Positions 1-64,000 of a stretch of DNA of 64,000 bases are shown here, piece after piece. The notes below the pieces were generated by a model. That model saw only the letters and a list, made by a program, of their open reading frames with translations. It did no database searches and was not told the DNA's origin. Source of the DNA: Glaucostegus cemiculus. Taxonomy: Eukaryota. The position numbers and the translations under genes were made by a program. The stretch lies in contig CDPCPM010000033.1 of the NCBI GenBank assembly GCA_976551045.1, positions 26,040,001-26,104,000 of the forward strand, read 5' to 3'. How positions within the stretch are numbered: position 1 is the stretch's first letter; each line of letters starts with the position of its first letter.

Positions 1-176
1 TTGTTTACCTCTGCGGTCACAAGGTGTCCGTCTGCCATACAGCACGGCAGTTCTGATCACTGGATGAAAAAGACTGAAGATGGTGTATTTTTATATGTAG
101 TTATAAAAGTTAATGATAGAGCTGATGATTAGAATATTAGTTTATCTATGCCCTAAGTTAAATGTCCTTCGGGTGG

Positions 177-1465
177 CCATTGGCTAGTCGGATCACATGC
201 CTGGCTCATGTGTGGCTAAAACGATGCAGTAAAAGTTAGTGTTTTGTGTAAAGCTGCGGTCTACTGTACACGTATATCAGCAAATCTCGTAAAACCGACA
301 ATAAAATTCTAATACTACAAATCACTCGGCAAACTGAGGACTTCTAGGTTCCAATTTAGTCTTTTCCGCTTTGCAGGCTGGAGGCGAAAGCAGAATCTAC
401 AGTTGTTGAATCGCCTTCCATTTTGCCATTAAACTTTACATAACCAGCGATCAACACACATTTAAACTTTAACGGGATTCAGAGCGCAAGCCCCGTACAT
501 ATCCTTAGTACTGAAGTAGACGATTTTTAATGTCCACCTTTATGCACAAGTTAACAATGGCATGGTGAGGCTGAACAAAACAAAACAATAAGAGCAAACA
601 GGAAACGATTCTAAGGAGGGGGAGGAAAAACATACTGCTACAATGTTATACAAACAACTAAAACAGCGGTATAAAATTATTAGTAGCGGAGTTCAAAATC
701 TACGCTGATAACGCAATGATGTTAAGATAAATTCATAAACAGTTTTCAGATATATAATCGAGTTTACTTATATATTGCACAGTTAGGCGTTATACTCTTA
801 CAATGTCCTAATCTTGCCAGGTACAGTTGCCAACTTAAACGTCAATTAACCATTTTAAAATGAGAAGAGACATATTTGCAAACTCCGGTTTTGCTGTTAA
901 GGTTTATAGAATATATGTTCTATCATCCAATTTTTAAAAAACTGGCTTCATGCTTTATGTTAAAGCAAACGCATTTTATCGAATTCGTACTATGTCAGAA
1001 AGGTCCCAATTGACCAAGGAGATAAATGATTTCAGAAAATAAATCAATGATTTAAGAAGTAATATCAAGATTTCATTTTCATGATTGCCTTCTCCAGTTG
1101 GTGGAATATTCTTAGCACGATTTATTTCACCAGTTTTTCCAAACTTATTCTCACAATCTAATCAGATTTCCCCACAATCGTATGGACAATTGTGTTTTCC
1201 CAATAGCGTTCGTGATATGAATTTCCTTTCATAAAGAAAGCTTATCTTAAAAATGCACCATCTCTGTAATCAAATTCCAAACCAAATAATGACACAGAGA
1301 GTTATTTTGCCTTCGCTGCATTTTATATTTTGGTGGATCGATTATTTGTCTTCGTTGCATTATAAGCACCGACGGGTTGTACAATGGCACTAGATCTGGA
1401 TCTTAGCGGCGATCTTATTAGATGATGGAAATCTCACTGGAGGGTTTCAACGGAGGAATGAATGA
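177..1465 (+). pseudogene. Putative HoxD7 relic (promoter/leader, eroded exon 1, eroded homeobox)
   Basis: CCATTGG-N10-CACATG at 177-199. The leader at 246-338 (GTGTAAAGCTG...TATATCAGCAAATCTCGTAAAACCGACAATAAAA...CTACAAATCACTCGGCAAACTGAG) resembles the HoxB7/HoxA7 5'UTR as I recall it, with CTG (334) in place of ATG. KAEST at 387-401 resembles Hox7 NAEPT. 1387-1437 reads ALDLDLSGDLIR*WKSH (cf. TLELE....[10 protein letters not shown]...AH), then GGG TTT CAA CGG AGG A ATG at 1442-1460 (cf. WFQNRRM). Confidence 0.65.
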
Positions 1466-2819
1466 TGCAGACAACCAGGAGGCTTTCTGGTTGAATTTAA
1501 TCTGTGAGGGCGGGCCTTAAATTTCATAATTTCATCGACCTTTTAAAAAAAATGATATTCAAAAATTCTCCGACCTTTACAGATACGATTTAAAACAACC
1601 CTTGTGAATCCGTACAAATAGATGCTTTTATTTTTTTTTCTATCCATTAATTGTTTTAAGAAGCAGTCATCTGCAGAAAACTTTCCAGCCCACCCTGCGT
1701 ATAGTCCGACCTCCCCAGCCCACTCCAGAAAAAGAATTTTTGGATTAAGAGTTAATGGAATTTCAAAGGTTTAACATTTTATTTATGTTGCTTTGTATTT
1801 TAATTCCGCGACCCCAGCATTTTTGTGGACATCGTGAGTTACGTTTGAGAAATGGGTGTTTAACCGTTCAGCTTCTAGCGGACTGTTGTGTCATTTTTTT
1901 TCCGTAAAATTAATTGGAAGCCCGAGTCCAGAGACGATCTGCATTCAACATACGTAACCCCGCGGGAAACATGAGGCAAGAGGGAAAGGTGGATACCAAA
2001 TATCTCCCAGGCATCTTCTCCCCTAATGAATTTGTTGTGCAGCATTGTGACAGTGGCTGGCTCGCAATTACGGATCAAATTGATTCAAACATTTTGCACT
2101 TTTCATTAGCGTTAAATACACTTACACAGAACGGAGCTATTTTTATCAATTTAACCTAAGTTGTTGTGAACACAGGGATGTGTTATTTCATTTTATTTTC
2201 TCTCCTACAATGGAAATAGGAGGGGCATAATGAAATATTCCACAGTGATTAGAAATGGAGGCTCGGTATGCACCAAGATAGTCCCACATACTGAAACTCA
2301 ACTTCCTCTTTCTCACCTGTGTAGAATACACCTTGGGACATCTATTGTGAATTGTCACCCTGTTTGCATTATTGGTTTTTTTTGTTTGAATGAAAGTTGT
2401 CGCCATGGTGCAGAGTTTAACTCAGTGGCCAAACGTGTTTCAGAGTCGCTTGTTTCCTATTCTTAACCCGGCCAAATAGAAAGGGCTCAGGAAATCATGT
2501 CCAAGCGAAATCCGGAAGCCTGTCTGATTCATAATCGCCAACATTGGGAAATGTGAATCATACATGCTGCATTATTTGAGCGAGTTATTTATTCACGTGA
2601 CAAAAAATGTTATACTTGGCGCATTGAAAACATGGACTAAAAGGCCCTAGATTATCAAACTGCACGGGTTTGGTTGCTGTGGTGTGAAGTACCCACTGTC
2701 GAAAGAGTTATTCCACTTTATGTTTACGTTGTTGCTGCACTTCCGCCTGCATAGCTGGTTGGAAGGTTCGTTACAATGCATGTTATATAACAAATAGCTG
2801 TAGCAAAGAACTCGTTAAA

Positions 2820-3030
2820 GGAAACATGGCGCTTGCGAGCTGTACTTGCGAAATCCGCAAGGAATTGCAGCGAATTCCTTTTTGTTTGAAGAAAATTTAC
2901 AACTTTGTAATGGACCTTTTACGAGGGACTCCGCGCTCCCATTGGCTAGTTTTGGTCATGTGAATCAAGTAACTGCGTTCATGGCCTTTTCATGATTTCC
3001 CTTGTGAATATTTCACTGCATTCCGCTGCT
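2820..3030 (+). promoter_or_regulatory. Conserved Hox7/8-6 intergenic element (H8/7-6 four-cluster-sequence-like), probable distal promoter
   Basis: YY1-type AACATGGCG (2823-2831), AAAATTTACAAC, TTTTACGA, CCATTGG-N11-CATGTG (2939-2962) and CATGATTTCCC. This resembles the block I recall between paralogue groups 7/8 and 6 in vertebrate clusters. Confidence 0.6.
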
Positions 3031-4035
3031 AACTCGTCTCAAACCGTCTTTTCTGTCAGTATCTCCCCTTGCCTGCTTTTGTCGTTGGTATTTGGCGCCA
3101 GCTGCTTGGGAAAAAAGGAAGACTTTCCGCTCTATTCGCGGTGTTCAATCCTTTTCTGTATAACTATGAGGAAGTCATTCGACTCATGCTGGGATTTAGC
3201 AATCTGATCTCTCTCACAGACCTCTGACGTCTGCTTACAGTCTTTCATTTACCCTTCAATACGCTTTACCTATTTTAAGTTATTTTGATAATCGAAACTG
3301 TACAAATGGAATACAAAATCCATCTGGTTCCTATTCGGGGGCAGCGCCATGAAACCGGTAAGTCTTTTTGCTCTTGCCTGCTCGGCTGTTGCAGATAGCA
3401 GTGTTGTAATGGGAGGCAGCGACGTTGTCTTCGCTGGTTGAGTTCTAGGCAGCTGTTTGGCAGGTCGAGGAATGCTCGACATAAATTAATAAACAGCAAG
3501 ACTGATTTTCAAATGGCGTATTCTAACCAGGTCCAGGTGGTCGATGGAGTACAAACAGTGGCTGTGAAGCAGATTAATTAGATATTTATTTTCCGCAATG
3601 AGACCGAGAGTTGCGATTCTTGCCTACCTTTGAGATGATAGCCTTACTATAAGACAACTGACATTTGTGGAGATTGGTCGGATTGCCTCGTTCAATAGAG
3701 ATTTTTTTTCTGAAAAGATATTTTTGTTACTTTTATTACTGATGGCTCTCTGGTTCTGGTTAATTTGCGGGAGGGTTGCCCGGTGAACTGCTTCAGTGAT
3801 TGGCGGCTTCAGTCTGTTTTTGCTGATCTGTGGTGTTCCATGCTATTTTCTATCTCGCAGCCTAGTGTAGGAAGGCTGGACTCTTTTGCTCTGTCAAATG
3901 AAAAGTTGGAGCAATGAGTGATGGATTTGTGTTAATGATCCTAATAAGTCTGTGCAGCGATCACTGGCTTTAGAAACATCGAGAGCTATGGGATTTTGGG
4001 GGAAATGCTTAGCTAACATTTTAATGATATTTTAC

Positions 4036-5961
4036 CACGTGACAGTAGTTTGCGCAAATGAGCAGCACTCTTAGAATAATTTTCCCGCGGTCAACATCAG
4101 ACATGCTTTCAATATGTTAATGACGAATAGAGGTTCATAGATATTTCTAATATTTTGTCGTTGAGCAAATGATTTTGGTTTGTACATTTGTTTTCTGAAC
4201 ATGATGTATCGAGTTGTGATTGTTGCATATAAAGACAAGAATCTCTCCATTCTGAGAAATGTTTCTGAATTGATGTAAACAGCTGCAACTTCATATCAGT
4301 AACTTCATAATGTAACACAAGGAATAAAGCATCGCAATCGTTTATTCTATTCTCATTTCTCAATATTAATTATTAATTGCAAGAGTCTACTGGGGAAATA
4401 TGTGCAACATAGGATCATGTCTTATTGCAAGCAGAGGAGTACTGTGAATATTTCTATAATTGATTTTTTTTCTTAGCCAATTGTTTGTATTTCCGCTGAT
4501 TAAATATTCGGAAAGAATTGTTCATCACTTTGCATCAGAGATGTAGGAAGAAGTTTCCAGTTGCATGCACTTGAAAGTCAACATTATTCGACTATAAACT
4601 GATTCATCTTTCAGTTTCTAAATTATTTGCAGGAAACGAATAAAAATATATCAGCTTGCCCCATTAACTGTATGATTATATAGATATTAATTCAGCGCTG
4701 ACCACTGGTATCTGTTTGCAAATGACATAATTAAAAACCCATTTTCTATCTGTGTCTGTTAGACAGGCCGGCAGGTATATTGTTGAAATGAAACACTGGC
4801 CAGTAATAATTAGGTCACAACGTTTTGCTGGAACCAAATAAACGTTTAGTGACATTGTTACTATTCTTTTATCACAGCATAAAAACTTAAATATTAATTG
4901 TCTACTTCAGGCGTAACTGCCAAGAAAAATATGATACTTAAATTATTTCAGATCGCGACAGTGTAGTGCATAATATTTTGCTTTATGGAGAAAGCACCTC
5001 GATTTTCAAGCAGTGATTGGCTTTAATCATATTCCGCATTGTGTTTCCATATACTTTTCAATACTTCTGTGTTCGCTACAATTTGTGGAACAGGAAAAAA
5101 TCTTATGCAGCAGTTATTAATTAAGACCTTTTATCTCAGTTTTAAAAGTGAACAAGTTAAATATTTGTTAGATTTTTCTCGTTAAGCTAAATCTGTTTTG
5201 CATTAAGTATACACTGTCGGTTTTTAGATTAGAATGAAAGACTTACTGACATTTCCTCAATTGTTTCTTCCTCATGAGACATAATTTGGTTAAAAAAATT
5301 CTCTGAACAAAAAAAGTAAATCTTCATTATAAATATAATTAGCAAGTGCATATTTCCAAATCACGATTCTACTGACGATATTAAGGTGGGACTATTTAAT
5401 TCACTTTCTTCAAGGCAAGCAACAAAATATTCAATGATTTCTAAGTGGTAAGCATATATATTGAGTTGTGTGTGCTGTTTAGTTAATATCTAGAGTTGTA
5501 TTTGGAAGCTTAAATCTGAAGGATTTTGCGCAGGATGCACTTCTATAGTCGACCGACAACGCTCATATGTAATTATCAATCAATTTCGGTACAGCATATA
5601 AAATTTCCTTTTTAATGAAAACATTTTAGTTCATCTGTGACAAAAGGTGATCTGACTCTCCACAACGTGGAATACCTTTTAATTCATAATGTTCTTTTTT
5701 ATTTTTAATAGATATTTGTAAACGTAAAGAACTCCTCATACGAATCCTGCATAATGAATATAGTGTATAATAGGAATTAATTCATTGCGATCCCAGAAAA
5801 TTGCTCACTCTTTACAGGACTGACAAACGAATTTCCAGATCGCGATCTTCTCCCGAATTTATTACAAGGGCCAACGCGCTGCAAAAGGAAAAATCAACAG
5901 AAAAAAATATAATTAGTATGTGGTGCGCGAACTGGTTTCTTTATTCCACAGTATGAACGGG
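4036..5961 (+). pseudogene. Possible HoxD6 relic (start region and eroded homeobox)
   Basis: GCGCAAATGAG start context with MSSTLRIIFPRS at 4058 (cf. Hox6 MSSYFVNPTFPGS). 5817-5849 reads GLTNEFPDRDL (cf. [12 protein letters not shown]), 5870-5881 ANAL, and 5897-5935 TEKNIISMWCANW (cf. [12 protein letters not shown]). Heavily degraded and aligned by eye only. Confidence 0.4.
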
Positions 5962-8394
5962 GCTTCCAGTCACGTCTAGTGGAAGGTTAATTGCAAGCTA
6001 TTTTGGGTCAGAAGTTTCAAGGACATAGATCAGTAGTCTGGATTTCTTTTTAATTTAGCCTTACTCAGAACTGGAAACCAAACACTCAACTATTCTTCAA
6101 GAACAGCTGATTAGTACAGAGCAAAGATTGTCAGGCGGCTGCTGCAATGTTAGATTTACGAGTATTCGAGTGCTAGACCGTTGGATTGTAGCAACTATGA
6201 TCTTAGCCCAGAATTATAAGAGAAAAACACATTTCAAAATTCCCCGACGATAAATGAAACCGACCCCTATATTATGACATTTTATCTAAAATATACATTA
6301 GAATGTTACTTTTTTCTTCTTCCGTTTAAACGTAATTCATCTCAAGTTATAAATTGCTCATCTCTTTATTGTCATATTTAGGTTTAGAACACCTTCAATC
6401 CAGGCCCCATGCGGGACTACTGGGAAACCTTAATCCTGAAAACATTCCAATAACTCGGAGATCTGTGCAATTTCAGACAACAATGGACGGTGGGCCCAGC
6501 TCCCGACTGCGTACTATTTCTTGCATCCAGGCATGGATTATTTCGCAATATTTTAGCTCCATTCTCTCAAGTACCTGCTGACAAGTATCAGGCAGAGGAG
6601 CACAAAGAGTCCGATTTGCCCACACTACAAGATAATCCTGTAAACACTGTAAATATATTTCTTCCACGTCCTATAAATCAAACTCTGTTCCAAACTAAAA
6701 ATCACACTCCCGAGCGCGCGTGTGTGTTGGGGGTGCAGTGGCCAGATACACTGGTGATCATATTTCATTAATTCACTTACTCAAGTAGTTCGGGGAACAC
6801 CCTATTTAACCCCCAAATAAGCGCCCAGCAACAGATAACTGAAACCCACGTGCGTCAAGTATTACTGGAACAATGGGCGGATCTTTGCCAAATTTTTCAG
6901 ACTCAGATTAATGCAGTCAGTGTTTTGACATCGTTTCATTGCCTTCATTAGTTGTGCCGTTCCGGATCACAACCAAACATTAATAATTCCCCTATTAATC
7001 AAAGAGGAAAAGGCAAACGGTGTTTTTTTTATAATATTACATTTATTGCTGTCGCAGTTTTCCTGTATTTGTGGCCAACTGGAATTGATTCGATGTGTCT
7101 CTAACAGAGTGCTGCACCGCGAAACTATCCGTCCGAAGAAAGACAACGGGCCGAAAGTGCGGTCCTGCTAATCTGCAACATTCGTTTTCGATACTTTACC
7201 ATATCGGTTCTGGAACTGCCTCACTACGCACATTGATCAGATCTTGCAACAGATCTGATAGAAATATTCTGACCCACTGTAGCTTAAACTGCAGGGAAAG
7301 CCACCGTGCAGTTGAATTGCACAAAGGAAAAAAGTGCAGAGCGCACTTCGCCTTGGGTTTTCGGTTAATGCTTCTGTCGTGACTGGCCTCGATTTAACCA
7401 GACACAAAATAAAATAATATATGAAATAATATAGATTCTTAATCCTTTTTATTTCTTTAACCAATGTCCAATGAAAATAGAAAGCAAATGCTCATCTAGA
7501 ATCCTGACTTTAGTGCTCAAAAGGCAGTAAAAGATGAATCACGTGCTTGTTACAAACTATCTGCAAACTTTGTGAACTCTGTAAAGGTATATGATTTAAA
7601 CAATCTGAGGTAAACAATCTAAGATCAATACTCTACGAACATAACATTGCAGCATTTGTAAGCTTTAGTGATATGTGCCATGTGTATAAATGTGAATCGT
7701 ACATTAAGGGTTTTACCTAACAGAATAATTTCCCCGGCGTCTTTTAACACCAGTAACAGAATCTACAAACTCCAACCCGTTGGAGTAAAGATTGCAATAA
7801 GAATTGCGAAGTAATAATAATTATTGGAAATATTTAGGATTTTTTCCTATCAAGCTCTTCGTCGTGAATAATTATTTACTTACATTAAGCACCAAATTTA
7901 GGGGTCGAGTATATAGTTAATACAAAGTAAGTGCATTCTGATTCAACATAGTTATTCTAGTTCAAACGACGTGACTTGTGTAATAAAACGTGTTGAATTA
8001 TTTGGAAGCAATTTCATGTATTAAAATTACCGTATGAAATTTTGAGTCTCAGGGTAATCGTATAATAATACATCACAGCTTACGATAACTGAAATTTTAA
8101 ACCAACGCATATACTCAGTTTGTATTTATATAATCGCTTTGCGTGTGCGCACCTATAGATGCCTCCAATATATAATTGATAATTTCAGATAACAAAAAGA
8201 CTTCATAGTTAACGATTATCCCAAATGGCGAACCATTTTAAAAACTGAAACCATTGCGGAAAAAATACAAACCCCTTTACGCATCAAAGTCTCTTTCAAT
8301 TTTGCTTTATCGATATGAGCCTGACTTTCTCCGTGTTTGTCAGAAGGAGGCGCTATAGGACAAGGGTCGGTAAATCACAGCAAGCATTCTCACT

Positions 8395-8598
8395 GCATGA
8401 ATTACCCCCAGGGTCAGGCACAAGAATTTACGACTGGTCAACAAAAGCACGTGATCTAAACTTGTGTCCCATATTTGGTTGCATACGTAGGAGGCAGAGA
8501 AATGACATGTGCCTTTTATTTCCATATTTCATTATATATCGCGCGTTCTGGTGGCGAATAAACGTCTAAGAACCACAAATCAATCCCCTAAAAGGCAG
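8395..8598 (+). promoter_or_regulatory. Hox5-type proximal promoter / 5'UTR conserved block
   Basis: ATTTACGACTGGTCAACAAAAGCACGTGAT...CCCATATTTGG...TACGTAGGAGG...CCACAAATCAA matches the HoxA5/B5 promoter block as I recall it and lies directly before the HoxD5 ATG. Confidence 0.8.
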
Positions 8599-9106
8599 AT
8601 GAGTTCCTACTTTTTAAACTCTTTCTCAGGTCGCTATCAAAATGGCCACGATTATCAGTTGCAGAGTTATGGGAATGCCTCGTCTGTGGGCGAGCATTTT
8701 AGGGAGTCGACGATGCTTTCCGCCAGGTATGGCTATGATTACACTGGGATAGACCTCAGCATGACTCGTTCTAACTCAAATCTTCGTGGAGACAGTGAAA
8801 GGTCTACTAACTACATGCAGTCAGCCAGTAACACCTTTCATAGTTCCTCTGGTGCGAGAACTAAGTCTCCTGATCCTGCGTTCTGCTCAGGGTCTTTAAT
8901 AAGCCCATCAGACAGTACTATTAAAACGGACACTACAATCACGGGGCCAAGTCATTCATACCGCGGTGGTCAGGACACATCACCGGTAACCGATGAGCAT
9001 CTTAAGGGAACGAACAGCCCCAAACCAGAAAGTGGGCAACTAGACAAGGATTCAGCACAGCAGATGCAGATATACCCATGGATGAAAAAGCTTCACCTTA
9101 ATCAAG
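8599..9106 (+). CDS. HoxD5: Homeobox protein Hox-D5, exon 1
   Basis: [21 protein letters not shown] Hox5 N-terminus, [12 protein letters not shown] motif and IYPWMKKLH hexapeptide. Donor G|GTACGC at 9107. D assignment comes from cluster context. Confidence 0.92.
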
Positions 9107-9457
9107 GTACGCTCAATGCCGCCATCCTGCCTTTTGATATACATTTTAATTTTGGTCGAAGTAATTTTTAGACTGAGAAACAAAGTAACTTAATAAAATT
9201 ACTAAAGCATAATATTTGTAAAAGTACAACAGTTTGAAGAAAATAGAAATATAAACTGTTGCTTTGAACAGTTATACCAATTGTGTCAGGAATTACAGCA
9301 ATTTATGCATTAGCGATTTCCGTTAAAATTTAAATCATTTAAATACTCCAACTACATATCGGAAAACTTATTTTGTTCTGCACTTATTTGTCTGAAACGG
9401 TATAATTTAATATTTTGCACTAATGCGTGTAATAATTCATCTTTAACTTTTTATTAA

Positions 9458-9700
<243 letters not shown>

Positions 9701-11176
9701 CTGGTTACACCTAACTGGCTATATTATTGTCCTTTACGTTGCAATGGGAAAGGTTGCTTGGCCACATAAAATACTATGTGAGATACATTGATATCGTGTG
9801 GGTTCACCGTCTTGTCATCAATACACTTTACCAGTTGTCATCAACAGATGTTAAAATCTTGTTAAAATATATATTTATAATATCTATGCCTAAATTTGGA
9901 TCAGAAGAGAGAACAATAAGGAGGTCAGCCGGCGTAATGCAGCCAAGCAAACCGTTTACCACCGAGAGCAGAATGAAGTTGTTCTCTGTCTCTGGTTGCT
10001 GAACAAACCAATCTTCTACCGGATGATAGCTTCATTAAAACTATAATTTGATCATGTTTTGAAAAGCTAGATACATATTGTTGTTTTCATCTTTTTTTAC
10101 ATCAACTGTGTTTTTTTTGTTTGATTAATGCTGGGAATCGTTGCTGTGATCCCAGGTATATCTTGTGATGTATATTCTGTACATATATAATGTTTAAACG
10201 TCTGACTTTGTGCTATATAAATGGAATGAGTGGTGTTTTTGTCTACAACATTGAAATAAACCCAGTTTTACCAAAAATATTTTCATCTGTTGTTTTTAGC
10301 TCCAATGCATGTACAGAAGTACTGGCAACTGGTCACTGGTGAAAGAACCAATGCGATTATTCGCACTTTGCTTCTATTCACTCGACTCATGACTTCTTCT
10401 AATTTCATAAAAGGTCCTGGAACTGAGCTCGCCTCAAATGTTTTCTGTCACATATTGTTCTGGGCCAGAATTCTTGGCGGAGTTGACACCTATTCGATAT
10501 TTTAGTTTTTTTTAAGGGAAACATGCCTTCGTTCAGAAACTTCATCATCTAGATTCCAGACATGTTCATTTACATAAGACAATTTGATAATCTGTTGTCT
10601 AGTGGTGGAGCAATACAAGTTGATTTTCTTTTAATTGATGGCTATTAACATTAAATATTTTGAAATGTATAAATACAATGGTGGGACTTAACTGGAAGAG
10701 CTTTGGGAACCATGGAGTTCTCTATTAGTTTCCACAGCACTGAATAAGCTAGCATGAGAAACTGCAATGGGGATTTAAACTCTGTATTTATCTCTAAAGC
10801 AGGATGAAAGAGTAGATACTGAAGCAATCGTAATCGGAAACAATGTCATAGGAAACTCTTAATGTCAAAAGGAATTCTTGTTGGCCTTCCTAATCGACTT
10901 AGTTGTATTTCACTGTAGCTCCCAAGCTATCGGTCACGGATACACACAGTGTATTTACACTTACCAAATCTAATAGATCTCCGTGGCTGCATAGGAAATG
11001 CCCAAATTGCGCCTTAAAATAAAGAAAACTTATTCTCCAAGGCACTCGTCCTCTGGGTACTCAGATATTTAGCTTTATATTACTGAGAGAACATTTCAAT
11101 GAACATGGCTGTCTTTAATGAATAAAAGTTTTAAAGTTTAAGGGTTATTTATATGGACGCCTCAGAACCAGGTCCT

Positions 11177-11290
11177 GACTGGTTGTACAGGGGCACGTGA
11201 CGCCATTAAACTTTGTTTTATGGTTAGGGGAGTTGACAAGCCAAAATATAATTCACATCATATATTAGGTTAAGAGCAGACAAGTGCAGA
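11177..11290 (+). promoter_or_regulatory. Conserved Hox5-4 intergenic promoter-like element
   Basis: GACTGG-N11-CACGTG followed by CATTAAACTTTGTTTTATGG and GGGAGTTGACAAG (Hox/Cdx and Meis-like sites). I recall this block as conserved downstream of Hox5 genes. Confidence 0.6.
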
Positions 11291-14200
11291 TGGTTAGTGT
11301 TTTCGAGAAGGTCTGTGGAAAGTGACACCAAGAAGCTAGCTGTCCTGTTCCGCCGCTATGCATTGTAAGCGTCCAAGTGACTTCTACCTTTGCGCTGGAA
11401 AAGCAGCAAGTAAGTTCTTTCTAGTCGGGAACAGGGCTGGTGGACGCATGACACCTGATGTCATTCGAGACTCTTGGGCGCATGTACTGTTTCTTGGCTA
11501 GCCAAAAATATAGTCCAGCGTGAATTGTTTCAACAACCATCTGTAATAATGGCTGTACGTAATGAATATGTACGAAATTAATATTGCAAGGAACTAATCA
11601 AATAAATATTGCATATAATATTCTATTTTAATTGCAATTATAAATTGAGGAATGAAGTTTGTCACGATTGTTTAATCATTCCGTGAAGGAAAAATAGAAA
11701 CAAAAATAAACGTTATCTTATATTATAAGCAAGTTTGAGTAGCGTTCTTTACTAAATTACAGAGACTTCATGTTGCTGAATAACGTGAATTGGAAATGGC
11801 ATTATAATGAAAAAAATACTCAATACTTCCTAATTGTTGTAGGATTTATATAAAAATAGAGCTTGGCGGGGAAATGCCATGCACCCAATACCAAATACCT
11901 CCTTTTATCTGCGAAGCTCTCTAAAATTATACCTGGGAGATCGGAAATATTTTTTTTAAAAGCATATCTGCACGTTATACAATCAAGTCTTCGTAACCTA
12001 TATTGAGTCCCATATTAATTTGCTGATATTGTATAACATTGTTAAATAATCTCCTTAGTTATAGATGCCAAGGTTTTATTCACTGTCCCGAGGGGTTTGT
12101 AATCGATCACATTCGTTGCAATTTGCATAAGAAATATAGAACAATGACGAACAAGGTGCTACTTAGCGTATAAAATAGTGAGCTTTCATTTGTTACAATT
12201 ATCTTCTGAAAGGGAACACTCTAATTGTTAAAGGTGTTGTAAGAGCGTTCCCTGCAAATTGCGCGATATTATTTGATTTATTTTCTTCACTGAACATTGT
12301 AATGCAATAGCAAATGAACAAACCTTATGGCCATATTTACTGTTACGCTTTGACATTAGAAAGAGAAAGGGGGAAGGTGATGAAATCATAAACTATGTAA
12401 GCCGGGATCCAACCGCCGCATCCCTCCCCTCCCATATTCACAGCAATAAAGTGTGAACAAATATCAAACATCACACTAAACGTACACAATCCGAAAAGCT
12501 GAAATGAAAATTGCCCGCCCAGAGAACTGAAAAAAAAGAGTAATGCGCAGTTTTGCAAAAAAAAATATGGCGCGTTAGTACTTCTTTCGCCACCTTAAGT
12601 TAATGGAAAACTCCAAAGCTACACTTTAACAATAGACAGAAATGAAGATTTTGGAATTCTTCGAGGTTAATGAGGTGGATCATCAAAACGAGTGAGAGCT
12701 TTATCTGCTATAAATGTTCAACGTCACTTGCACCGACAAAACAATGATTAGAACAGATCGAGGAAACATCGAGAGACACGTTGAAAATATATTTTAAGGG
12801 CGAATTATAGCGGAAGGATGATTTTATTTATTATCCAGTGTATCAGTATAAATCGATGTTTTATTCATATATAACTTCTTTTGAGATAATAAGTACATAA
12901 TATTCTCCTTAATTGAATAGAGATTAGAAAGAATACATCAGACAATGTTAATGACGACAATAATCTAAATGAATTGCTGAAAGTATGCTTTATGTAAACT
13001 ATACCTTATTTTACGTTTTCCCTATATTTAACTAAAGGAATAAAAAACTGGCATTATCAGATCAATTAGCAGGGCAAAGCATAAATTATCGAATTTCTAT
13101 TTTCAATCCTGCACTATAAAAACGCGGGCTCGTAATTCTACTAACATTACAAATCACAATGAAAATGTCTGACTTTGCAAGGAAGATGTCCACCACGCTC
13201 CGGAGTTAACAATATTCCGGTTACTTTAGAAAATCCACCTGTTCTCATGTTTTGCATTGAATGCTATATTATGTGATTTACTTACATATATTGTTTTTGT
13301 TTTATTGCAGGCCTGATAGAATGGAGGAAACACGGCAGTAAGTAGCAATGAATTATTTCTTAATCATGTGGCGAATGGCTGGAAACGGTTGGCTGTTGTG
13401 AATGTGGAATTTATGGAAACTGAAGATGTTGTTGCATTGTGAGTCTAAGAGGAGTAGTAACTTGGATTCTGAAATGATTCCAGTGATAATTGTTATGAAC
13501 ACTTGCATTCTTTTTGATATTCTAATTGTGATAACGATATTTGAGACATCATGTAATTACATTCTATTTCCTTGAAAGGGATGGAATTGTTATTGTACAA
13601 AGTGCGTTTAAAACATGATTATGTTTAAATCTAATTACCAATGACAGTATGGTACAGAAGCAGATTTAACTGGCTTGTTATTATGAAGCGGCAATGCGGC
13701 ACAGCGCCTCCCAGTGCAAGGCTGAATTTTTAAAAGGTCATTTGGAGGAAAGTTATTGTTCCGGTTTCAACATCTGCAAAAACGATTTGGCAAATGACGT
13801 GGTAATAATTATAGTAGATGTTTAAAGTTTACTCTTAATGAGCTAACAGAGGCGTGTAGGCTAAATCAAATGTTAAAGCTGCCCAGATATCGTAGCCGTT
13901 GTATACATGTAGGCCAAACATAAAGCCTTGTGCTTGTGAAAATATAAGATGCAGTATTCGTTTAACTAAAGAATAATACTTCTTTACTTGAATTATCTCT
14001 TCGCCAGGCTTGTCTATTTAAAATGTCGCGGGCAGTTTGTACATGTTGATCAGCCCGTTGCTGGAATAATTAATAATTAAAGACTCAGTGCTTATAAAAT
14101 TCTACTTTCTAAAATAGAGATGCAATACTGTGCCTCTTCTAATTTGTAAACACAGTAACAGGATCACGGGGGTAATTTGACCCTTTCGTTCTAAAATTGT

Positions 14201-15058
14201 ACACTTAAGAGAAATGGTATCAGCATTCGTATAACAAAAAAACTGAGGATTTTACACGTCAAATTAGACAGATTCGACCCTCATATTTCAAAGGGACTAT
14301 ATAACATACAGGTGGATTAGAATTTGGTCCCCAAAAAACAATAATACAATATTCAAATTCTATCTTATATACTCCAGGGACAGTAAATGTTTCGCTTCAC
14401 CTTGGGTCCACTATTGCTCCCTCACTTAGATAATCATAATCTCTACCAGGATATCAAATCCAAATTTTACAGACGCTAACCTCTCTATACGCGATATTCG
14501 ACACAACCACTCTTCAAGTAACAGCATAGTTTTACCGCTAGATAAACGTTGAGCAACGACTCACTTTAAATAGGTCCAGATAATGTTTAACGGGGATTCG
14601 CAAAGCAATGGCCCAGCGCCATGGATCCATCGTTTCAGCACTAGTTTTACAATGTGAATCTTTAGGCGTTGATAAATAATGAAGGACAATTGGTGCTGAA
14701 AAGCAAAACAGTCTTGCTTATGCTGAACTGGCTTCTGCAAGAAAATGGCTTTCTGGGTCAGTAGAAAGGTGAACTTTTTAAAAATTCAATTTTGTTTTTA
14801 AAATCGGTGTACTTATACATAGGAAAGCTCTTAGCAGGCTGTTGACAATAATAGCTTTCATTGAACCACTGAATCTATGAATAAATATAGGGTTCACTTC
14901 CCAAACACTTACTTTGCATTGACATTCTCTAGGTCAAAATCTGCCTAGATCAAAAGTCGCAGCACTTGTGTGGGCAGTTAAAAAAAGAGGTGAATTTTAA
15001 TCGGGTTTGTTCATCAATAACTCTTTGGCATTGACCTGTCTGAACGAGTCGAGCAGTA

Positions 15059-15075
15059 AGGTGAAATGCAGGTCA
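15059..15075 (+). promoter_or_regulatory. HoxD4 5' DR5 RARE
   Basis: AGGTGA-aatgc-AGGTCA, the sequence I recall for the mammalian Hoxd4 upstream RARE, about 3.1 kb before the HoxD4 ATG. Confidence 0.88.
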
Positions 15076-16691
15076 CAGCGTCTAACAAATATTAAAATGT
15101 GCAGCACCAATCAGCTTCACAATGTGCGATAATTTGAACTATAAAGAGATTTGGCTTTCGAATTATCGGATGATGTAATGATATCTGGTATTTTCTGTGC
15201 AAAAAGGGTTTTAAAAGCTGAATTCACTGCTGGTGCTTTCGTTGGCGCCATTGGTTGTTGCAAACTGTTTAGCTCTTTTCTTTCCTCATCCACTGGGTAA
15301 ATGAAAAAAAAAATCACAGGTAAATAAGATCAGCGACGTGATGTTTTTTTAACAAAGGTAAAATAATTACAGTAACATATTAAACAAAAACTGGAGCATT
15401 TGTGAAGGAGTAGTTAGGCTGTTCTGCCATAGAGCATAGATAAACCGAAACCTTTGTTGTGGACAGAAAGAACGGAGGAATACACCAGTGAAGATACAGT
15501 TCACAGTCAGAAAGTTCAGCTTCAGTGCTACATTGTTATCCATACATCTCAGAGCATTTAAGTGCATTTTTGTACTGATGAAAGCACTTAGTCTTTTTCG
15601 TTAGCGTGGTTTTACAATTGTTCTCAGCCTGCCACTCGCGTGCCTAGCTTTTTAACCAGAAATGCGAGGACAGAATTACCGTCAGCTTAGCTGAGCAGTT
15701 GGTTCGAAAAGACTCACACACTTTGAAAAGGTCATGCGTTAGGCTGTAGCTAAAGTGAAAATAATAATGTAACTTTCCGATGTGTTTGCAAATGATTTCA
15801 GTCTGACCCCGTGCCCTTCAGCCTTTAACACGCAACGTGGTGGCACTACAGGCACAGTGGGGACAGCCAAGAAAGGAACCTGTAATGCACTAGAGTTTAG
15901 AAAACACCTTAGATATATTCGAACCAAATGGAATCTGATAAACTAGCAGATCAAATTCTATATTTTTCCCTGCATGCGGCCATCCAACTGGCTTGAGTTC
16001 TAGCCAGATTTTGAAGCATACTGTCGGCAGCATTTTTGATCCTGCTCCCTGGAAATGAGAGAGATTAAGAACAGAACAAACAAAATCCCCATTTTCCTGG
16101 GATGCTCTCATTTTGTGAAAGTGGCAATGAGTGGCAAACGCTTTGGAGTAAACCAATATTTGTGCTATCATGTTTAAGTTGTATTTGATTAGTTTTAGCG
16201 ATTGTTTAGACCGAGCTATATTTGTTATCAAATCCTGCGGTTTGTTAGTGGTGAGTTCAAATTATTAGCATCTGGAGCAATTATTGATTCACGCTGGGGC
16301 ACTTAGTTATGTGAGCTGGAGCGGATCGGTACAAACTGTTTCCTATAAAATCTTTGTGATATACGAAGGGTTCAGAAAACACAGCAACAAATAGTAACTT
16401 CTGCCTTGTAAACTGTATGCTAAAACTGGCTCTGCACGCTGATTCATGTTGCTGCCACTGCCGAACAATGCAAATATAAATGTTTGCTCACCCCTGTTAC
16501 CAAATTTAAGGGATCAGTTTGTAGTATTTTTCAATGGCTAAACAACTACGTGATTTAACAAGAGCTGCGCCTGATTTTAATTTCTTATTTATTAATATTA
16601 CACGTCATTAACTCCTTGGGGATCGCTTTCCACTGCAGTCTTTTAAACTATTTTATCATTGTGTAATTAGTCACCGAATTTGTTTGTAACC

Positions 16692-16774
16692 CGTCGTCTA
16701 TATATACCCTGTAGAACCGAATTTGTGTGATGTTTCGGTCACAGATTCGTTTCTAGGGGAGTATATGGTCGATG
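16692..16774 (+). ncRNA. mir-10b: mir-10b precursor hairpin
   Basis: Mature TACCCTGTAGAACCGAATTTGTG at 16705-16727 and star arm ACAGATTCGTTTCTAGGGGAGT at 16741-16762. Canonical position upstream of Hox4. Confidence 0.97.
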
Positions 16775-18026
16775 CCAACACTACGAAAATCAGCAATTTG
16801 CACTTCGTGGCTTTTACTACTTAGACTGATTTAGTTCTAAGTAATACCCAATGATTTGGAATAACCTTTTTTTTAAAAAAAAATGAACCCACTCTTCAAT
16901 GTTGCTTTTAAATTTCGCCGCTCAGAATTAAATGGCTTATTTCGGCTACCCTACACAAAATAAATATGATGCTCAATGTGTTGATTTACTAACCATTATT
17001 CAGAAAACAGTCGATTCTAAACTTCTGGGTTGATTCTCCGGAAATATATGATTATTGAAACTTAAGTATTTCTTTCTGAATACTACCCGTTTCCATGGCG
17101 ATGGCGATAAATTATCTGCAAAGACTGGCTTACAATTTTGTATCGCGTTTGACCAATTTACGATGCTTCTGAATTACATCGAACCAGATAACGTCTTTGG
17201 TTAAAACTTAAAAACCGAATTATACACATTGCAGAAAAAGGAGTTAGGAATGCGTTACTGCGTTAGTTTTAAAAAGATAATAGGTGGTAAGATGTGAGAA
17301 GAAGAAAACGAATTGTCAAGATATTAAAGCAAAAACGCTTGATAGTGAGGCAAGGTCATCAGATACAAAACTAGTTAAAACTTATATTCTATTCTACCAA
17401 ATTATTGAACTTTCAGAGCGAAGTGTTTTGACCTTACAATGTCCTTAAGCAACACGTGTAAAGTGTTCTACGTGATACTGATGCCTTGTTCTGACTTTAT
17501 CGGGAGTAGACCATGTTTGCCTTTGAATAACTTTGACCAAAAGACCTTCGTGCATCTGTAATGGCTGTAATTATTTTCCTCAGCTCCGTTATTCCTTTTT
17601 TTGGCTAACTGGATGCTTCCTTTGTCACCCTGCGTACGTTGGATTGCCTGCCGTTCCTTCAAGTACCCTCGCTATTGTCATACTGCTCTCGGGCGAAAAC
17701 AACAACAAAAAATGCGAGCACGCCGAATGCCTGGTCTATCCTTGATTTATATGGAAAGCGACAAGGAATGGTCGAAAATTCTCTTTGGACAAAAGAGCAA
17801 ATTACCTGAGCAATATTCGGGCGCTCAGTGAATGATCATTATTCTCTCCAATGGAAACCGCTATTATATGCATTTTCCGGAAACTATTTCAAATACTTAG
17901 TGGCTGCTGGAAAAATAATAAAGACGATGCAGAATTTATTTTATTTTTTAAATCAAGATTTTCTGGACGAAGTTTGTAAAATTTGTCATTAGCTGTTTCC
18001 TTATCCGGGAATCGGGCCCAGCCCAG

Positions 18027-18149
18027 CCATTGGCTCTCACAGTCACATGGGTGACTAACTTTATTCAGTTGACAGCAAGTAGGAGGGCTTTATGGAACGG
18101 GAAAAAAGACAACTCGAGAAAAATTAGTATTTTCCACCTTCAGAAATTA
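18027..18149 (+). promoter_or_regulatory. Hox4-type proximal promoter and conserved 5' leader
   Basis: CCATTGG-N10-CACATG (NF-Y/USF-type pair), then TAACTTTATTCAGTTGACAGCAAGTAGGAGGG...GAGAAAAATTAGTATTTTC...CAGAAATTAATG, typical of Hox4 leaders. Confidence 0.8.
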
Positions 18150-18561
18150 ATGACCATGAGTTCGTATTTGATGAACTCTAAATATGTGGATCCCAAATTT
18201 CCTCCTTGCGAGGAATACTCGCAAAATAACTACATACCTGACCACTGCTCAGAGTATTACAGCCAGCCGCAGGACACTGATTTTCAGCACCAAGGAGTCT
18301 ATCCACGGTCAAACTACAGCGGCCAGTCGTACAGCTGCAGCAACGCTCGGGGCTCTCCAGTGCAGCAGAGGGGTCATGTGCAGGCACAGCCCGCTCCTCA
18401 GAACCACCTCACAGGACAGGGGGAGCCCGTTGCACCGCTCCAAGTGTCCATAGCCCGGCCTTGCAGCCAGCAGCAGCACAATACAAAGAATCAAAACGGC
18501 ACAGCAACCAAACAGCCAGCAGTGGTTTATCCTTGGATGAAGAAAATCCACGTTAACACGG
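18150..18561 (+). CDS. HoxD4: Homeobox protein Hox-D4, exon 1
   Basis: [23 protein letters not shown] and [16 protein letters not shown]. Donor G|GTAAGG at 18562. Confidence 0.96.
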
Positions 18562-18704
18562 GTAAGGTCCACTTTTTAGTTCCCCCCCACCCCCACCCCC
18601 TCCGCCATCGCCACCCCTAGCAAATATTTGTGACCCATTGGTATCGGTCTACCGTAAATAACTCCTTCAAAGGAGGATTTATGAGCGGTTTTTAAAAAGA
18701 CCGG

Positions 18705-18733
18705 CAATTACACCCATCATAAATTTTTATTGC
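18705..18733 (+). promoter_or_regulatory. HB1-like homeodomain-binding element in the Hox4 intron
   Basis: CAATTACACCCATCATAAATTTTTATTGC resembles the conserved HB1 block of Hox4 introns. Confidence 0.65.
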
Positions 18734-18979
18734 TGAGGAAATAGGCCGCTGGCCATGTGGCTGACTCCATGTGAAAACTCGAGCCTGAGAGTAACAGGGA
18801 CATGTTATATCTCCGTTTCGCCAAGAACTTTCAAGTGGTCCTGAGTAATAATAGATATTTGGACTTTTTAACAGGGGTAGTGTTAGAGGGGTGCAATGTG
18901 CGTGAGGACTGCAGAATGGAAGCGGCTGACAAACTTTAGGTTCAGATTTGAATGGTTTTTGAATTGTTTTGTTTTTCAG

Positions 18980-19290
18980 TGAATCCTAGTTACACTGGAG
19001 GGGAACCAAAACGTTCACGAACTGCCTATACAAGGCAGCAGGTTTTAGAACTGGAAAAGGAATTCCATTTTAACAGGTATCTGACAAGACGACGTCGTAT
19101 TGAAATAGCCCACACTTTATGTCTTTCCGAACGCCAGATCAAAATTTGGTTTCAGAACCGAAGGATGAAGTGGAAAAAAGATCACAAATTGCCAAACACT
19201 AAGACCAGATCGTCTAGTTCTTCTTCTGCTTCCAGTCAACAGTCACAAACTGTTTCCAAGGACCAACAAACAGACCTCACAAGTTTATAG
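18980..19290 (+). CDS. HoxD4: Homeobox protein Hox-D4, exon 2
   Basis: Acceptor GTTTTTCAG|. Reads [35 protein letters not shown]...KDHKLPNTK, with a D4-type C-terminus TDLTSL. Spliced CDS is 723 nt. Confidence 0.96.
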
Positions 19291-21747
19291 AACAACATCT
19301 TATAAGTGGTTCTTTAAGTGTAAATAATGAGACATTTCCAGGCAGAAATTGCATGTACCGATAACATGGCTTGTAGGTGCTTTCCTGTTGCTTTTTACGG
19401 CATTGAAGCGACCTTATCTTATACAGTCACCTTGTTCTTAAATGTAGGAAATGAAACAAAAAGGGTAATGTTATCTTAGCTCCAATAGAAACGATTGCGA
19501 CTCTAGTAAGTGGCTGTTCTTACCATACAACACACCTTAGTAACCTTAATAAGTGCAAGGTACTAAGACATGAAGACATGGTGAGGTATACGGTTCAGGA
19601 AGGTACATGTATAGTCTGCTAGCATGAAATCGAAAGGCTGCGACGCTTGTTCATGGTCTTTTTTTTATTTTATAATGAAGGCTCAGCGATTTGTTGTGGT
19701 AATTTCTTATTTCCACGGCTATTTTGCTCGTAATGTGTATTTTTGCGAATCCATCTCTTTGTGTATATTGTGTTGATATTCGAGATTTATAGTGATCAGG
19801 AATTAGACAGTGTTTTGTGGTTTCTTTATTTAAAATAAGAGAATGGTATTTGTATTGTGCTGCTGAATGGATTATTGTTACAATGCAAGATTGCATACAT
19901 TTTTATGTTCAAGAATGATACCAAAATTCGTACGCACTACTAAAGTTCGAAAATAAATTAGTAGTAACAAGCTGAATCGCGTGAGTAGTTTTCCTTTTTG
20001 GTATCTGTTTATATGTTCTTATATATGACTACAGTTAGTGTTGCGACGCTGTCGTGAACAAATGCCATGAAAACAAACCCTGCATCTCCCTTTCTGTAAG
20101 AATGCAAAATGCCCCCAAAAAGGTGATCAATATCAAATACCCACAGCAGCAACCGATATTGTCTCATGTAAGATTTCTGACAGAGAAATGTACTTAGTGG
20201 AATATTGCAGCAGTACTTTGTGTTCAGGGCGCTTGTTAAACTCTGTTTCTCGGTTTGTTGGTTGATAAATGAGTAAGCTGGTTACACCAATCTGTGAACG
20301 TTTAGTATTACAAGTGGGAATGTGTTTCCTTTCGATTTTTTTCCAGAACGGATGAGCGAACAACAATACGACAAGGTACCCAGTTTAGAAACACAAAATG
20401 GTCTGCACAGAGGATATTTTGTTTTGTAAAGAGCCCTGTTCGTTTTACCAATCTATTAATCTGCAGAGACACATGGGTGGTTGATTTAGAGGGGCAAAGA
20501 CAATAGCTGAGAATCTCTTCAATTAGGTAATTTACACCTAAACACAAATTGCTGGAGATTCTTGTTTCTGTTTGTTAGACGGGAGCTAATACCATGAAAC
20601 GAGTTAGAACTTCCTGAAATATAAGATTCCCTGTCCCGTGCCAACATTCTCACGATATCAATCAGAAGCACGCTGGGATGTAATCGAGATTTCGCACTTA
20701 GTTCCTTTATGCAATGCTTTAAAACAGTCATTCATAGCATGATATCCAGATGTTTTAAACAGAATAAAGTCTCCGCTATTTTACGAAGAAAAAGCTCAGT
20801 AGATGTTTTGATACACCTACTTGCTGCTTCGATTGTACCATAAGCCTTAAAACAAATGAAAATATAAATTTATGATAATTCCATATGCTAGCTTTTCTGG
20901 GGATATTCAGTGTAAGTTTTTGGGGAAACGTCCAGTCATTGGAAGAGTATTCCCTCACCATGGGGTAGTTTTCTTTAATTTGAGATAGCCATAAAAGTAA
21001 AGAAAGGGAGCGATGGTGTATCCAGCTCTGTGAGTACAATTGAAGGTTATCTCCTCGTGTTTTTCTTTAAATTGCGATCAAAATAGGTATGTTAAATTTA
21101 AGTTGTTTTGCATATTTTATCTGAAACATTAGAGCTATATTAATGGATGACGGGAATCCACAATATTGGTTCACAGTTCTGAAGCTAATGGTAGAAATGA
21201 ATACAAAGGGATAAAGTCCGATGGGGTTCGCGTTATTGTGCTATCTACTCTTCTAAAAGGAGACTCGAGTCAAAAGAGCGCTCAGAAAATCATCATCCGC
21301 AGGCACACAGCAATTTTAATAGGACACCAGATAGCCACCAAGATACAAGAATAAGAAAACTTATTTCCTTGAAATTTAGGCTTCAGTCCGATTTTGTAGC
21401 ATTCAGCAACAAAAGAAAGTTGGCGATGCCGCTGTTTTCCTGTCCCTTCCCTGCCCTGCAAGCTTGCAGCTGGCTTAGCTGGACATGGTCTGTTTGAAAA
21501 GGCGAATTCCACGATTCTTTTGTTCTTTATAGGGTAAGCCGTGTAGTTCTCAGACTTGCACATGACATTACTATAATATATCCACGTCTTGATATTATAA
21601 ATGAGTGATATTCTCTATTCCATTTAAATCATTGTCTCCATTACAAAACCCTAAGGTTCACGCGTAGCAAAGATGTCCTTTTCTGACGCCTTCATGTTGA
21701 GAAGCTGAAAAGGTATTTTACTGAAGTTCGGCTAAACTGTAGAAACA

Positions 21748-21764
21748 GGTTCACCAAGAGGACA
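21748..21764 (+). promoter_or_regulatory. HoxD4 3' neural-enhancer DR5 RARE
   Basis: GGTTCA-ccaag-AGGACA about 2.5 kb after the HoxD4 stop, matching the Hox4 3' RARE type. Further TGACCT half-sites at 21804 and 21819. Confidence 0.85.
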
Positions 21765-24700
21765 AATTTTCTATTCGATTAGCTGTATTTCAGCCTGGAG
21801 GACTGACCTCTAAACCCTTGACCTTTTGGACTCAATCCTACCCTTCGCCTTTTCTATGTGTTTTAACACAGACACTATCTAGTTAAAGCAAAGTGAAATA
21901 AGTTCTCACGTATGAACTATTCTAATTTCTGAAACTGGCGAATCGTCCATCCATTCAATGGAAATGCCGATTTTCGTACGATGCCCGGTGCCACCAAACT
22001 TCACTTTTCTTTGGTCTTCACACCTTGACAAAGCTGACATTTTAGCTTTTGATTTCACTTGATCTCTGAGGAGGATTGTAGAAGCAGATGATTCAATTGG
22101 CTTCAATATTCGCTTATTTCTAGACAGTGTGCTTGCACTTTTCCTTTGCTCCTTGAATAAAGCAAGAGTACAAAAACACACCCAAACATTTACCTCTGAT
22201 ACTTGCACCCAAGATCCGCACTACATTCTTTCTGTACAGACTGACAATAAAAAGTCACCCTGCCCTATTCATTCGCCTGCATAAAATACTCGAAATCGCG
22301 TTATAACATTTGCATCGAATAAAGGCTTGTCGATTCAGCATTCAATCTACTAATATTACCTAAAAACATAGCAGAAAAAGCACAAAATCGCAGAATGAAA
22401 TGAGAGTCATGCATTGGAAACAATTCTATTCTCAAGCACAGTTGTATCCATATAATGGATAAAAGTCCGTATAATTTCGTCATTATTCAATTTTTAATTA
22501 CAGAAGACACATTTTCGACACGAAGCGGACGCAGATCCTATTGTGTTGGTGTTTCGGTCTGTCCCATGTTAATGCTAATATATATCTCATAATCAACTAG
22601 CTGCAAAAGCCACCACTTCTCCCACCACCACCACCCCCTCCCTTCAAAATAAAAATTGCATCTTTCTCCATGAAAGTTGAATAGATCTAACCAGGTAACA
22701 TGACATTAAAATTATTTTCCTAAAGCAGTCTAATCACTAAAACTGAGATCCAATGTATGTGAACAACCAGAATGGGCAGTAATTAATCAACGGCATATGT
22801 TGTCTTTTCCTTGATACAATCTAAAATGTGTAAGTATATATGTTAAAAGAGGCTGTAAGCAGTATGTGCTTTCACTTTAGTGCAATAACTATCCCCTTGA
22901 AAAGTAGCTCACTTTTAACCGGAGTTAGCACCAAGGTCAATTGATAACGTCTCACCTTCATTTAAGTATGTAATTTATCAATATTTAACCTATCCAGCCA
23001 CATGTATTAGTGCAGGCACCGGCTACAATTTATAATTCAAATGATTTAAATTCAAGGCTTAATTATTTCAGCTTCTTTCACTATATCATTTGTCAGATAA
23101 ATACCGAGTACTCAAACATAAGACGTATAGAACATAAAAGTCAACAACATTATGATTTCTGAACTGTTATATCATTCAAAATTCATAACGTCAGATGTAA
23201 TATCAATCACAATCAATCATATAACATATTTATATCAATGACTGCACAGCACAACTCCCATAACCACATATTACCCTATATATAGGCGTGTATTGTTTGT
23301 ATGCATCTATATATTTTTCTGTTGAGGAAAATATTTTTGTATGCAGTCATACAAGCACACATGTATGCACATGTGAACATGTGTTGATATGTTCAGGCAT
23401 ACATGTGTATGTATGTAAGACTATATATATGTGGGTATGTGATAGTCTGTAGGTGTATTTAATGCATTCACTTGTATTTATATCTATGGGTATCAAATAA
23501 CTAAATACATGGATAAACTCTACCACCTTTGATTAGTTTATTTCCTCAAATATGAAAACATCTCAAAATGTAGTATAATTAGACAAATCTTAACAAGCCA
23601 AAACCAAATTGTTGTAAGTATACCGCCCGGTTGCTTCGATTCTAGCCTGGAACAAGAAACAGCTGAAAGGAAGGCAAAGAGTCAATACGACCATGCCATA
23701 GGCTGGTCATTCAAAGTGGGACAAAGCTGATGCAGCCCATCGCTTCTAAACAGCCATATTTGTTGGTCTTCCCCTTTAGAATGTTAAAATATATTTGCCA
23801 ACCTGATATTTCTCAAACGATAAAGACTTTTGCATTTTATGACTATGTCCAGGAGAGGTGGTAAGATTTTATGTATCCTTTTATATTTGATTCGGCCACG
23901 TGATTTACTAAATAATTAATGCAGTACGTCCCGAAAGAAACACGGCGTCGTCATTAATCGGCCAAGCAAAGGACTCTATCACACTTGAAAAGTGAACAGA
24001 TCCCAAGAATATTATATACAAATGGTCCGCTATCAGACTTTGCTGTTGTAGTTCGTTGCCAGAAACTGAAAAATGGAAGCTTGGTAGGTAAACAATTTTA
24101 GTTTTGTTTCTGGTAAGATAGCAAATGAATGTAACTGTCATATATATTTGATGAATAGCGCCCTTTGCTTCTTACTATGTGCTACCAGGCGACAGTCATA
24201 AGTTGCAGTAGGCTGATATACTGACCTTCTATTCGGATTAGCTTTAACATTTTGGAGCAACTATGATAAACTTCAGGTGCAAAAATTTGTATCTGCTGTA
24301 TCTTGGAGGTGGGAGGTAAACATTAGTAAGACTGCGGTGGGATTATTATTAAGGCGTAGTTTTGTGTCCTGAAATGGCGTAGATTTTACGGTTTAGTTGT
24401 GCTTTATTGCAAACAATGCCGGCTGTCATGGCATCTGCTGCCTATTTGTACACAGCGAAGTAGAGGCCTGAGCTTATATTGAATACCACGAGTCATATAT
24501 TTTGTGTTCTTTGAGACGTAATGGAAAGTCTGTAAATGAGATTCAGCGAGAACAATTGCAGGTACTTACGTCAACAGAAAATATATTCATGGGCATTTCG
24601 TGCCTTATATTTTAGTCGATGTGTTGCTTTAAAAGATGAAACAAATGTTTCCTTTGAACCTACGGATTTGTTTTTACAGTTAATTAGTATTTATTTCTTA

Positions 24701-25649
24701 CAATGGAGGCTAAACGAGTATTCACAAACCCTTAAGTGTGCGTTAGGCTCATTTTAAGAATAAATAGTAGTGATTGATACCCTGAACAAGAACAATTAAG
24801 GGTACATTTTATAAGGCAATAAATTAACACAGTTCTGATTTTCTGTATCTTTGTTAGTGTGAGGGATTGCATTAAAGTATGCGTTACATATATTGTGGAT
24901 AATAGAATGCAGTAAAGTACAAGCATGATCTGGCTTTTTATTATTGGCTATTTTGCAGTGACATGCAAGCGTTTTATTACCAGGGTAAAGATTAAAAGTA
25001 TATTGTCAGTAAACATTTTCAGTTATAATACTGAGCAGAAATGTAAAATGTTGCTGTAACAAAAGAGAAAGGATTCTACAATCCAAATCATCATAATTGA
25101 AGTAGCAAAGAATGTGATCGTATTATACACCAATAAATATTCTCCAATAACTATAAATTATACTATAGGGTTTAGTGGCATACCATGACAGCTCTGTTCC
25201 TCCACCTCTCTCTAAAGGTGTAATTAAACTGTATAAATTACCGTGGCAAATACAGATGTCTTTGAAAAAGGATTTTATTAAATTGACTGGAGATATTTTA
25301 CAATATGAACCTCCGCATTTATTGCTTCCGTTGCTTTTGTCATAGCGCACTTCTGGAAATTGAATTTGTGCTGTCGTCACGTGTGTAAAGTCGACGTTCG
25401 TTTCCTTTTTAAATAAATTATGCATTAAAACAATAACCTATTAATTCAGTTATTCGCCGATGACAAATGCAACGCTGTTTTACTGATGACAAAGCTGCGG
25501 TTGTGAAGCCAAGTTGCTTTTTTTTAAACTCACTTCAACTCAGTATTCTCTACCCTTAAATTCTGATCCAGCAAAGAATCAGGCAGACAAGAATCAATGA
25601 AAACAGTTTAATTACAACTTTTTCATTAAATCGAAATAAAGTATTATGG

Positions 25650-25790
25650 TGTGGAGGGTCAACAATTTCCAACCCTGTTATAAATCACCAGTAGTAATTC
25701 CTGAAAGGGCGCAAGGCTGCCGAGGCCAGGCGAAGATTGTAAATCTCTCCGTTTTATTGCTCTATGAACATATGCTGCGGTCGAAGTCGT
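25650..25790 (+). promoter_or_regulatory. Probable conserved non-coding element in the Hox4-3 interval
   Basis: TATAAATCACC, TAATTCCTGAAAGGG and TTGTAAATCT...GTTTTATTGCTCTATGAACATATG form a dense Hox/Pbx/Cdx-type block that I recall from other Hox clusters. Confidence 0.45.
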
Positions 25791-28700
25791 CTTCGAATCC
25801 CCGTTTGATTATATTCCTCGTAAAGCCGAGTTCTCACAGTGGCAAGCATTAGCACTTAGTTGCTTTTTCTTAGTCTCCTCATAAAATTATCAGCGAGGGC
25901 ATAACTTGCCGTAATAAATTGGTCTATTTACATTTGTGGGGTCGAACAATATTATAACGGGAGCTATTTCAAAGTCACAAGTATCTTTAATGATATAAAA
26001 TATTTATTATCTTTACAAATTCCCATAGCATAGTTGTCATTTTATGGACGATCACCAGAAGATAAAGATTCGAACTTGCTCAGCATAGTTTTGGTGGGAA
26101 AGTAATTCTTTAGCTAAACAGTGAGATGTAACCGCTTTATTTCCTTTTAAATAATTTATACTGCAGTAATTGCAAAGCAATATTTCTATAACGACCATAT
26201 AGAGCCACAGAGGGTAAAGTAATTTAGATAAATGTTGCGTTAAGCCAGCGCTAGGTGCAATAAGGTCATGCATTACTGTCAATAGAAATGTTTTTTATTG
26301 CTATTAAATTACAGACAAATGTTTTAGAGGTTAAAATAGTTTCGAGTAGCATTTAACAGAAATATTAAGCAGTTCGATAAAATGCAACTGAAAATTAATT
26401 TTCCATAACTAAAAACATTATAATTCAACAAAGCAATTGCAGGCGGAAAAAAAACAAAATAAGAACGGAAGCAGAATGAACCATTTCCAGCGCCCAGTTG
26501 CTACTGGTTCCTGTGATTTAAAATGCCTCGCCTGAAAGAGAAAGGGAAAAATTCCGCATTAGTTCCTGCTCTACCGACATCAATTTCACTACATAAATCT
26601 ACAGTTAAGAACGATGATTAATTTGTCCTGCCAGAAAAGAGAGTAGGTGAGATTGAGCTTCAAGGAAATCTTATCAATGTAGAGTTTTCTATTTTAAAGT
26701 TTCCAGTTAACTGCTTCAAACCCGAACCCGGGTAAATTGGAAATTTCTATTCATTCGGCGGACTTTGTTGTAAAACACTCCACACTACTTATCCAAACAT
26801 AAGTTTATTTTGCCATCATTGCTGAATTTGTAATTTTCTACTCGTATTTTGAGGCCAAGCTATAAATAGTGCTTGAAAAATGTCAAAATATTTTAAACTA
26901 AATTCAGTAATTTATGTCAGTTCTTTGCTTCAGTTGCATTTATTTACAAAATCTAATTCTACGAAGGAACTCCTTAGTACGGTTGAATAAACGGGTGCAA
27001 TAATTAATTCAACACGCCTGGAATAATGATGATATAGAATATATGGATCCAGAGACGGCGAAATAGCAATAATATATAAATCTATTGTTCAATTTAGTAA
27101 ACGTGGTAACGCTCAGTAAGACGATGCCAGAGAAGTCTAACTTTACCACCCTTTTTAAGTACAGCACAGAATATTAAATTTTTACTCAACTCCTCATTAG
27201 TGTTCATGTAAGAAGTGACTCAAAGCTCCAAACTATCCATATTAAAGAGCTGTTAGTGAGGTAGCGCTGGCTCAACTTACTGGCTCAATCAGAACAATCT
27301 GGTAACACAGATCACGTGAACAAATATGCCTGTATTTTAAGGCAGCGCCTATATTTTCTGATTATAAAAGGTATCCGTTGCACTATAAAATTCATAAATG
27401 GCAACATTTTAAAGGAATACATACCGGTTTATAAATACCACTTTGTCGTTGGTTGCTCGATTATAAAGTCTCGATTTAGATTTAAAGCAAAAACACCTCT
27501 GTACGCCGTTTTTATTGGTAGTTGTTCCTGAGACTGAAGCCATTTCTATCGGGAATACCGTCTGCTTTTCGTATCGAAATGTCTGTAAAGCCGCAAGATC
27601 TGGTTTAAGACAGCATTGTCTGCAGACAAACGGCAGAGGATATTATTCGCAGCTGCAGGCTAAGAGATTGTGTTTGGGAAGCACAGATTTATGATAAATT
27701 GACACACAGGTAAGCAATCGCATGATAAAATGCAACCTTTGGCAGTAAGTTTGCATAATCCCCGCAGCAGAAGGGCATATTGTTCTTTCCAAATTGTATG
27801 AAATTTTGATACAAACGTGCATTGTTTCCACTTCTGTAGAAGTAGATAAGAAAAATGATTTTGCAGCAGAGAAAGTCGATTTTAAAGAACATTTTGCTGT
27901 TTCACGAAAGTGCGCCATTTGAGAAAGGTTAGATCGGGCAAACCAGAGCAGTCCCAGATTTGTCTTGTGGTTGTATTTTTAGCTGATTGTGCAGTTTTAT
28001 GTAAAATGAAAACGAAATAAAAAGGCACAGAAACCCAGGGAACTTTTCAAACTGTCACAAGCAAACTTAGATCGTAAATCACATTAATTTGTTGTCTCTA
28101 GCTTATCGTCAGGCTGCAGTCTTCTGTGATTTATGCGTTTCAGAAATATATTGCGGGCTAAAGTTATTGCGGCAGCCTGTATAAATTATTTCTCAATTAA
28201 GGTTATTGTAGTTCAAGGAAAACAATTTGTGAATTTCGAGGAACTTAGTATAACAGTAGTTCAAAATTTATTAAGTACCAAAGATCGAGTATCATTTTAT
28301 CTTATTGCGGTCACGTCAGAGGATAATCTCTGCAACTGATTAAGTTCAATATTTTTGTAATTATGCACTTCGTTTGACCAGTTTTTTTGAAAGATGAAAT
28401 CATCCCGTTTTGATTCCATTTGCAAATAATTAGGCAACCGTTTCAGTGGAATTTAAATGCTAAATGTTAACGTAGTTTTTCTTTTCTCTTCCAGTTCCAG
28501 AAGCGCATTCACTTACTTTTGTTAAATACAATCTAGAATACAGCTGTATTACTTCCCATCTTAAAATACAAAGCGCCTTGTAATTTACACGGCTAGATAT
28601 AATACTTTAATGTTATTCCCGTACCTAAGATGCTTTTTTGATATGGGTATATCGTAGGATCTAAAGTATGATTGAAGTTGCTGGTTTTAAAATAAAATCC

Positions 28701-28841
28701 ATTAAAAAGTACATCTATTGTATTAATCGGTGTAATTATGAAGGGAGGTCCACTAATTTCTTTAATGTAAATAGTGCATGTAAGTTATCCAAATCGTTGT
28801 GTATGCATCTGTTTGGTGCATTTTCTCAGAATGTCCACAGG

Positions 28842-29004
28842 NNNNNNNNNNNNNNNNNNNNNNNNNNNNNNNNNNNNNNNNNNNNNNNNNNNNNNNNNNN
28901 NNNNNNNNNNNNNNNNNNNNNNNNNNNNNNNNNNNNNNNNNNNNNNNNNNNNNNNNNNNNNNNNNNNNNNNNNNNNNNNNNNNNNNNNNNNNNNNNNNNN
29001 NNNN
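28842..29004. other. Assembly gap (163 N)
   Basis: Run of N in the sequence. Confidence 1.
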
Positions 29005-31219
29005 AAAAAACTTTTGAGTCGAACATTTTTCATTGCTGCATGCCTCGAAGCTGCTGGTCTGCCATGTTAGTCAGCTAAATCCAATTACTGTGAGTAGCAT
29101 TTCATTTTGCTCGATGGGGCCACTCACTTATAACTTCACCTAAAATTTCAATAAACATCTCTACAGCTCTCGCCATGGTAACTATCAACATTTGCCTGAT
29201 AGTCTGGCTTTAAACTTTTCATCTCTGAATAAAGTCAAAACTTTTCAGGCCCCAGTACAGTAACTGCCTTGGACTTAGAGGTGCACTCGGCTGCAGTATG
29301 TTCTGGTGGGCTGTGAACGTAATTAGCACATAAATATTCTCGACTTTTTCCTTCCAGCCCAGTTTAGCAATTTAGTAAAGTGACGAAGAAAGTTTCCAAA
29401 ACTTTCCATGTACTTACTTTACTAATACTATTTACATGATTAGACTACAGATAAGGTTTTAGGGCCGCAGTATTAGAGCTCGATCGCACTCCTGCGAAAT
29501 TAATAAGCAAGATGATTAAAAACTTACCGTTCAGACCATGGCTGAGCACATTTATCAAAACCACCTGAAAGCAACCAACTGTTTAAAGTTTGTCCAGCTT
29601 ACTGGTTTCCTTGGAAAGTAGCGAGTTTACTCTGCAAATACTTACTTCCAGTGATTACAGAGAAATAAAAGCTTATAAATTGACGTATGGCCACGTGAAT
29701 ACATTACACACATTATGGTGGGAGGCATTGGATCCAGGACCTAATGCCTTGACGACTGTGATTTGGATCCTCTTCTAACTTCAAATTATATCGACACAAG
29801 TTGGTGAGGCTAGTTTGTAAGGTGCTGCGTCTTAGTGGGATTAAAGAGGGATAGAGAAACCATGGTGAAGTTGTGTGATGGGCTGTATTGTGAGGTAGTG
29901 GAGGCGCTTCCGTTGGTTGTTCATTAAGTGGTGAGTTATTGCTGTATAAGCCAAAGGTCATTTCAAAGGCTTATGACTCTTACATTTTGTCAGCTAATGA
30001 CTGGGATTTCTTTGTGCATTTGATCTGCCACAGTTGCTGTTTTTCTTAAGTGTATTTCTAAATTAAAGCATGCATTTTAACTCGGTATAATATTCAATGG
30101 TACAATTTCTGCACGACCAGCTTCGGTGTATGTTCTATCTGCCTCTTTCACGGGAATTTGGAATTTGGAGCCTACTTGGAGGCTCCAGGAGTGCTATCTT
30201 ATTGTATTTTAGTGACTTTTTGTATAACCAAGCTGTTTCTATTATTATGAATATGCCCAATCGATATAAAATAATACGTACGTGATGTTTGGTATCCCAA
30301 TGACAAAGCATAACCGCCTGTCAATATAATACATTATTCATGAGTTTTATATATGGCGCCAGGCTCTTTCTTGCAATCCTCCATATTTGTATTGTTTTGT
30401 GCGTTTATGTTAAAATGTTCGACAACACCGACAGATTTTCATTAAATACACATATCTAAACATCAACGGGAAAGTAAATAATTCTAGAAAGGAGGCATAT
30501 TGATATCGTCAGGTTGGAGTAGGTTTGAGGAAACTGAAAGACTACACGATACAATTTCAAGATTTTTATTCAATACATTGTTTAGGCCTGTCTTCTATGA
30601 AAAGATCTCCACAGATATACTTTTCTAGCAACGTGTATAAATCCACCCTTAAGGAACACTTCTGATTCTCTAATTGCGAGTTTGGATATAAAATCCTCGA
30701 TGCTATTAATAGATTTATTATTCGACAATAACAATTTGAATTAAGAAAACCGCTTGACTTAAATGTTTGGTTATTTTATTCAAATTCTCCTGAAGCTTTA
30801 TTTGTCAAATAATTCCCAAAATATTCACATTCTAATCTTTACCATTATTAAACCTACTTAACCCGTTCTTTCACTTTTTAAAAAATTCACTGACAACATG
30901 ACTCCCAGTCATTAATCACACAACATTGCATTCAGTAAGACTTTGTTTCTCATTTTCGAAGGAAGAAAATAATGCTTAGTTTATTTCTGCTTTCGTTTAA
31001 AAAATAATCAAATGCGATAGTTATTGTGTTAAAAGCCTACAAGGAAGCATGATTTTAAGACTCCTTAATACAAACAATAAAACATTTCTTATTAAAAAAT
31101 GAATCTTCGCCGACTGTTGCTAGTTGTTTTCGGACCCGGGAAGGTGGCCTGAAATATATGTGATATACAAAAATATCATCAATGCTTGAAAAAAAAACTG
31201 TAATTACATTTTCTTTCAG

Positions 31220-31299
31220 AACAAAGCCAGCGGCCCCTGGTCAATCCGGACAAATTCCAAATTCAGTCCAAAGAAAAGCAGATAGAAACATTGTGTGCG
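31220..31299 (+). other. Candidate non-coding 5'UTR exon of HoxD3
   Basis: Strong acceptor TTTTCTTTCAG| and donor GCG|GTGAGT flanking 80 nt. Hox3 genes typically have upstream non-coding exons. Confidence 0.5.
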
Positions 31300-33670
31300 G
31301 TGAGTTGTTTGATTTTTGGCTTCTTTTTGCTTTTAACCGAATTCGGTGCTCCTTTGGATTCTGTGTGTAATTGAGATTTGCCAGTGGAGAATTAGTTTGT
31401 AATTTTATGTCATGGCCATGAGAAAACATACAGAATAAATGAAACACGTTGTTTGAAGAGGCAGGGACGCGATCTTTGGATTCTATATGTATGGCTCTTC
31501 TCGAGTTATCTGTCATGAATCTGTTTCTACTTTGTGCTGGAACCATAACTTCCGTAAATTGATCGGTAATTCTAATAGCTAGGGTTGCATCTGTTAATAT
31601 TTTTAAAATGTAGATCAAATAGGCCTTCACTATAGCTAATAGAATTGAAAATGAGATGAAGTGAACATTTGCTTAAGCTCACCACTTTACTGCTATTCTT
31701 CATGCACAGAGTGAGAAATGTATGTAGTCGGTCTTTAAATCTAGGCCTGTTTCGTTAAGCCTGAATTATTTATCTAGAAGAAAGATTTATGAAGTCTTGG
31801 AAAGTGATTCGTTCGAACTGTATTGTTGCCTCCCTCCCGTTACTTTTACTCCTGTCCTGGTTACGTTGTTGCTTAATCTTTCTCATTGCATACAAAATTG
31901 CAGATTCGTTTTCATCAAATTTCTTTCTTTTACATCTTACATCAGTCTTAGTTAAGGGATCGACACATTTGCTTTATACCAAAATGCACAGTTTATAATT
32001 TAATTAAATTACACGGTAGACTCATAAACCCAGCACATATTGTAATTTGGATATAAGGGCCACATAATTCATGCAGTCTTGGCTGTCCACAGTAAACTCG
32101 AATAAAGTAAACTTCCTAAAAATAAGTTGAAAAGTGAATCAGGATGCATGTTTCTTTTATGTAATCTCTCTAGCAGCCTGGATTGCTGAACCAGGGTCCT
32201 GCAAAGAGTACCGAAATAATTCCATTCTAAATCCAAGTCTTTAAACATCTACGGAGCAGGAACCAGCCGCAGATTTGGAGGAGATTGCATGATTCAATTT
32301 GAAATATGGGCAGATGTGCCGAGCCAGCCGAATTCCTTGTCAGAAATGATCCGCAAAGTATAAACAAAATCAATATAGTTAGATTCCAAAAATAATTCTC
32401 TTCTCGCGAGCAATGGCTGGGGGCAATAACTGTTTTCGTAGGGATTTTAACAAAACATATCACATGATTAAACAAGTGAAAGATAACATGTAGCATGTTA
32501 TGTTTAAAACCACTAAGCAGATTATATTACACTGAATACGCCCGCCAGTCGCTGAGTATAACAGAATAAAAACATACGTTTTCAGTTCCCCAACCCTTTG
32601 TTTTCTGACTTCATACCTGAAATCAAATATTTGATTTCAAATTTGGCTCCCAGCTTGCATTTATCAAAGACAATTTTCAAATCCTCCAGCTCGAGCCATG
32701 CGATTCAGCTACATGTGAAAAGTTTGTCAGCTAAAACGTATTTAAAATTCCTGGACTACTTTCAATGCCTTATATAAAATCCTGCAAGAGCTAGCGAAAC
32801 GCCTCGAAACTTGCGGAGTATGGACATTCTTTTTCTGGCCTTTCCTCCTACGCTCTAGCTATTTTACACTTCTGAAGATAGCAGCTCTTTGGAAAGTGTT
32901 TTTTTCCCCATTCTGTAGTGAAGCGTTTACGACTATGGCACAAGCAGCCATAAATTTTGCGTAGCACATAATGACAGGTGCATTGATATGCACTGCCAGA
33001 ATTCTGGCTTCTTAGTAACATTAAATTGCCCAACCTTAGGAGATAGCTTTTAAATTCTTAGGCTAGTCGGCTACTCTATTAATATGTGACTGAAAGTTAA
33101 AATAAAACGGAAGTAGTTATTTGCTTGGTGTTTGTATGATATAACTGCTGTTCAGACGCCCAGCCTTATACAAATGAAACAGTACAAGGAAGATTAAATA
33201 GTTGGCCAAAACACAGGGAATATAGATAGGTAAAATATAACAATTGGTGTGATTTTGATGTTTCCTTGCGTATAGAGCGATGTCACAGAAGTTTAACTTG
33301 TGTTACACCGCCCTCCACATGGGACTTCAAATATTCGACAACGGGAAATGGAAATTTAGCTCATTGTCCTCCATCGGTTTATGGAACAGCACCGTTCCCC
33401 CCTTCGGGCTTCTAGTTTTCATCATCTCTGAACTTACATTTTACAGTTATGCTAACAAAAGACATCCAATAATTTGCTGCTTTATTTTTCGGACACGCGT
33501 TCCCCGATTGTAGATCATGTATCTGGGAACGCACCGAAAAAAGTGATGGTCCATACCAAGGTGTTACTTATCAAACCCCTGTATTAGGTGATGCACCCTC
33601 GCATTTAGAAAACATGTAAGGTAAGAAAGATCTGAAAGATGAACGCAGAAACAGTTGACCATTGTCCAAG

Positions 33671-33714
33671 TGATTTATGGCCCATGGCTGCGATTTAGGT
33701 TCAAGCAGAGTTCA
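33671..33714 (+). promoter_or_regulatory. Pbx/Hox site plus HoxD3-upstream DR5 RARE
   Basis: TGATTTATGG at 33671-33680 and GGTTCA-agcag-AGTTCA at 33698-33714, about 2.6 kb before the HoxD3 ATG. Confidence 0.85.
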
Positions 33715-36261
33715 CAAGCAGTTGGTGTTTCTGAGCCAGATTTGCAGCTTCACCACAGTCTTTTCACATTACCTTAATATTAATGTTAGTTTTGATTTTC
33801 CAAAGATAACACTTTCAAATGCACTACAAACGAGGACGCTGGTTGTGGTGGCGAAGGTTCAGACCCCATGGCAGTAAATAATACTGGGTTACTTTCTTAT
33901 CTCTCACACATAATGCTGATTAGATGGAGAGACGGGGTGGGGCAAATAGAAATGTAATTAGATTTCAGATAAAAAGTCAAGCAAAGGGCAGAAAGCTAAT
34001 GCCAAATTTATTAAGCTAAAATGGCGAGCATGGACATGACGGGAAAGCTGGGGAGCAGAATACAATAAAAATATATCGAAATGCCTCGAAACAAGTAATG
34101 TAAGCACGAAAGGAAAATAAAACGTTGAATTACTTCTTTGAAAAGAACAGCAGAGATGTGCACGTGTGCCTAGCTGCAACTCTGGAGGCCGCAGATCATA
34201 AACCTCATATTTCATGTAATGTCAGGTCTTGTATGGCTGAAGGCTTTTTTTTCCAAATGAATAGAAAATCTATTTGTGACGTGATATAGTAGCCAGATAA
34301 GTCATACGTCCAATACTTGTGACGGTTTATACAACAATGTTTTATTTAAATGGTTTTATAGACTAAGTATTATATTTAAAACTTAAATCCACGTCAATCA
34401 TCTTCGTGTTATGTTTCAAGTGTATGTATTTCACTGCGATTTGTTTTATTGTGGTTTTGGCCATTTAATTCTAATCGCAGCAATAACCTTCCAGTTTAAT
34501 ACATAATTTACGGCAATCTAAAGGGGAACAAGGCACTTGCTTCAATCAAAAGGGCCTAATTTTATTGCTGACCACAACAGCCAACCCCCAACCCTCCACC
34601 ACCACCTCCCCCCCCCCCCACGCCCCCCACGCCCCACACCGCCCAGTTCATGCAGACTTCGGCCTTTTGGGAGGTTTCCTTACCACGTCAGGTTAATTCT
34701 GCTTAAAAAGGCTTTTGCCAAGAATTTGCGAGAAATTAAATGTAATTAGCTTGCTAATGCCTTTGCAAATAACTAAAGAACGTTTGTCTGATTGGCACTA
34801 GGGTGCAAAAGGTGCATATATAAATACATATTTAAAGTCGATATTATAAATTGTGATATCTCAGTTTGCTTATATGTGATACAGCTTATTTAGCCAGTTT
34901 TTGCTCCAGTTTCAGAAGTCTAATTTTCTTAGTCTGAATTCGGTTCCAATATCATAAAACGTCTGTTGACTGAAAAGTTGATGGTTAGTTAATGCTGAAA
35001 AAAACATTCATTCGCGTTTTATGTTTCAGTTTAGCTGGCTTTTGTGTTTGATTATCATAAGTATATTGAAATAGGTTTATCCAGTAATATGTTATTTTGT
35101 AGACAACGGCAAAACTTAAAGATGCTGTAACAGCAGAGTGCAAATGCGAAATGCTGACTGAGTTATTTCTCTGTTTTAATTAGAACAAAGAGTTTGAATA
35201 GATGCTAGTTATACGTTAACTACAGTGCCTATCCCCTGTCATAAAGTAAAACGTGCAACAGAAAGAAACATTCGCTTAAAACAAACCTCCCTTACGTTGA
35301 AGAAAAAGAAGCCAACAATGGTGAAGGTACACTTCGCTGGTTTTTCAGGTTTTGGAACTGGTCCGATCCATCATGTCCTGTGTAACAGCGTCCACAGAAT
35401 AAAACGGTCTGTACCCACAGCAAATGCTGCAGGCAAATAAGTCGCCTGTGACTGTGGTTTTTTCACTCTTTTTAAGAGGGGCCTTTTTGTTTCTCACCAT
35501 TATAAAAATGGCCTCAATCAGTGAAGTCAACTGGAATAGCACTGTGTGTCCCACCGAAATCCACTTACATCAAGCATGACAGCGACATATCTAGCGTTCT
35601 GTAATTTCCATTAACTTTAAGATTATGGATAACGTTTGTTTTTTTTTGTTTCTACATTATGTGATATATTTCAGATGGCACAGCTCATCACTTTTCTTAA
35701 CATTCCTTTATATTATAATTTGGTAAATGAATGAAAATAGAGGCGTTATAAACGGATAGTCTGTCTGTAGTGGATCTTAGTAAGTGGATAATGCAGTGTA
35801 CATTCAAACAATAATAATAAATTGCCAAAGAAGTGGAATGCAATTGCAATCGTTCATACATCATTTGAACTATGAGCATTTTATACAGTTTTTGCAAATT
35901 ATCACTAAGAGCTGAGTATACAAACTGAAGCTAATTGCTTGCAACTCAGGAAAGCACCAACTCTTAAATCTATTAGAAAATTATAAGACTCTCCCTGAAA
36001 TTGTCACATAATGTATTTTACATTTCACCAACTTATTAATTGTCTCATAAAATAATAAATCTCAAACTTGTAGGAGAAGAAATGACCAAATCTGCTAATG
36101 GCAGGGTTGTGAAATGTTATTCATGGGATTTTTTCTTTTGTTTTATAGGCTGAATTCATTACATTCCTAATGTTTCACTCTTATTGTGTTTTGTTTCATA
36201 ATCTCCAGGAGCTCTGCATTCTGACGATTGTTGTAAACGTGCTGTGTGATCAAAGGTGTCA

Positions 36262-36745
36262 ATGCTATTCGATAAGGGTGTCAAGACCCTGTCATTTCAA
36301 AATAGCGAGATGCAAAAAACAACTTATTATGACAACTCTGGAATATTTAGTGGTTACTCCTACCAAAAATCTAATACATACAACTACAGCTCTAATCATC
36401 AAGCCTACCCAGCATCATCTGTTGACAATGATTATCAGAACTCAACGTGCCCAATTCAAACATCCAGTGCTAGAGCCCCAGCCCATAAGCCCACTGATAT
36501 AAATGGCAGCTGTATGAGAACAAGTGGCAGCCAAGGCACTGGCCAACTTCCAAGCATCAGTGAGCCACAACAGCCACCTCCTTTGCCACCTTCACCCAAT
36601 GGAAGCAACACTGCAACTCAGAAAAGAACCAAGTCCATTCCAAATACTTCCACCAGCCCAGCTGCCACACTTACCAAGCAAATCTTCCCATGGATGAAAG
36701 AATCGCGACAAAATGCCAAGCAGAAAAACAACTGCACAGTTGCAG
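36262..36745 (+). CDS. HoxD3: Homeobox protein Hox-D3, coding exon 1
   Basis: [27 protein letters not shown], a D3-type extension ahead of MQK (second ATG at 36310), and [14 protein letters not shown]. Donor G|GTATCT at 36746. Confidence 0.94.
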
Positions 36746-36805
36746 GTATCTTTCCGTTGTATTTTTTTTACTTTAAACTGCACTGAGCATCTTAAAAAAT
36801 TGGAA

Positions 36806-36873
36806 AGTTTATCAAAGAATGTCACATGTGGGTGGGAGTAGTTTATCAAAGAATGTCACATGTTGGTGAGAGT
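36806..36873. repeat. 34-bp tandem duplication in the HoxD3 intron
   Basis: AGTTTATCAAAGAATGTCACATGTGGGTGGGAGT x2 with two mismatches. Confidence 0.95.
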
Positions 36874-37554
36874 ACTTTCCTTCTGCTTTGTAGCTAATGG
36901 CTAAAAAAGGTAAAGGAACCATCCAGAGCTGTTTTAACAACCTTCTGTAGATGTTCTTACATTCAGTGGTCTCAGTAAAGATATAGACACTCTAAAATAT
37001 ATCTAGTTGAATAAATAACATTTCCTAAGAGGAAATGAGGAATGAGGATGGCAGGAACTTATAAAAACGTAAACTTTTCTGTTAGGTTCCTGGAGAATGA
37101 GGATTGGCAGGCACTTTTAAAAATGAAGACTTTTCCAATTTATGCAATTCTTGGAGATGGCTCTAATTATTCCACTTGATCTCAGTGGACATAGCCATAG
37201 GCAGACAAGCCCTAGCAAAATACTCCACTGTAAAGATTTTGCTTGTATCTCTTTTATATCTCCATTAGTTTGAACAAACTTAAACTCATCTTACACTTGC
37301 ATTCATTTACAATGCTTGAAAATTCAGAAGGTTGAAGTCATTTGACCATGGTATACTTTAAATGTCTGATTGCACTGGAAAACATACTTCATATCCAAAT
37401 TACATTCTGATGGGAACTCTCATTTGGTATCACTGTGATTTAATTGACAGTAGCTATATATTGTTCAATATTTATGAAAAATGCACGTCTAGACTACAAG
37501 TCACAGCATCATATTTTCCATGGAAAAATTGACTTTTACTTTACAAATTATCCA

Positions 37555-37602
37555 AAAAGGGGACCTTTTCTTCTCCCTAAAAGGGGACCTTTTCTTCTCC
37601 CT
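37555..37602. repeat. Perfect 24-bp tandem duplication in the HoxD3 intron
   Basis: AAAAGGGGACCTTTTCTTCTCCCT x2. Confidence 0.95.
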
Positions 37603-38181
37603 TATAATATTTTGTTTGGAGTGGATTTACAGGTTATCCCTAATTTCAGATAGTTACCTTCATCAGACAGATTAAATGCAAGCTGGGAACAACAAAAAGC
37701 AAGTTTTATATTGCAATATTCTGAGTAATTTCTTAAGTATATATTCTCATTTAAAATTATTTGCATGAAAGTCATATTTTGTCATGTTAATGACATTTCT
37801 GGTGGAAACTTCCAAAACTGCATTTAGCATTTGGAGTATGTATTAATGATATTAAACAATTCGCATTTACAGTGTGCAGTCTCTGCTATGGGCCCAGGAT
37901 ATCCCAAAATTGATAAGACTAGTGGTATTACTAACTCCAGCAGTGTGGTAAATTATATGTTGCTATGTTACTGTATTTATTACGTGTGGGTTATATTTAT
38001 ACCTCCTACACAGGCAGCCCTGGCAACATGTGGTAGTCTGAATGAGAAAAATGATTGAAGAATTGTTTTTCCTTCATAAATGTATTAGTTCCATATCAGA
38101 GTAATTATATTGCAGAGTTCTGTGTGGAGAATGTGTGTTTGTACATTTATGTATAGGTATTAATGTGTTTTCATTCTGTAG

Positions 38182-38930
38182 GAGACAATTGTGAGGATAA
38201 AAGCCCACCAGGCCCAGCCTCCAAGAGAGTCCGCACAGCCTATACCAGTGCACAATTGGTTGAATTGGAAAAGGAGTTTCATTTTAATCGTTACCTGTGT
38301 CGTCCTCGCCGAGTTGAAATGGCAAACTTATTAAATCTAACTGAACGGCAGATAAAGATTTGGTTCCAAAACAGAAGAATGAAGTACAAAAAAGATCAAA
38401 AGGCCAAAGGGATCATGCACTCGCCAGTTGGACAGTCTCCAGACAGAAGTCCACTTCTAAATGCTCCAAATAATATTGGATTCTCAAACCAGCTCCCCAC
38501 TGTCAACACTTTGAATTACGAAGCTCATTCTCCAACGTCCTTCACCAAATCTCAGCAAAATATGTATGGCTTGGCTGCTTACACAGCACCTCTTAATAGC
38601 TGCCTACCCCAGCAGAAAAGGTATCCAGGCGCAGAGTATGACCATCATACAATGCAGGGCAATGGTGGCTTTGCCAACCATAATTTGCAAAGCAGCCCTG
38701 TGTATGTTGGAGGGAACTTTGTTGATTCAATGCCAGCTTCTGGTCCGATGTTCAACCTTAGTCATCTTCCTCATCCTTCATCAGCCACTGTGGACTATAG
38801 TTGTGCTGCTCAAATACCAGGCAATCACCACCATGGACCATGTGATCCCCATCCCACGTATACAGATCTGACTACTCATCACACAGCTCAGGGAAGAATT
38901 CAAGAAGCGCCCAAACTAACACATCTGTAA
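38182..38930 (+). CDS. HoxD3: Homeobox protein Hox-D3, coding exon 2
   Basis: Acceptor TTCTGTAG|. Reads [33 protein letters not shown]...KDQKAKG, with C-terminal [13 protein letters not shown]. Spliced CDS is 1233 nt. Confidence 0.97.
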
Positions 38931-41813
38931 TGGACTAGCACGGTCTGCCAAGCGATGCTACTTCGCTTTTTTATTACCTCATTTGTATCAGATATTCTCC
39001 TGCTATGAGACTGCCACAGTATTTATCCATCACTCATTTTCTATCCACCACATTGCTTTTCTGTGTTTATTTAAGGGTCCACACATCAGCCATCCCTTTC
39101 AATAAGATCCTAGCATAAAACAGAATGCAAATAGAGGAACAATTGCTTGAAATAGGTGCTTTTGAAGGTAAGACATGCAAAGTCAGTCTTCAGCAAACCC
39201 TTCTTAATGTGAATTTTAAAGACTAGTGTTCTATACAGTCCACTTTGGTGGTATTCTGTCTGTAACTGGTCTTACTGCCCAGAACCTCAGCTATGTACTT
39301 TTCGGTAATGAACAAACTGCATTCAACATCATTGATATGTATTTATTATTTTAAGTCAATATCAAAAAGATTTTTCTATCACTTATTTATCCTTGTCTTA
39401 ATGTATTTATGTGAAATTTATAGAGCTTATACAATCTGACTTTGACCTGTTTGATCCATGTCTGTTACAATCATATTTCTCCTCTTTAGTAAACCTGGGT
39501 TTAAACTAGATGAGAGGATAGTTTTTTGAGCAGTTGTATCAGTGGCTGGTGTTTGTAGATTATGTAAGGATTATCTCTGAAAGCAAATTGTAAGTTATGA
39601 CTGTAGTAAATCAGAGAAAATGTGACACTACAGAATAGACAACACATTTCTATAAGAATACTTTATTTCAACTGTCTGGTACTATTTCAACAGATATTTA
39701 GAATAAAACGGTGTTCTTTGAACAAACATGTAGCCTTCATTTATGAATGCACCACACCAGCTGTATGCCTCGCCATCTTGTCTCCGCGCTTCTCATTAAT
39801 ACACCACTACAGTCAAAGGTTGGGAACTGAGCTGTTTGTGCCGAGCTGCTTTCTGTGTTAAAAATAATTTGCAAAACAATATTTGCACAGTGAAATTTGC
39901 AAATGTGACATCATGTGACAAGTATGACTTTTTAAAATCTAGAAATGTAACGTTTATACATTCAAAAGAAATGTTAAGAGAAGGGTACACAAAATCACAA
40001 GGTGGAAACAGAAAGAATGAAGGGGAAGAAAGAAATTGTGGCAAAACAGCAGGATGTAACTAAGGAGGGGAATAATATCAGATATTAGTCATCTTAATGA
40101 ATCCTGTCTATTACTCCTTGTTTTACTTTTCCTAAATATTAGAAATTCATGCCATATTAAATGTTTCCATTGATATAACTTTAAGCATAAAAGTTAATTT
40201 AGAAAATAACGATGCAAATCAAAGATAGTCCGCATTTTCCCAGCTAGCTGTAATTAATGCAAAGAATATTACTGTGTTCGGGAGACGACAGTACTTCGCT
40301 GCTTCATCCGATGTTGCCGGGGTCAATTGGCCCAGTGCAGCGCAGGGCGGTGAGCGCCTGCGGGAGCCGAGGCAGCTTCAGGGCGCTGGCTGCCGTCTCC
40401 TTGCACACCAGTCACCCGCAAACCCGACCCCCGCACCGCCATTTTGTTGATAAGCAGAGCAGGGCCGTTGATATCCCTCCAGCAACAAAGACATCTTCCC
40501 ATGCAGTAAAAGAAAGTGCATGTCTGTGTTTTAAGTGGTAAGCAAACAGTTTACGTTCCAAGGGCGCACAGATTTGAAACCGTCAGCGCTTTGGGGAAGA
40601 CAGCAATCTAACTACCTTTCGTTGAGTATTGTTACATCAGAAAAGCAGCATAACATTTCAATTCTGTTTTAATTTAATTTAATTAAGCTCCTTTAATTCC
40701 CTTCATTTAAAACTTCTAATGACAAGCTAGTGCTAGATTTGGATGCAGTGCAGATTATAACGCACAACAAACAGCTCCTTAGCGGCTTGTAGTCATCATT
40801 AACGCCAACGCTGGAAAGGAGTCCTTAAACCTTGTTTTCCTATTATACCACCCACACGACAAAACATGCCAAATGTTGCCTTTCCAACAGAAAGGAGTAA
40901 AGTCACCCACTCACTCCACAAATCTCTGAAGCCAACACAAATCCACCAGAATTACACAAAGAAATGCAATGCTGCACTTTGACTGGTTTTTGAGCTCGAA
41001 ACATTCTGTGAATGTGAGTGCGAAAAAATAACAAATATTGTGCTTACTAATTTGCCAATAATGTATTACAGAATGCGCAGCCTAGGGGTTTAAGTGGCAA
41101 ATAATTTACAAATATTGTTATAAAATGTGGGAAATTCGTAAATCGCGACAGCTGTATTCAGATAGAATTGCCGAGATGTTACTTCACAAAGATTTAAAGA
41201 AATGGCTTGTGGGTGTTTATGAAAGCAACAAATGACATATGAACGAGGAGTCATTTGTAAACAGGGCGTGCTGCTCCAGATGGGGTGAGTTGGATAGTAC
41301 TTGTTGAGACTGTACAGACACCGAATAAATTGCACAATTAAAACAAATCCTCATGGCCCAAAGGGGAAAAAGAAAGTAAAGTTGGAAATGTTTACCATGC
41401 TAGTTTATATTCATGGTAAAATCCAGAGTGTGTCTGAAAGTATTTCCCCTATTTGGCTTTGCCAGCTCCAAGTGTCCAGCGTACTGCTTTGACCACAGCT
41501 TGTGTTCATTCTTCTATGAAGAAGAGTCTTGCGATGTTTGTCACAGCTCCGAAGATTAATTGATTTGTCGTTTATTACTCCACTCCATACATTTGTTAGC
41601 AGGACTCTAGACTCCAGTGTTCTTTTCTGCTCCATGATGCAGCCACCCACCAAGAGAATATTTTGTAGTCGTATATTTCTACTTTATAAAAGCGCTTCTT
41701 GACTACCCTACATTACATAATATGACCCGTAGAAGGCAGAGAAAATGTTACCTACACCTTTATATATTTTATTTCAGAATCATTGAGAAAGCCGGTCTTA
41801 CTTTCCACTCTTG

Positions 41814-41836
41814 CCATTGGTTAAGGCGATCATGTG
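41814..41836 (+). promoter_or_regulatory. HoxD2 proximal promoter CCAAT/E-box pair
   Basis: CCATTGG-N10-CATGTG about 170 bp before the ATG. Confidence 0.6.
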
Positions 41837-41999
41837 ACGAGAAAATCAGCCTCATCTCAACGTCGTGACCGTGTATTCAATAGACATAGTTTAATAATAG
41901 GACGGTCCCTTAGCATTTGCAATCAGTATATTTTATAAATATACATTTTCAAAGAAATTGTCAAATAAGCAATTCTCTACCGATTCTGCCCGAGCAGAA

Positions 42000-42345
42000 A
42001 TGAACAACGAATTTGAACGAGAGGTTGGTTTTATCAATAGTGAGCCATCGCTTGCCGAGTGCCTGACAACCTTTCCTCCTGTAAGCGAGACATTTCAAAG
42101 TTCATCAATCAAGAACTCGACGCTTTCACATTCGACACTGATTCCTCCTCCTTTTGAGCAGAGCTTCTGCAGCTTGGACCCTGGTAACACACACCAAAAT
42201 GGGAAAACCCACACTTCAAAAGGCATTGGTCGGGCCACGTTAGGGGACAAACCTCTGGAATATCCGTGGATGAGAGAAAAGAAAAACCACAAGAAAAAAA
42301 CAGCCCCTGCGCCAGGATCATTCTCGTCTTGTTCTTCCAATGAAG
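42000..42345 (+). CDS. HoxD2: Homeobox protein Hox-D2, exon 1
   Basis: [32 protein letters not shown] and EYPWMREKK. Donor G|GTCGGG at 42346 is in phase with exon 2. Confidence 0.9.
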
Positions 42346-42703
42346 GTCGGGTCAATAATATTTATTTGTATTTTTTTTTAATTTGGTGTTCAGAGGTCGT
42401 GGTTCTTTTTAAACAAAGGTCATTTCTGAAGCAGAAACAAACGTTTAATTGACTGAAAGGTGTCATAGCTACAAAATGCTCATCCCTTCCCCTAACAATA
42501 TTCAAAAGCTAAACCTCTCCTGACCTTGTGTAAGTACCAACAACTGGACTATACTGCAGACAAGCATCTGTATCATCTTTCTCTTGCTTGCCTGGGCCAT
42601 TACTTAAATGGAAACCTTCTGTGTCACGGAGACGGCCATTTTATGTTGCTGGATTATTTGGTGAAAAATTGTGATGATTTATCGAAACTTTTCTTTGTTA
42701 CAG

Positions 42704-43449
42704 AAAACGAAGAGCTTAATGAACCGGATAACGGGAGTCCTTTTGACAGCTCCAGGAGACTACGAACCACTTATACTAACACTCAGCTGCTGGAGCTTGA
42801 GAAGGAATTTCATTACAACAGATACCTTTGTAGACCACGGAGGGTAGAAATCGCAGCTCTCCTCGATTTAACAGAAAGGCAAGTCAAAGTCTGGTTTCAG
42901 AACAGACGCATGAAACACAAGAGACAAACTCGATTCAAACAAAGCCAAAACGCTGATTCAAAGCGTCATTTTGCCAACAATGTTAATCAGAGTGGATTTT
43001 CCACGAGAAGTTTTGAGACACATGTAAATAAATCTTTGAATTCAATAGACAGTGAAAACATTACAAAGCAAGATATTTGTGGTCTTATACATAAAGATAC
43101 ATTGAGCGATATCAGCAGTGACTTGCTCAGTGTTGTTGGCACTTCTCTGGTCTCCACTGAGGGAGCCCAGAGCCATACTTTCCATCAGAGTTCAGATGAA
43201 ACAGACTGTCTGTTACCTATGCTGAAGAACTGCTCGGCTGGAACAAGCCCCAGCAGTCCGGAGAGTTTCAGTATCCCATCTCTGGAGGATTTAGACAAAA
43301 TTACAATCGAACCCCGTTTAGATCTGATAGAAGAATTACCTCAAATGTCTTTGTTGGAAAACGAAGGCACACTAGTTATTCCGTCTAATGTTTTTGACTT
43401 TTTAAGTGACAGTTTTAGTTCCAATGATTTGCAGCAGCTGCAGTTTTAG
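42704..43449 (+). CDS. HoxD2: Homeobox protein Hox-D2, exon 2
   Basis: Acceptor TTTGTTACAG|. Contains [60 protein letters not shown] and ends DLQQLQF. Spliced CDS is 1092 nt. Confidence 0.93.
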
Positions 43450-46400
43450 TTCGAATTCCAGCTTATGCATACACACTCTGCTGAGATACTTTAATAAGTG
43501 TTATTTCCAGTAACTACGAACTAAAAGTCGTGCCATTTATTACAAGCCTCTTAGTTCAACACATAATCAACTACGGACTTTCAGCTCAAACCTGCATTAT
43601 ACCATAAATGAAAAAAAATGAGTTCAGAACAAATTTAATGAAGTGCAAGAAATAAAATTATTTTCAATATTTTATTTTGAATATAAATATTTCAAATATT
43701 GCAGATTTTCCAAAACTAATTACATGTTCTTAAATAACAAATTATATATTGCTTTGTGTAAAAAAAGTATCAACATAAAAATATGCAAGCAAAAATAAAG
43801 TATTGCATTTAAAAATGTCTATTCTGACACTACTGATCACTTTCAGCCCAGTAGATGATCTGCGTCAGTCCAAAATCCAAATCAGCGGTATTCCTGGAAA
43901 ATAACAAGAAAAAATATTCAACAGCTAGTAAACCACAATAATAATAATTGTATTCTGGCTCAAACAAACTTCACTGCTTATGTTAAAAATACTGTTGCTT
44001 ATAACAGAACAATTGGTTGCGATAGAAAAAAGGCATTAATTATAAATTGTGGATCTATTTTTCCCTTACTAACCTTACCGTAGTGTTTAAAAAATCTGGT
44101 TTTAGGAATAACTACAGGATTGATTTTTTTCAAGCTGCATTATGAATCTTTATTCATAATTAAACATCAAGGCTACTTCTGACGTTTAATGTCCAAAACA
44201 GCTGGAAAGGTCCTGATCATCCGCACCATACAATTTATAATTATCAGGATAATCTGTTATTACAGTGTGGTTCGTAAAGAAAACTCTTAGCAATCCCAAG
44301 CGAACGATAAGCAAGGAAAGGCGCCATTTTGTTAGACTAACAAAATTTAGCAGCTGAATAGTCAAATACGTGGGTACTTATTTAGAAGAGATGGCAGAAA
44401 AAAAGCTCCATAAATAATTGAATTTCCAGAGTCCAAGTGGGTTATCTCTGAAGAAATGCATAACTTTTGGAAATATAAACAAGACATGAATAAATTTCTA
44501 ACGCTGAATGAGTTAGAAAACAAAAAATATATTTCAAGCAGTCATCATTTCTTTATGTTCCATAATTTTGGCTTGATTAGCACATTACAAGGTTTGTGTA
44601 CATTTCCAAATGCCGTGCATTTCTTCGTCGAAAAAAATGAATGGTAAAGTTCCAACTATAACAAGCTAAAACATTTCTCTGTAATAAGTGACTGTTGATA
44701 AGATCGGCCCTGCAGAGCAATTGCCAAAACCTTGTTCTAAAAATTCTGGATTTCGCAAAACTATTTCCCCAAGCCACTTATCAATTGAATTCACGACTTC
44801 ATGAAATTTATTGCGCATGCTATTGGCTGAAAATTGTGTAGAAAGGAATAAAATGCATCACAGTCTCAGCCAGAAGTTCACGAGTTATTTCGAAGATGCA
44901 AAACATTTTCCTGTTTCTGAAGGTGAACACGTGCTTTATAAAACGTTTACCTTACGCGACCAGCAGACAAAGAATAACACTCTACTTAGAAAATAATGCA
45001 GTTTTTAAATCCTTAACACGCCCACACACATTTTTGTTGGTAACCAATGCTGACTGTGCCAGTATTGCGCTTTGAAACACCCACAATGCACATTTGTAAT
45101 GCCCAATAAATATTTATTTTTCAAAAATCTTTTTATGTCTTTTTTACTAGAGGAAACGCCGTTCTGTGAACAGTCCAGTCATAGGTGTCTGGTTTTTTTT
45201 AAATCACGCAGCATCATGCTTTTCGTTGCTTAAACGCTTGAGGAATGGTCAGTATGTCGTTCCACATTGCAGGATCAAATGTCACTATATTAAAGTAGCA
45301 TTTTTTTATTTTAAATTTGTTATTTACGTGAAGGCCAAAATTCTACCTTAATTATTGCTTATTTGGTACCGTTATAAACAATAAATTCAAAATAAATTAT
45401 TAATCCTCTGCAAATAATCTCTTATTTCACTTTTGAATATTATCTCAAAAATAGTAAAACTTTTCAGTATACTTAATTGTAATGTGTTTTTCCATCTGCA
45501 TTAAATGCTGATGAAATTAGCAATAAACTCACTTAATTTTTTCTCCAACTCAAAATGTTGTGCTTTCCTTCCACTACAGTAAGGTCATCCTGTCCAGCTC
45601 ATTTACAGTAACAAGTGACTCTTTAACCCGGCATATGTTATGAAGATTTTACTACTTTAGTTAGTAGAAAACAATAAATGTTACCCAAATGTATTAAACT
45701 CCCACTCCGAATAAAAGGCGTGAGTTCATTGTTTACTGTTCTTGGTAATAAACAGCAGCTCTCCAGGAACCCTTGAGCAAATGGTCATGTGACAGCTAAA
45801 TCAGTCATCATATTTCATGTTTATATTGACAACTAGCTGGTATATTTACAACCACTATTTCCGTTTATTTTACAAACGTGAAGGCTGTAAAAGCGCAATT
45901 GTAAATGAAAAGGAAGGCTAATTTTGGAATTTGAAACAACATACTAGCAAATAAGGAGTTCTGTTGAAAGACTTGCACCTAACTCTGGATGCATGGCTGT
46001 CAGTGGGGCATTGTTAAGAGTTCATCAATCATGAAATCTGCACTTTTCCCTCGACAGCAGTTCCTCCTACTTTAAAGCAAGCCAAGGCCAGCTGGGATCC
46101 CTCCAGCAACCGCTGCCAAAGCGGACAAATGCGAAAACGAATAACACACCAGTCTAATCACACCACAGACGAAACCTTCTGTACGGCCAGCCTTCGACAA
46201 ATCTGGATCCCTCGTTACTGCTCGTTAAAGAGGGTAAAACGTTTCAAGGACATCAAAAATTCTGGCATGGTTGTGAAAGCTATGTGTGCTTAAATTATTT
46301 TCATGTATGACTGCTTTTGTGGTATTGGGTCATTTGCATTAACCTTTTAAAAAGTGGCACTAATAGATGTAGGTTCAAGGAATCCCTAAAGTATAAGACA

Positions 46401-49400
46401 CACTATATTTTATTTACAACCTTCCGTTTTCTCTTGTCGATTCACAGTACAGTTAATGAAAAACTAATATAATTGCTATTTCTCTCGGAGAAGTACAATG
46501 ACTAGAAGAGAACCGAGACTTCTGTTTTTGATGTTTAATTAAATAACGCAACTTAGGAAGGTAGGATCGCCAATTTCAATCGCCTTAAAAATAAAAACAT
46601 AACTATTTCAGGGACAAGATTGGGATTTCTGAAAAGAAGCTGCAAAACGCCAAAACTGAATGCTTACATTTCCAGGCTGATCCTTTCATCTCCAGGAGCC
46701 TGTCGCCTCGCCCCCCACCCCCACCCACCCACCCACAACTCCGCCCCACATGGTTACAGTGTTAAAATGGAAGCTAGCCTCGTATGTATCGAGCTTTTTA
46801 TTGGAAAGCGTGGGAAAATTGCTGACATAGTTATTTTATCATAAAAGCCCATTATCAACTGAGTAAGTAATGTGTACCTGGAGAACTTTTATCTCCAAAT
46901 CGTTAGCCAAGTACTGAGAAGCCACATCCTCTGCGTCAGACGCTTAGCTGTCTAGCATCTAGTGAATCGATATGCTTAACTGCCGTGAATATGAAAAAAG
47001 GGCGCCATTCTTTAAATCTATATGTACACTTCGATTTGGGACTCGTTCAACACAATGTAGTAGTGTGAGCATAATCTGTAATAAAATAAGCGTGTCCTCC
47101 GCTTCTGATGTGTCACACAACACCATCTTCAGTCATTTTCGCCTAATACTACCCGAATCAAATGATCTGTTTTCAGATTTATTGCAACTAGTTACAGGAG
47201 AGTTTCCAGAGAGGTTGATAGTATTTCAAACAGGAATAGTTCCGTGTTTATAGAAGTAACCAAGCACGTGGGTCTGTTCCAGCCAATTCATTAAAAATGA
47301 AATTGTGATTAAACTAAATAAATATTCAAAGGGCTGCCTGTTTATTCAAATAATCAATCAAAACTGTAAGGCAGGCTTGCGTGCAGCGGTCAAAACAAAG
47401 CAACATCACAAAACTTCCAAAATTATTTGGATATGGAACACATACATTTTCGAAGAATCTTTGGAAATTGGAGTTTACTTTTTGTATTTGTAAATCACAC
47501 TTAATAAAATGTAATGGTCATCCGTAAAATAAACGATTGGGAAATGTATCATGTTAAGTTATGCAAATAAGTGTTTCGAAATGATCGTCATGATATCATT
47601 GAATGTTAAACATACAGATGTGTACCATGACATAAATGACTAGGCATTTGCTCTGGATCCCCATTTTTCACAGCTCAGTAAATGCCCATCGTCGCATTTC
47701 AAAGAACAATCTAAATATATCAATATTAAAAAAAATGATTGTGCTTGCATCTGAGTAACAACAAAAGGGAAACCGTGCATTTTTAATATATCATTTAAAT
47801 AAGAAACAGCATGTTAATTTAGTTGCTATATTTTAACTGGGATTATGTTTCAAAAGTATTTTTTGGCGTTTTGGGGCGTGCTGAATGGGACGCGAAAGGC
47901 GCTGTATTAATGCAAATCGCTAATATGCTGTTATTACGGTTTTTTTGAAATTTTAGAATTCTGTGTATGTCCTTCACAAAAAACGGGAAAAAGCATATTA
48001 GCAAAAGACAAATGTGAAGTGAATGAGAATGCGCATATGCTGAATTGTGTATGCAGGAATTTAGCCATTTGCAAATCCCGTGGTAACTGTACGCTTTCAA
48101 AGCCCTCAAACTCACTTACTTCTGAATTATGCATAACAGTTTTTTTGATCTGGCCACAACATGGACGGGAAAAGCTTTTCCACGACGAAGCTTTTACTCA
48201 AACCGCAGAATAACAACATAAACTCAAACCCTCACCAAGATCCAGCTGCAAGGGGGCACGAGTGCAGAAGGTAAAGAACAAGCTCGAATTGCCGCCTTTA
48301 AAAATTAAGGCAGAGGGATTAGAATTCACTTGAGGATTGGATGGATGGACAGACATAAGGGGGAAAAGCACAAATATAGAGACAAGCAGACATACTATGC
48401 TGTCAACAGTCATTTTAAATTCAGAACACTTCATACGGTCATATTGCAGTCCTTTTATACTACTAAAGAATTTTCCTTCATATAGCTGTAATCCTAGGCC
48501 ATAACACAAACAGGCAAAAAACAGTGCCAACAAGCTATTGAAATGAATTAGAACGCATACTGCCCCTGGCGCTTAAAAAGAAAAAGTCTATCTGCATTGT
48601 ACATGCATTGCTCGAGAATGTTTTGACAGGCGAGTGGCTTCCACTCAGCCTTTTTTTACCACGGAGATATACCAGGACAGAATGATACGATTGAATTAAA
48701 ATATTAATTTGTAGTATCGATTTCTCCTACCGAATTTAATTACTCTATTAGACAGTTCGGGTTTTTTTTGTTAAAAAAAACTTTTATCCTAATTGAAAAT
48801 GACATGTTTAAATTCATATTTACCTTGATTTGGATATTTTTTTACGGTATGTCACAAAACCCTAACATACAGCAGGGTTCTAAGAGGACTCAGGTTAGCC
48901 ATATCTGAAACTGGTCAGTCAAATAACCAAGCCAGTAGCAGCGAAGGAAAGTCCTAATTTTTATTTCAGACTGTTACTTTACATTGTTAACATTTGGAAG
49001 TCCGCGATTCGCGGGATTATCAGGCGTAATTTGAGAGTTTTTTTAAACAACTCGACCTTTTAACCATTCCCAAAAAGAATTTAACAGACCTGACTACGGC
49101 ATTAGTTGGTAATGCTGTGAGGAAAATGCGCCTACCAGAGAGTAGGCTTTAAATTATATATTAAAAAAGTATTTGCTTGCGATGAACTGCAGATTGTACA
49201 CCGAGTTGCAGAACGGAACCCTTCCTGAACTCCTGAAACCATTTAATCGGCCTCTTGGGCGGATTCTGTCATTCTCCCTTCATTTCTGATTTGTTGGTGA
49301 TGTAACTATAGTAACTCATTTCGTGACTCTGCCATGATTGCACCCCTATTTGGACGATCTCCCTGTCACCGAGCAACTCCTGACAGCAGACGGAGTGCCC

Positions 49401-49655
49401 TGCACTGCATGCGCCACCACCATACTCTCATTACTCTGCGGCAGTCATGGGCGAACCCGGGTAACAGCAAGGTCCTACCTCTCAAAGGGCTTTCGGAGAA
49501 CCGACCGCTGCATGGGCTTGGCCAGCGGACGTCCCTGCGCGCTGTGCTGATGATGTGATCCTAATGGAAAATGAGTGGATTGAAGAGTCCACTCCTTTCG
49601 GTGATAAGCGAGGACCTCCGACCGCCATGGAATAGCTCTGCTTATGGTTGCTGTG

Positions 49656-49677
49656 ATTGGAGGGCTGTGGCCACATG
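49656..49677 (+). promoter_or_regulatory. HoxD1 proximal promoter CCAAT/E-box pair within a CpG-rich region
   Basis: ATTGG-N11-CACATG about 135 bp before the ATG, followed by TATATTA. Confidence 0.6.
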
Positions 49678-49809
49678 ACTTCCTTGCTCTATATTAGGAA
49701 TATTTACTTCCTCTGCGTTGCAAGTGAAGGATCTGCTATGGTGATCGGGGATAGGCAGTAATCAAGCAGCGCCAAACATTCCATTCTCCTCCAGCCCATC
49801 ATTGGAAGA

Positions 49810-50386
49810 ATGAACTCTTATTTAGAATATATTCCCAGTGCAGATATTCTGACGTTTTCGCCAAAGTTTTGTCACAGTAATTCTCCATCTGTCTCGTTGA
49901 AGCAGCGCTCCGGAGAAGGTCGGTACATAGCACTTGGACCGGAAGGTGATCCATCTCCCAGCCATCATCACCTTAATCACCTTCATCAGGCGGTACCAGC
50001 TAACCTCGAACTTTCCTATAACTCCTCTCCAACTGCAGATATTAACCTCTTACCTCAGAGTAACCACGGCTGTGACTTTGCTTATGCTGCTAACCAGGAG
50101 CTGGATGACACTGGGGGACTTATCTCATACACCACCTCTGTTTACTCAGGAGGCGCCTCTTTTCCGCTCAGTGCGCGCCGGCACGACTACAATGTCTTTG
50201 GTGAGCAGGAGCAGGAACAATACCAAAGCTATGGCAAGGAGTTCCCAAACTTTTACTCCGGGCAATATCAGAGTCTATCCCCTTCTCAGGGCGTTTACCA
50301 AAGGTCAGAGTCTCCCACAATTGAAAAGATCCTCACTGCAAATACCTTCGATTGGATGAAGGTGAAGAGAAATCCTCCCAAAACAG
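49810..50386 (+). CDS. HoxD1: Homeobox protein Hox-D1, exon 1
   Basis: MNSYLEY...DILTFSPKFC (D1-type) and TFDWMKVKRNPPKT. Donor G|GTAAGT at 50387. Confidence 0.95.
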
Positions 50387-50743
50387 GTAAGTGTAAACTC
50401 ATGTAGGTGACAATGCTCAACTTCTTCATCGAATGAATCTGCGGTCGCGTGGGTGCCCTTTGCAAGATGCATTCAAAGCAATTATTTAGTGTTAACCCCT
50501 TCTTAGGCAATCTCATTAAATCGAGACAAACTGATCGGTAAGAATGAGGTCACTGCTGTTTGATTCGGTTCGCTGTCCACGTTCATATTGATGACATCAA
50601 TGTTGTTTGAACTTCAAAACAGTGAAACACATTCTAAATGCAAATTGCACAGAAAAGAAGGTGCCAGTGCTGGAACGTGCTTACTAACTTATTTGTGCTT
50701 TCCACAAAACACTATGCCTAACTGTATTGTATGTCTTTTGTAG

Positions 50744-51108
50744 CTAAACCAACCGACCACGGAGTCGCCAGCCCTCCCAACACAGCACGTACAAATTTCA
50801 CCACCAAACAACTGACGGAACTCGAGAAGGAATTTCATTTCAATAAATACTTAACACGAGCCAGGCGTGTGGAAATAGCTAACGCCCTGCAACTCAGTGA
50901 AACCCAGGTGAAGATTTGGTTTCAGAACAGAAGAATGAAGCAAAAGAAGAGAGAGAGAGAAGGCCTCCTCGTCAGTCTAACCTGTTTAGGCAGTAGTCAG
51001 GACTCACCGTTCACAGAAACTTCTGAGAAATCCGACTCTACCTCTCCATTGCCTTCGCCACCAACAAAGACCACGTCAGAAACTCCGAACCTTGCTGAAT
51101 TGAAATAA
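50744..51108 (+). CDS. HoxD1: Homeobox protein Hox-D1, exon 2
   Basis: Acceptor TCTTTTGTAG|. Contains [63 protein letters not shown]. Spliced CDS is 942 nt. Confidence 0.96.
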
Positions 51109-54100
51109 CTATTCTGAAAAAAAAATCAAGACTTAGTTCTCAACCTCATAATTTACACAAAAATACCTGCTCAATGTATTCGAATCACTTAGCACACGAC
51201 AACGTTTTTCACATTTAATATATAGCTGCCAGAAAGTGGAACATTTGTATATATTGGTTTGAGGTGATTTTAAATGCTGTAGTTATTGAACTGGACATTA
51301 TGAAGTTTGGTCAATATTTTCACTTTGACTGCAATGTGCGTTCACAAATGTACCATTAAAAGTTAAAAGCAAACGTGAAACCATATGTATGACTCAACTA
51401 GTGACAGTAAACATTCTTAATACGTTTGCACAAGCAGTGAGTTAGATGTTTTAGTAAAGTTTGACCATGAACAGGCTGTCACAGTGTTGCAGGTTTAGTT
51501 CTCTATATACTGCCTTGTGAGATTGTTACTTGTGTGAAGTAAATGCTTTACATGTATGGTATTTTTATTGATTTACGTGTGATGACAATGAGAATGTAAT
51601 GTAGCATGTTTGACACAGCTCCTCAATGAGTGGAATTTGCACAATTTATGCCTCAGGTTGAAAGGTTGCGGTTGCTGCTATTTAACACTGTGCCTATCTA
51701 CAATTCCTTCACTAGAAAATATGATACTTGGTTACTCTACCTCGGTTATACCACTGTAAGTTAGAGAAAAATGATGATCAGGTTGTATTCTGTTTTATTT
51801 TATGAATTGACTTAAAAACCTGTAGTTTTTAATCTGCAACAGGAAATGATTTGTCAGCTTTAGTAATTGTTATTATACAAAACAATGTCCAAAGTTGAGA
51901 ACATAAAAATGAACTTGGAATAAAATATATCAGAATATGTATTAACGGTTCCAAACATCTTAACTTATTTTCCAAGTGCAGTACTTAACTCAGCCAAGTG
52001 TGTTAGAAAAGACGTTTACTTTGACTTGAAATGCACTTCAATGAAGGAAACACTTAGCAGTTCAATGCAAAGGTGAAACACAATGTATTGCTCAACTGAG
52101 TTTAATGCCTTGCCAACTAAAATAACCAAGACGCCTGCAGTCTGCAACATTTAGCTGAAGTGTGGATGGCTTCCATAAATTGAAATGAATTTATCATTTT
52201 ACCTTTTATTGTCAATGTTAATGTTAATTTAGTCAAAAATATGTTTGAAGAATATAGAAAATTCTCTTTCTCTCCAAAGGCAGGGAAGAGAAGCAAGCTT
52301 CTGCATTATTAACAAGTTATAATGAGTCCACTTGGATTGAACATCTTTGCTCAGCACATTCCTATGCAGTGATCAATACACTAAAAGAAGGAAAACATTC
52401 ATTTCACTTCCTGAACAATTTAACAAAGGATGTTCATTTTCGAGATTTTTGTAGCATGTGCTTGAACATTTTACTGGCGAGTTAAATGGGCCTTGCCTAT
52501 ATCACCCAGATATAGACATAGGTTCTCCATCGTTGGTGCTAGTCAGGAAAATAAGGCAATCGGTAGTGGTGACATATTGTATGGACAGGTACAATGTAAA
52601 ATGAATAGTTTTGCTGCTAAATAACAAATGGCAGTTGTATAATTTGTTAAAATTACACTATTAATTTTAAATGTATCTTTTTCATGTTTATTCTCAAGAC
52701 AGCTGTATTTGAATTGCAACTTATGTCGGCAGCTTGCTGTGGATAATGCTGCATCAATGTTTAATCTACAGCTCTAACTACATTTAAAACATAACCATTT
52801 AATTAGGCAATTGAATCCGTGTTACAAATTATCACTGGTTGGTTATACAGATGATGATGGAGATGATGATAATAATTTCGAGCATTTATTTACTAATCTT
52901 CGATATGCTTGACGTCACCTGAAATTGAGCATGTAGAGCATCAATGGAAAATAACTTGAGAGAAGTAAAATAACTTGCTTTCGTGCAACGTCTTTCATTC
53001 GACTTCAGGACGCAGCCAGTGAAGTGCTTTTGAAATATAAGAACGATGACAAAGCATTTACACTTGCACACATGTTCTTTAAGATTCAGTTTTCAATAAG
53101 CTTGTGATTATCATTGTACACAATACGTCCAAAATCTTTTTTTTAGTTTCAGTTTGAACGTTTATTTAAAAGTGTAGGCTTTTTTTTGTCTGAATGACGA
53201 GGAAAATTGGCCAATTTTCAACAGTAATTGCTTTTATCACGATATTCCGTTCGGTTTTGATTGTCTGCTTTTCTGTATAAATCAAACAAGAAAATCACAA
53301 ATCAAGCTGCTATTGTATATTCTAGAACTGAACAAGTTTTGAATAAAACCAGAAAGAAAGGAAGACGCAATCAACATGCTAATATTTTACGCCCAAATGT
53401 TTCGAACATTTGGTCCTCAGCTCAGTGTTAATTACAGTTCCACTGAAATAACACACAACAGGCTCCAAGAAGCGGCATTTCAAAGAATGACTGAAGCCGT
53501 AAATTTTACAATGACCTCCTTGGGAATCAACTCGGAAATCTTTGATATGAAATCCACGTCCCTTTGATGATGACTCGGAGTGGATGGTCGTTGTATTTTT
53601 CTATGTCCAGGGAAATGCTTCGTCTAAAAGCTGATTGCACATAGTATTTATTTTGCTTTTAGGCAAAGGCATATGTTACACCCAGACCGGGAGAGTGGTT
53701 TAAAAACGTGGTACTTTTTGAGAGCATAAGTAAGTGATGCTCGGTTACGCCTCGGGAGATGGCATATCCTGGTGCGATTGCATGTTATAAACTTGCAGGT
53801 CTTTTGTCTTGTCCCTTGCTGTTAGGCGCCTATTGTTCGCTTTTATGTTATCATACCTCTGATCCCAGTCGTGATTACTCCTCAAAGCTCCTGAAGACGT
53901 GGGGGATGCTAGGGATTTTATTAGCACAATGCGAAAACTGTTCGTTACTGTGACTGTATTGTAAGGGTCACAATACTCGTTTGCACTTGTTTGATATCCC
54001 GTTTTACTTCTGCTCACAGCGGAAGGACTATTCAATATTTACTCTGCCTGAATGGGGTTGTGGAAGGGTGAACCATAGCAAGCATCCCATCAACCCCACC

Positions 54101-54111
54101 CCCCAGAACCA

Positions 54112-54128
54112 GGTTCACTGAAAGTTCA
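54112..54128 (+). promoter_or_regulatory. Hox1-type 3' DR5 RARE
   Basis: GGTTCA-ctgaa-AGTTCA 3.0 kb after the HoxD1 stop. One base differs from the Hoxa1 3' RARE as I recall it (GGTTCAccgaaAGTTCA). Confidence 0.8.
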
Positions 54129-54769
54129 TGAAAAAAAGAACCAGATCGATCCTTAGTCTTCAAGGGTTCCTTGAAGGGATCACAATTTCAGTCTTTTTGT
54201 TTCAAAAATAACCAGCAGAAACTATAGACTTATCTTTATCTAATCATAAAACTTGCTTTTAATGTTTGGGGGGAAATCATTAAATTAAGGTGATGCGCTC
54301 TTCTTGTCTTTAAATAGACTCAAAGGTCAAAGTTCACTGTGGCACTGCATAAATGAATATTTAACCTTACTTTATGGCTGACGCACAATTAATATGCCGC
54401 CAATTCATTGCGTTGGGTGGAAGATATCAAGGGCGTACCATATAGGGGCTATTCGCTAATTTCGATTAATTTTGAGGTTTGTAGTGCATATTAAATATTC
54501 ATCTACATTATCGTATATTGAAAGGTTAATTCGATTATACTAAAGTTTGTTGTAATTAACTCATATCACATAAATGTGCATGTTGCAGTCAGCGCTGCAG
54601 GGGAACCAATGTGTCTACGAAATTCACTGCTGACGAAAATAATGCAATAAAGAAGCCCTTTGGCACAGGCAGGATTGCCGCAGCGGTGATAACATCAGTC
54701 CAAGGCAGCCCTTCTCGGTTTTGTGTCGCTTTTATCAGTTTGCCCTGGAAACATGTAATGAATATAAAC

Positions 54770-55010
54770 ATGGCCTGCACATTCAATGGCTCATCCTTTG
54801 TCATTTCTGCCACCTGCAACACGAGGACACCGCCAAGCACATCCCTTTCTCCTCTTTCAGCATTCCGAAGGGACCTTTTCCCTCCGCAGCCCCACTCCAT
54901 TCTTCATTCACTCTGGCCTTCGCGTGGCACCATCCCCTGCATATGCAGGAGATGGAACACCTGACATCTTGTATCCTCACTTTTCACCAGTCAGGGACCA
55001 AACATAACTA
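54770..55010 (+). mobile_element. Degraded Penelope-like retroelement fragment
   Basis: Frameshifted peptides HIQWLILCHFCHLQHEDTAKHI, PLSAFRRD and GTIPCICRRWNT resemble the RT-to-GIY-YIG linker of fish/shark Penelope-like elements. Confidence 0.65.
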
Positions 55011-55199
55011 CAAGGTGATCAACCATCTACCGCTACTTGTACCTTATTCGATTCTGTGTACTTTGCCCTTGATGTGATCTCTTCTGCATCAGGAAGAATA
55101 AACACCTTGCAGAATACCTGTGACCCTTAGCTACATCACCACTCCGAGCTCTCTATCGTCAGCCGCATACACTGTTCCAATGAAAATCAACATAAGTGC

Positions 55200-55670
55200 C
55201 AAAGAGTAATACAGCACGGAAACGGGGCTTCGGCCCATCGTGTTCGTGCCGGCCATCAAGTACCCATCTATACTAATTCGATTTTTTCGCATTGGCCCAT
55301 TTTCTTCTATGCCATAGCGTTTCAAATGTCCATCTAAATACTCCTTAAATATTGTGAGACTATCTGCCCCCAACACCATCAGTTTCACTATCTGTTCCAC
55401 TCTCCACTCCCGCCACTGCGCCTTCCTGACGGTGCCTTCTAGTTTTCAACACTCGCCAGGTGAAAAAAAAATCATCGAATTCCCTCTAAATCGGCTGCAC
55501 CTGACATTAAATCCGCTGGTTTTAAGGGGAAGGGGAAAAGGTTCCTCACTATCTACCTTTCATAATTTTGTGTAACGCAATTATTTTCCCTCTCAGCCTC
55601 TTAGGCTCCAAGGAAACTAAGATCAGCCAATCCAAACTCCCCTCAGAGCTGGGACGCTCCATCTCAAACA
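55200..55670 (-). mobile_element. Degraded CR1-type LINE 3' fragment
   Basis: The minus strand reads LGADSLTIFKEYLDGHL followed by a CR1-like tail (GATGGGCCGAAG...CCGTGCTGTATTACTCT). Confidence 0.75.
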
Positions 55671-55959
55671 AAACTTCTTGAAGAACAGCACTGCATCTTT
55701 CAGTTAGGCACTTCTGGACTGTTCACTGAATTTAACCGTTTCGGGTAACCACTGCCCTGATTGTTCTTCACCTAACAGTGATTAGTAATGATTCTACTTT
55801 GGACTCGTCCTTTGTTTCTTTTACTGTTTTATTCTTTGATTCATTCCTGTTTTATTTTAATCTCTTCTGCCTTGGTCTCTTATCACACACCTTCTCTTTA
55901 AACATCTCTTCAATTTTGCCTTTCTCTGCATCGGTACTTGTTTAAAAGCCGTTAGATCT

Positions 55960-56075
55960 CTTTAAATTTTCCAGTTCTGATGAAAGGACATCAACTCAGA
56001 AGAAAAGATAATGTTGTTTCTCCTTCCAAGATACTGACTGACCGCTGAGCATTTAGAGCATTTTTTGCTTTTATG
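55960..56075 (+). mobile_element. Penelope-like terminal fragment
   Basis: CAGTTCTGATGAAAGG...GATACTGACTGACCGCTGAGCATTT...GCATTTTTTGCTTTTAT resembles the common elasmobranch repeat end. Confidence 0.55.
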
Positions 56076-58549
56076 AAAACATCTGTGTGTTTTTCTGAGA
56101 ATGAAACCAATTGGTTGGTGTGGAGCATCTCATAACTAACTCGGTCCGAGGACAAGTAGTCGGGTTTTATCGGGTACATGTTGTTTTAACATGTAGGTTA
56201 TCCGTGTGACAACTGCTAACGAATAACGCTCACTGCTCGCTTGGTTTGAAATTTATTGGAACATAATTATTTGATTGAGGCGCTCCTTCAATAATTATTT
56301 ATTTTACTGTGTTCCTTAATGCTTTATTTCATATATTGCAGGAAATTCAACTTTTTGGCACAGGAAATAATCCGCAAACGAGTAACATGGTTCCAGACTT
56401 CTATGATTGAAATATTTTAAACTTATTTGACATTGTTACTTCTAGAGCATAGAGGCAGCTGGTAAGAGCCAAGCTCAGCAAGTACAGTGCTGTATACCCA
56501 TTACGCCATTTGTATGGTCTACAGTCCTTAATGGAGCGATCTAACATTAATTAGTCGCACAGTCTTAATGAATGCGCATTGAATCTAACGTGACAAGCAT
56601 TGTTGTAACATGTTATGCAACATACTTCAACACAAAACGAAAAGACTATTATAAACTTTCTGCACCTTTTCTTCTTTAACTAGTCATAACATGCTTAATG
56701 TTATTGGCGATTTGAAAACTGCTCGTGAAATTTTGGGTATATTTGCGTTAAAAATGAATAGTTAATAGAAAATTATTATATTCTGTTTGGTCTTTTTAGT
56801 ATCACATTTGAAATCCTTTGAAGTTAAAAAGAAACAAGCAATGTTTAGATACCAGCGAACATTTACAAATTAGCATTACGTGAAATAATTTAGTACAAAC
56901 TTTTGCCAAATGTGTTGGGATAAAGATCATACGATTGCAACATCGATTTAATTTAGCTATTCCCTTCAGCAGGACAGGCATTACTGTGGCGAAGTGTTTA
57001 CATATTTCACTAAACATGTCCCATTCATTCTTTGGAGCATAGTTATGCGCACATGTATATGCAGACTTACTGGTCGTAAGAAAAAGCCGTTGGTTGTACT
57101 GAGGTTCAAACCACATTACTAAGCAAAGAATATACATTTTCCCTTTTCTAAGATGTTTTCTAATCAAAAAACACTTGCCACTAATTGTGGCTGATTATGG
57201 AAATCAGTTAGGAAGGTCTCCAGCCTCAGTTGTTATATGTTACATTGTCACAAATGAAAAAGATGACAATATCTGATGTCAAGATTTAGTTAAATTTGGG
57301 AGTAGGTTTAGACAAAATAACAATGAATATTTCTATCTTTGTGATACAATTCCGTTTAGACACCTGGAAGGTTGACCACACGAAAACAAATCATTTCACC
57401 CGCCTATGTTAGACTTGGTTAAAGAATTGTTAATTGCAGATTAAACTAATCAATATGTAATCACAACGTATTTAATAACATAGTTGAATGATAAATAACA
57501 TAACGTTGGTACTTTAAAAGATTTTTTGGTATCCTAAAAGTGCTGAAGTTGAATGAAACTTTTAGCAGTGGAACTGTCGAATATCGTGTAACTGCGTCCA
57601 TTAAGCGGAATTGCCTGATTTCTATAGAGCAGATGTTTGAGATGTTTCACTGAACCCTATATTGAGTTATGCATCAAATGGATTGGATTGCTTCAGTGTA
57701 CTTATTCCAATCGATTATCTCACAATATTAATAGCAGCAAAACGATATGTCTCACACTTCCATTCTTACTATTCCAAATGTTCTGTCAGTTTTAGATATC
57801 CCAGAAATTCATTATTGTATACCTAATGATTGATAAGCTTGAAATAGACAATGAACGGAAAAATACACTGCGTGCTTTCTATACACTATACGTCGCTATT
57901 AGTAAACCTCTTACGCACTAGTTCAACGTTTTTGCTGTGTTCCCAGGTCATTTCTGTATGAGCGCCGGGATCCGACCCAACCTGCAGAAAAATAATACAA
58001 TGGAATTGCAGAAGAAATGGCGGCTTATCTAATCGCGAATCCTTGTGGACTATTAATAAGATTTTACAATCAATAAGTTTCATATTTTCTTGACCAAATT
58101 GTTTCTTTGGGGAATCGAAAACAGCGCCATTATTCGGAGAAAAGAAGAAAGTGAGCCAGATCCACTCCATTTGCCCGTTTGTAGTATGGTTTAAATCACT
58201 TATCTTCCTTTCCCTTTTGCGCAAGAGGGCTTCATGTTTAATTATATTTCCCTAGAATAGCGTACCGATCTACAAATAAGCGGGAAATCAGAATATATGT
58301 TTATTTGACTCGACATCTTTTAAAATTGGTCCATAAATTATTTTGAATTATCTAGTCTGTCATGAATGAGGTGTTATATTAAGCACGATCAAACAATACC
58401 GGAATATTCTCTACTTGGTGAGAATGTAATCGAGCTTTCGTTTCTAAGGCACGTTTAATATTTAAAAGCTAAATAGGCAGGATACATTAACTGTCATTTC
58501 ATATTTCAGTTTTCATCTATTCAATGCAACATAATATTTTGGGTGGAAA

Positions 58550-58748
58550 GGACTGCTGGGCGTATTTGGGTAGAGACTGACCTACCGCCTCTGACATTCT
58601 GGTTGAAATTCAGTGGTAACAGAAGAAATGAATTTGTCAGTGTCAGCTCCCTAAGTGAGTTTGGGCAGTCTCAATCTAGTAACTAGCTAACGTGGGCCTG
58701 CGGCACAGAACTCTCCAGTTCGGTACTAATTGACAGCTTCTCTCAGAC
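58550..58748 (+). mobile_element. Ancient tRNA-derived SINE, LF-SINE-like
   Basis: Collinear blocks CCTCTGACATTCTGGTTGAAATTCAG (B-box-like), TGAGTTTGGGCAGTCTCAATCTAG, GGTACTAATTGACA and TCTCAG match the LF-SINE consensus as I recall it. Confidence 0.5.
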
Positions 58749-59675
58749 AAACCACATATCTGGTGTGGTATATTGGAAAACAAATCACGTCAGTGCAACA
58801 GCGCATGTCGTTGGGACCAAATAGAACTGAGCTTCGTACACGACCTGGAAGTGTTTGATGATGACACCGGACCCCTGAAGTGGAATCAATTCAATATCCC
58901 GGCACAAAGATGCAATTCCATGATCTGATTTATATCTGCAGTTCTGAGTGACTGTAAGAAATGCAATTTTCCGTAGCGTACATTTTATCTATTGTTTTAA
59001 ATACGCGCTTTAGTGCGTGGTTCATCATATAAGGGTATTCCAATTCTAAACTATGATTTGAACACCATTTTTGCCATTATCTGCAATAGCTTCTTTTCAA
59101 ATTTTCCAAATTTTACAGCTAATAATTAGATCGAAAATTTATATTCCTAACTACATTTCCATTTTATGTCCACAATGAACCAAGAGCTTGAAGAAAGTGA
59201 TTTCTAAATGTACGAATTGTACAGCAGTTCACGTAAATCATAGAATTAAATATAATAGGTGCTTGTTACAGACTAGCCAAAATGTTTATTCGTGGCCGAG
59301 TCTTCTATTACAGCGAGCAGGTTGTTCAAATGAAATTGTTCATGTCACATAAAGTCATTCTTACACCAGAGCTTCACGAATTTGGAGCTGCTGGGCTATT
59401 CCAGTTTTGCTCAACGACGAGTGATTGGAGAATACACGATCGTCTGCAAGACAGGCACTTTCAGCTATCATGACTGAAATTCTATCCTTTCAGGTTCACT
59501 TTGCATAATCTTAAATTCATTCTTACCCCCCCCCCCCACCCCCCACCCCGATAACGGCCATCATCACAATTTCGAGTGGTTTTGTTTAACATTGTTTAAT
59601 ACATTGGCTTTAAGTACTTTAGTTGGAGTTTCAAAATTACAATAACGTTAACAATAAATTATAGGTAACCATCGG

Positions 59676-60720
59676 TTACAGAGAATTGTTACAACACAGA
59701 AGGCGGCCGTTCAACACCGCCTCTCCAAGAGAACAACGTTCTAGTCCCCCCGGCCTCCTTCTCCGTACACTTACAAACCTTCCTCCACCATATTCCCTCT
59801 CGAAGGCCAAAATGGAAACATACCAGATCTGCAGGCAGTGTATTCCTGATTCCAACCCCGTGCTGCGCAATAAAATTTCCTCATATCATTTTCAATTATA
59901 TTCTCCTTTAGTTCGTGTTTATTTTCGCTAGACCTCGATCCCTCCGCCAACGGGAAAAAAAAACCTCCCAATATTCACTCTGTCCTGACCCTTCATCATT
60001 CTTTATACTTCCATCAAATCTCCCCACAGTCATCTATTCTGAAGGAAATTGCCCCGGCCTGGCCAAACTATCCTTGCGTCTGTACTCCTTCATTCCGAGG
60101 ATCATTCTTAAATCTTTTCTGGACCCTTTCTAAACCTTTACGTGCCTCCATCAACGAAGTGACCGGAATTGGACACAAAAGTCCAGCTGAGGGCGGACCA
60201 AGTGTTTATAAAGATCAGCAGAACTTCTCTTACATTTATCCTTTACGCCTGTATTGGTAAAGCTCAGTATTGTATAATCTTATCAACCACTTCTTCACTC
60301 CGTCCTGTCATTTTCAATGATTTGTGCTTTCATACTCTCAGATCCCTCGACTCATGCACTCCCTTTGGAACAATACCCTTCATTTCATATTGTCTCTCCT
60401 CATCCGTCGTCGTCTCACATTAAACTTCATTTGCCAGGCTTCTGCCCATTCTACCGGCCGATTTAAACCGTGATGCAGCTTACCACTATCCTCTTCACAG
60501 TTTAAACACTGCAAATTTAGAACTTATGGTTTACACCCCCAAGTCAAGGTCATTAATATAGATTAAAATAATCAATGGCTTCATTACTGATCCCTGGGGA
60601 ATGTCACTATTCATCCTCCCCGAGTCCGAGAAACAACCATTCACCGTGACCCGCTGTTGTCTGCTACTTAGCCAACTTTGTACCCTTGCTATCAATATTC
60701 CATTTTTGCATGCGTTTCAA
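59676..60720 (-). mobile_element. Degraded CR1-type LINE (RT region to 3' end)
   Basis: ACTGATCCCTGGGGAATGTCACT reads SDIPQGSV on the minus strand (RT PQGS motif). A CR1-like tail lies near 59680. Many stops. Confidence 0.7.
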
Positions 60721-60767
60721 CATTGCTGCTTCTGGCACTTCACCAAAACAAAAGCCTCTGGAAATAA

Positions 60768-60860
60768 TGGGAGCGCTTTCTTCCCTGAGGTAGCAGGGTA
60801 AGGGTTCAAGCCTCACTGCAGGATCAGCACAAAAGGCAGGTTGCAGTACTGAGGGGGTGA
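60768..60860 (+). mobile_element. tRNA-derived SINE head (Deu-SINE/SacSINE1-like)
   Basis: GGGTTCAAGCCTCACT B-box, then AGCACAAAA...TGCAGTACTGAGGG. Confidence 0.5.
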
Positions 60861-61646
60861 AGGATTATTCGCGATGCATTCGTTTGAATTCACCAGTTAA
60901 GTATTGAGGACGTACGGTGCACACAAGAAGTCCAATACAGAAATACTTCTGTCTTCCCAGGTACATTCAACATAACTTTTGACACAATTTAGGCGCACTC
61001 TCCTAATTCTCAACCGTCAAGCATCAGAATTAAAACATGTATTTCAGAGAAAAGCACAAAAAGTTGGACTGTTGTTTATGGAAGCTGACAGTAAACATAT
61101 TCACTATTGATGTTCCTCACATCACAACTATACATCATTATGTTGTAGAAAGTCCGTGAAAGACTTTCCAGAAATGCACATTAACAGTTCTTTTTCAACA
61201 TTCTATATTAGATTGAACACTGAAATAATTATGAAATATATGTAAATGGTTATATTAATTTGTAATTACTAATTCAAGTTGGCGACTTATTATGTAAAAA
61301 TGCCTTTCCAGAGCACTTTTCGTGTCATTCATCCTGAATAGAGCAGGTTTGATGGACCGCAACATCTTTTCTCATCTACTTGCGATGGAAACTAGTCCCT
61401 AAAGAATTTTTTTCCATTCATTTGCTCGGCTCCCTTTCCTTTGAATTGCAGAGTGTGACAGGCGAAGTTCGGTAATCGGACCTCCTCCTCGCAATTACTT
61501 TTGCGGCAGCTCTAGCATTTGCCATCGGCGTGTGCAATAATTAACATGTCGGCCCCGTTAACTGCTCATTCATAAGAAAGTCAGGTCAGTTTGCAGGTGT
61601 GCAGAATCCAACTTTAAACCTCTCAAGTCGAATCAAGGTCGCAATA

Positions 61647-61945
61647 GTCAGAGGCTTTACCCCAAGGTGGAAATGCCAGATACTAGATGGCATAGATTTA
61701 AGATGGGGGGGGGGGGTTGTTTAAAGGAGATGTGCGTGGCAAGTTTTTTTTTACATAGAGAGTGGCAGGTGCTTGGAACGTGCTGCCAGTGGAGGTGGTG
61801 GAAGCAGATACCATAGCAACATTTGAGAGGCATTTAGAAAGGCACATGAACAGGCTGGGGATGGAGGGGCGAGGACCATGTGCAGACAGATGGGATTAGT
61901 TTAAATTGACATTATGGTTGGCACTGACATCGTGGGCTGAAGGGC
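61647..61945 (+). mobile_element. CR1 LINE 3' fragment
   Basis: TR-x-H-RFK and FKGDVRGKFF-type ORF2 C-terminus, with tail GTGGGCTGAAGGGC. Confidence 0.8.
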
Positions 61946-62477
61946 TTACTTGGAGTATTGTGTTCAGTTCTGGTTGCCTCATTATAAAAAGGATGTGGAA
62001 GCTTTAGAAAGGGTGCAGAGGAAATTTACCAGGATGTTACCTGGATTGGAGAGCATGTCTTATGAGGATAGGCAGAATGAGCTAGGGCTTTCCTCTCTGG
62101 AGGATGAGAGGTGACTTGATAGACAAGATGATAAGAGGCATAGATTGAGTGGACAGTCAGAGATTTTTTCCCAGGGCGACAATGGCTAACACAAGGAGAC
62201 ATAATTTTATGGTGATCGGAAGATGGCATAAGGGAGATGTCAAGGGTAAGTTTTCTACACAGAGGGTGGTGGGTGCAGGGAATGGACTGCTGGCAGAGGT
62301 TGTGGGGGCAGATACATTAGGGACATTTAAGAGACTCTTAGATAGACACATGAATGATAGAAAAATAGGGGGCTATGTGGGAGGGAAGGGTTAGATAGAT
62401 CTTAGAGCAGGATGAAACATCAGTACAACATTGTGGGTCGAAGGGCCTGTACTGCGCTGTACTGTTCTATGTTCTAT
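61946..62477 (+). mobile_element. Second CR1 LINE 3' fragment
   Basis: LEYCVQFWLPHYKKDVEALERVQRKFTRMLPGLE and ADTLGTFKRLLDRHM, ending in a GTTCTATGTTCTAT tail. Confidence 0.9.
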
Positions 62478-62699
62478 TTTTAGCAGTATTTTTAATAAAT
62501 TCAGCTGGTCTTGCTTTTTCTCCAGCAGTGGATATAATATAATTTGAATTTGTGTATGCAGAGAAGTTAGAAATAGTGAAATCCACTGCAGTATTTGAGT
62601 ATGTCCCAGCATATCCTTCACACCGCCATTACAATCAAGCCAAGGGATCAACCCTGGTTCAAAGTACAGAAGGGCATGTCAGAAGCAGCAACAAGCATA

Positions 62700-63018
62700 C
62701 CTAATGAGTTGCCAACCTACTGAAGTGGCAACACAAGATGATGTGTACTAAACAAATAAAAACAACATGCAAAGCCACCCTGCAATGAACTGATCTAATT
62801 AAAGCTCAACAGCCCTGCCACACCTAATTATGAATGGCAATGGATAATTGGACTGCCTACTTGGAGAGAAGGTTCTGTGAAGGTCACAATCATCAAAGAC
62901 AAGACTGAAGAATTTGCAGCCATGTTCAACCAGAAGTGCTGAGTCGATGTTCCACCTTAGCTTCCTCCTGAGATTCCCAGTATCACATAAATCAGTCTGC
63001 AGAGAATTGACTTCAAGA
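62700..63018 (+). mobile_element. Old LINE ORF2 fragment (5' part, interrupted)
   Basis: KDKTEEFAAMFNQKC*VD motif typical of the pre-RT region of CR1-clade ORF2. Confidence 0.55.
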
Positions 63019-63851
63019 AATGGTATTGGTTTATTATTGTCAATTGTGCTGAGGTACAGTGAAAAGCTTGTCTTACAAACTGATCATACAGGTCAATTCA
63101 TTACACAGTGCAGTTACATTGAGTTAGTACAGAGTGCATTGATGTGGTACAGGTAAAAACAATAACAGTACAGAGTAAAGTGTCACAGCTACAGAGAAAG
63201 TGCAGAGCATTAAGGTGCAAGATCACAACAAGGTAGATTGTGAGGTCATAGACTATTTCATTGTTTAAGGGAACCGTTCAATAGTCTTATCACAGTGGGG
63301 TAGAAACTGTCCTTAAGTCTGTTGGTATGTGCCTTCAGGCACCTGTATCTTTACCCAATGGAAGGGAAGAGAGAATGTCCCGGGTGGGTGGGGTCTTTGA
63401 TTATGCTGGCTGCTACACCAAGACAATGAGAGGTAAAGATAGAGCCCAAGGAGGGGAGGCCAGTGCCCATGATGCACTGGGCTGTGTCCACAACTCTCTG
63501 CAGCTTCTTGAGGTCCTGGGCAGAGCAGTTGCCATACCAAGCCGTGATACATCCAGATAGGATGCTTTCTATGGTGCATCGATAAAAGTTAGTGAGAGTC
63601 AAAGGGGACAAACCAAATTTCTTTAGCCTTCTGAGGAAGTGGAGGCACTGGTGAGCTTTCTTGGCCATGGCATCTACAAGATTTGACCAGGACAGGCTGT
63701 TGGTGATGTTCGCACCCAGGAACTTGAAGTTCTCAACCCTCTCGACCTCAGCACCATTGATGTAGACAGGTGCATGTACACCACCCCCTTTCCTGAAGTC
63801 AATAACCAGTTCTTTTGTTTTATTGACATTGAGGGAAACGTTGTTGACATG
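63019..63851 (-). mobile_element. 5'-truncated Rex1/Babar-clade LINE
   Basis: NNVSLNVNKTKELVIDFRK...FKFLG...FYRCTIESILSGCITAWYGNC, with 3' tail GACAATAATAAACCAATACCA on the minus strand. Confidence 0.88.
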
Positions 63852-63980
63852 AATGGTAATGGGACCAGACAACATCTCGACTGTAGTGAGAAAGACCCAC
63901 AAAGACACCAGGACTAGCCATGCCCCTAGCCAACCTGTTCCAATACAATTACAACATCTGCCTTCTCGGGCATACTTAAA
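63852..63980 (+). mobile_element. Old LINE ORF2 fragment (continuation after the Rex1 insertion)
   Basis: MGPDNISTVV and LAMPLANLFQYNYN, the GPD motif at the RT N-terminus. Confidence 0.65.
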
Positions 63981-64000
63981 ATAACTTCTGACACTATTTA

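What the first reader, a model, noticed from the sequence alone, without database searches (positions are those of the whole stretch)
177..340. Orphan Hox7-type promoter and leader with no ATG: the front end of a lost HoxD7
Seen: CCATTGG-N10-CACATG, then GTGTAAAGCTG, TATATCAGCAAATCTCGTAAAACCGACAATAAAA and CTACAAATCACTCGGCAAACTGAG. Recalled: the HOXB7 5'UTR reads GTGTAAATCTG...TATATCAAGGAATCTCGTAAAACCGACACTAAAA...CTACAAATCATCCGGCCAAATTATGAG, and gnathostome HoxD clusters lack group 7. Inference: the D7 promoter/leader is far better preserved than the coding sequence behind it. It may therefore still be under selection as a non-coding promoter or a Hox/Cdx-bound enhancer.
Basis: partly seen in the sequence, partly recalled or inferred. 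Interest (0 to 1): 0.85.

Follow-up and report, generated by a model that had tools for sequence, protein, structure and literature searches.

The report
Surviving promoter of lost HoxD7 gene
Just behind HoxD8 in a cartilaginous fish lies a 170-base copy of the promoter and leader of the Hox7 genes with no Hox7 gene behind it, and it is as well preserved as the promoter of the intact HoxD5 nearby, so it likely still works as a control switch long after its gene was lost.

Summary
Observation confirmed. The window is the HoxD cluster (D5 to D1) of a cartilaginous fish. Bases 176-344 align to the promoter and 5' leader of the same genome's HoxA7 (E 7.6e-13) and HoxB7 (E 1.1e-7). Among 29 Hox upstream regions and controls only these two match (z 20 and 17; next 3.2). 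The 15-base core occurs three times in 2.85 Gb: here, A7 and B7. The start codon reads AGG, likeness ends 8 bases later, and no Hox7 exon, intron or 3' trace remains. The element keeps 80% of the blocks shared by A7 and B7, like the intact D5 promoter (81%), while synonymous sites between the clusters are near saturation. The CCAAT box and both E-boxes keep their spacing. It is the only such relic in 8 lost-gene slots tested. Continued selection is likely but inferred within one genome: conservation in other species and transcription could not be tested. No description was found in 10 literature searches, but four key Hox-footprint papers could not be read. The scan's earlier notes held nothing like it.

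The parts
176..344 (+). Whole relic: Hox7-type proximal promoter, 5' leader and the first 8 bases of the old coding sequence
   Evidence: blastn to own HoxA7 66% over 176 columns, E 7.6e-13; to HoxB7 (242-344) 69% over 104, E 1.1e-7; end-to-end 110/173 and 101/162
179..183 (-). CCAAT box (ATTGG on +), predicted NF-Y site
   Evidence: invariant in D, A7 and B7; NF-Y/USF2 binding at human HOXB7 and HOXB4 promoters (PMC5223348 passages)
194..199 (+). E-box 1 (CACATG), 10 bases after the CCAAT box, predicted USF site
   Evidence: ATTGG-N10-E-box occurs 10 times in 314 kb of Hox clusters; the other 9 lie just upstream of intact Hox genes
207..212 (+). E-box 2 (CATGTG; CACGTG in A7 and B7), 7 bases after E-box 1
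   Evidence: three-way alignment, same spacing in all three
239..256 (+). Conserved block around the likely transcription start region (inferred, not mapped)
   Evidence: GTGTAAA invariant in D, A7 and B7
273..300 (+). Leader core: TATATCA plus the 15-base word CTCGTAAAACCGACA, holding a posterior-Hox/Cdx-type motif (motif name recalled)
   Evidence: 15-mer found 3 times in the genome: here, A7, B7; reversed control pattern 7 times
300..305 (+). AATAAA, new in HoxD (absent from A7 and B7); possible poly(A) signal or second Hox/Cdx site
   Evidence: alignment and hexamer scan
317..325 (+). Conserved ACAAATCAC block before the start codon
   Evidence: invariant in D, A7 and B7
337..339 (+). Dead start codon: AGG where A7 and B7 have ATG
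   Evidence: ungapped end of the alignment; no likeness beyond 344 (p 0.37-0.88 in 8 of 8 anchored tests)

Best explanation
Bases 176-344 are the promoter and 5' leader of a lost HoxD7 gene, stranded 1.2 kb behind HoxD8 without a start codon or coding sequence, and they likely still act as a promoter that is predicted to bind NF-Y and USF and would start a non-coding sense transcript. Shown: origin, position, loss of the ATG and of all coding traces, intact CCAAT/E-box/E-box spacing, and preservation equal to working HoxD promoters. Inferred: (1) selection after gene loss (about 0.8); (2) promoter rather than enhancer or RNA-level role (about 0.6 given selection), because the upstream NF-Y/USF module and the downstream leader blocks are kept together, in order and spacing, on the sense strand; (3) the transcript would start near 240-280 and could splice from the donor-like site at 564/565 or run on toward D5-D3, as long shared Hox transcripts do. 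Its use would be to keep this part of the cluster transcribed and open, or to feed downstream genes and mir-10.
For: Specific to group 7: 2 of 29 regions match. Whole-cluster blastn of D against 140 kb of HoxA and 150 kb of HoxB gives this element only the A7 and B7 hits. It shares 21 variable sites with A7 and 15 with B7 and is further from both (64%, 62%) than they are from each other (70%), as expected of a third duplicate. Long A=B blocks kept in D: relic 59/74 (80%), D5 promoter 92/113 (81%), D4 85/93, D2 47/69, D9 22/38, element at 2.9 kb 79/101. Fourfold-degenerate sites: D-A 118/363, D-B 89/239, A-B 132/319, i.e. 1.7, 1.4 and 1.1 substitutions per site, which puts about 1.0 on the D branch by my arithmetic. 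At 0.6 or more neutral substitutions per site the observed likeness is reached in at most 10 of 400 simulations; binomial p 0.0002 for 86/115 at 0.6. Seven other lost-gene slots show no leader relic, and no coding relics of lost D6, D7, A8, A12, A14, B11 or B12 were found in the stretches held. Polycistronic and non-coding transcripts are common in mammalian Hox clusters (PMC1831499, parts 1-2 of 3 read).
Against: No transcript, start site, chromatin or cross-species evidence was obtained. Overall likeness alone fits neutral decay if only 0.4 substitutions per site or fewer accrued since the loss (P 0.3-1.0 in simulation; binomial p 0.11 at 0.4). The date of loss rests on recalled gene inventories and a rough clock. 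Both CpG-type E-boxes of B7 read CACATG/CATGTG here, which may be decay. The 15-base core was picked after seeing it, so its 0-4% survival in simulations overstates the case. An AATAAA lies inside the leader. CpG density is no higher than in the flanks (0.87 against 0.66-0.97). The leader has no special RNA fold (z 0.38). Some negative slots have little power (live A13/D13 leaders score only 42).
Confidence: 0.5

Rival explanations
1. Same origin and still selected, but now an enhancer-like or insulating element: NF-Y, USF and Hox/Cdx proteins bound there would tune HoxD8 (1.2 kb upstream) or the element at 2.9 kb and D5/D4, with no stable transcript of its own.
For: Same preservation data. 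The best-kept block is a Hox/Cdx-type word (recalled motif), and HoxD gained a second such word right after it. Paralogous Hox elements acting as enhancers are known (PMC7139118 passages).
Against: An enhancer would not need the whole promoter-to-start-codon order and spacing, which is kept with about two indels against A7. The CCAAT-N10-E-box unit is otherwise found only at Hox promoters here (9 of 9 other matches).
Confidence: 0.22
2. Passive fossil: the coding part was deleted or decayed and the promoter is simply fading slowly in a slow-evolving genome.
For: 1.6 kb is missing between the relic and the next landmark. Likeness stops sharply at 344. Simulated decay at 0.4 substitutions per site reproduces the overall score. 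Elephant shark keeps recognisable HoxA14 and B14 pseudogenes (PMC3707753 passage). A broken Hox2 exon piece survives at 70% elsewhere in this window.
Against: The D branch carries about 1.0 synonymous substitutions per site. Decay is no greater than at the intact D5 promoter. Long shared blocks are kept better than short ones (68/87 against 18/31, p 0.04). No other lost-gene leader survives (0 of 7).
Confidence: 0.17
3. The relic is kept as the far end of a long HoxD8 3' untranslated region, with the new AATAAA at 300-305 as poly(A) signal or the leader word as an RNA-level element.
For: It lies 1.2 kb after the D8 stop on the same strand; the AATAAA is new in D and is followed by U-rich DNA.
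Against: Seven poly(A)-type hexamers lie between the D8 stop and the relic. This reading does not explain the kept CCAAT/E-box spacing. No fold.
Confidence: 0.08
4. A later copy of the A7 or B7 promoter inserted into HoxD, an assembly error, or chance likeness of general Hox promoter motifs.
For: CCAAT-N10-E-box is shared by groups 2, 4, 7 and 9.
Against: About equally far from A7 and B7 and further than they are from each other; exactly collinear; other Hox promoters score z 3.2 or less; single copy in the genome.
Confidence: 0.03

Closest known systems
HoxA7 and HoxB7 proximal promoters and 5' leaders (NF-Y/USF-type Hox promoters; human HOXB7 and HOXB4, PMC5223348, passages read)
   Same: Same CCAAT box, two E-boxes, spacing and leader blocks; 62-64% identical end to end.
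   Different: No start codon, no coding exon, no homeobox; both E-boxes non-palindromic; a new AATAAA.
Paralogous conserved non-coding elements of vertebrate Hox clusters (Matsunami 2010 as summarised in PMC3595034, passages; HOTAIR/HOXD element, PMC7139118, passages)
   Same: Non-coding DNA kept at matching places in duplicated clusters since the early genome duplications.
   Different: Here the partner copies are the promoter and leader of a protein-coding gene, and the copy has outlived its own gene.
Hox pseudogenes and remnants (elephant shark HoxA14/B14, caecilian HoxD12, bichir HoxA7, zebrafish hoxDb reduced to miR-10d; passages of PMC3707753, PMC4470032, PMC1845163)
   Same: Trace of a lost Hox gene at its collinear place.
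   Different: Those are known by coding remnants or a microRNA (partly recalled); here the coding part is gone and only the promoter and leader remain, for a gene with no known living copy (recalled).
Shared upstream promoters of polycistronic Hox transcripts (HOXC6-5-4, HOXD4-3 with mir-10b; PMC1831499, parts 1-2 of 3 read) and lncRNAs that descend from lost genes (Hezroni 2017, recalled, not read)
   Same: The likely working mode: a non-coding first exon feeding downstream genes or a non-coding RNA.
   Different: No transcript is shown here; those promoters were not traced to a lost Hox gene in the text read.

Membership tests
Remnant of a Hox paralogy-group-7 gene | Significant and specific likeness to group-7 genes | tested here: met
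Remnant of a Hox paralogy-group-7 gene | Collinear place and strand, between group 8 and groups 6/5 | tested here: met
Remnant of a Hox paralogy-group-7 gene | Divergence as old as the cluster duplications, not a recent copy | tested here: met
   64% and 62% to A7 and B7, which are 70% alike; 21 against 15 shared variable sites
Classical Hox pseudogene | Recognisable broken exon or homeobox | tested here: not met
   all DNA tests z < 3; best tblastn E 0.014, on the wrong strand; only 8 bases of old coding sequence align
Paralogous conserved non-coding element | Non-coding likeness between duplicated clusters above neutral level | tested here: met
Paralogous conserved non-coding element | Conservation among species at the orthologous place | not tested
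   no relative's HoxD DNA was obtained
NF-Y/USF-type Hox promoter | CCAAT box 10 bases from an E-box | tested here: met
NF-Y/USF-type Hox promoter | Binding of NF-Y and USF | not testable with these tools
   needs ChIP or gel shift
NF-Y/USF-type Hox promoter | Transcription starts downstream | not tested
   no reads were laid
Structured RNA / translation element in a Hox leader | Stable fold or Rfam match | tested here: not met
   z 0.38; Rfam finds only mir-10 in the window

The most novel reading that the evidence does not exclude
The promoter of HoxD7, a gene lost before or near the origin of living jawed vertebrates, has been kept by selection for over 400 million years and still fires, making a non-coding or long shared transcript that helps switch on the anterior HoxD genes. 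A worn version may sit unrecognised behind HOXD8 in bony vertebrates, and Hox clusters would then keep the control points of genes they have lost.
Probability: 0.35. Interest if true: 0.8.

Novelty: new variant of a known kind. Interest (0 to 1): 0.62.

Why it matters
HoxD7 has no known living copy (recalled; the horn shark inventory in PMC3509897 also lacks it), so this is a direct sequence trace of it. It shows that a gene's promoter can outlast the gene in a Hox cluster. That bears on the old question of why Hox clusters stay compact and ordered after gene loss, and on where conserved non-coding elements and Hox non-coding RNAs come from. The element is 170 bases with named motifs, so it can be tested with a reporter and existing shark embryo data.

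Tried and rejected
Cross-species and RNA tests led nowhere. The run search listed 24 runs; 20 hold part of window 1-3400, none more than 0.28 of its words, and no RNA holder is on record. No reads were laid, so these shares are not used as evidence. A metagenome pattern scan found 0; a metagenome scan with HoxD8 exon 1 gave 3 weak loci (best E 1e-8, 37-55% identity over part of the query) that I did not take for vertebrate Hox DNA and did not examine. Coding, intron and 3' remnants of Hox7 and Hox6: 18 of 18 DNA tests had z < 3. A faint protein likeness right after the dead start was not significant (p 0.17, 0.35), nor was an upstream extension to position 90 (p 0.55, 0.13). A Hox7 leader in the HoxC8-C6 interval: none, but that contig is repeat-rich and also lacks the 2.9-kb element, so the negative is weak. 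HoxA14/B14 pseudogenes as a decay yardstick: none found in 36 kb upstream of A13 or by genome search; DNA upstream of B13 was not fetched. RNA structure rejected. Literature: 10 searches; 'HoxD7' occurs in 3 papers, none about a remnant to judge by listing and abstract start. Ravi 2009, Matsunami 2010, Amemiya 2010 and Hara 2018 were not held and may list this element as an unnamed footprint. The caecilian paper's supplements are figures with little text, so its element list could not be seen. Earlier scan notes: nothing relevant.

Full report
Setting. The window holds Hox5, 4, 3, 2 and 1 genes on the + strand and mir-10 at 16698-16769. Upstream DNA of the same contig holds D8 to D14 and Evx2. 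This is the HoxD order given for horn shark (PMC3509897 passage), so the genome is a cartilaginous fish. HoxA lies on contig C62, HoxB on C197, and HoxC genes on small repeat-rich contigs. The finding starts about 1.0 kb after the HoxD8 stop and 8.4 kb before the HoxD5 start.

Observation. Every motif named is in place. blastn of the D8-D5 interval against the other clusters finds three non-coding matches: 176-344 to the A7 and B7 promoter and leader, 2822-3039 to an element between groups 7 and 6, and the D5 promoter. The first match has E 7.6e-13 (A7) and 1.1e-7 (B7). Against 300 bases upstream of 26 Hox start codons and 3 copies of the second element, only A7 (z 19.9) and B7 (z 17.0) exceed all 200 shuffles; the next best is z 3.2. 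That panel lacked several genes (A1-3, A11, A13, B1-3, B10, B13, D14), but blastn over 140 kb of HoxA and 150 kb of HoxB added no other partner. The 15-base core occurs 3 times in the 2.85-Gb genome, here and in the A7 and B7 leaders.

Anatomy. From 5' to 3': a CCAAT box on the minus strand (179-183); an E-box 10 bases later (194-199); a second E-box 7 bases after that (207-212); a GTGTAAA block; TATATCA; the core word (286-300); an AATAAA that is new in D (300-305); ACAAATCAC; then AGG in place of ATG (337-339). The CCAAT-N10-E-box unit occurs 10 times in 314 kb of Hox DNA, and the other 9 lie just upstream of intact genes of groups 2, 4, 7 and 9. In human cells NF-YA and USF2 bind the HOXB7 and HOXB4 promoters, with 10-base spacing at HOXB4 (PMC5223348 passages). 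Likeness ends at 344: 8 of 8 anchored tests beyond it were not significant, and 18 of 18 tests for Hox7 or Hox6 exons, introns and flanks had z < 3. The distance to the next shared landmark is 2.5 kb against 4.1 kb in A and B, so part of the gene was probably deleted.

Origin. The relic is 110/173 identical to A7 and 101/162 to B7, which are 118/168 alike; of 47 sites where A7 and B7 differ it sides with A7 at 21 and B7 at 15. With the collinear position this marks it as the third duplicate, HoxD7, and not a later copy. I put this at about 0.95.

Is it still selected? Three yardsticks from this genome. First, long blocks shared by the A and B copies are kept in D at 59/74 for the relic, 92/113 for the intact D5 promoter, 85/93 for D4, 47/69 for D2, 22/38 for D9 and 79/101 for the element at 2.9 kb. 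The relic has decayed no more than its working neighbours. Second, fourfold-degenerate sites are near saturation: D-A 118/363, D-B 89/239, A-B 132/319, which gives about 1.0 substitution per site on the D branch by my arithmetic. HoxD7 is absent from all jawed vertebrates I recall, so most of that branch should postdate the loss, giving roughly 0.6-0.8; this step is inference from recalled dates. At 0.6 the observed likeness was reached in 0-10 of 400 simulations, at 0.5 in 3-88 of 400, and at 0.4 in 126-319 of 400. The simulations start from generous sequences, so they favour the neutral case. The core word together with the CCAAT/E-box unit survived in 0 of 400 runs in all 18 settings, but the core was chosen after the fact. 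Third, of 8 lost-gene slots tested (D7, D6, A8, A12, A14, B11, B12, C7) only D7 keeps a leader (z 16-18; all others 1.5 or less); power is good for D6 and B11, fair for A8, poor for C7 and unknown or poor for groups 12 and 14. Together these favour selection (about 0.8) but do not exclude slow passive decay.

How it likely works. The upstream factor sites and the downstream leader blocks are kept as one unit on the sense strand with about two indels against A7. That fits a promoter better than a free enhancer. NF-Y and USF would hold the site open and start RNA near 240-280 (inferred from usual CCAAT distances, recalled). The RNA would lack a reading frame: of the ATGs listed between 170 and 900 none opens more than 25 codons. 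It could use the donor-like site at 564/565 or run toward D5-D3. Shared upstream promoters and non-coding transcripts are common in mammalian Hox clusters (PMC1831499, parts 1-2 of 3). The core word resembles a posterior-Hox/Cdx site (recalled), which would tie activity to trunk identity. None of this activity was observed. Rivals: enhancer-like element (0.22), passive fossil (0.17), end of a long D8 3' region using the new AATAAA (0.08; seven earlier hexamers argue against it), late copy or artefact (0.03).

What could not be tested. No DNA or RNA of a relative was laid on the region, so conservation among species and transcription stay open. These are the deciding tests.

Comparison with what is known. 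It belongs with paralogous conserved non-coding elements of Hox clusters (PMC3595034 and PMC7139118, passages) and with Hox gene remnants (PMC3707753, PMC4470032, PMC1845163, passages). It fails the test for a classical pseudogene, since no exon remains. It differs from both groups in being the promoter and leader of a lost protein-coding gene. Ten searches of the open literature found no such description. Ravi 2009, Matsunami 2010, Amemiya 2010 and Hara 2018 could not be read, and horn shark HoxD14-D5 has long been sequenced, so the DNA may already sit in a footprint table without this reading. PMC8293171 and PMC8330917 (passages) describe Hox non-coding RNAs, HOXD-AS2 among them, but not this element in the passages seen.

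Verdict. A real and specific relic of the HoxD7 promoter and leader, likely still functional, with promoter activity the best guess. New variant of a known kind; interest 0.62.

Noticed in passing
window 45996-46137 (+), between HoxD2 and HoxD1: A broken copy of part of Hox2 exon 1: 71% to HoxA2 over 135 bases (E 2.4e-16), 70% to HoxB2 over 144, 70% to HoxD2 over 106, with frame breaks and no homeobox trace nearby. It keeps TTCATCAATCA, a PBX-HOX-type word on the minus strand, recalled as the core of the Hoxa2 exon-1 hindbrain enhancer. It may be a second coding-derived relic kept as an enhancer.
   Followed up: partly
window 2822-3039 (+): Conserved element shared with the A7-A6 and B7-B6 intervals (E 1e-20, 1e-22), with a CCAAT box, an E-box-like word and a TTTTACGAG word; a strong splice donor follows at 3357/3358. 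Likely a shared upstream promoter of long transcripts (recalled for HOXC6-5-4).
   Followed up: partly
window 177-188 and 2939-2950: The relic and the 2.9-kb element share the same 12 bases around the CCAAT box; the 11-base word occurs only at these two places in 314 kb, and their A and B partners differ there. Convergence on a strong NF-Y site or an old local exchange.
   Followed up: no
L002 about 9537-9558 (HoxD8 3' region, just upstream of the window): miR-196 target site: 21 of 23 columns complementary to the mir-196 loci of HoxA and HoxB (names recalled).
   Followed up: no
window 16698-16769 (+): mir-10 precursor (Rfam RF00104).
   Followed up: no
window 11174-11272, 15046-15111, 21748-21831, 23897-24025, 29663-29993, 32912-32992, 33663-33719: Further non-coding elements shared with HoxA, most also with HoxB; the one at 15046 looks like a retinoic-acid response element (recalled).
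   Followed up: no
G000 contigs C993, C1164, C1228: HoxC-like genes (groups 6, 8, 9 on C993; group 10 on C1164; further posterior homeoboxes on C1164 and C1228) in long, repeat-rich DNA, although HoxC was once reported lost in sharks and rays.
   Followed up: no
G000 C62:4548001-4584000: No HoxA14 pseudogene detectable upstream of HoxA13, unlike the elephant shark.
   Followed up: partly
window 59958-63430: Interspersed repeats after HoxD1, shared with the flanks of HoxA and HoxB.
   Followed up: no

Follow-up and report, generated by a model that had tools for sequence, protein, structure and literature searches.

A probable orphan Hox7-type promoter and leader between HoxD8 and HoxD5 in Glaucostegus cemiculus

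The group-7 slot of the HoxD cluster of Glaucostegus cemiculus holds a paralogue of the promoter and 5′ leader of HoxA7 and HoxB7. From sequence comparison, we put at roughly 70% the probability that this element is the promoter of a lost group-7 gene, kept by selection as a working promoter, with no recognisable remnant of its coding part. The former presence of a group-7 gene at this site is supported by the sequence similarity, and the coding part may have been deleted or have eroded in place, both of which fit. The original prediction had described a HoxD7 fossil in the form of an eroded exon 1 and homeobox. A group-7 relic is indeed found, but recognisable remnants of either coding part are not, and the significant part of the locus, the promoter and leader, lies directly upstream of the described interval and was missed there.

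The promoter paralogue and its setting

The window, by which we mean the whole stretch of 64,000 nucleotides analysed, belongs to an elasmobranch HoxD cluster. Its six-frame translation contains five intact Hox genes on the plus strand (HoxD5, HoxD4, HoxD3, HoxD2, and HoxD1), and the HoxD8 stop codon lies approximately 850 bases before the window start. Exon 1 of this HoxD8 is 99% identical to the representative, named Pristis pectinata HoxD8, of a sequence cluster of 30 members; sharks, skates, and rays are among the 15 members listed. A miR-10 precursor was found at its expected location upstream of HoxD4 (16698–16769; 72 bits). Reference loci were taken from this genome itself: the central parts of HoxA (C62), HoxB (C197), and HoxC (C993), with its own HoxA7 and HoxB7 serving as Hox7 references.

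The relic (Table 1) lies about 1.0 kb past the HoxD8 stop, between HoxD8 and HoxD5, in the slot and orientation of group 7. In sensitive blastn searches it aligned with the HoxA7 promoter and leader at 65.9% identity over 176 columns (E = 4.9e-13), and its 242–344 portion aligned with HoxB7 at 69.2% over 104 columns (E = 5.4e-8). Its profile score was 44–65 bits, while the best of 334 background tiles reached 3.4. Significant similarity between clusters is thus found at the same relative place, as in paralogous conserved non-coding elements. That the ancestral HoxD cluster carried group 7, as originally predicted, is supported by this paralogy and not by the codons cited for it.

The order and spacing CCAAT-N10-E-box-N7-E-box are identical in the relic, HoxA7, and HoxB7, as expected of a Hox7-type promoter. 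The pattern ATTGG-N10-CANNTG-N7-CANNTG has a single occurrence in each of the window, HoxA, and HoxB; the 20 kb preceding the window and 70 kb of HoxC do not contain it. A scan of the 2.85 Gb genome for the core motif, allowing at most one mismatch, returned three matches, namely HoxA7, HoxB7, and the relic site; the reversed-motif control returned none in the same 2.85 Gb, and a scan of metagenome contigs likewise returned none. The core box may carry a Cdx/posterior-Hox-type site. In human, the HOXB7 promoter is bound by USF2 and NFYA (PMC5223348), and a reference title on this promoter (Meccia 2003) is cited in PMC3976385. By analogy with human HOXB7, NF-Y and USF would be the candidate factors for the CCAAT box and E-boxes of the relic (PMC5223348).

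Table 1. Coordinates of the features discussed, as positions in the window.
Feature	Positions	Strand	Evidence
Paralogue of HoxA7/HoxB7 promoter and 5′ leader (candidate orphan Hox7 promoter)	176–344	+	blastn, profile
ATTGG (CCAAT box, minus strand) 179–183; E-box 194–199; E-box 207–212	179–212	+	pattern search
Core conserved box: TATA-like ATATCA plus CTCGTAAAACCGAC	274–299	+	genome motif scan
AATAAA, candidate polyadenylation signal, HoxD leader copy only	300–305	+	sequence
AGG aligned with Hox7 start codon (dead start)	337–339	+	HoxA7 alignment
Expected exon-1 place, without recognisable Hox7 coding remnant	345–730	+	anchored profile test
Homeobox look-alike of the original prediction, no better than chance	1387–1461	+	several tests
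Second paralogous non-coding element, Hox7–Hox6 type	2822–3039	+	blastn E 9e-21 (HoxA), 5e-23 (HoxB)
HoxD5, next intact gene downstream of relic site	8599–9700	+	context

The blastn alignment with HoxA7 passes the start codon gap-free and sets the Hox7 ATG against AGG; the CTG at 334–336, originally taken for the dead start, is present but is not the aligned position. Similarity to Hox7 ends sharply at 344, eight bases inside the former reading frame. With its slot, its orientation, and a disabled start within a homologous leader, the site resembles a Hox unitary pseudogene (psi-HoxD7). The HoxA7 and HoxB7 leaders differ from the relic at the columns aligned to its AATAAA, which could terminate HoxD8 read-through or shorten an orphan transcript.

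When the interval between HoxD8 and the HoxD5 promoter was compared with HoxA and HoxB by blastn, there were two significant non-coding matches, the relic and a second element that brackets the group-7 site on its 3′ side and whose counterparts in HoxA and HoxB lie between Hox7 and Hox6. The order of Hox7 promoter, second element, and Hox5 is common to the three clusters. In HoxA the second element lies approximately 2.5 kb past the HoxA7 stop, a position that matches the D2 distal promoter described for mouse Hoxa5 (PMC2868907); judged by position, the HoxD copy is likely the paralogue of D2. Start codon and second element are 4093 bases apart in HoxA and 4100 bases apart in HoxB; in HoxD they are separated by 2536 bases, so that 1.56 kb is missing there. 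From start to stop, HoxA7 spans 1.58 kb and HoxB7 2.33 kb. The HoxA and HoxB distances are nearly the same although the introns differ by about 740 bases, which could reflect chance or a constraint on spacing.

Searches for exon 1 and the homeobox

An exon-1 remnant above chance and specific to group 7 was not found. A combined HoxA7/HoxB7 profile anchored at 345 gave p values of 0.054–0.77 against background and 0.064–0.81 against shuffles across 24 settings, and the single-gene profiles gave 0.12 (HoxA7) and 0.18 (HoxB7). In two of nine tests with exon-1 profiles at this anchor the values were lower (HoxA6, p = 0.008; HoxD5, 0.04); since these two genes score better than HoxA7 and HoxB7, any exon-1 signal is not group-7 specific. 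The columns at which HoxA7 and HoxB7 agree are retained at 87 of 118 positions in the promoter and at 34 of 104 in the 150 bases after the start, where the null mean is 37 and the observed number is equalled or exceeded in 74 of 100 random tiles. The reading of KAEST (387–401) and TTT GCC (422–427, FA) as traces of Hox7 exon 1 is accurate as to the letters. The start, KAEST, and FA nevertheless fall in three different frames, and the Hox7 proteins of this genome read TEATSCAFA and SEPTSCAFA there.

The proposed homeobox rested on ALDLDLSGDLIR*WK from 1387 and GGG TTT CAA from 1442, both of which are in place. All nine codons at 1405–1431 are within one change of NRYLTRRRR, with seven changes in total, but the match is at chance level: an equally good one occurs at 21 places in 90 kb of non-coding background (0.58 per 2.5 kb), where some homeodomain 9-mer is matched 243 times (6.8 per 2.5 kb). 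Against the real genes, the identity of these codons is 14/27 (HoxA7) and 12/27 (HoxB7). The homeobox register would require the loss of 12 bases before NRYL, and the WFQ register the loss of 38 (10 bases present, 48 needed). Homeobox fragments read by hand in AT-rich DNA should thus be viewed with caution, as several per 2.5 kb are expected by chance.

Comparison of the HoxD8–HoxD5 interval with HoxA and HoxB by blastn revealed no coding remnant in 345–2800, nhmmer (--max) with a profile of 10 homeoboxes gave no match to the same region, and tblastn at word size 2 placed nothing at 1387–1461 among the matches listed. A homeobox profile aged to d = 0.4–1.0 was then used to compare forward scores with 334 background tiles and 200 shuffles. 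At d = 0.7 the tile 1245–1544 scored −3.1 bits, which was equalled by 11 of the 334 tiles and 12 of the 200 shuffles (p = 0.06); in glocal mode its nominal p was 0.03–0.04 against the 334 tiles. The exon-1 tile at 345 scores at least as high against the homeobox, and intergenic tiles from which no gene is missing reached 5.5 bits (HoxA7–HoxA6) and 0.5 bits (HoxB7–HoxB6), against −2.4 at the HoxD site. Over 601–2700, the decayed-homeobox model was equalled or exceeded by 65–70 of 106 overlapping background tiles. Local alignment under 18 settings gave no coding remnant that was significant overall; under one setting the HoxD5 homeobox matched 1271–1570 at a level reached by 0.015 of the 334 tiles and 0.005 of shuffles, the values under that setting being 0.09 for HoxA7 and 0.59 for HoxB7. 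Together with the HoxA6 exon-1 value and the glocal p of tile 1245–1544, this is a faint coding hint that speaks against our reading. A homeobox remnant above chance was therefore not found, and neither exon 1 nor homeobox outscored shuffled or background sequence, an outcome that the original prediction had itself named as speaking against it. The site does not qualify as a HoxD7 pseudogene with coding remnants.

The decayed-profile method has been validated by simulation only, with a detection power of at least 95% at d ≤ 0.7, 75–87% at 0.9, 18–47% at 1.2, and 12–13% at 1.5. Neutral divergence estimated from fourfold sites is about 0.7–1.5 per lineage, which falls where power drops, and the absence of a homeobox is for this reason unproven. 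As a positive control we looked for the group-8 relic that the horn shark literature is reported to place between HoxA9 and HoxA7; this putative control gave a weak signal of 1.4–1.9 bits. In this region, L018:3700–4160 (C62) has a faint group-8-like exon-1 signal (1.4 bits, not significant) and an 18-residue tblastn match to HoxD8 (E = 1.3), and is possibly a HoxA8 relic. Unlike for group 7, neither promoter, exon 1, nor homeobox of a HoxD6 relic rose above background in 3100–8400 (best score −0.6 bits). An Rfam search of 1–2800 returned one chance match only (E = 0.91).

Constraint on the relic and competing explanations

The promoter distances are 0.48 between the relic and HoxA7, 0.51 between the relic and HoxB7, and 0.36 between HoxA7 and HoxB7. 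At fourfold sites, HoxD genes and their HoxA and HoxB paralogues share an identity of 0.32 (200 sites), corresponding to a K80 distance of 1.93 (95% range 1.33–3.09), an estimate that is near saturation, with 18% of bootstrap replicates infinite, and that draws on gene pairs that are not independent. The relic has thus changed more slowly than neutral sites (0.48–0.51 vs. 1.93), as do paralogous non-coding elements, the constraint being judged from paralogues within one genome. Hand-derived branch lengths are approximately 0.32 for the HoxD relic, 0.17 for HoxA7, 0.20 for HoxB7, and 0.22 for the HoxD5 promoter, against about 1 for neutral sequence. The relic's branch exceeds those of all three live promoters (HoxA7, HoxB7, and HoxD5), which suggests some relaxation.

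Uniform decay of HoxB7 was simulated with 60 runs per level. The observed promoter score of 50.9 bits was reached in 12% of runs at d = 0.15 and in none at d ≥ 0.3, whereas the observed exon-1 score of 0.4 requires d ≥ 0.5, exon 1 still scoring about 36 bits at d ≤ 0.15. Because uniform decay cannot yield this contrast, the promoter and the exon did not decay together, which implies either a promoter under selection combined with an old loss of the coding part, or else a recent loss. We regard it as highly probable that the relic is a retained regulatory element.

A recent loss, in which HoxD7 survived until a single deletion removed it and the promoter is now decaying neutrally, would explain why similarity ends abruptly at 344 and why the 1.56 kb deficit nearly equals the HoxA7 span. 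The span of HoxB7 is 2.33 kb, however, and the agreement in length may be chance. Several independent losses would also be required. HoxD7 is not known from chimaera, and our full-text literature search found no shark HoxD7. The horn shark HoxD gene list, as given in PMC3509897, includes neither group 6 nor group 7, which makes a recent loss very unlikely. Even less credible is the idea that the relic is no ohnologous remnant and was copied later from HoxA7 or HoxB7 by gene conversion or transposition. The relic sits in the exact slot and orientation of group 7, its two distances are nearly equal, and both exceed that between HoxA7 and HoxB7, as expected if the four clusters are related as ((A,B),(C,D)) (PMC5054437).

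We consider it unlikely, though less so, that the whole of HoxD7 decayed in place, as originally proposed, with 345–730 and about 1290–1480 being an exon 1 and a homeobox too eroded for proof from one genome. The position is correct, in glocal mode the tile 1245–1544 ranks in the top 3–4% of the 334 tiles, HoxA7 can be aligned with 1310–1483 in roughly colinear fashion, and across the range of neutral divergence the power to detect such remains falls from 95–97% to 12–13%. Against this stand the negative log-odds of that tile with its shuffle p of 0.06, the equally high homeobox score at the exon-1 site, the higher scores of intergenic HoxA and HoxB tiles, and the many background tiles that match the whole interval. 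The interval is also 1.56 kb short, which deletion fits equally well.

The main rival to a distal promoter role accepts the relic as a Hox7 promoter and differs in its present use: it would serve HoxD8 or HoxD5 as an enhancer or chromatin element, or form part of the HoxD8 3′ end, and would not be a start site. It predicts the same conservation, and both the distance of about 1.0 kb from the HoxD8 stop and the AATAAA inside the relic are in its favour. Four other AATAAA motifs, however, lie nearer to HoxD8 (141–556 bases before the window start), and a TATA-like box and a leader kept in register up to the old start are better suited to a start site. We consider this rival the less probable of the two roles, but not by any means negligible.

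Proposed role and comparison with known systems

In the preferred reading, a group-7 gene would have died early and left its promoter and leader between HoxD8 and HoxD5, deletion or erosion having removed every recognisable trace of the coding part. The CCAAT box and E-boxes may still be bound by factors of the NF-Y and USF type, and a non-coding leader could be transcribed in the 3′ direction, towards HoxD5, miR-10, and HoxD4. In analogy to the Hoxa5 D1/D2 and HOXC4-6 promoters, the most likely role of the relic, to which we give even odds, is that of a distal promoter whose non-coding or shared transcripts would cover these three genes. A candidate splice donor (ATG|GTGAGG) at 564/565 could join such transcripts to downstream exons. 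Distal promoters have been described as producing long Hoxa5 transcripts in mouse HoxA (PMC2868907), and human HOXC4-6 as being served by one shared promoter (PMC1831499). The gained AATAAA is awkward for a transcribed leader and counts against this role. Among 20 listed sequencing runs containing part of 100–3100, none is recorded as RNA.

Group 7 is absent from HoxD and is not known from HoxC in any jawed vertebrate. Given the ((A,B),(C,D)) tree reported in PMC5054437, the loss of the group-7 gene may predate the separation of HoxC and HoxD. We advance only tentatively the wider proposal that a Hox gene lost before the jawed-vertebrate split, possibly in the HoxC/HoxD ancestor, left a complete promoter that has been functional in HoxD for more than 400 million years. 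A HoxC twin of the promoter could date the loss, as having occurred once in the HoxC/HoxD ancestor or twice. None was found in 70 kb of a repeat-filled HoxC contig (best E = 9.7), a result that is uninformative given the state of the contig. This HoxC piece (L028–L034; C993:20001–90000, minus strand) is filled with repeats and carries HoxC8-like and HoxC6-like genes approximately 36 kb apart.

The presence of group 7 in the ancestral cluster already follows from the genome duplications, and the relic confirms this without overturning anything, as a physical marker of the group-7 slot in HoxD. If the preferred reading is true, the relic would be a clean case of a Hox-cluster promoter that has outlived its gene, and as such relevant to cluster cohesion. 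Among the papers returned by full-text searches, none concerned a HoxD7 relic, to judge by titles and the openings of abstracts, and the relic may already be listed in tables of Hox footprints or conserved elements, the likeliest sources being Kim 2000, Chiu 2002, Prohaska 2004, Ravi 2009, and Matsunami 2010.

The closest counterparts of the relic are the HoxA7 and HoxB7 promoters themselves, with which it shares 63–65% identity, the CCAAT-N10-E-box-N7-E-box arrangement, the core box, and the leader; it differs from them in having neither start codon nor coding exon and in its gained AATAAA. Paralogous conserved non-coding sequences of the Hox clusters, three of them common to all four clusters, were reported by Matsunami 2010, as cited in PMC3595034. 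As described there, these elements are, like the relic, non-coding, shared between clusters, and of unchanged relative position since the genome duplications; the relic differs in representing the proximal promoter and leader of a gene that its cluster has lost. Reported Hox pseudogenes and remnants include caecilian psi-HoxD12 (PMC4470032), elephant shark Hox14 in HoxA and HoxB (PMC3707753), and bichir HoxA7 (PMC1845163). To judge from these accounts, each is the remnant of a lost gene at its own slot, as is the relic, but the relic is recognisable at its regulatory end only and its loss is likely far older. In the role proposed here, the relic would resemble mouse Hoxa5 D1/D2 and the HOXC4-6 promoter, in which an upstream promoter feeds long transcripts of downstream Hox genes, and mouse D1 is described as being itself the promoter of a neighbouring gene (PMC2868907). 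The likely HoxD paralogue of D2, by contrast, is the second element and not the relic, for which promoter activity is proposed by analogy.
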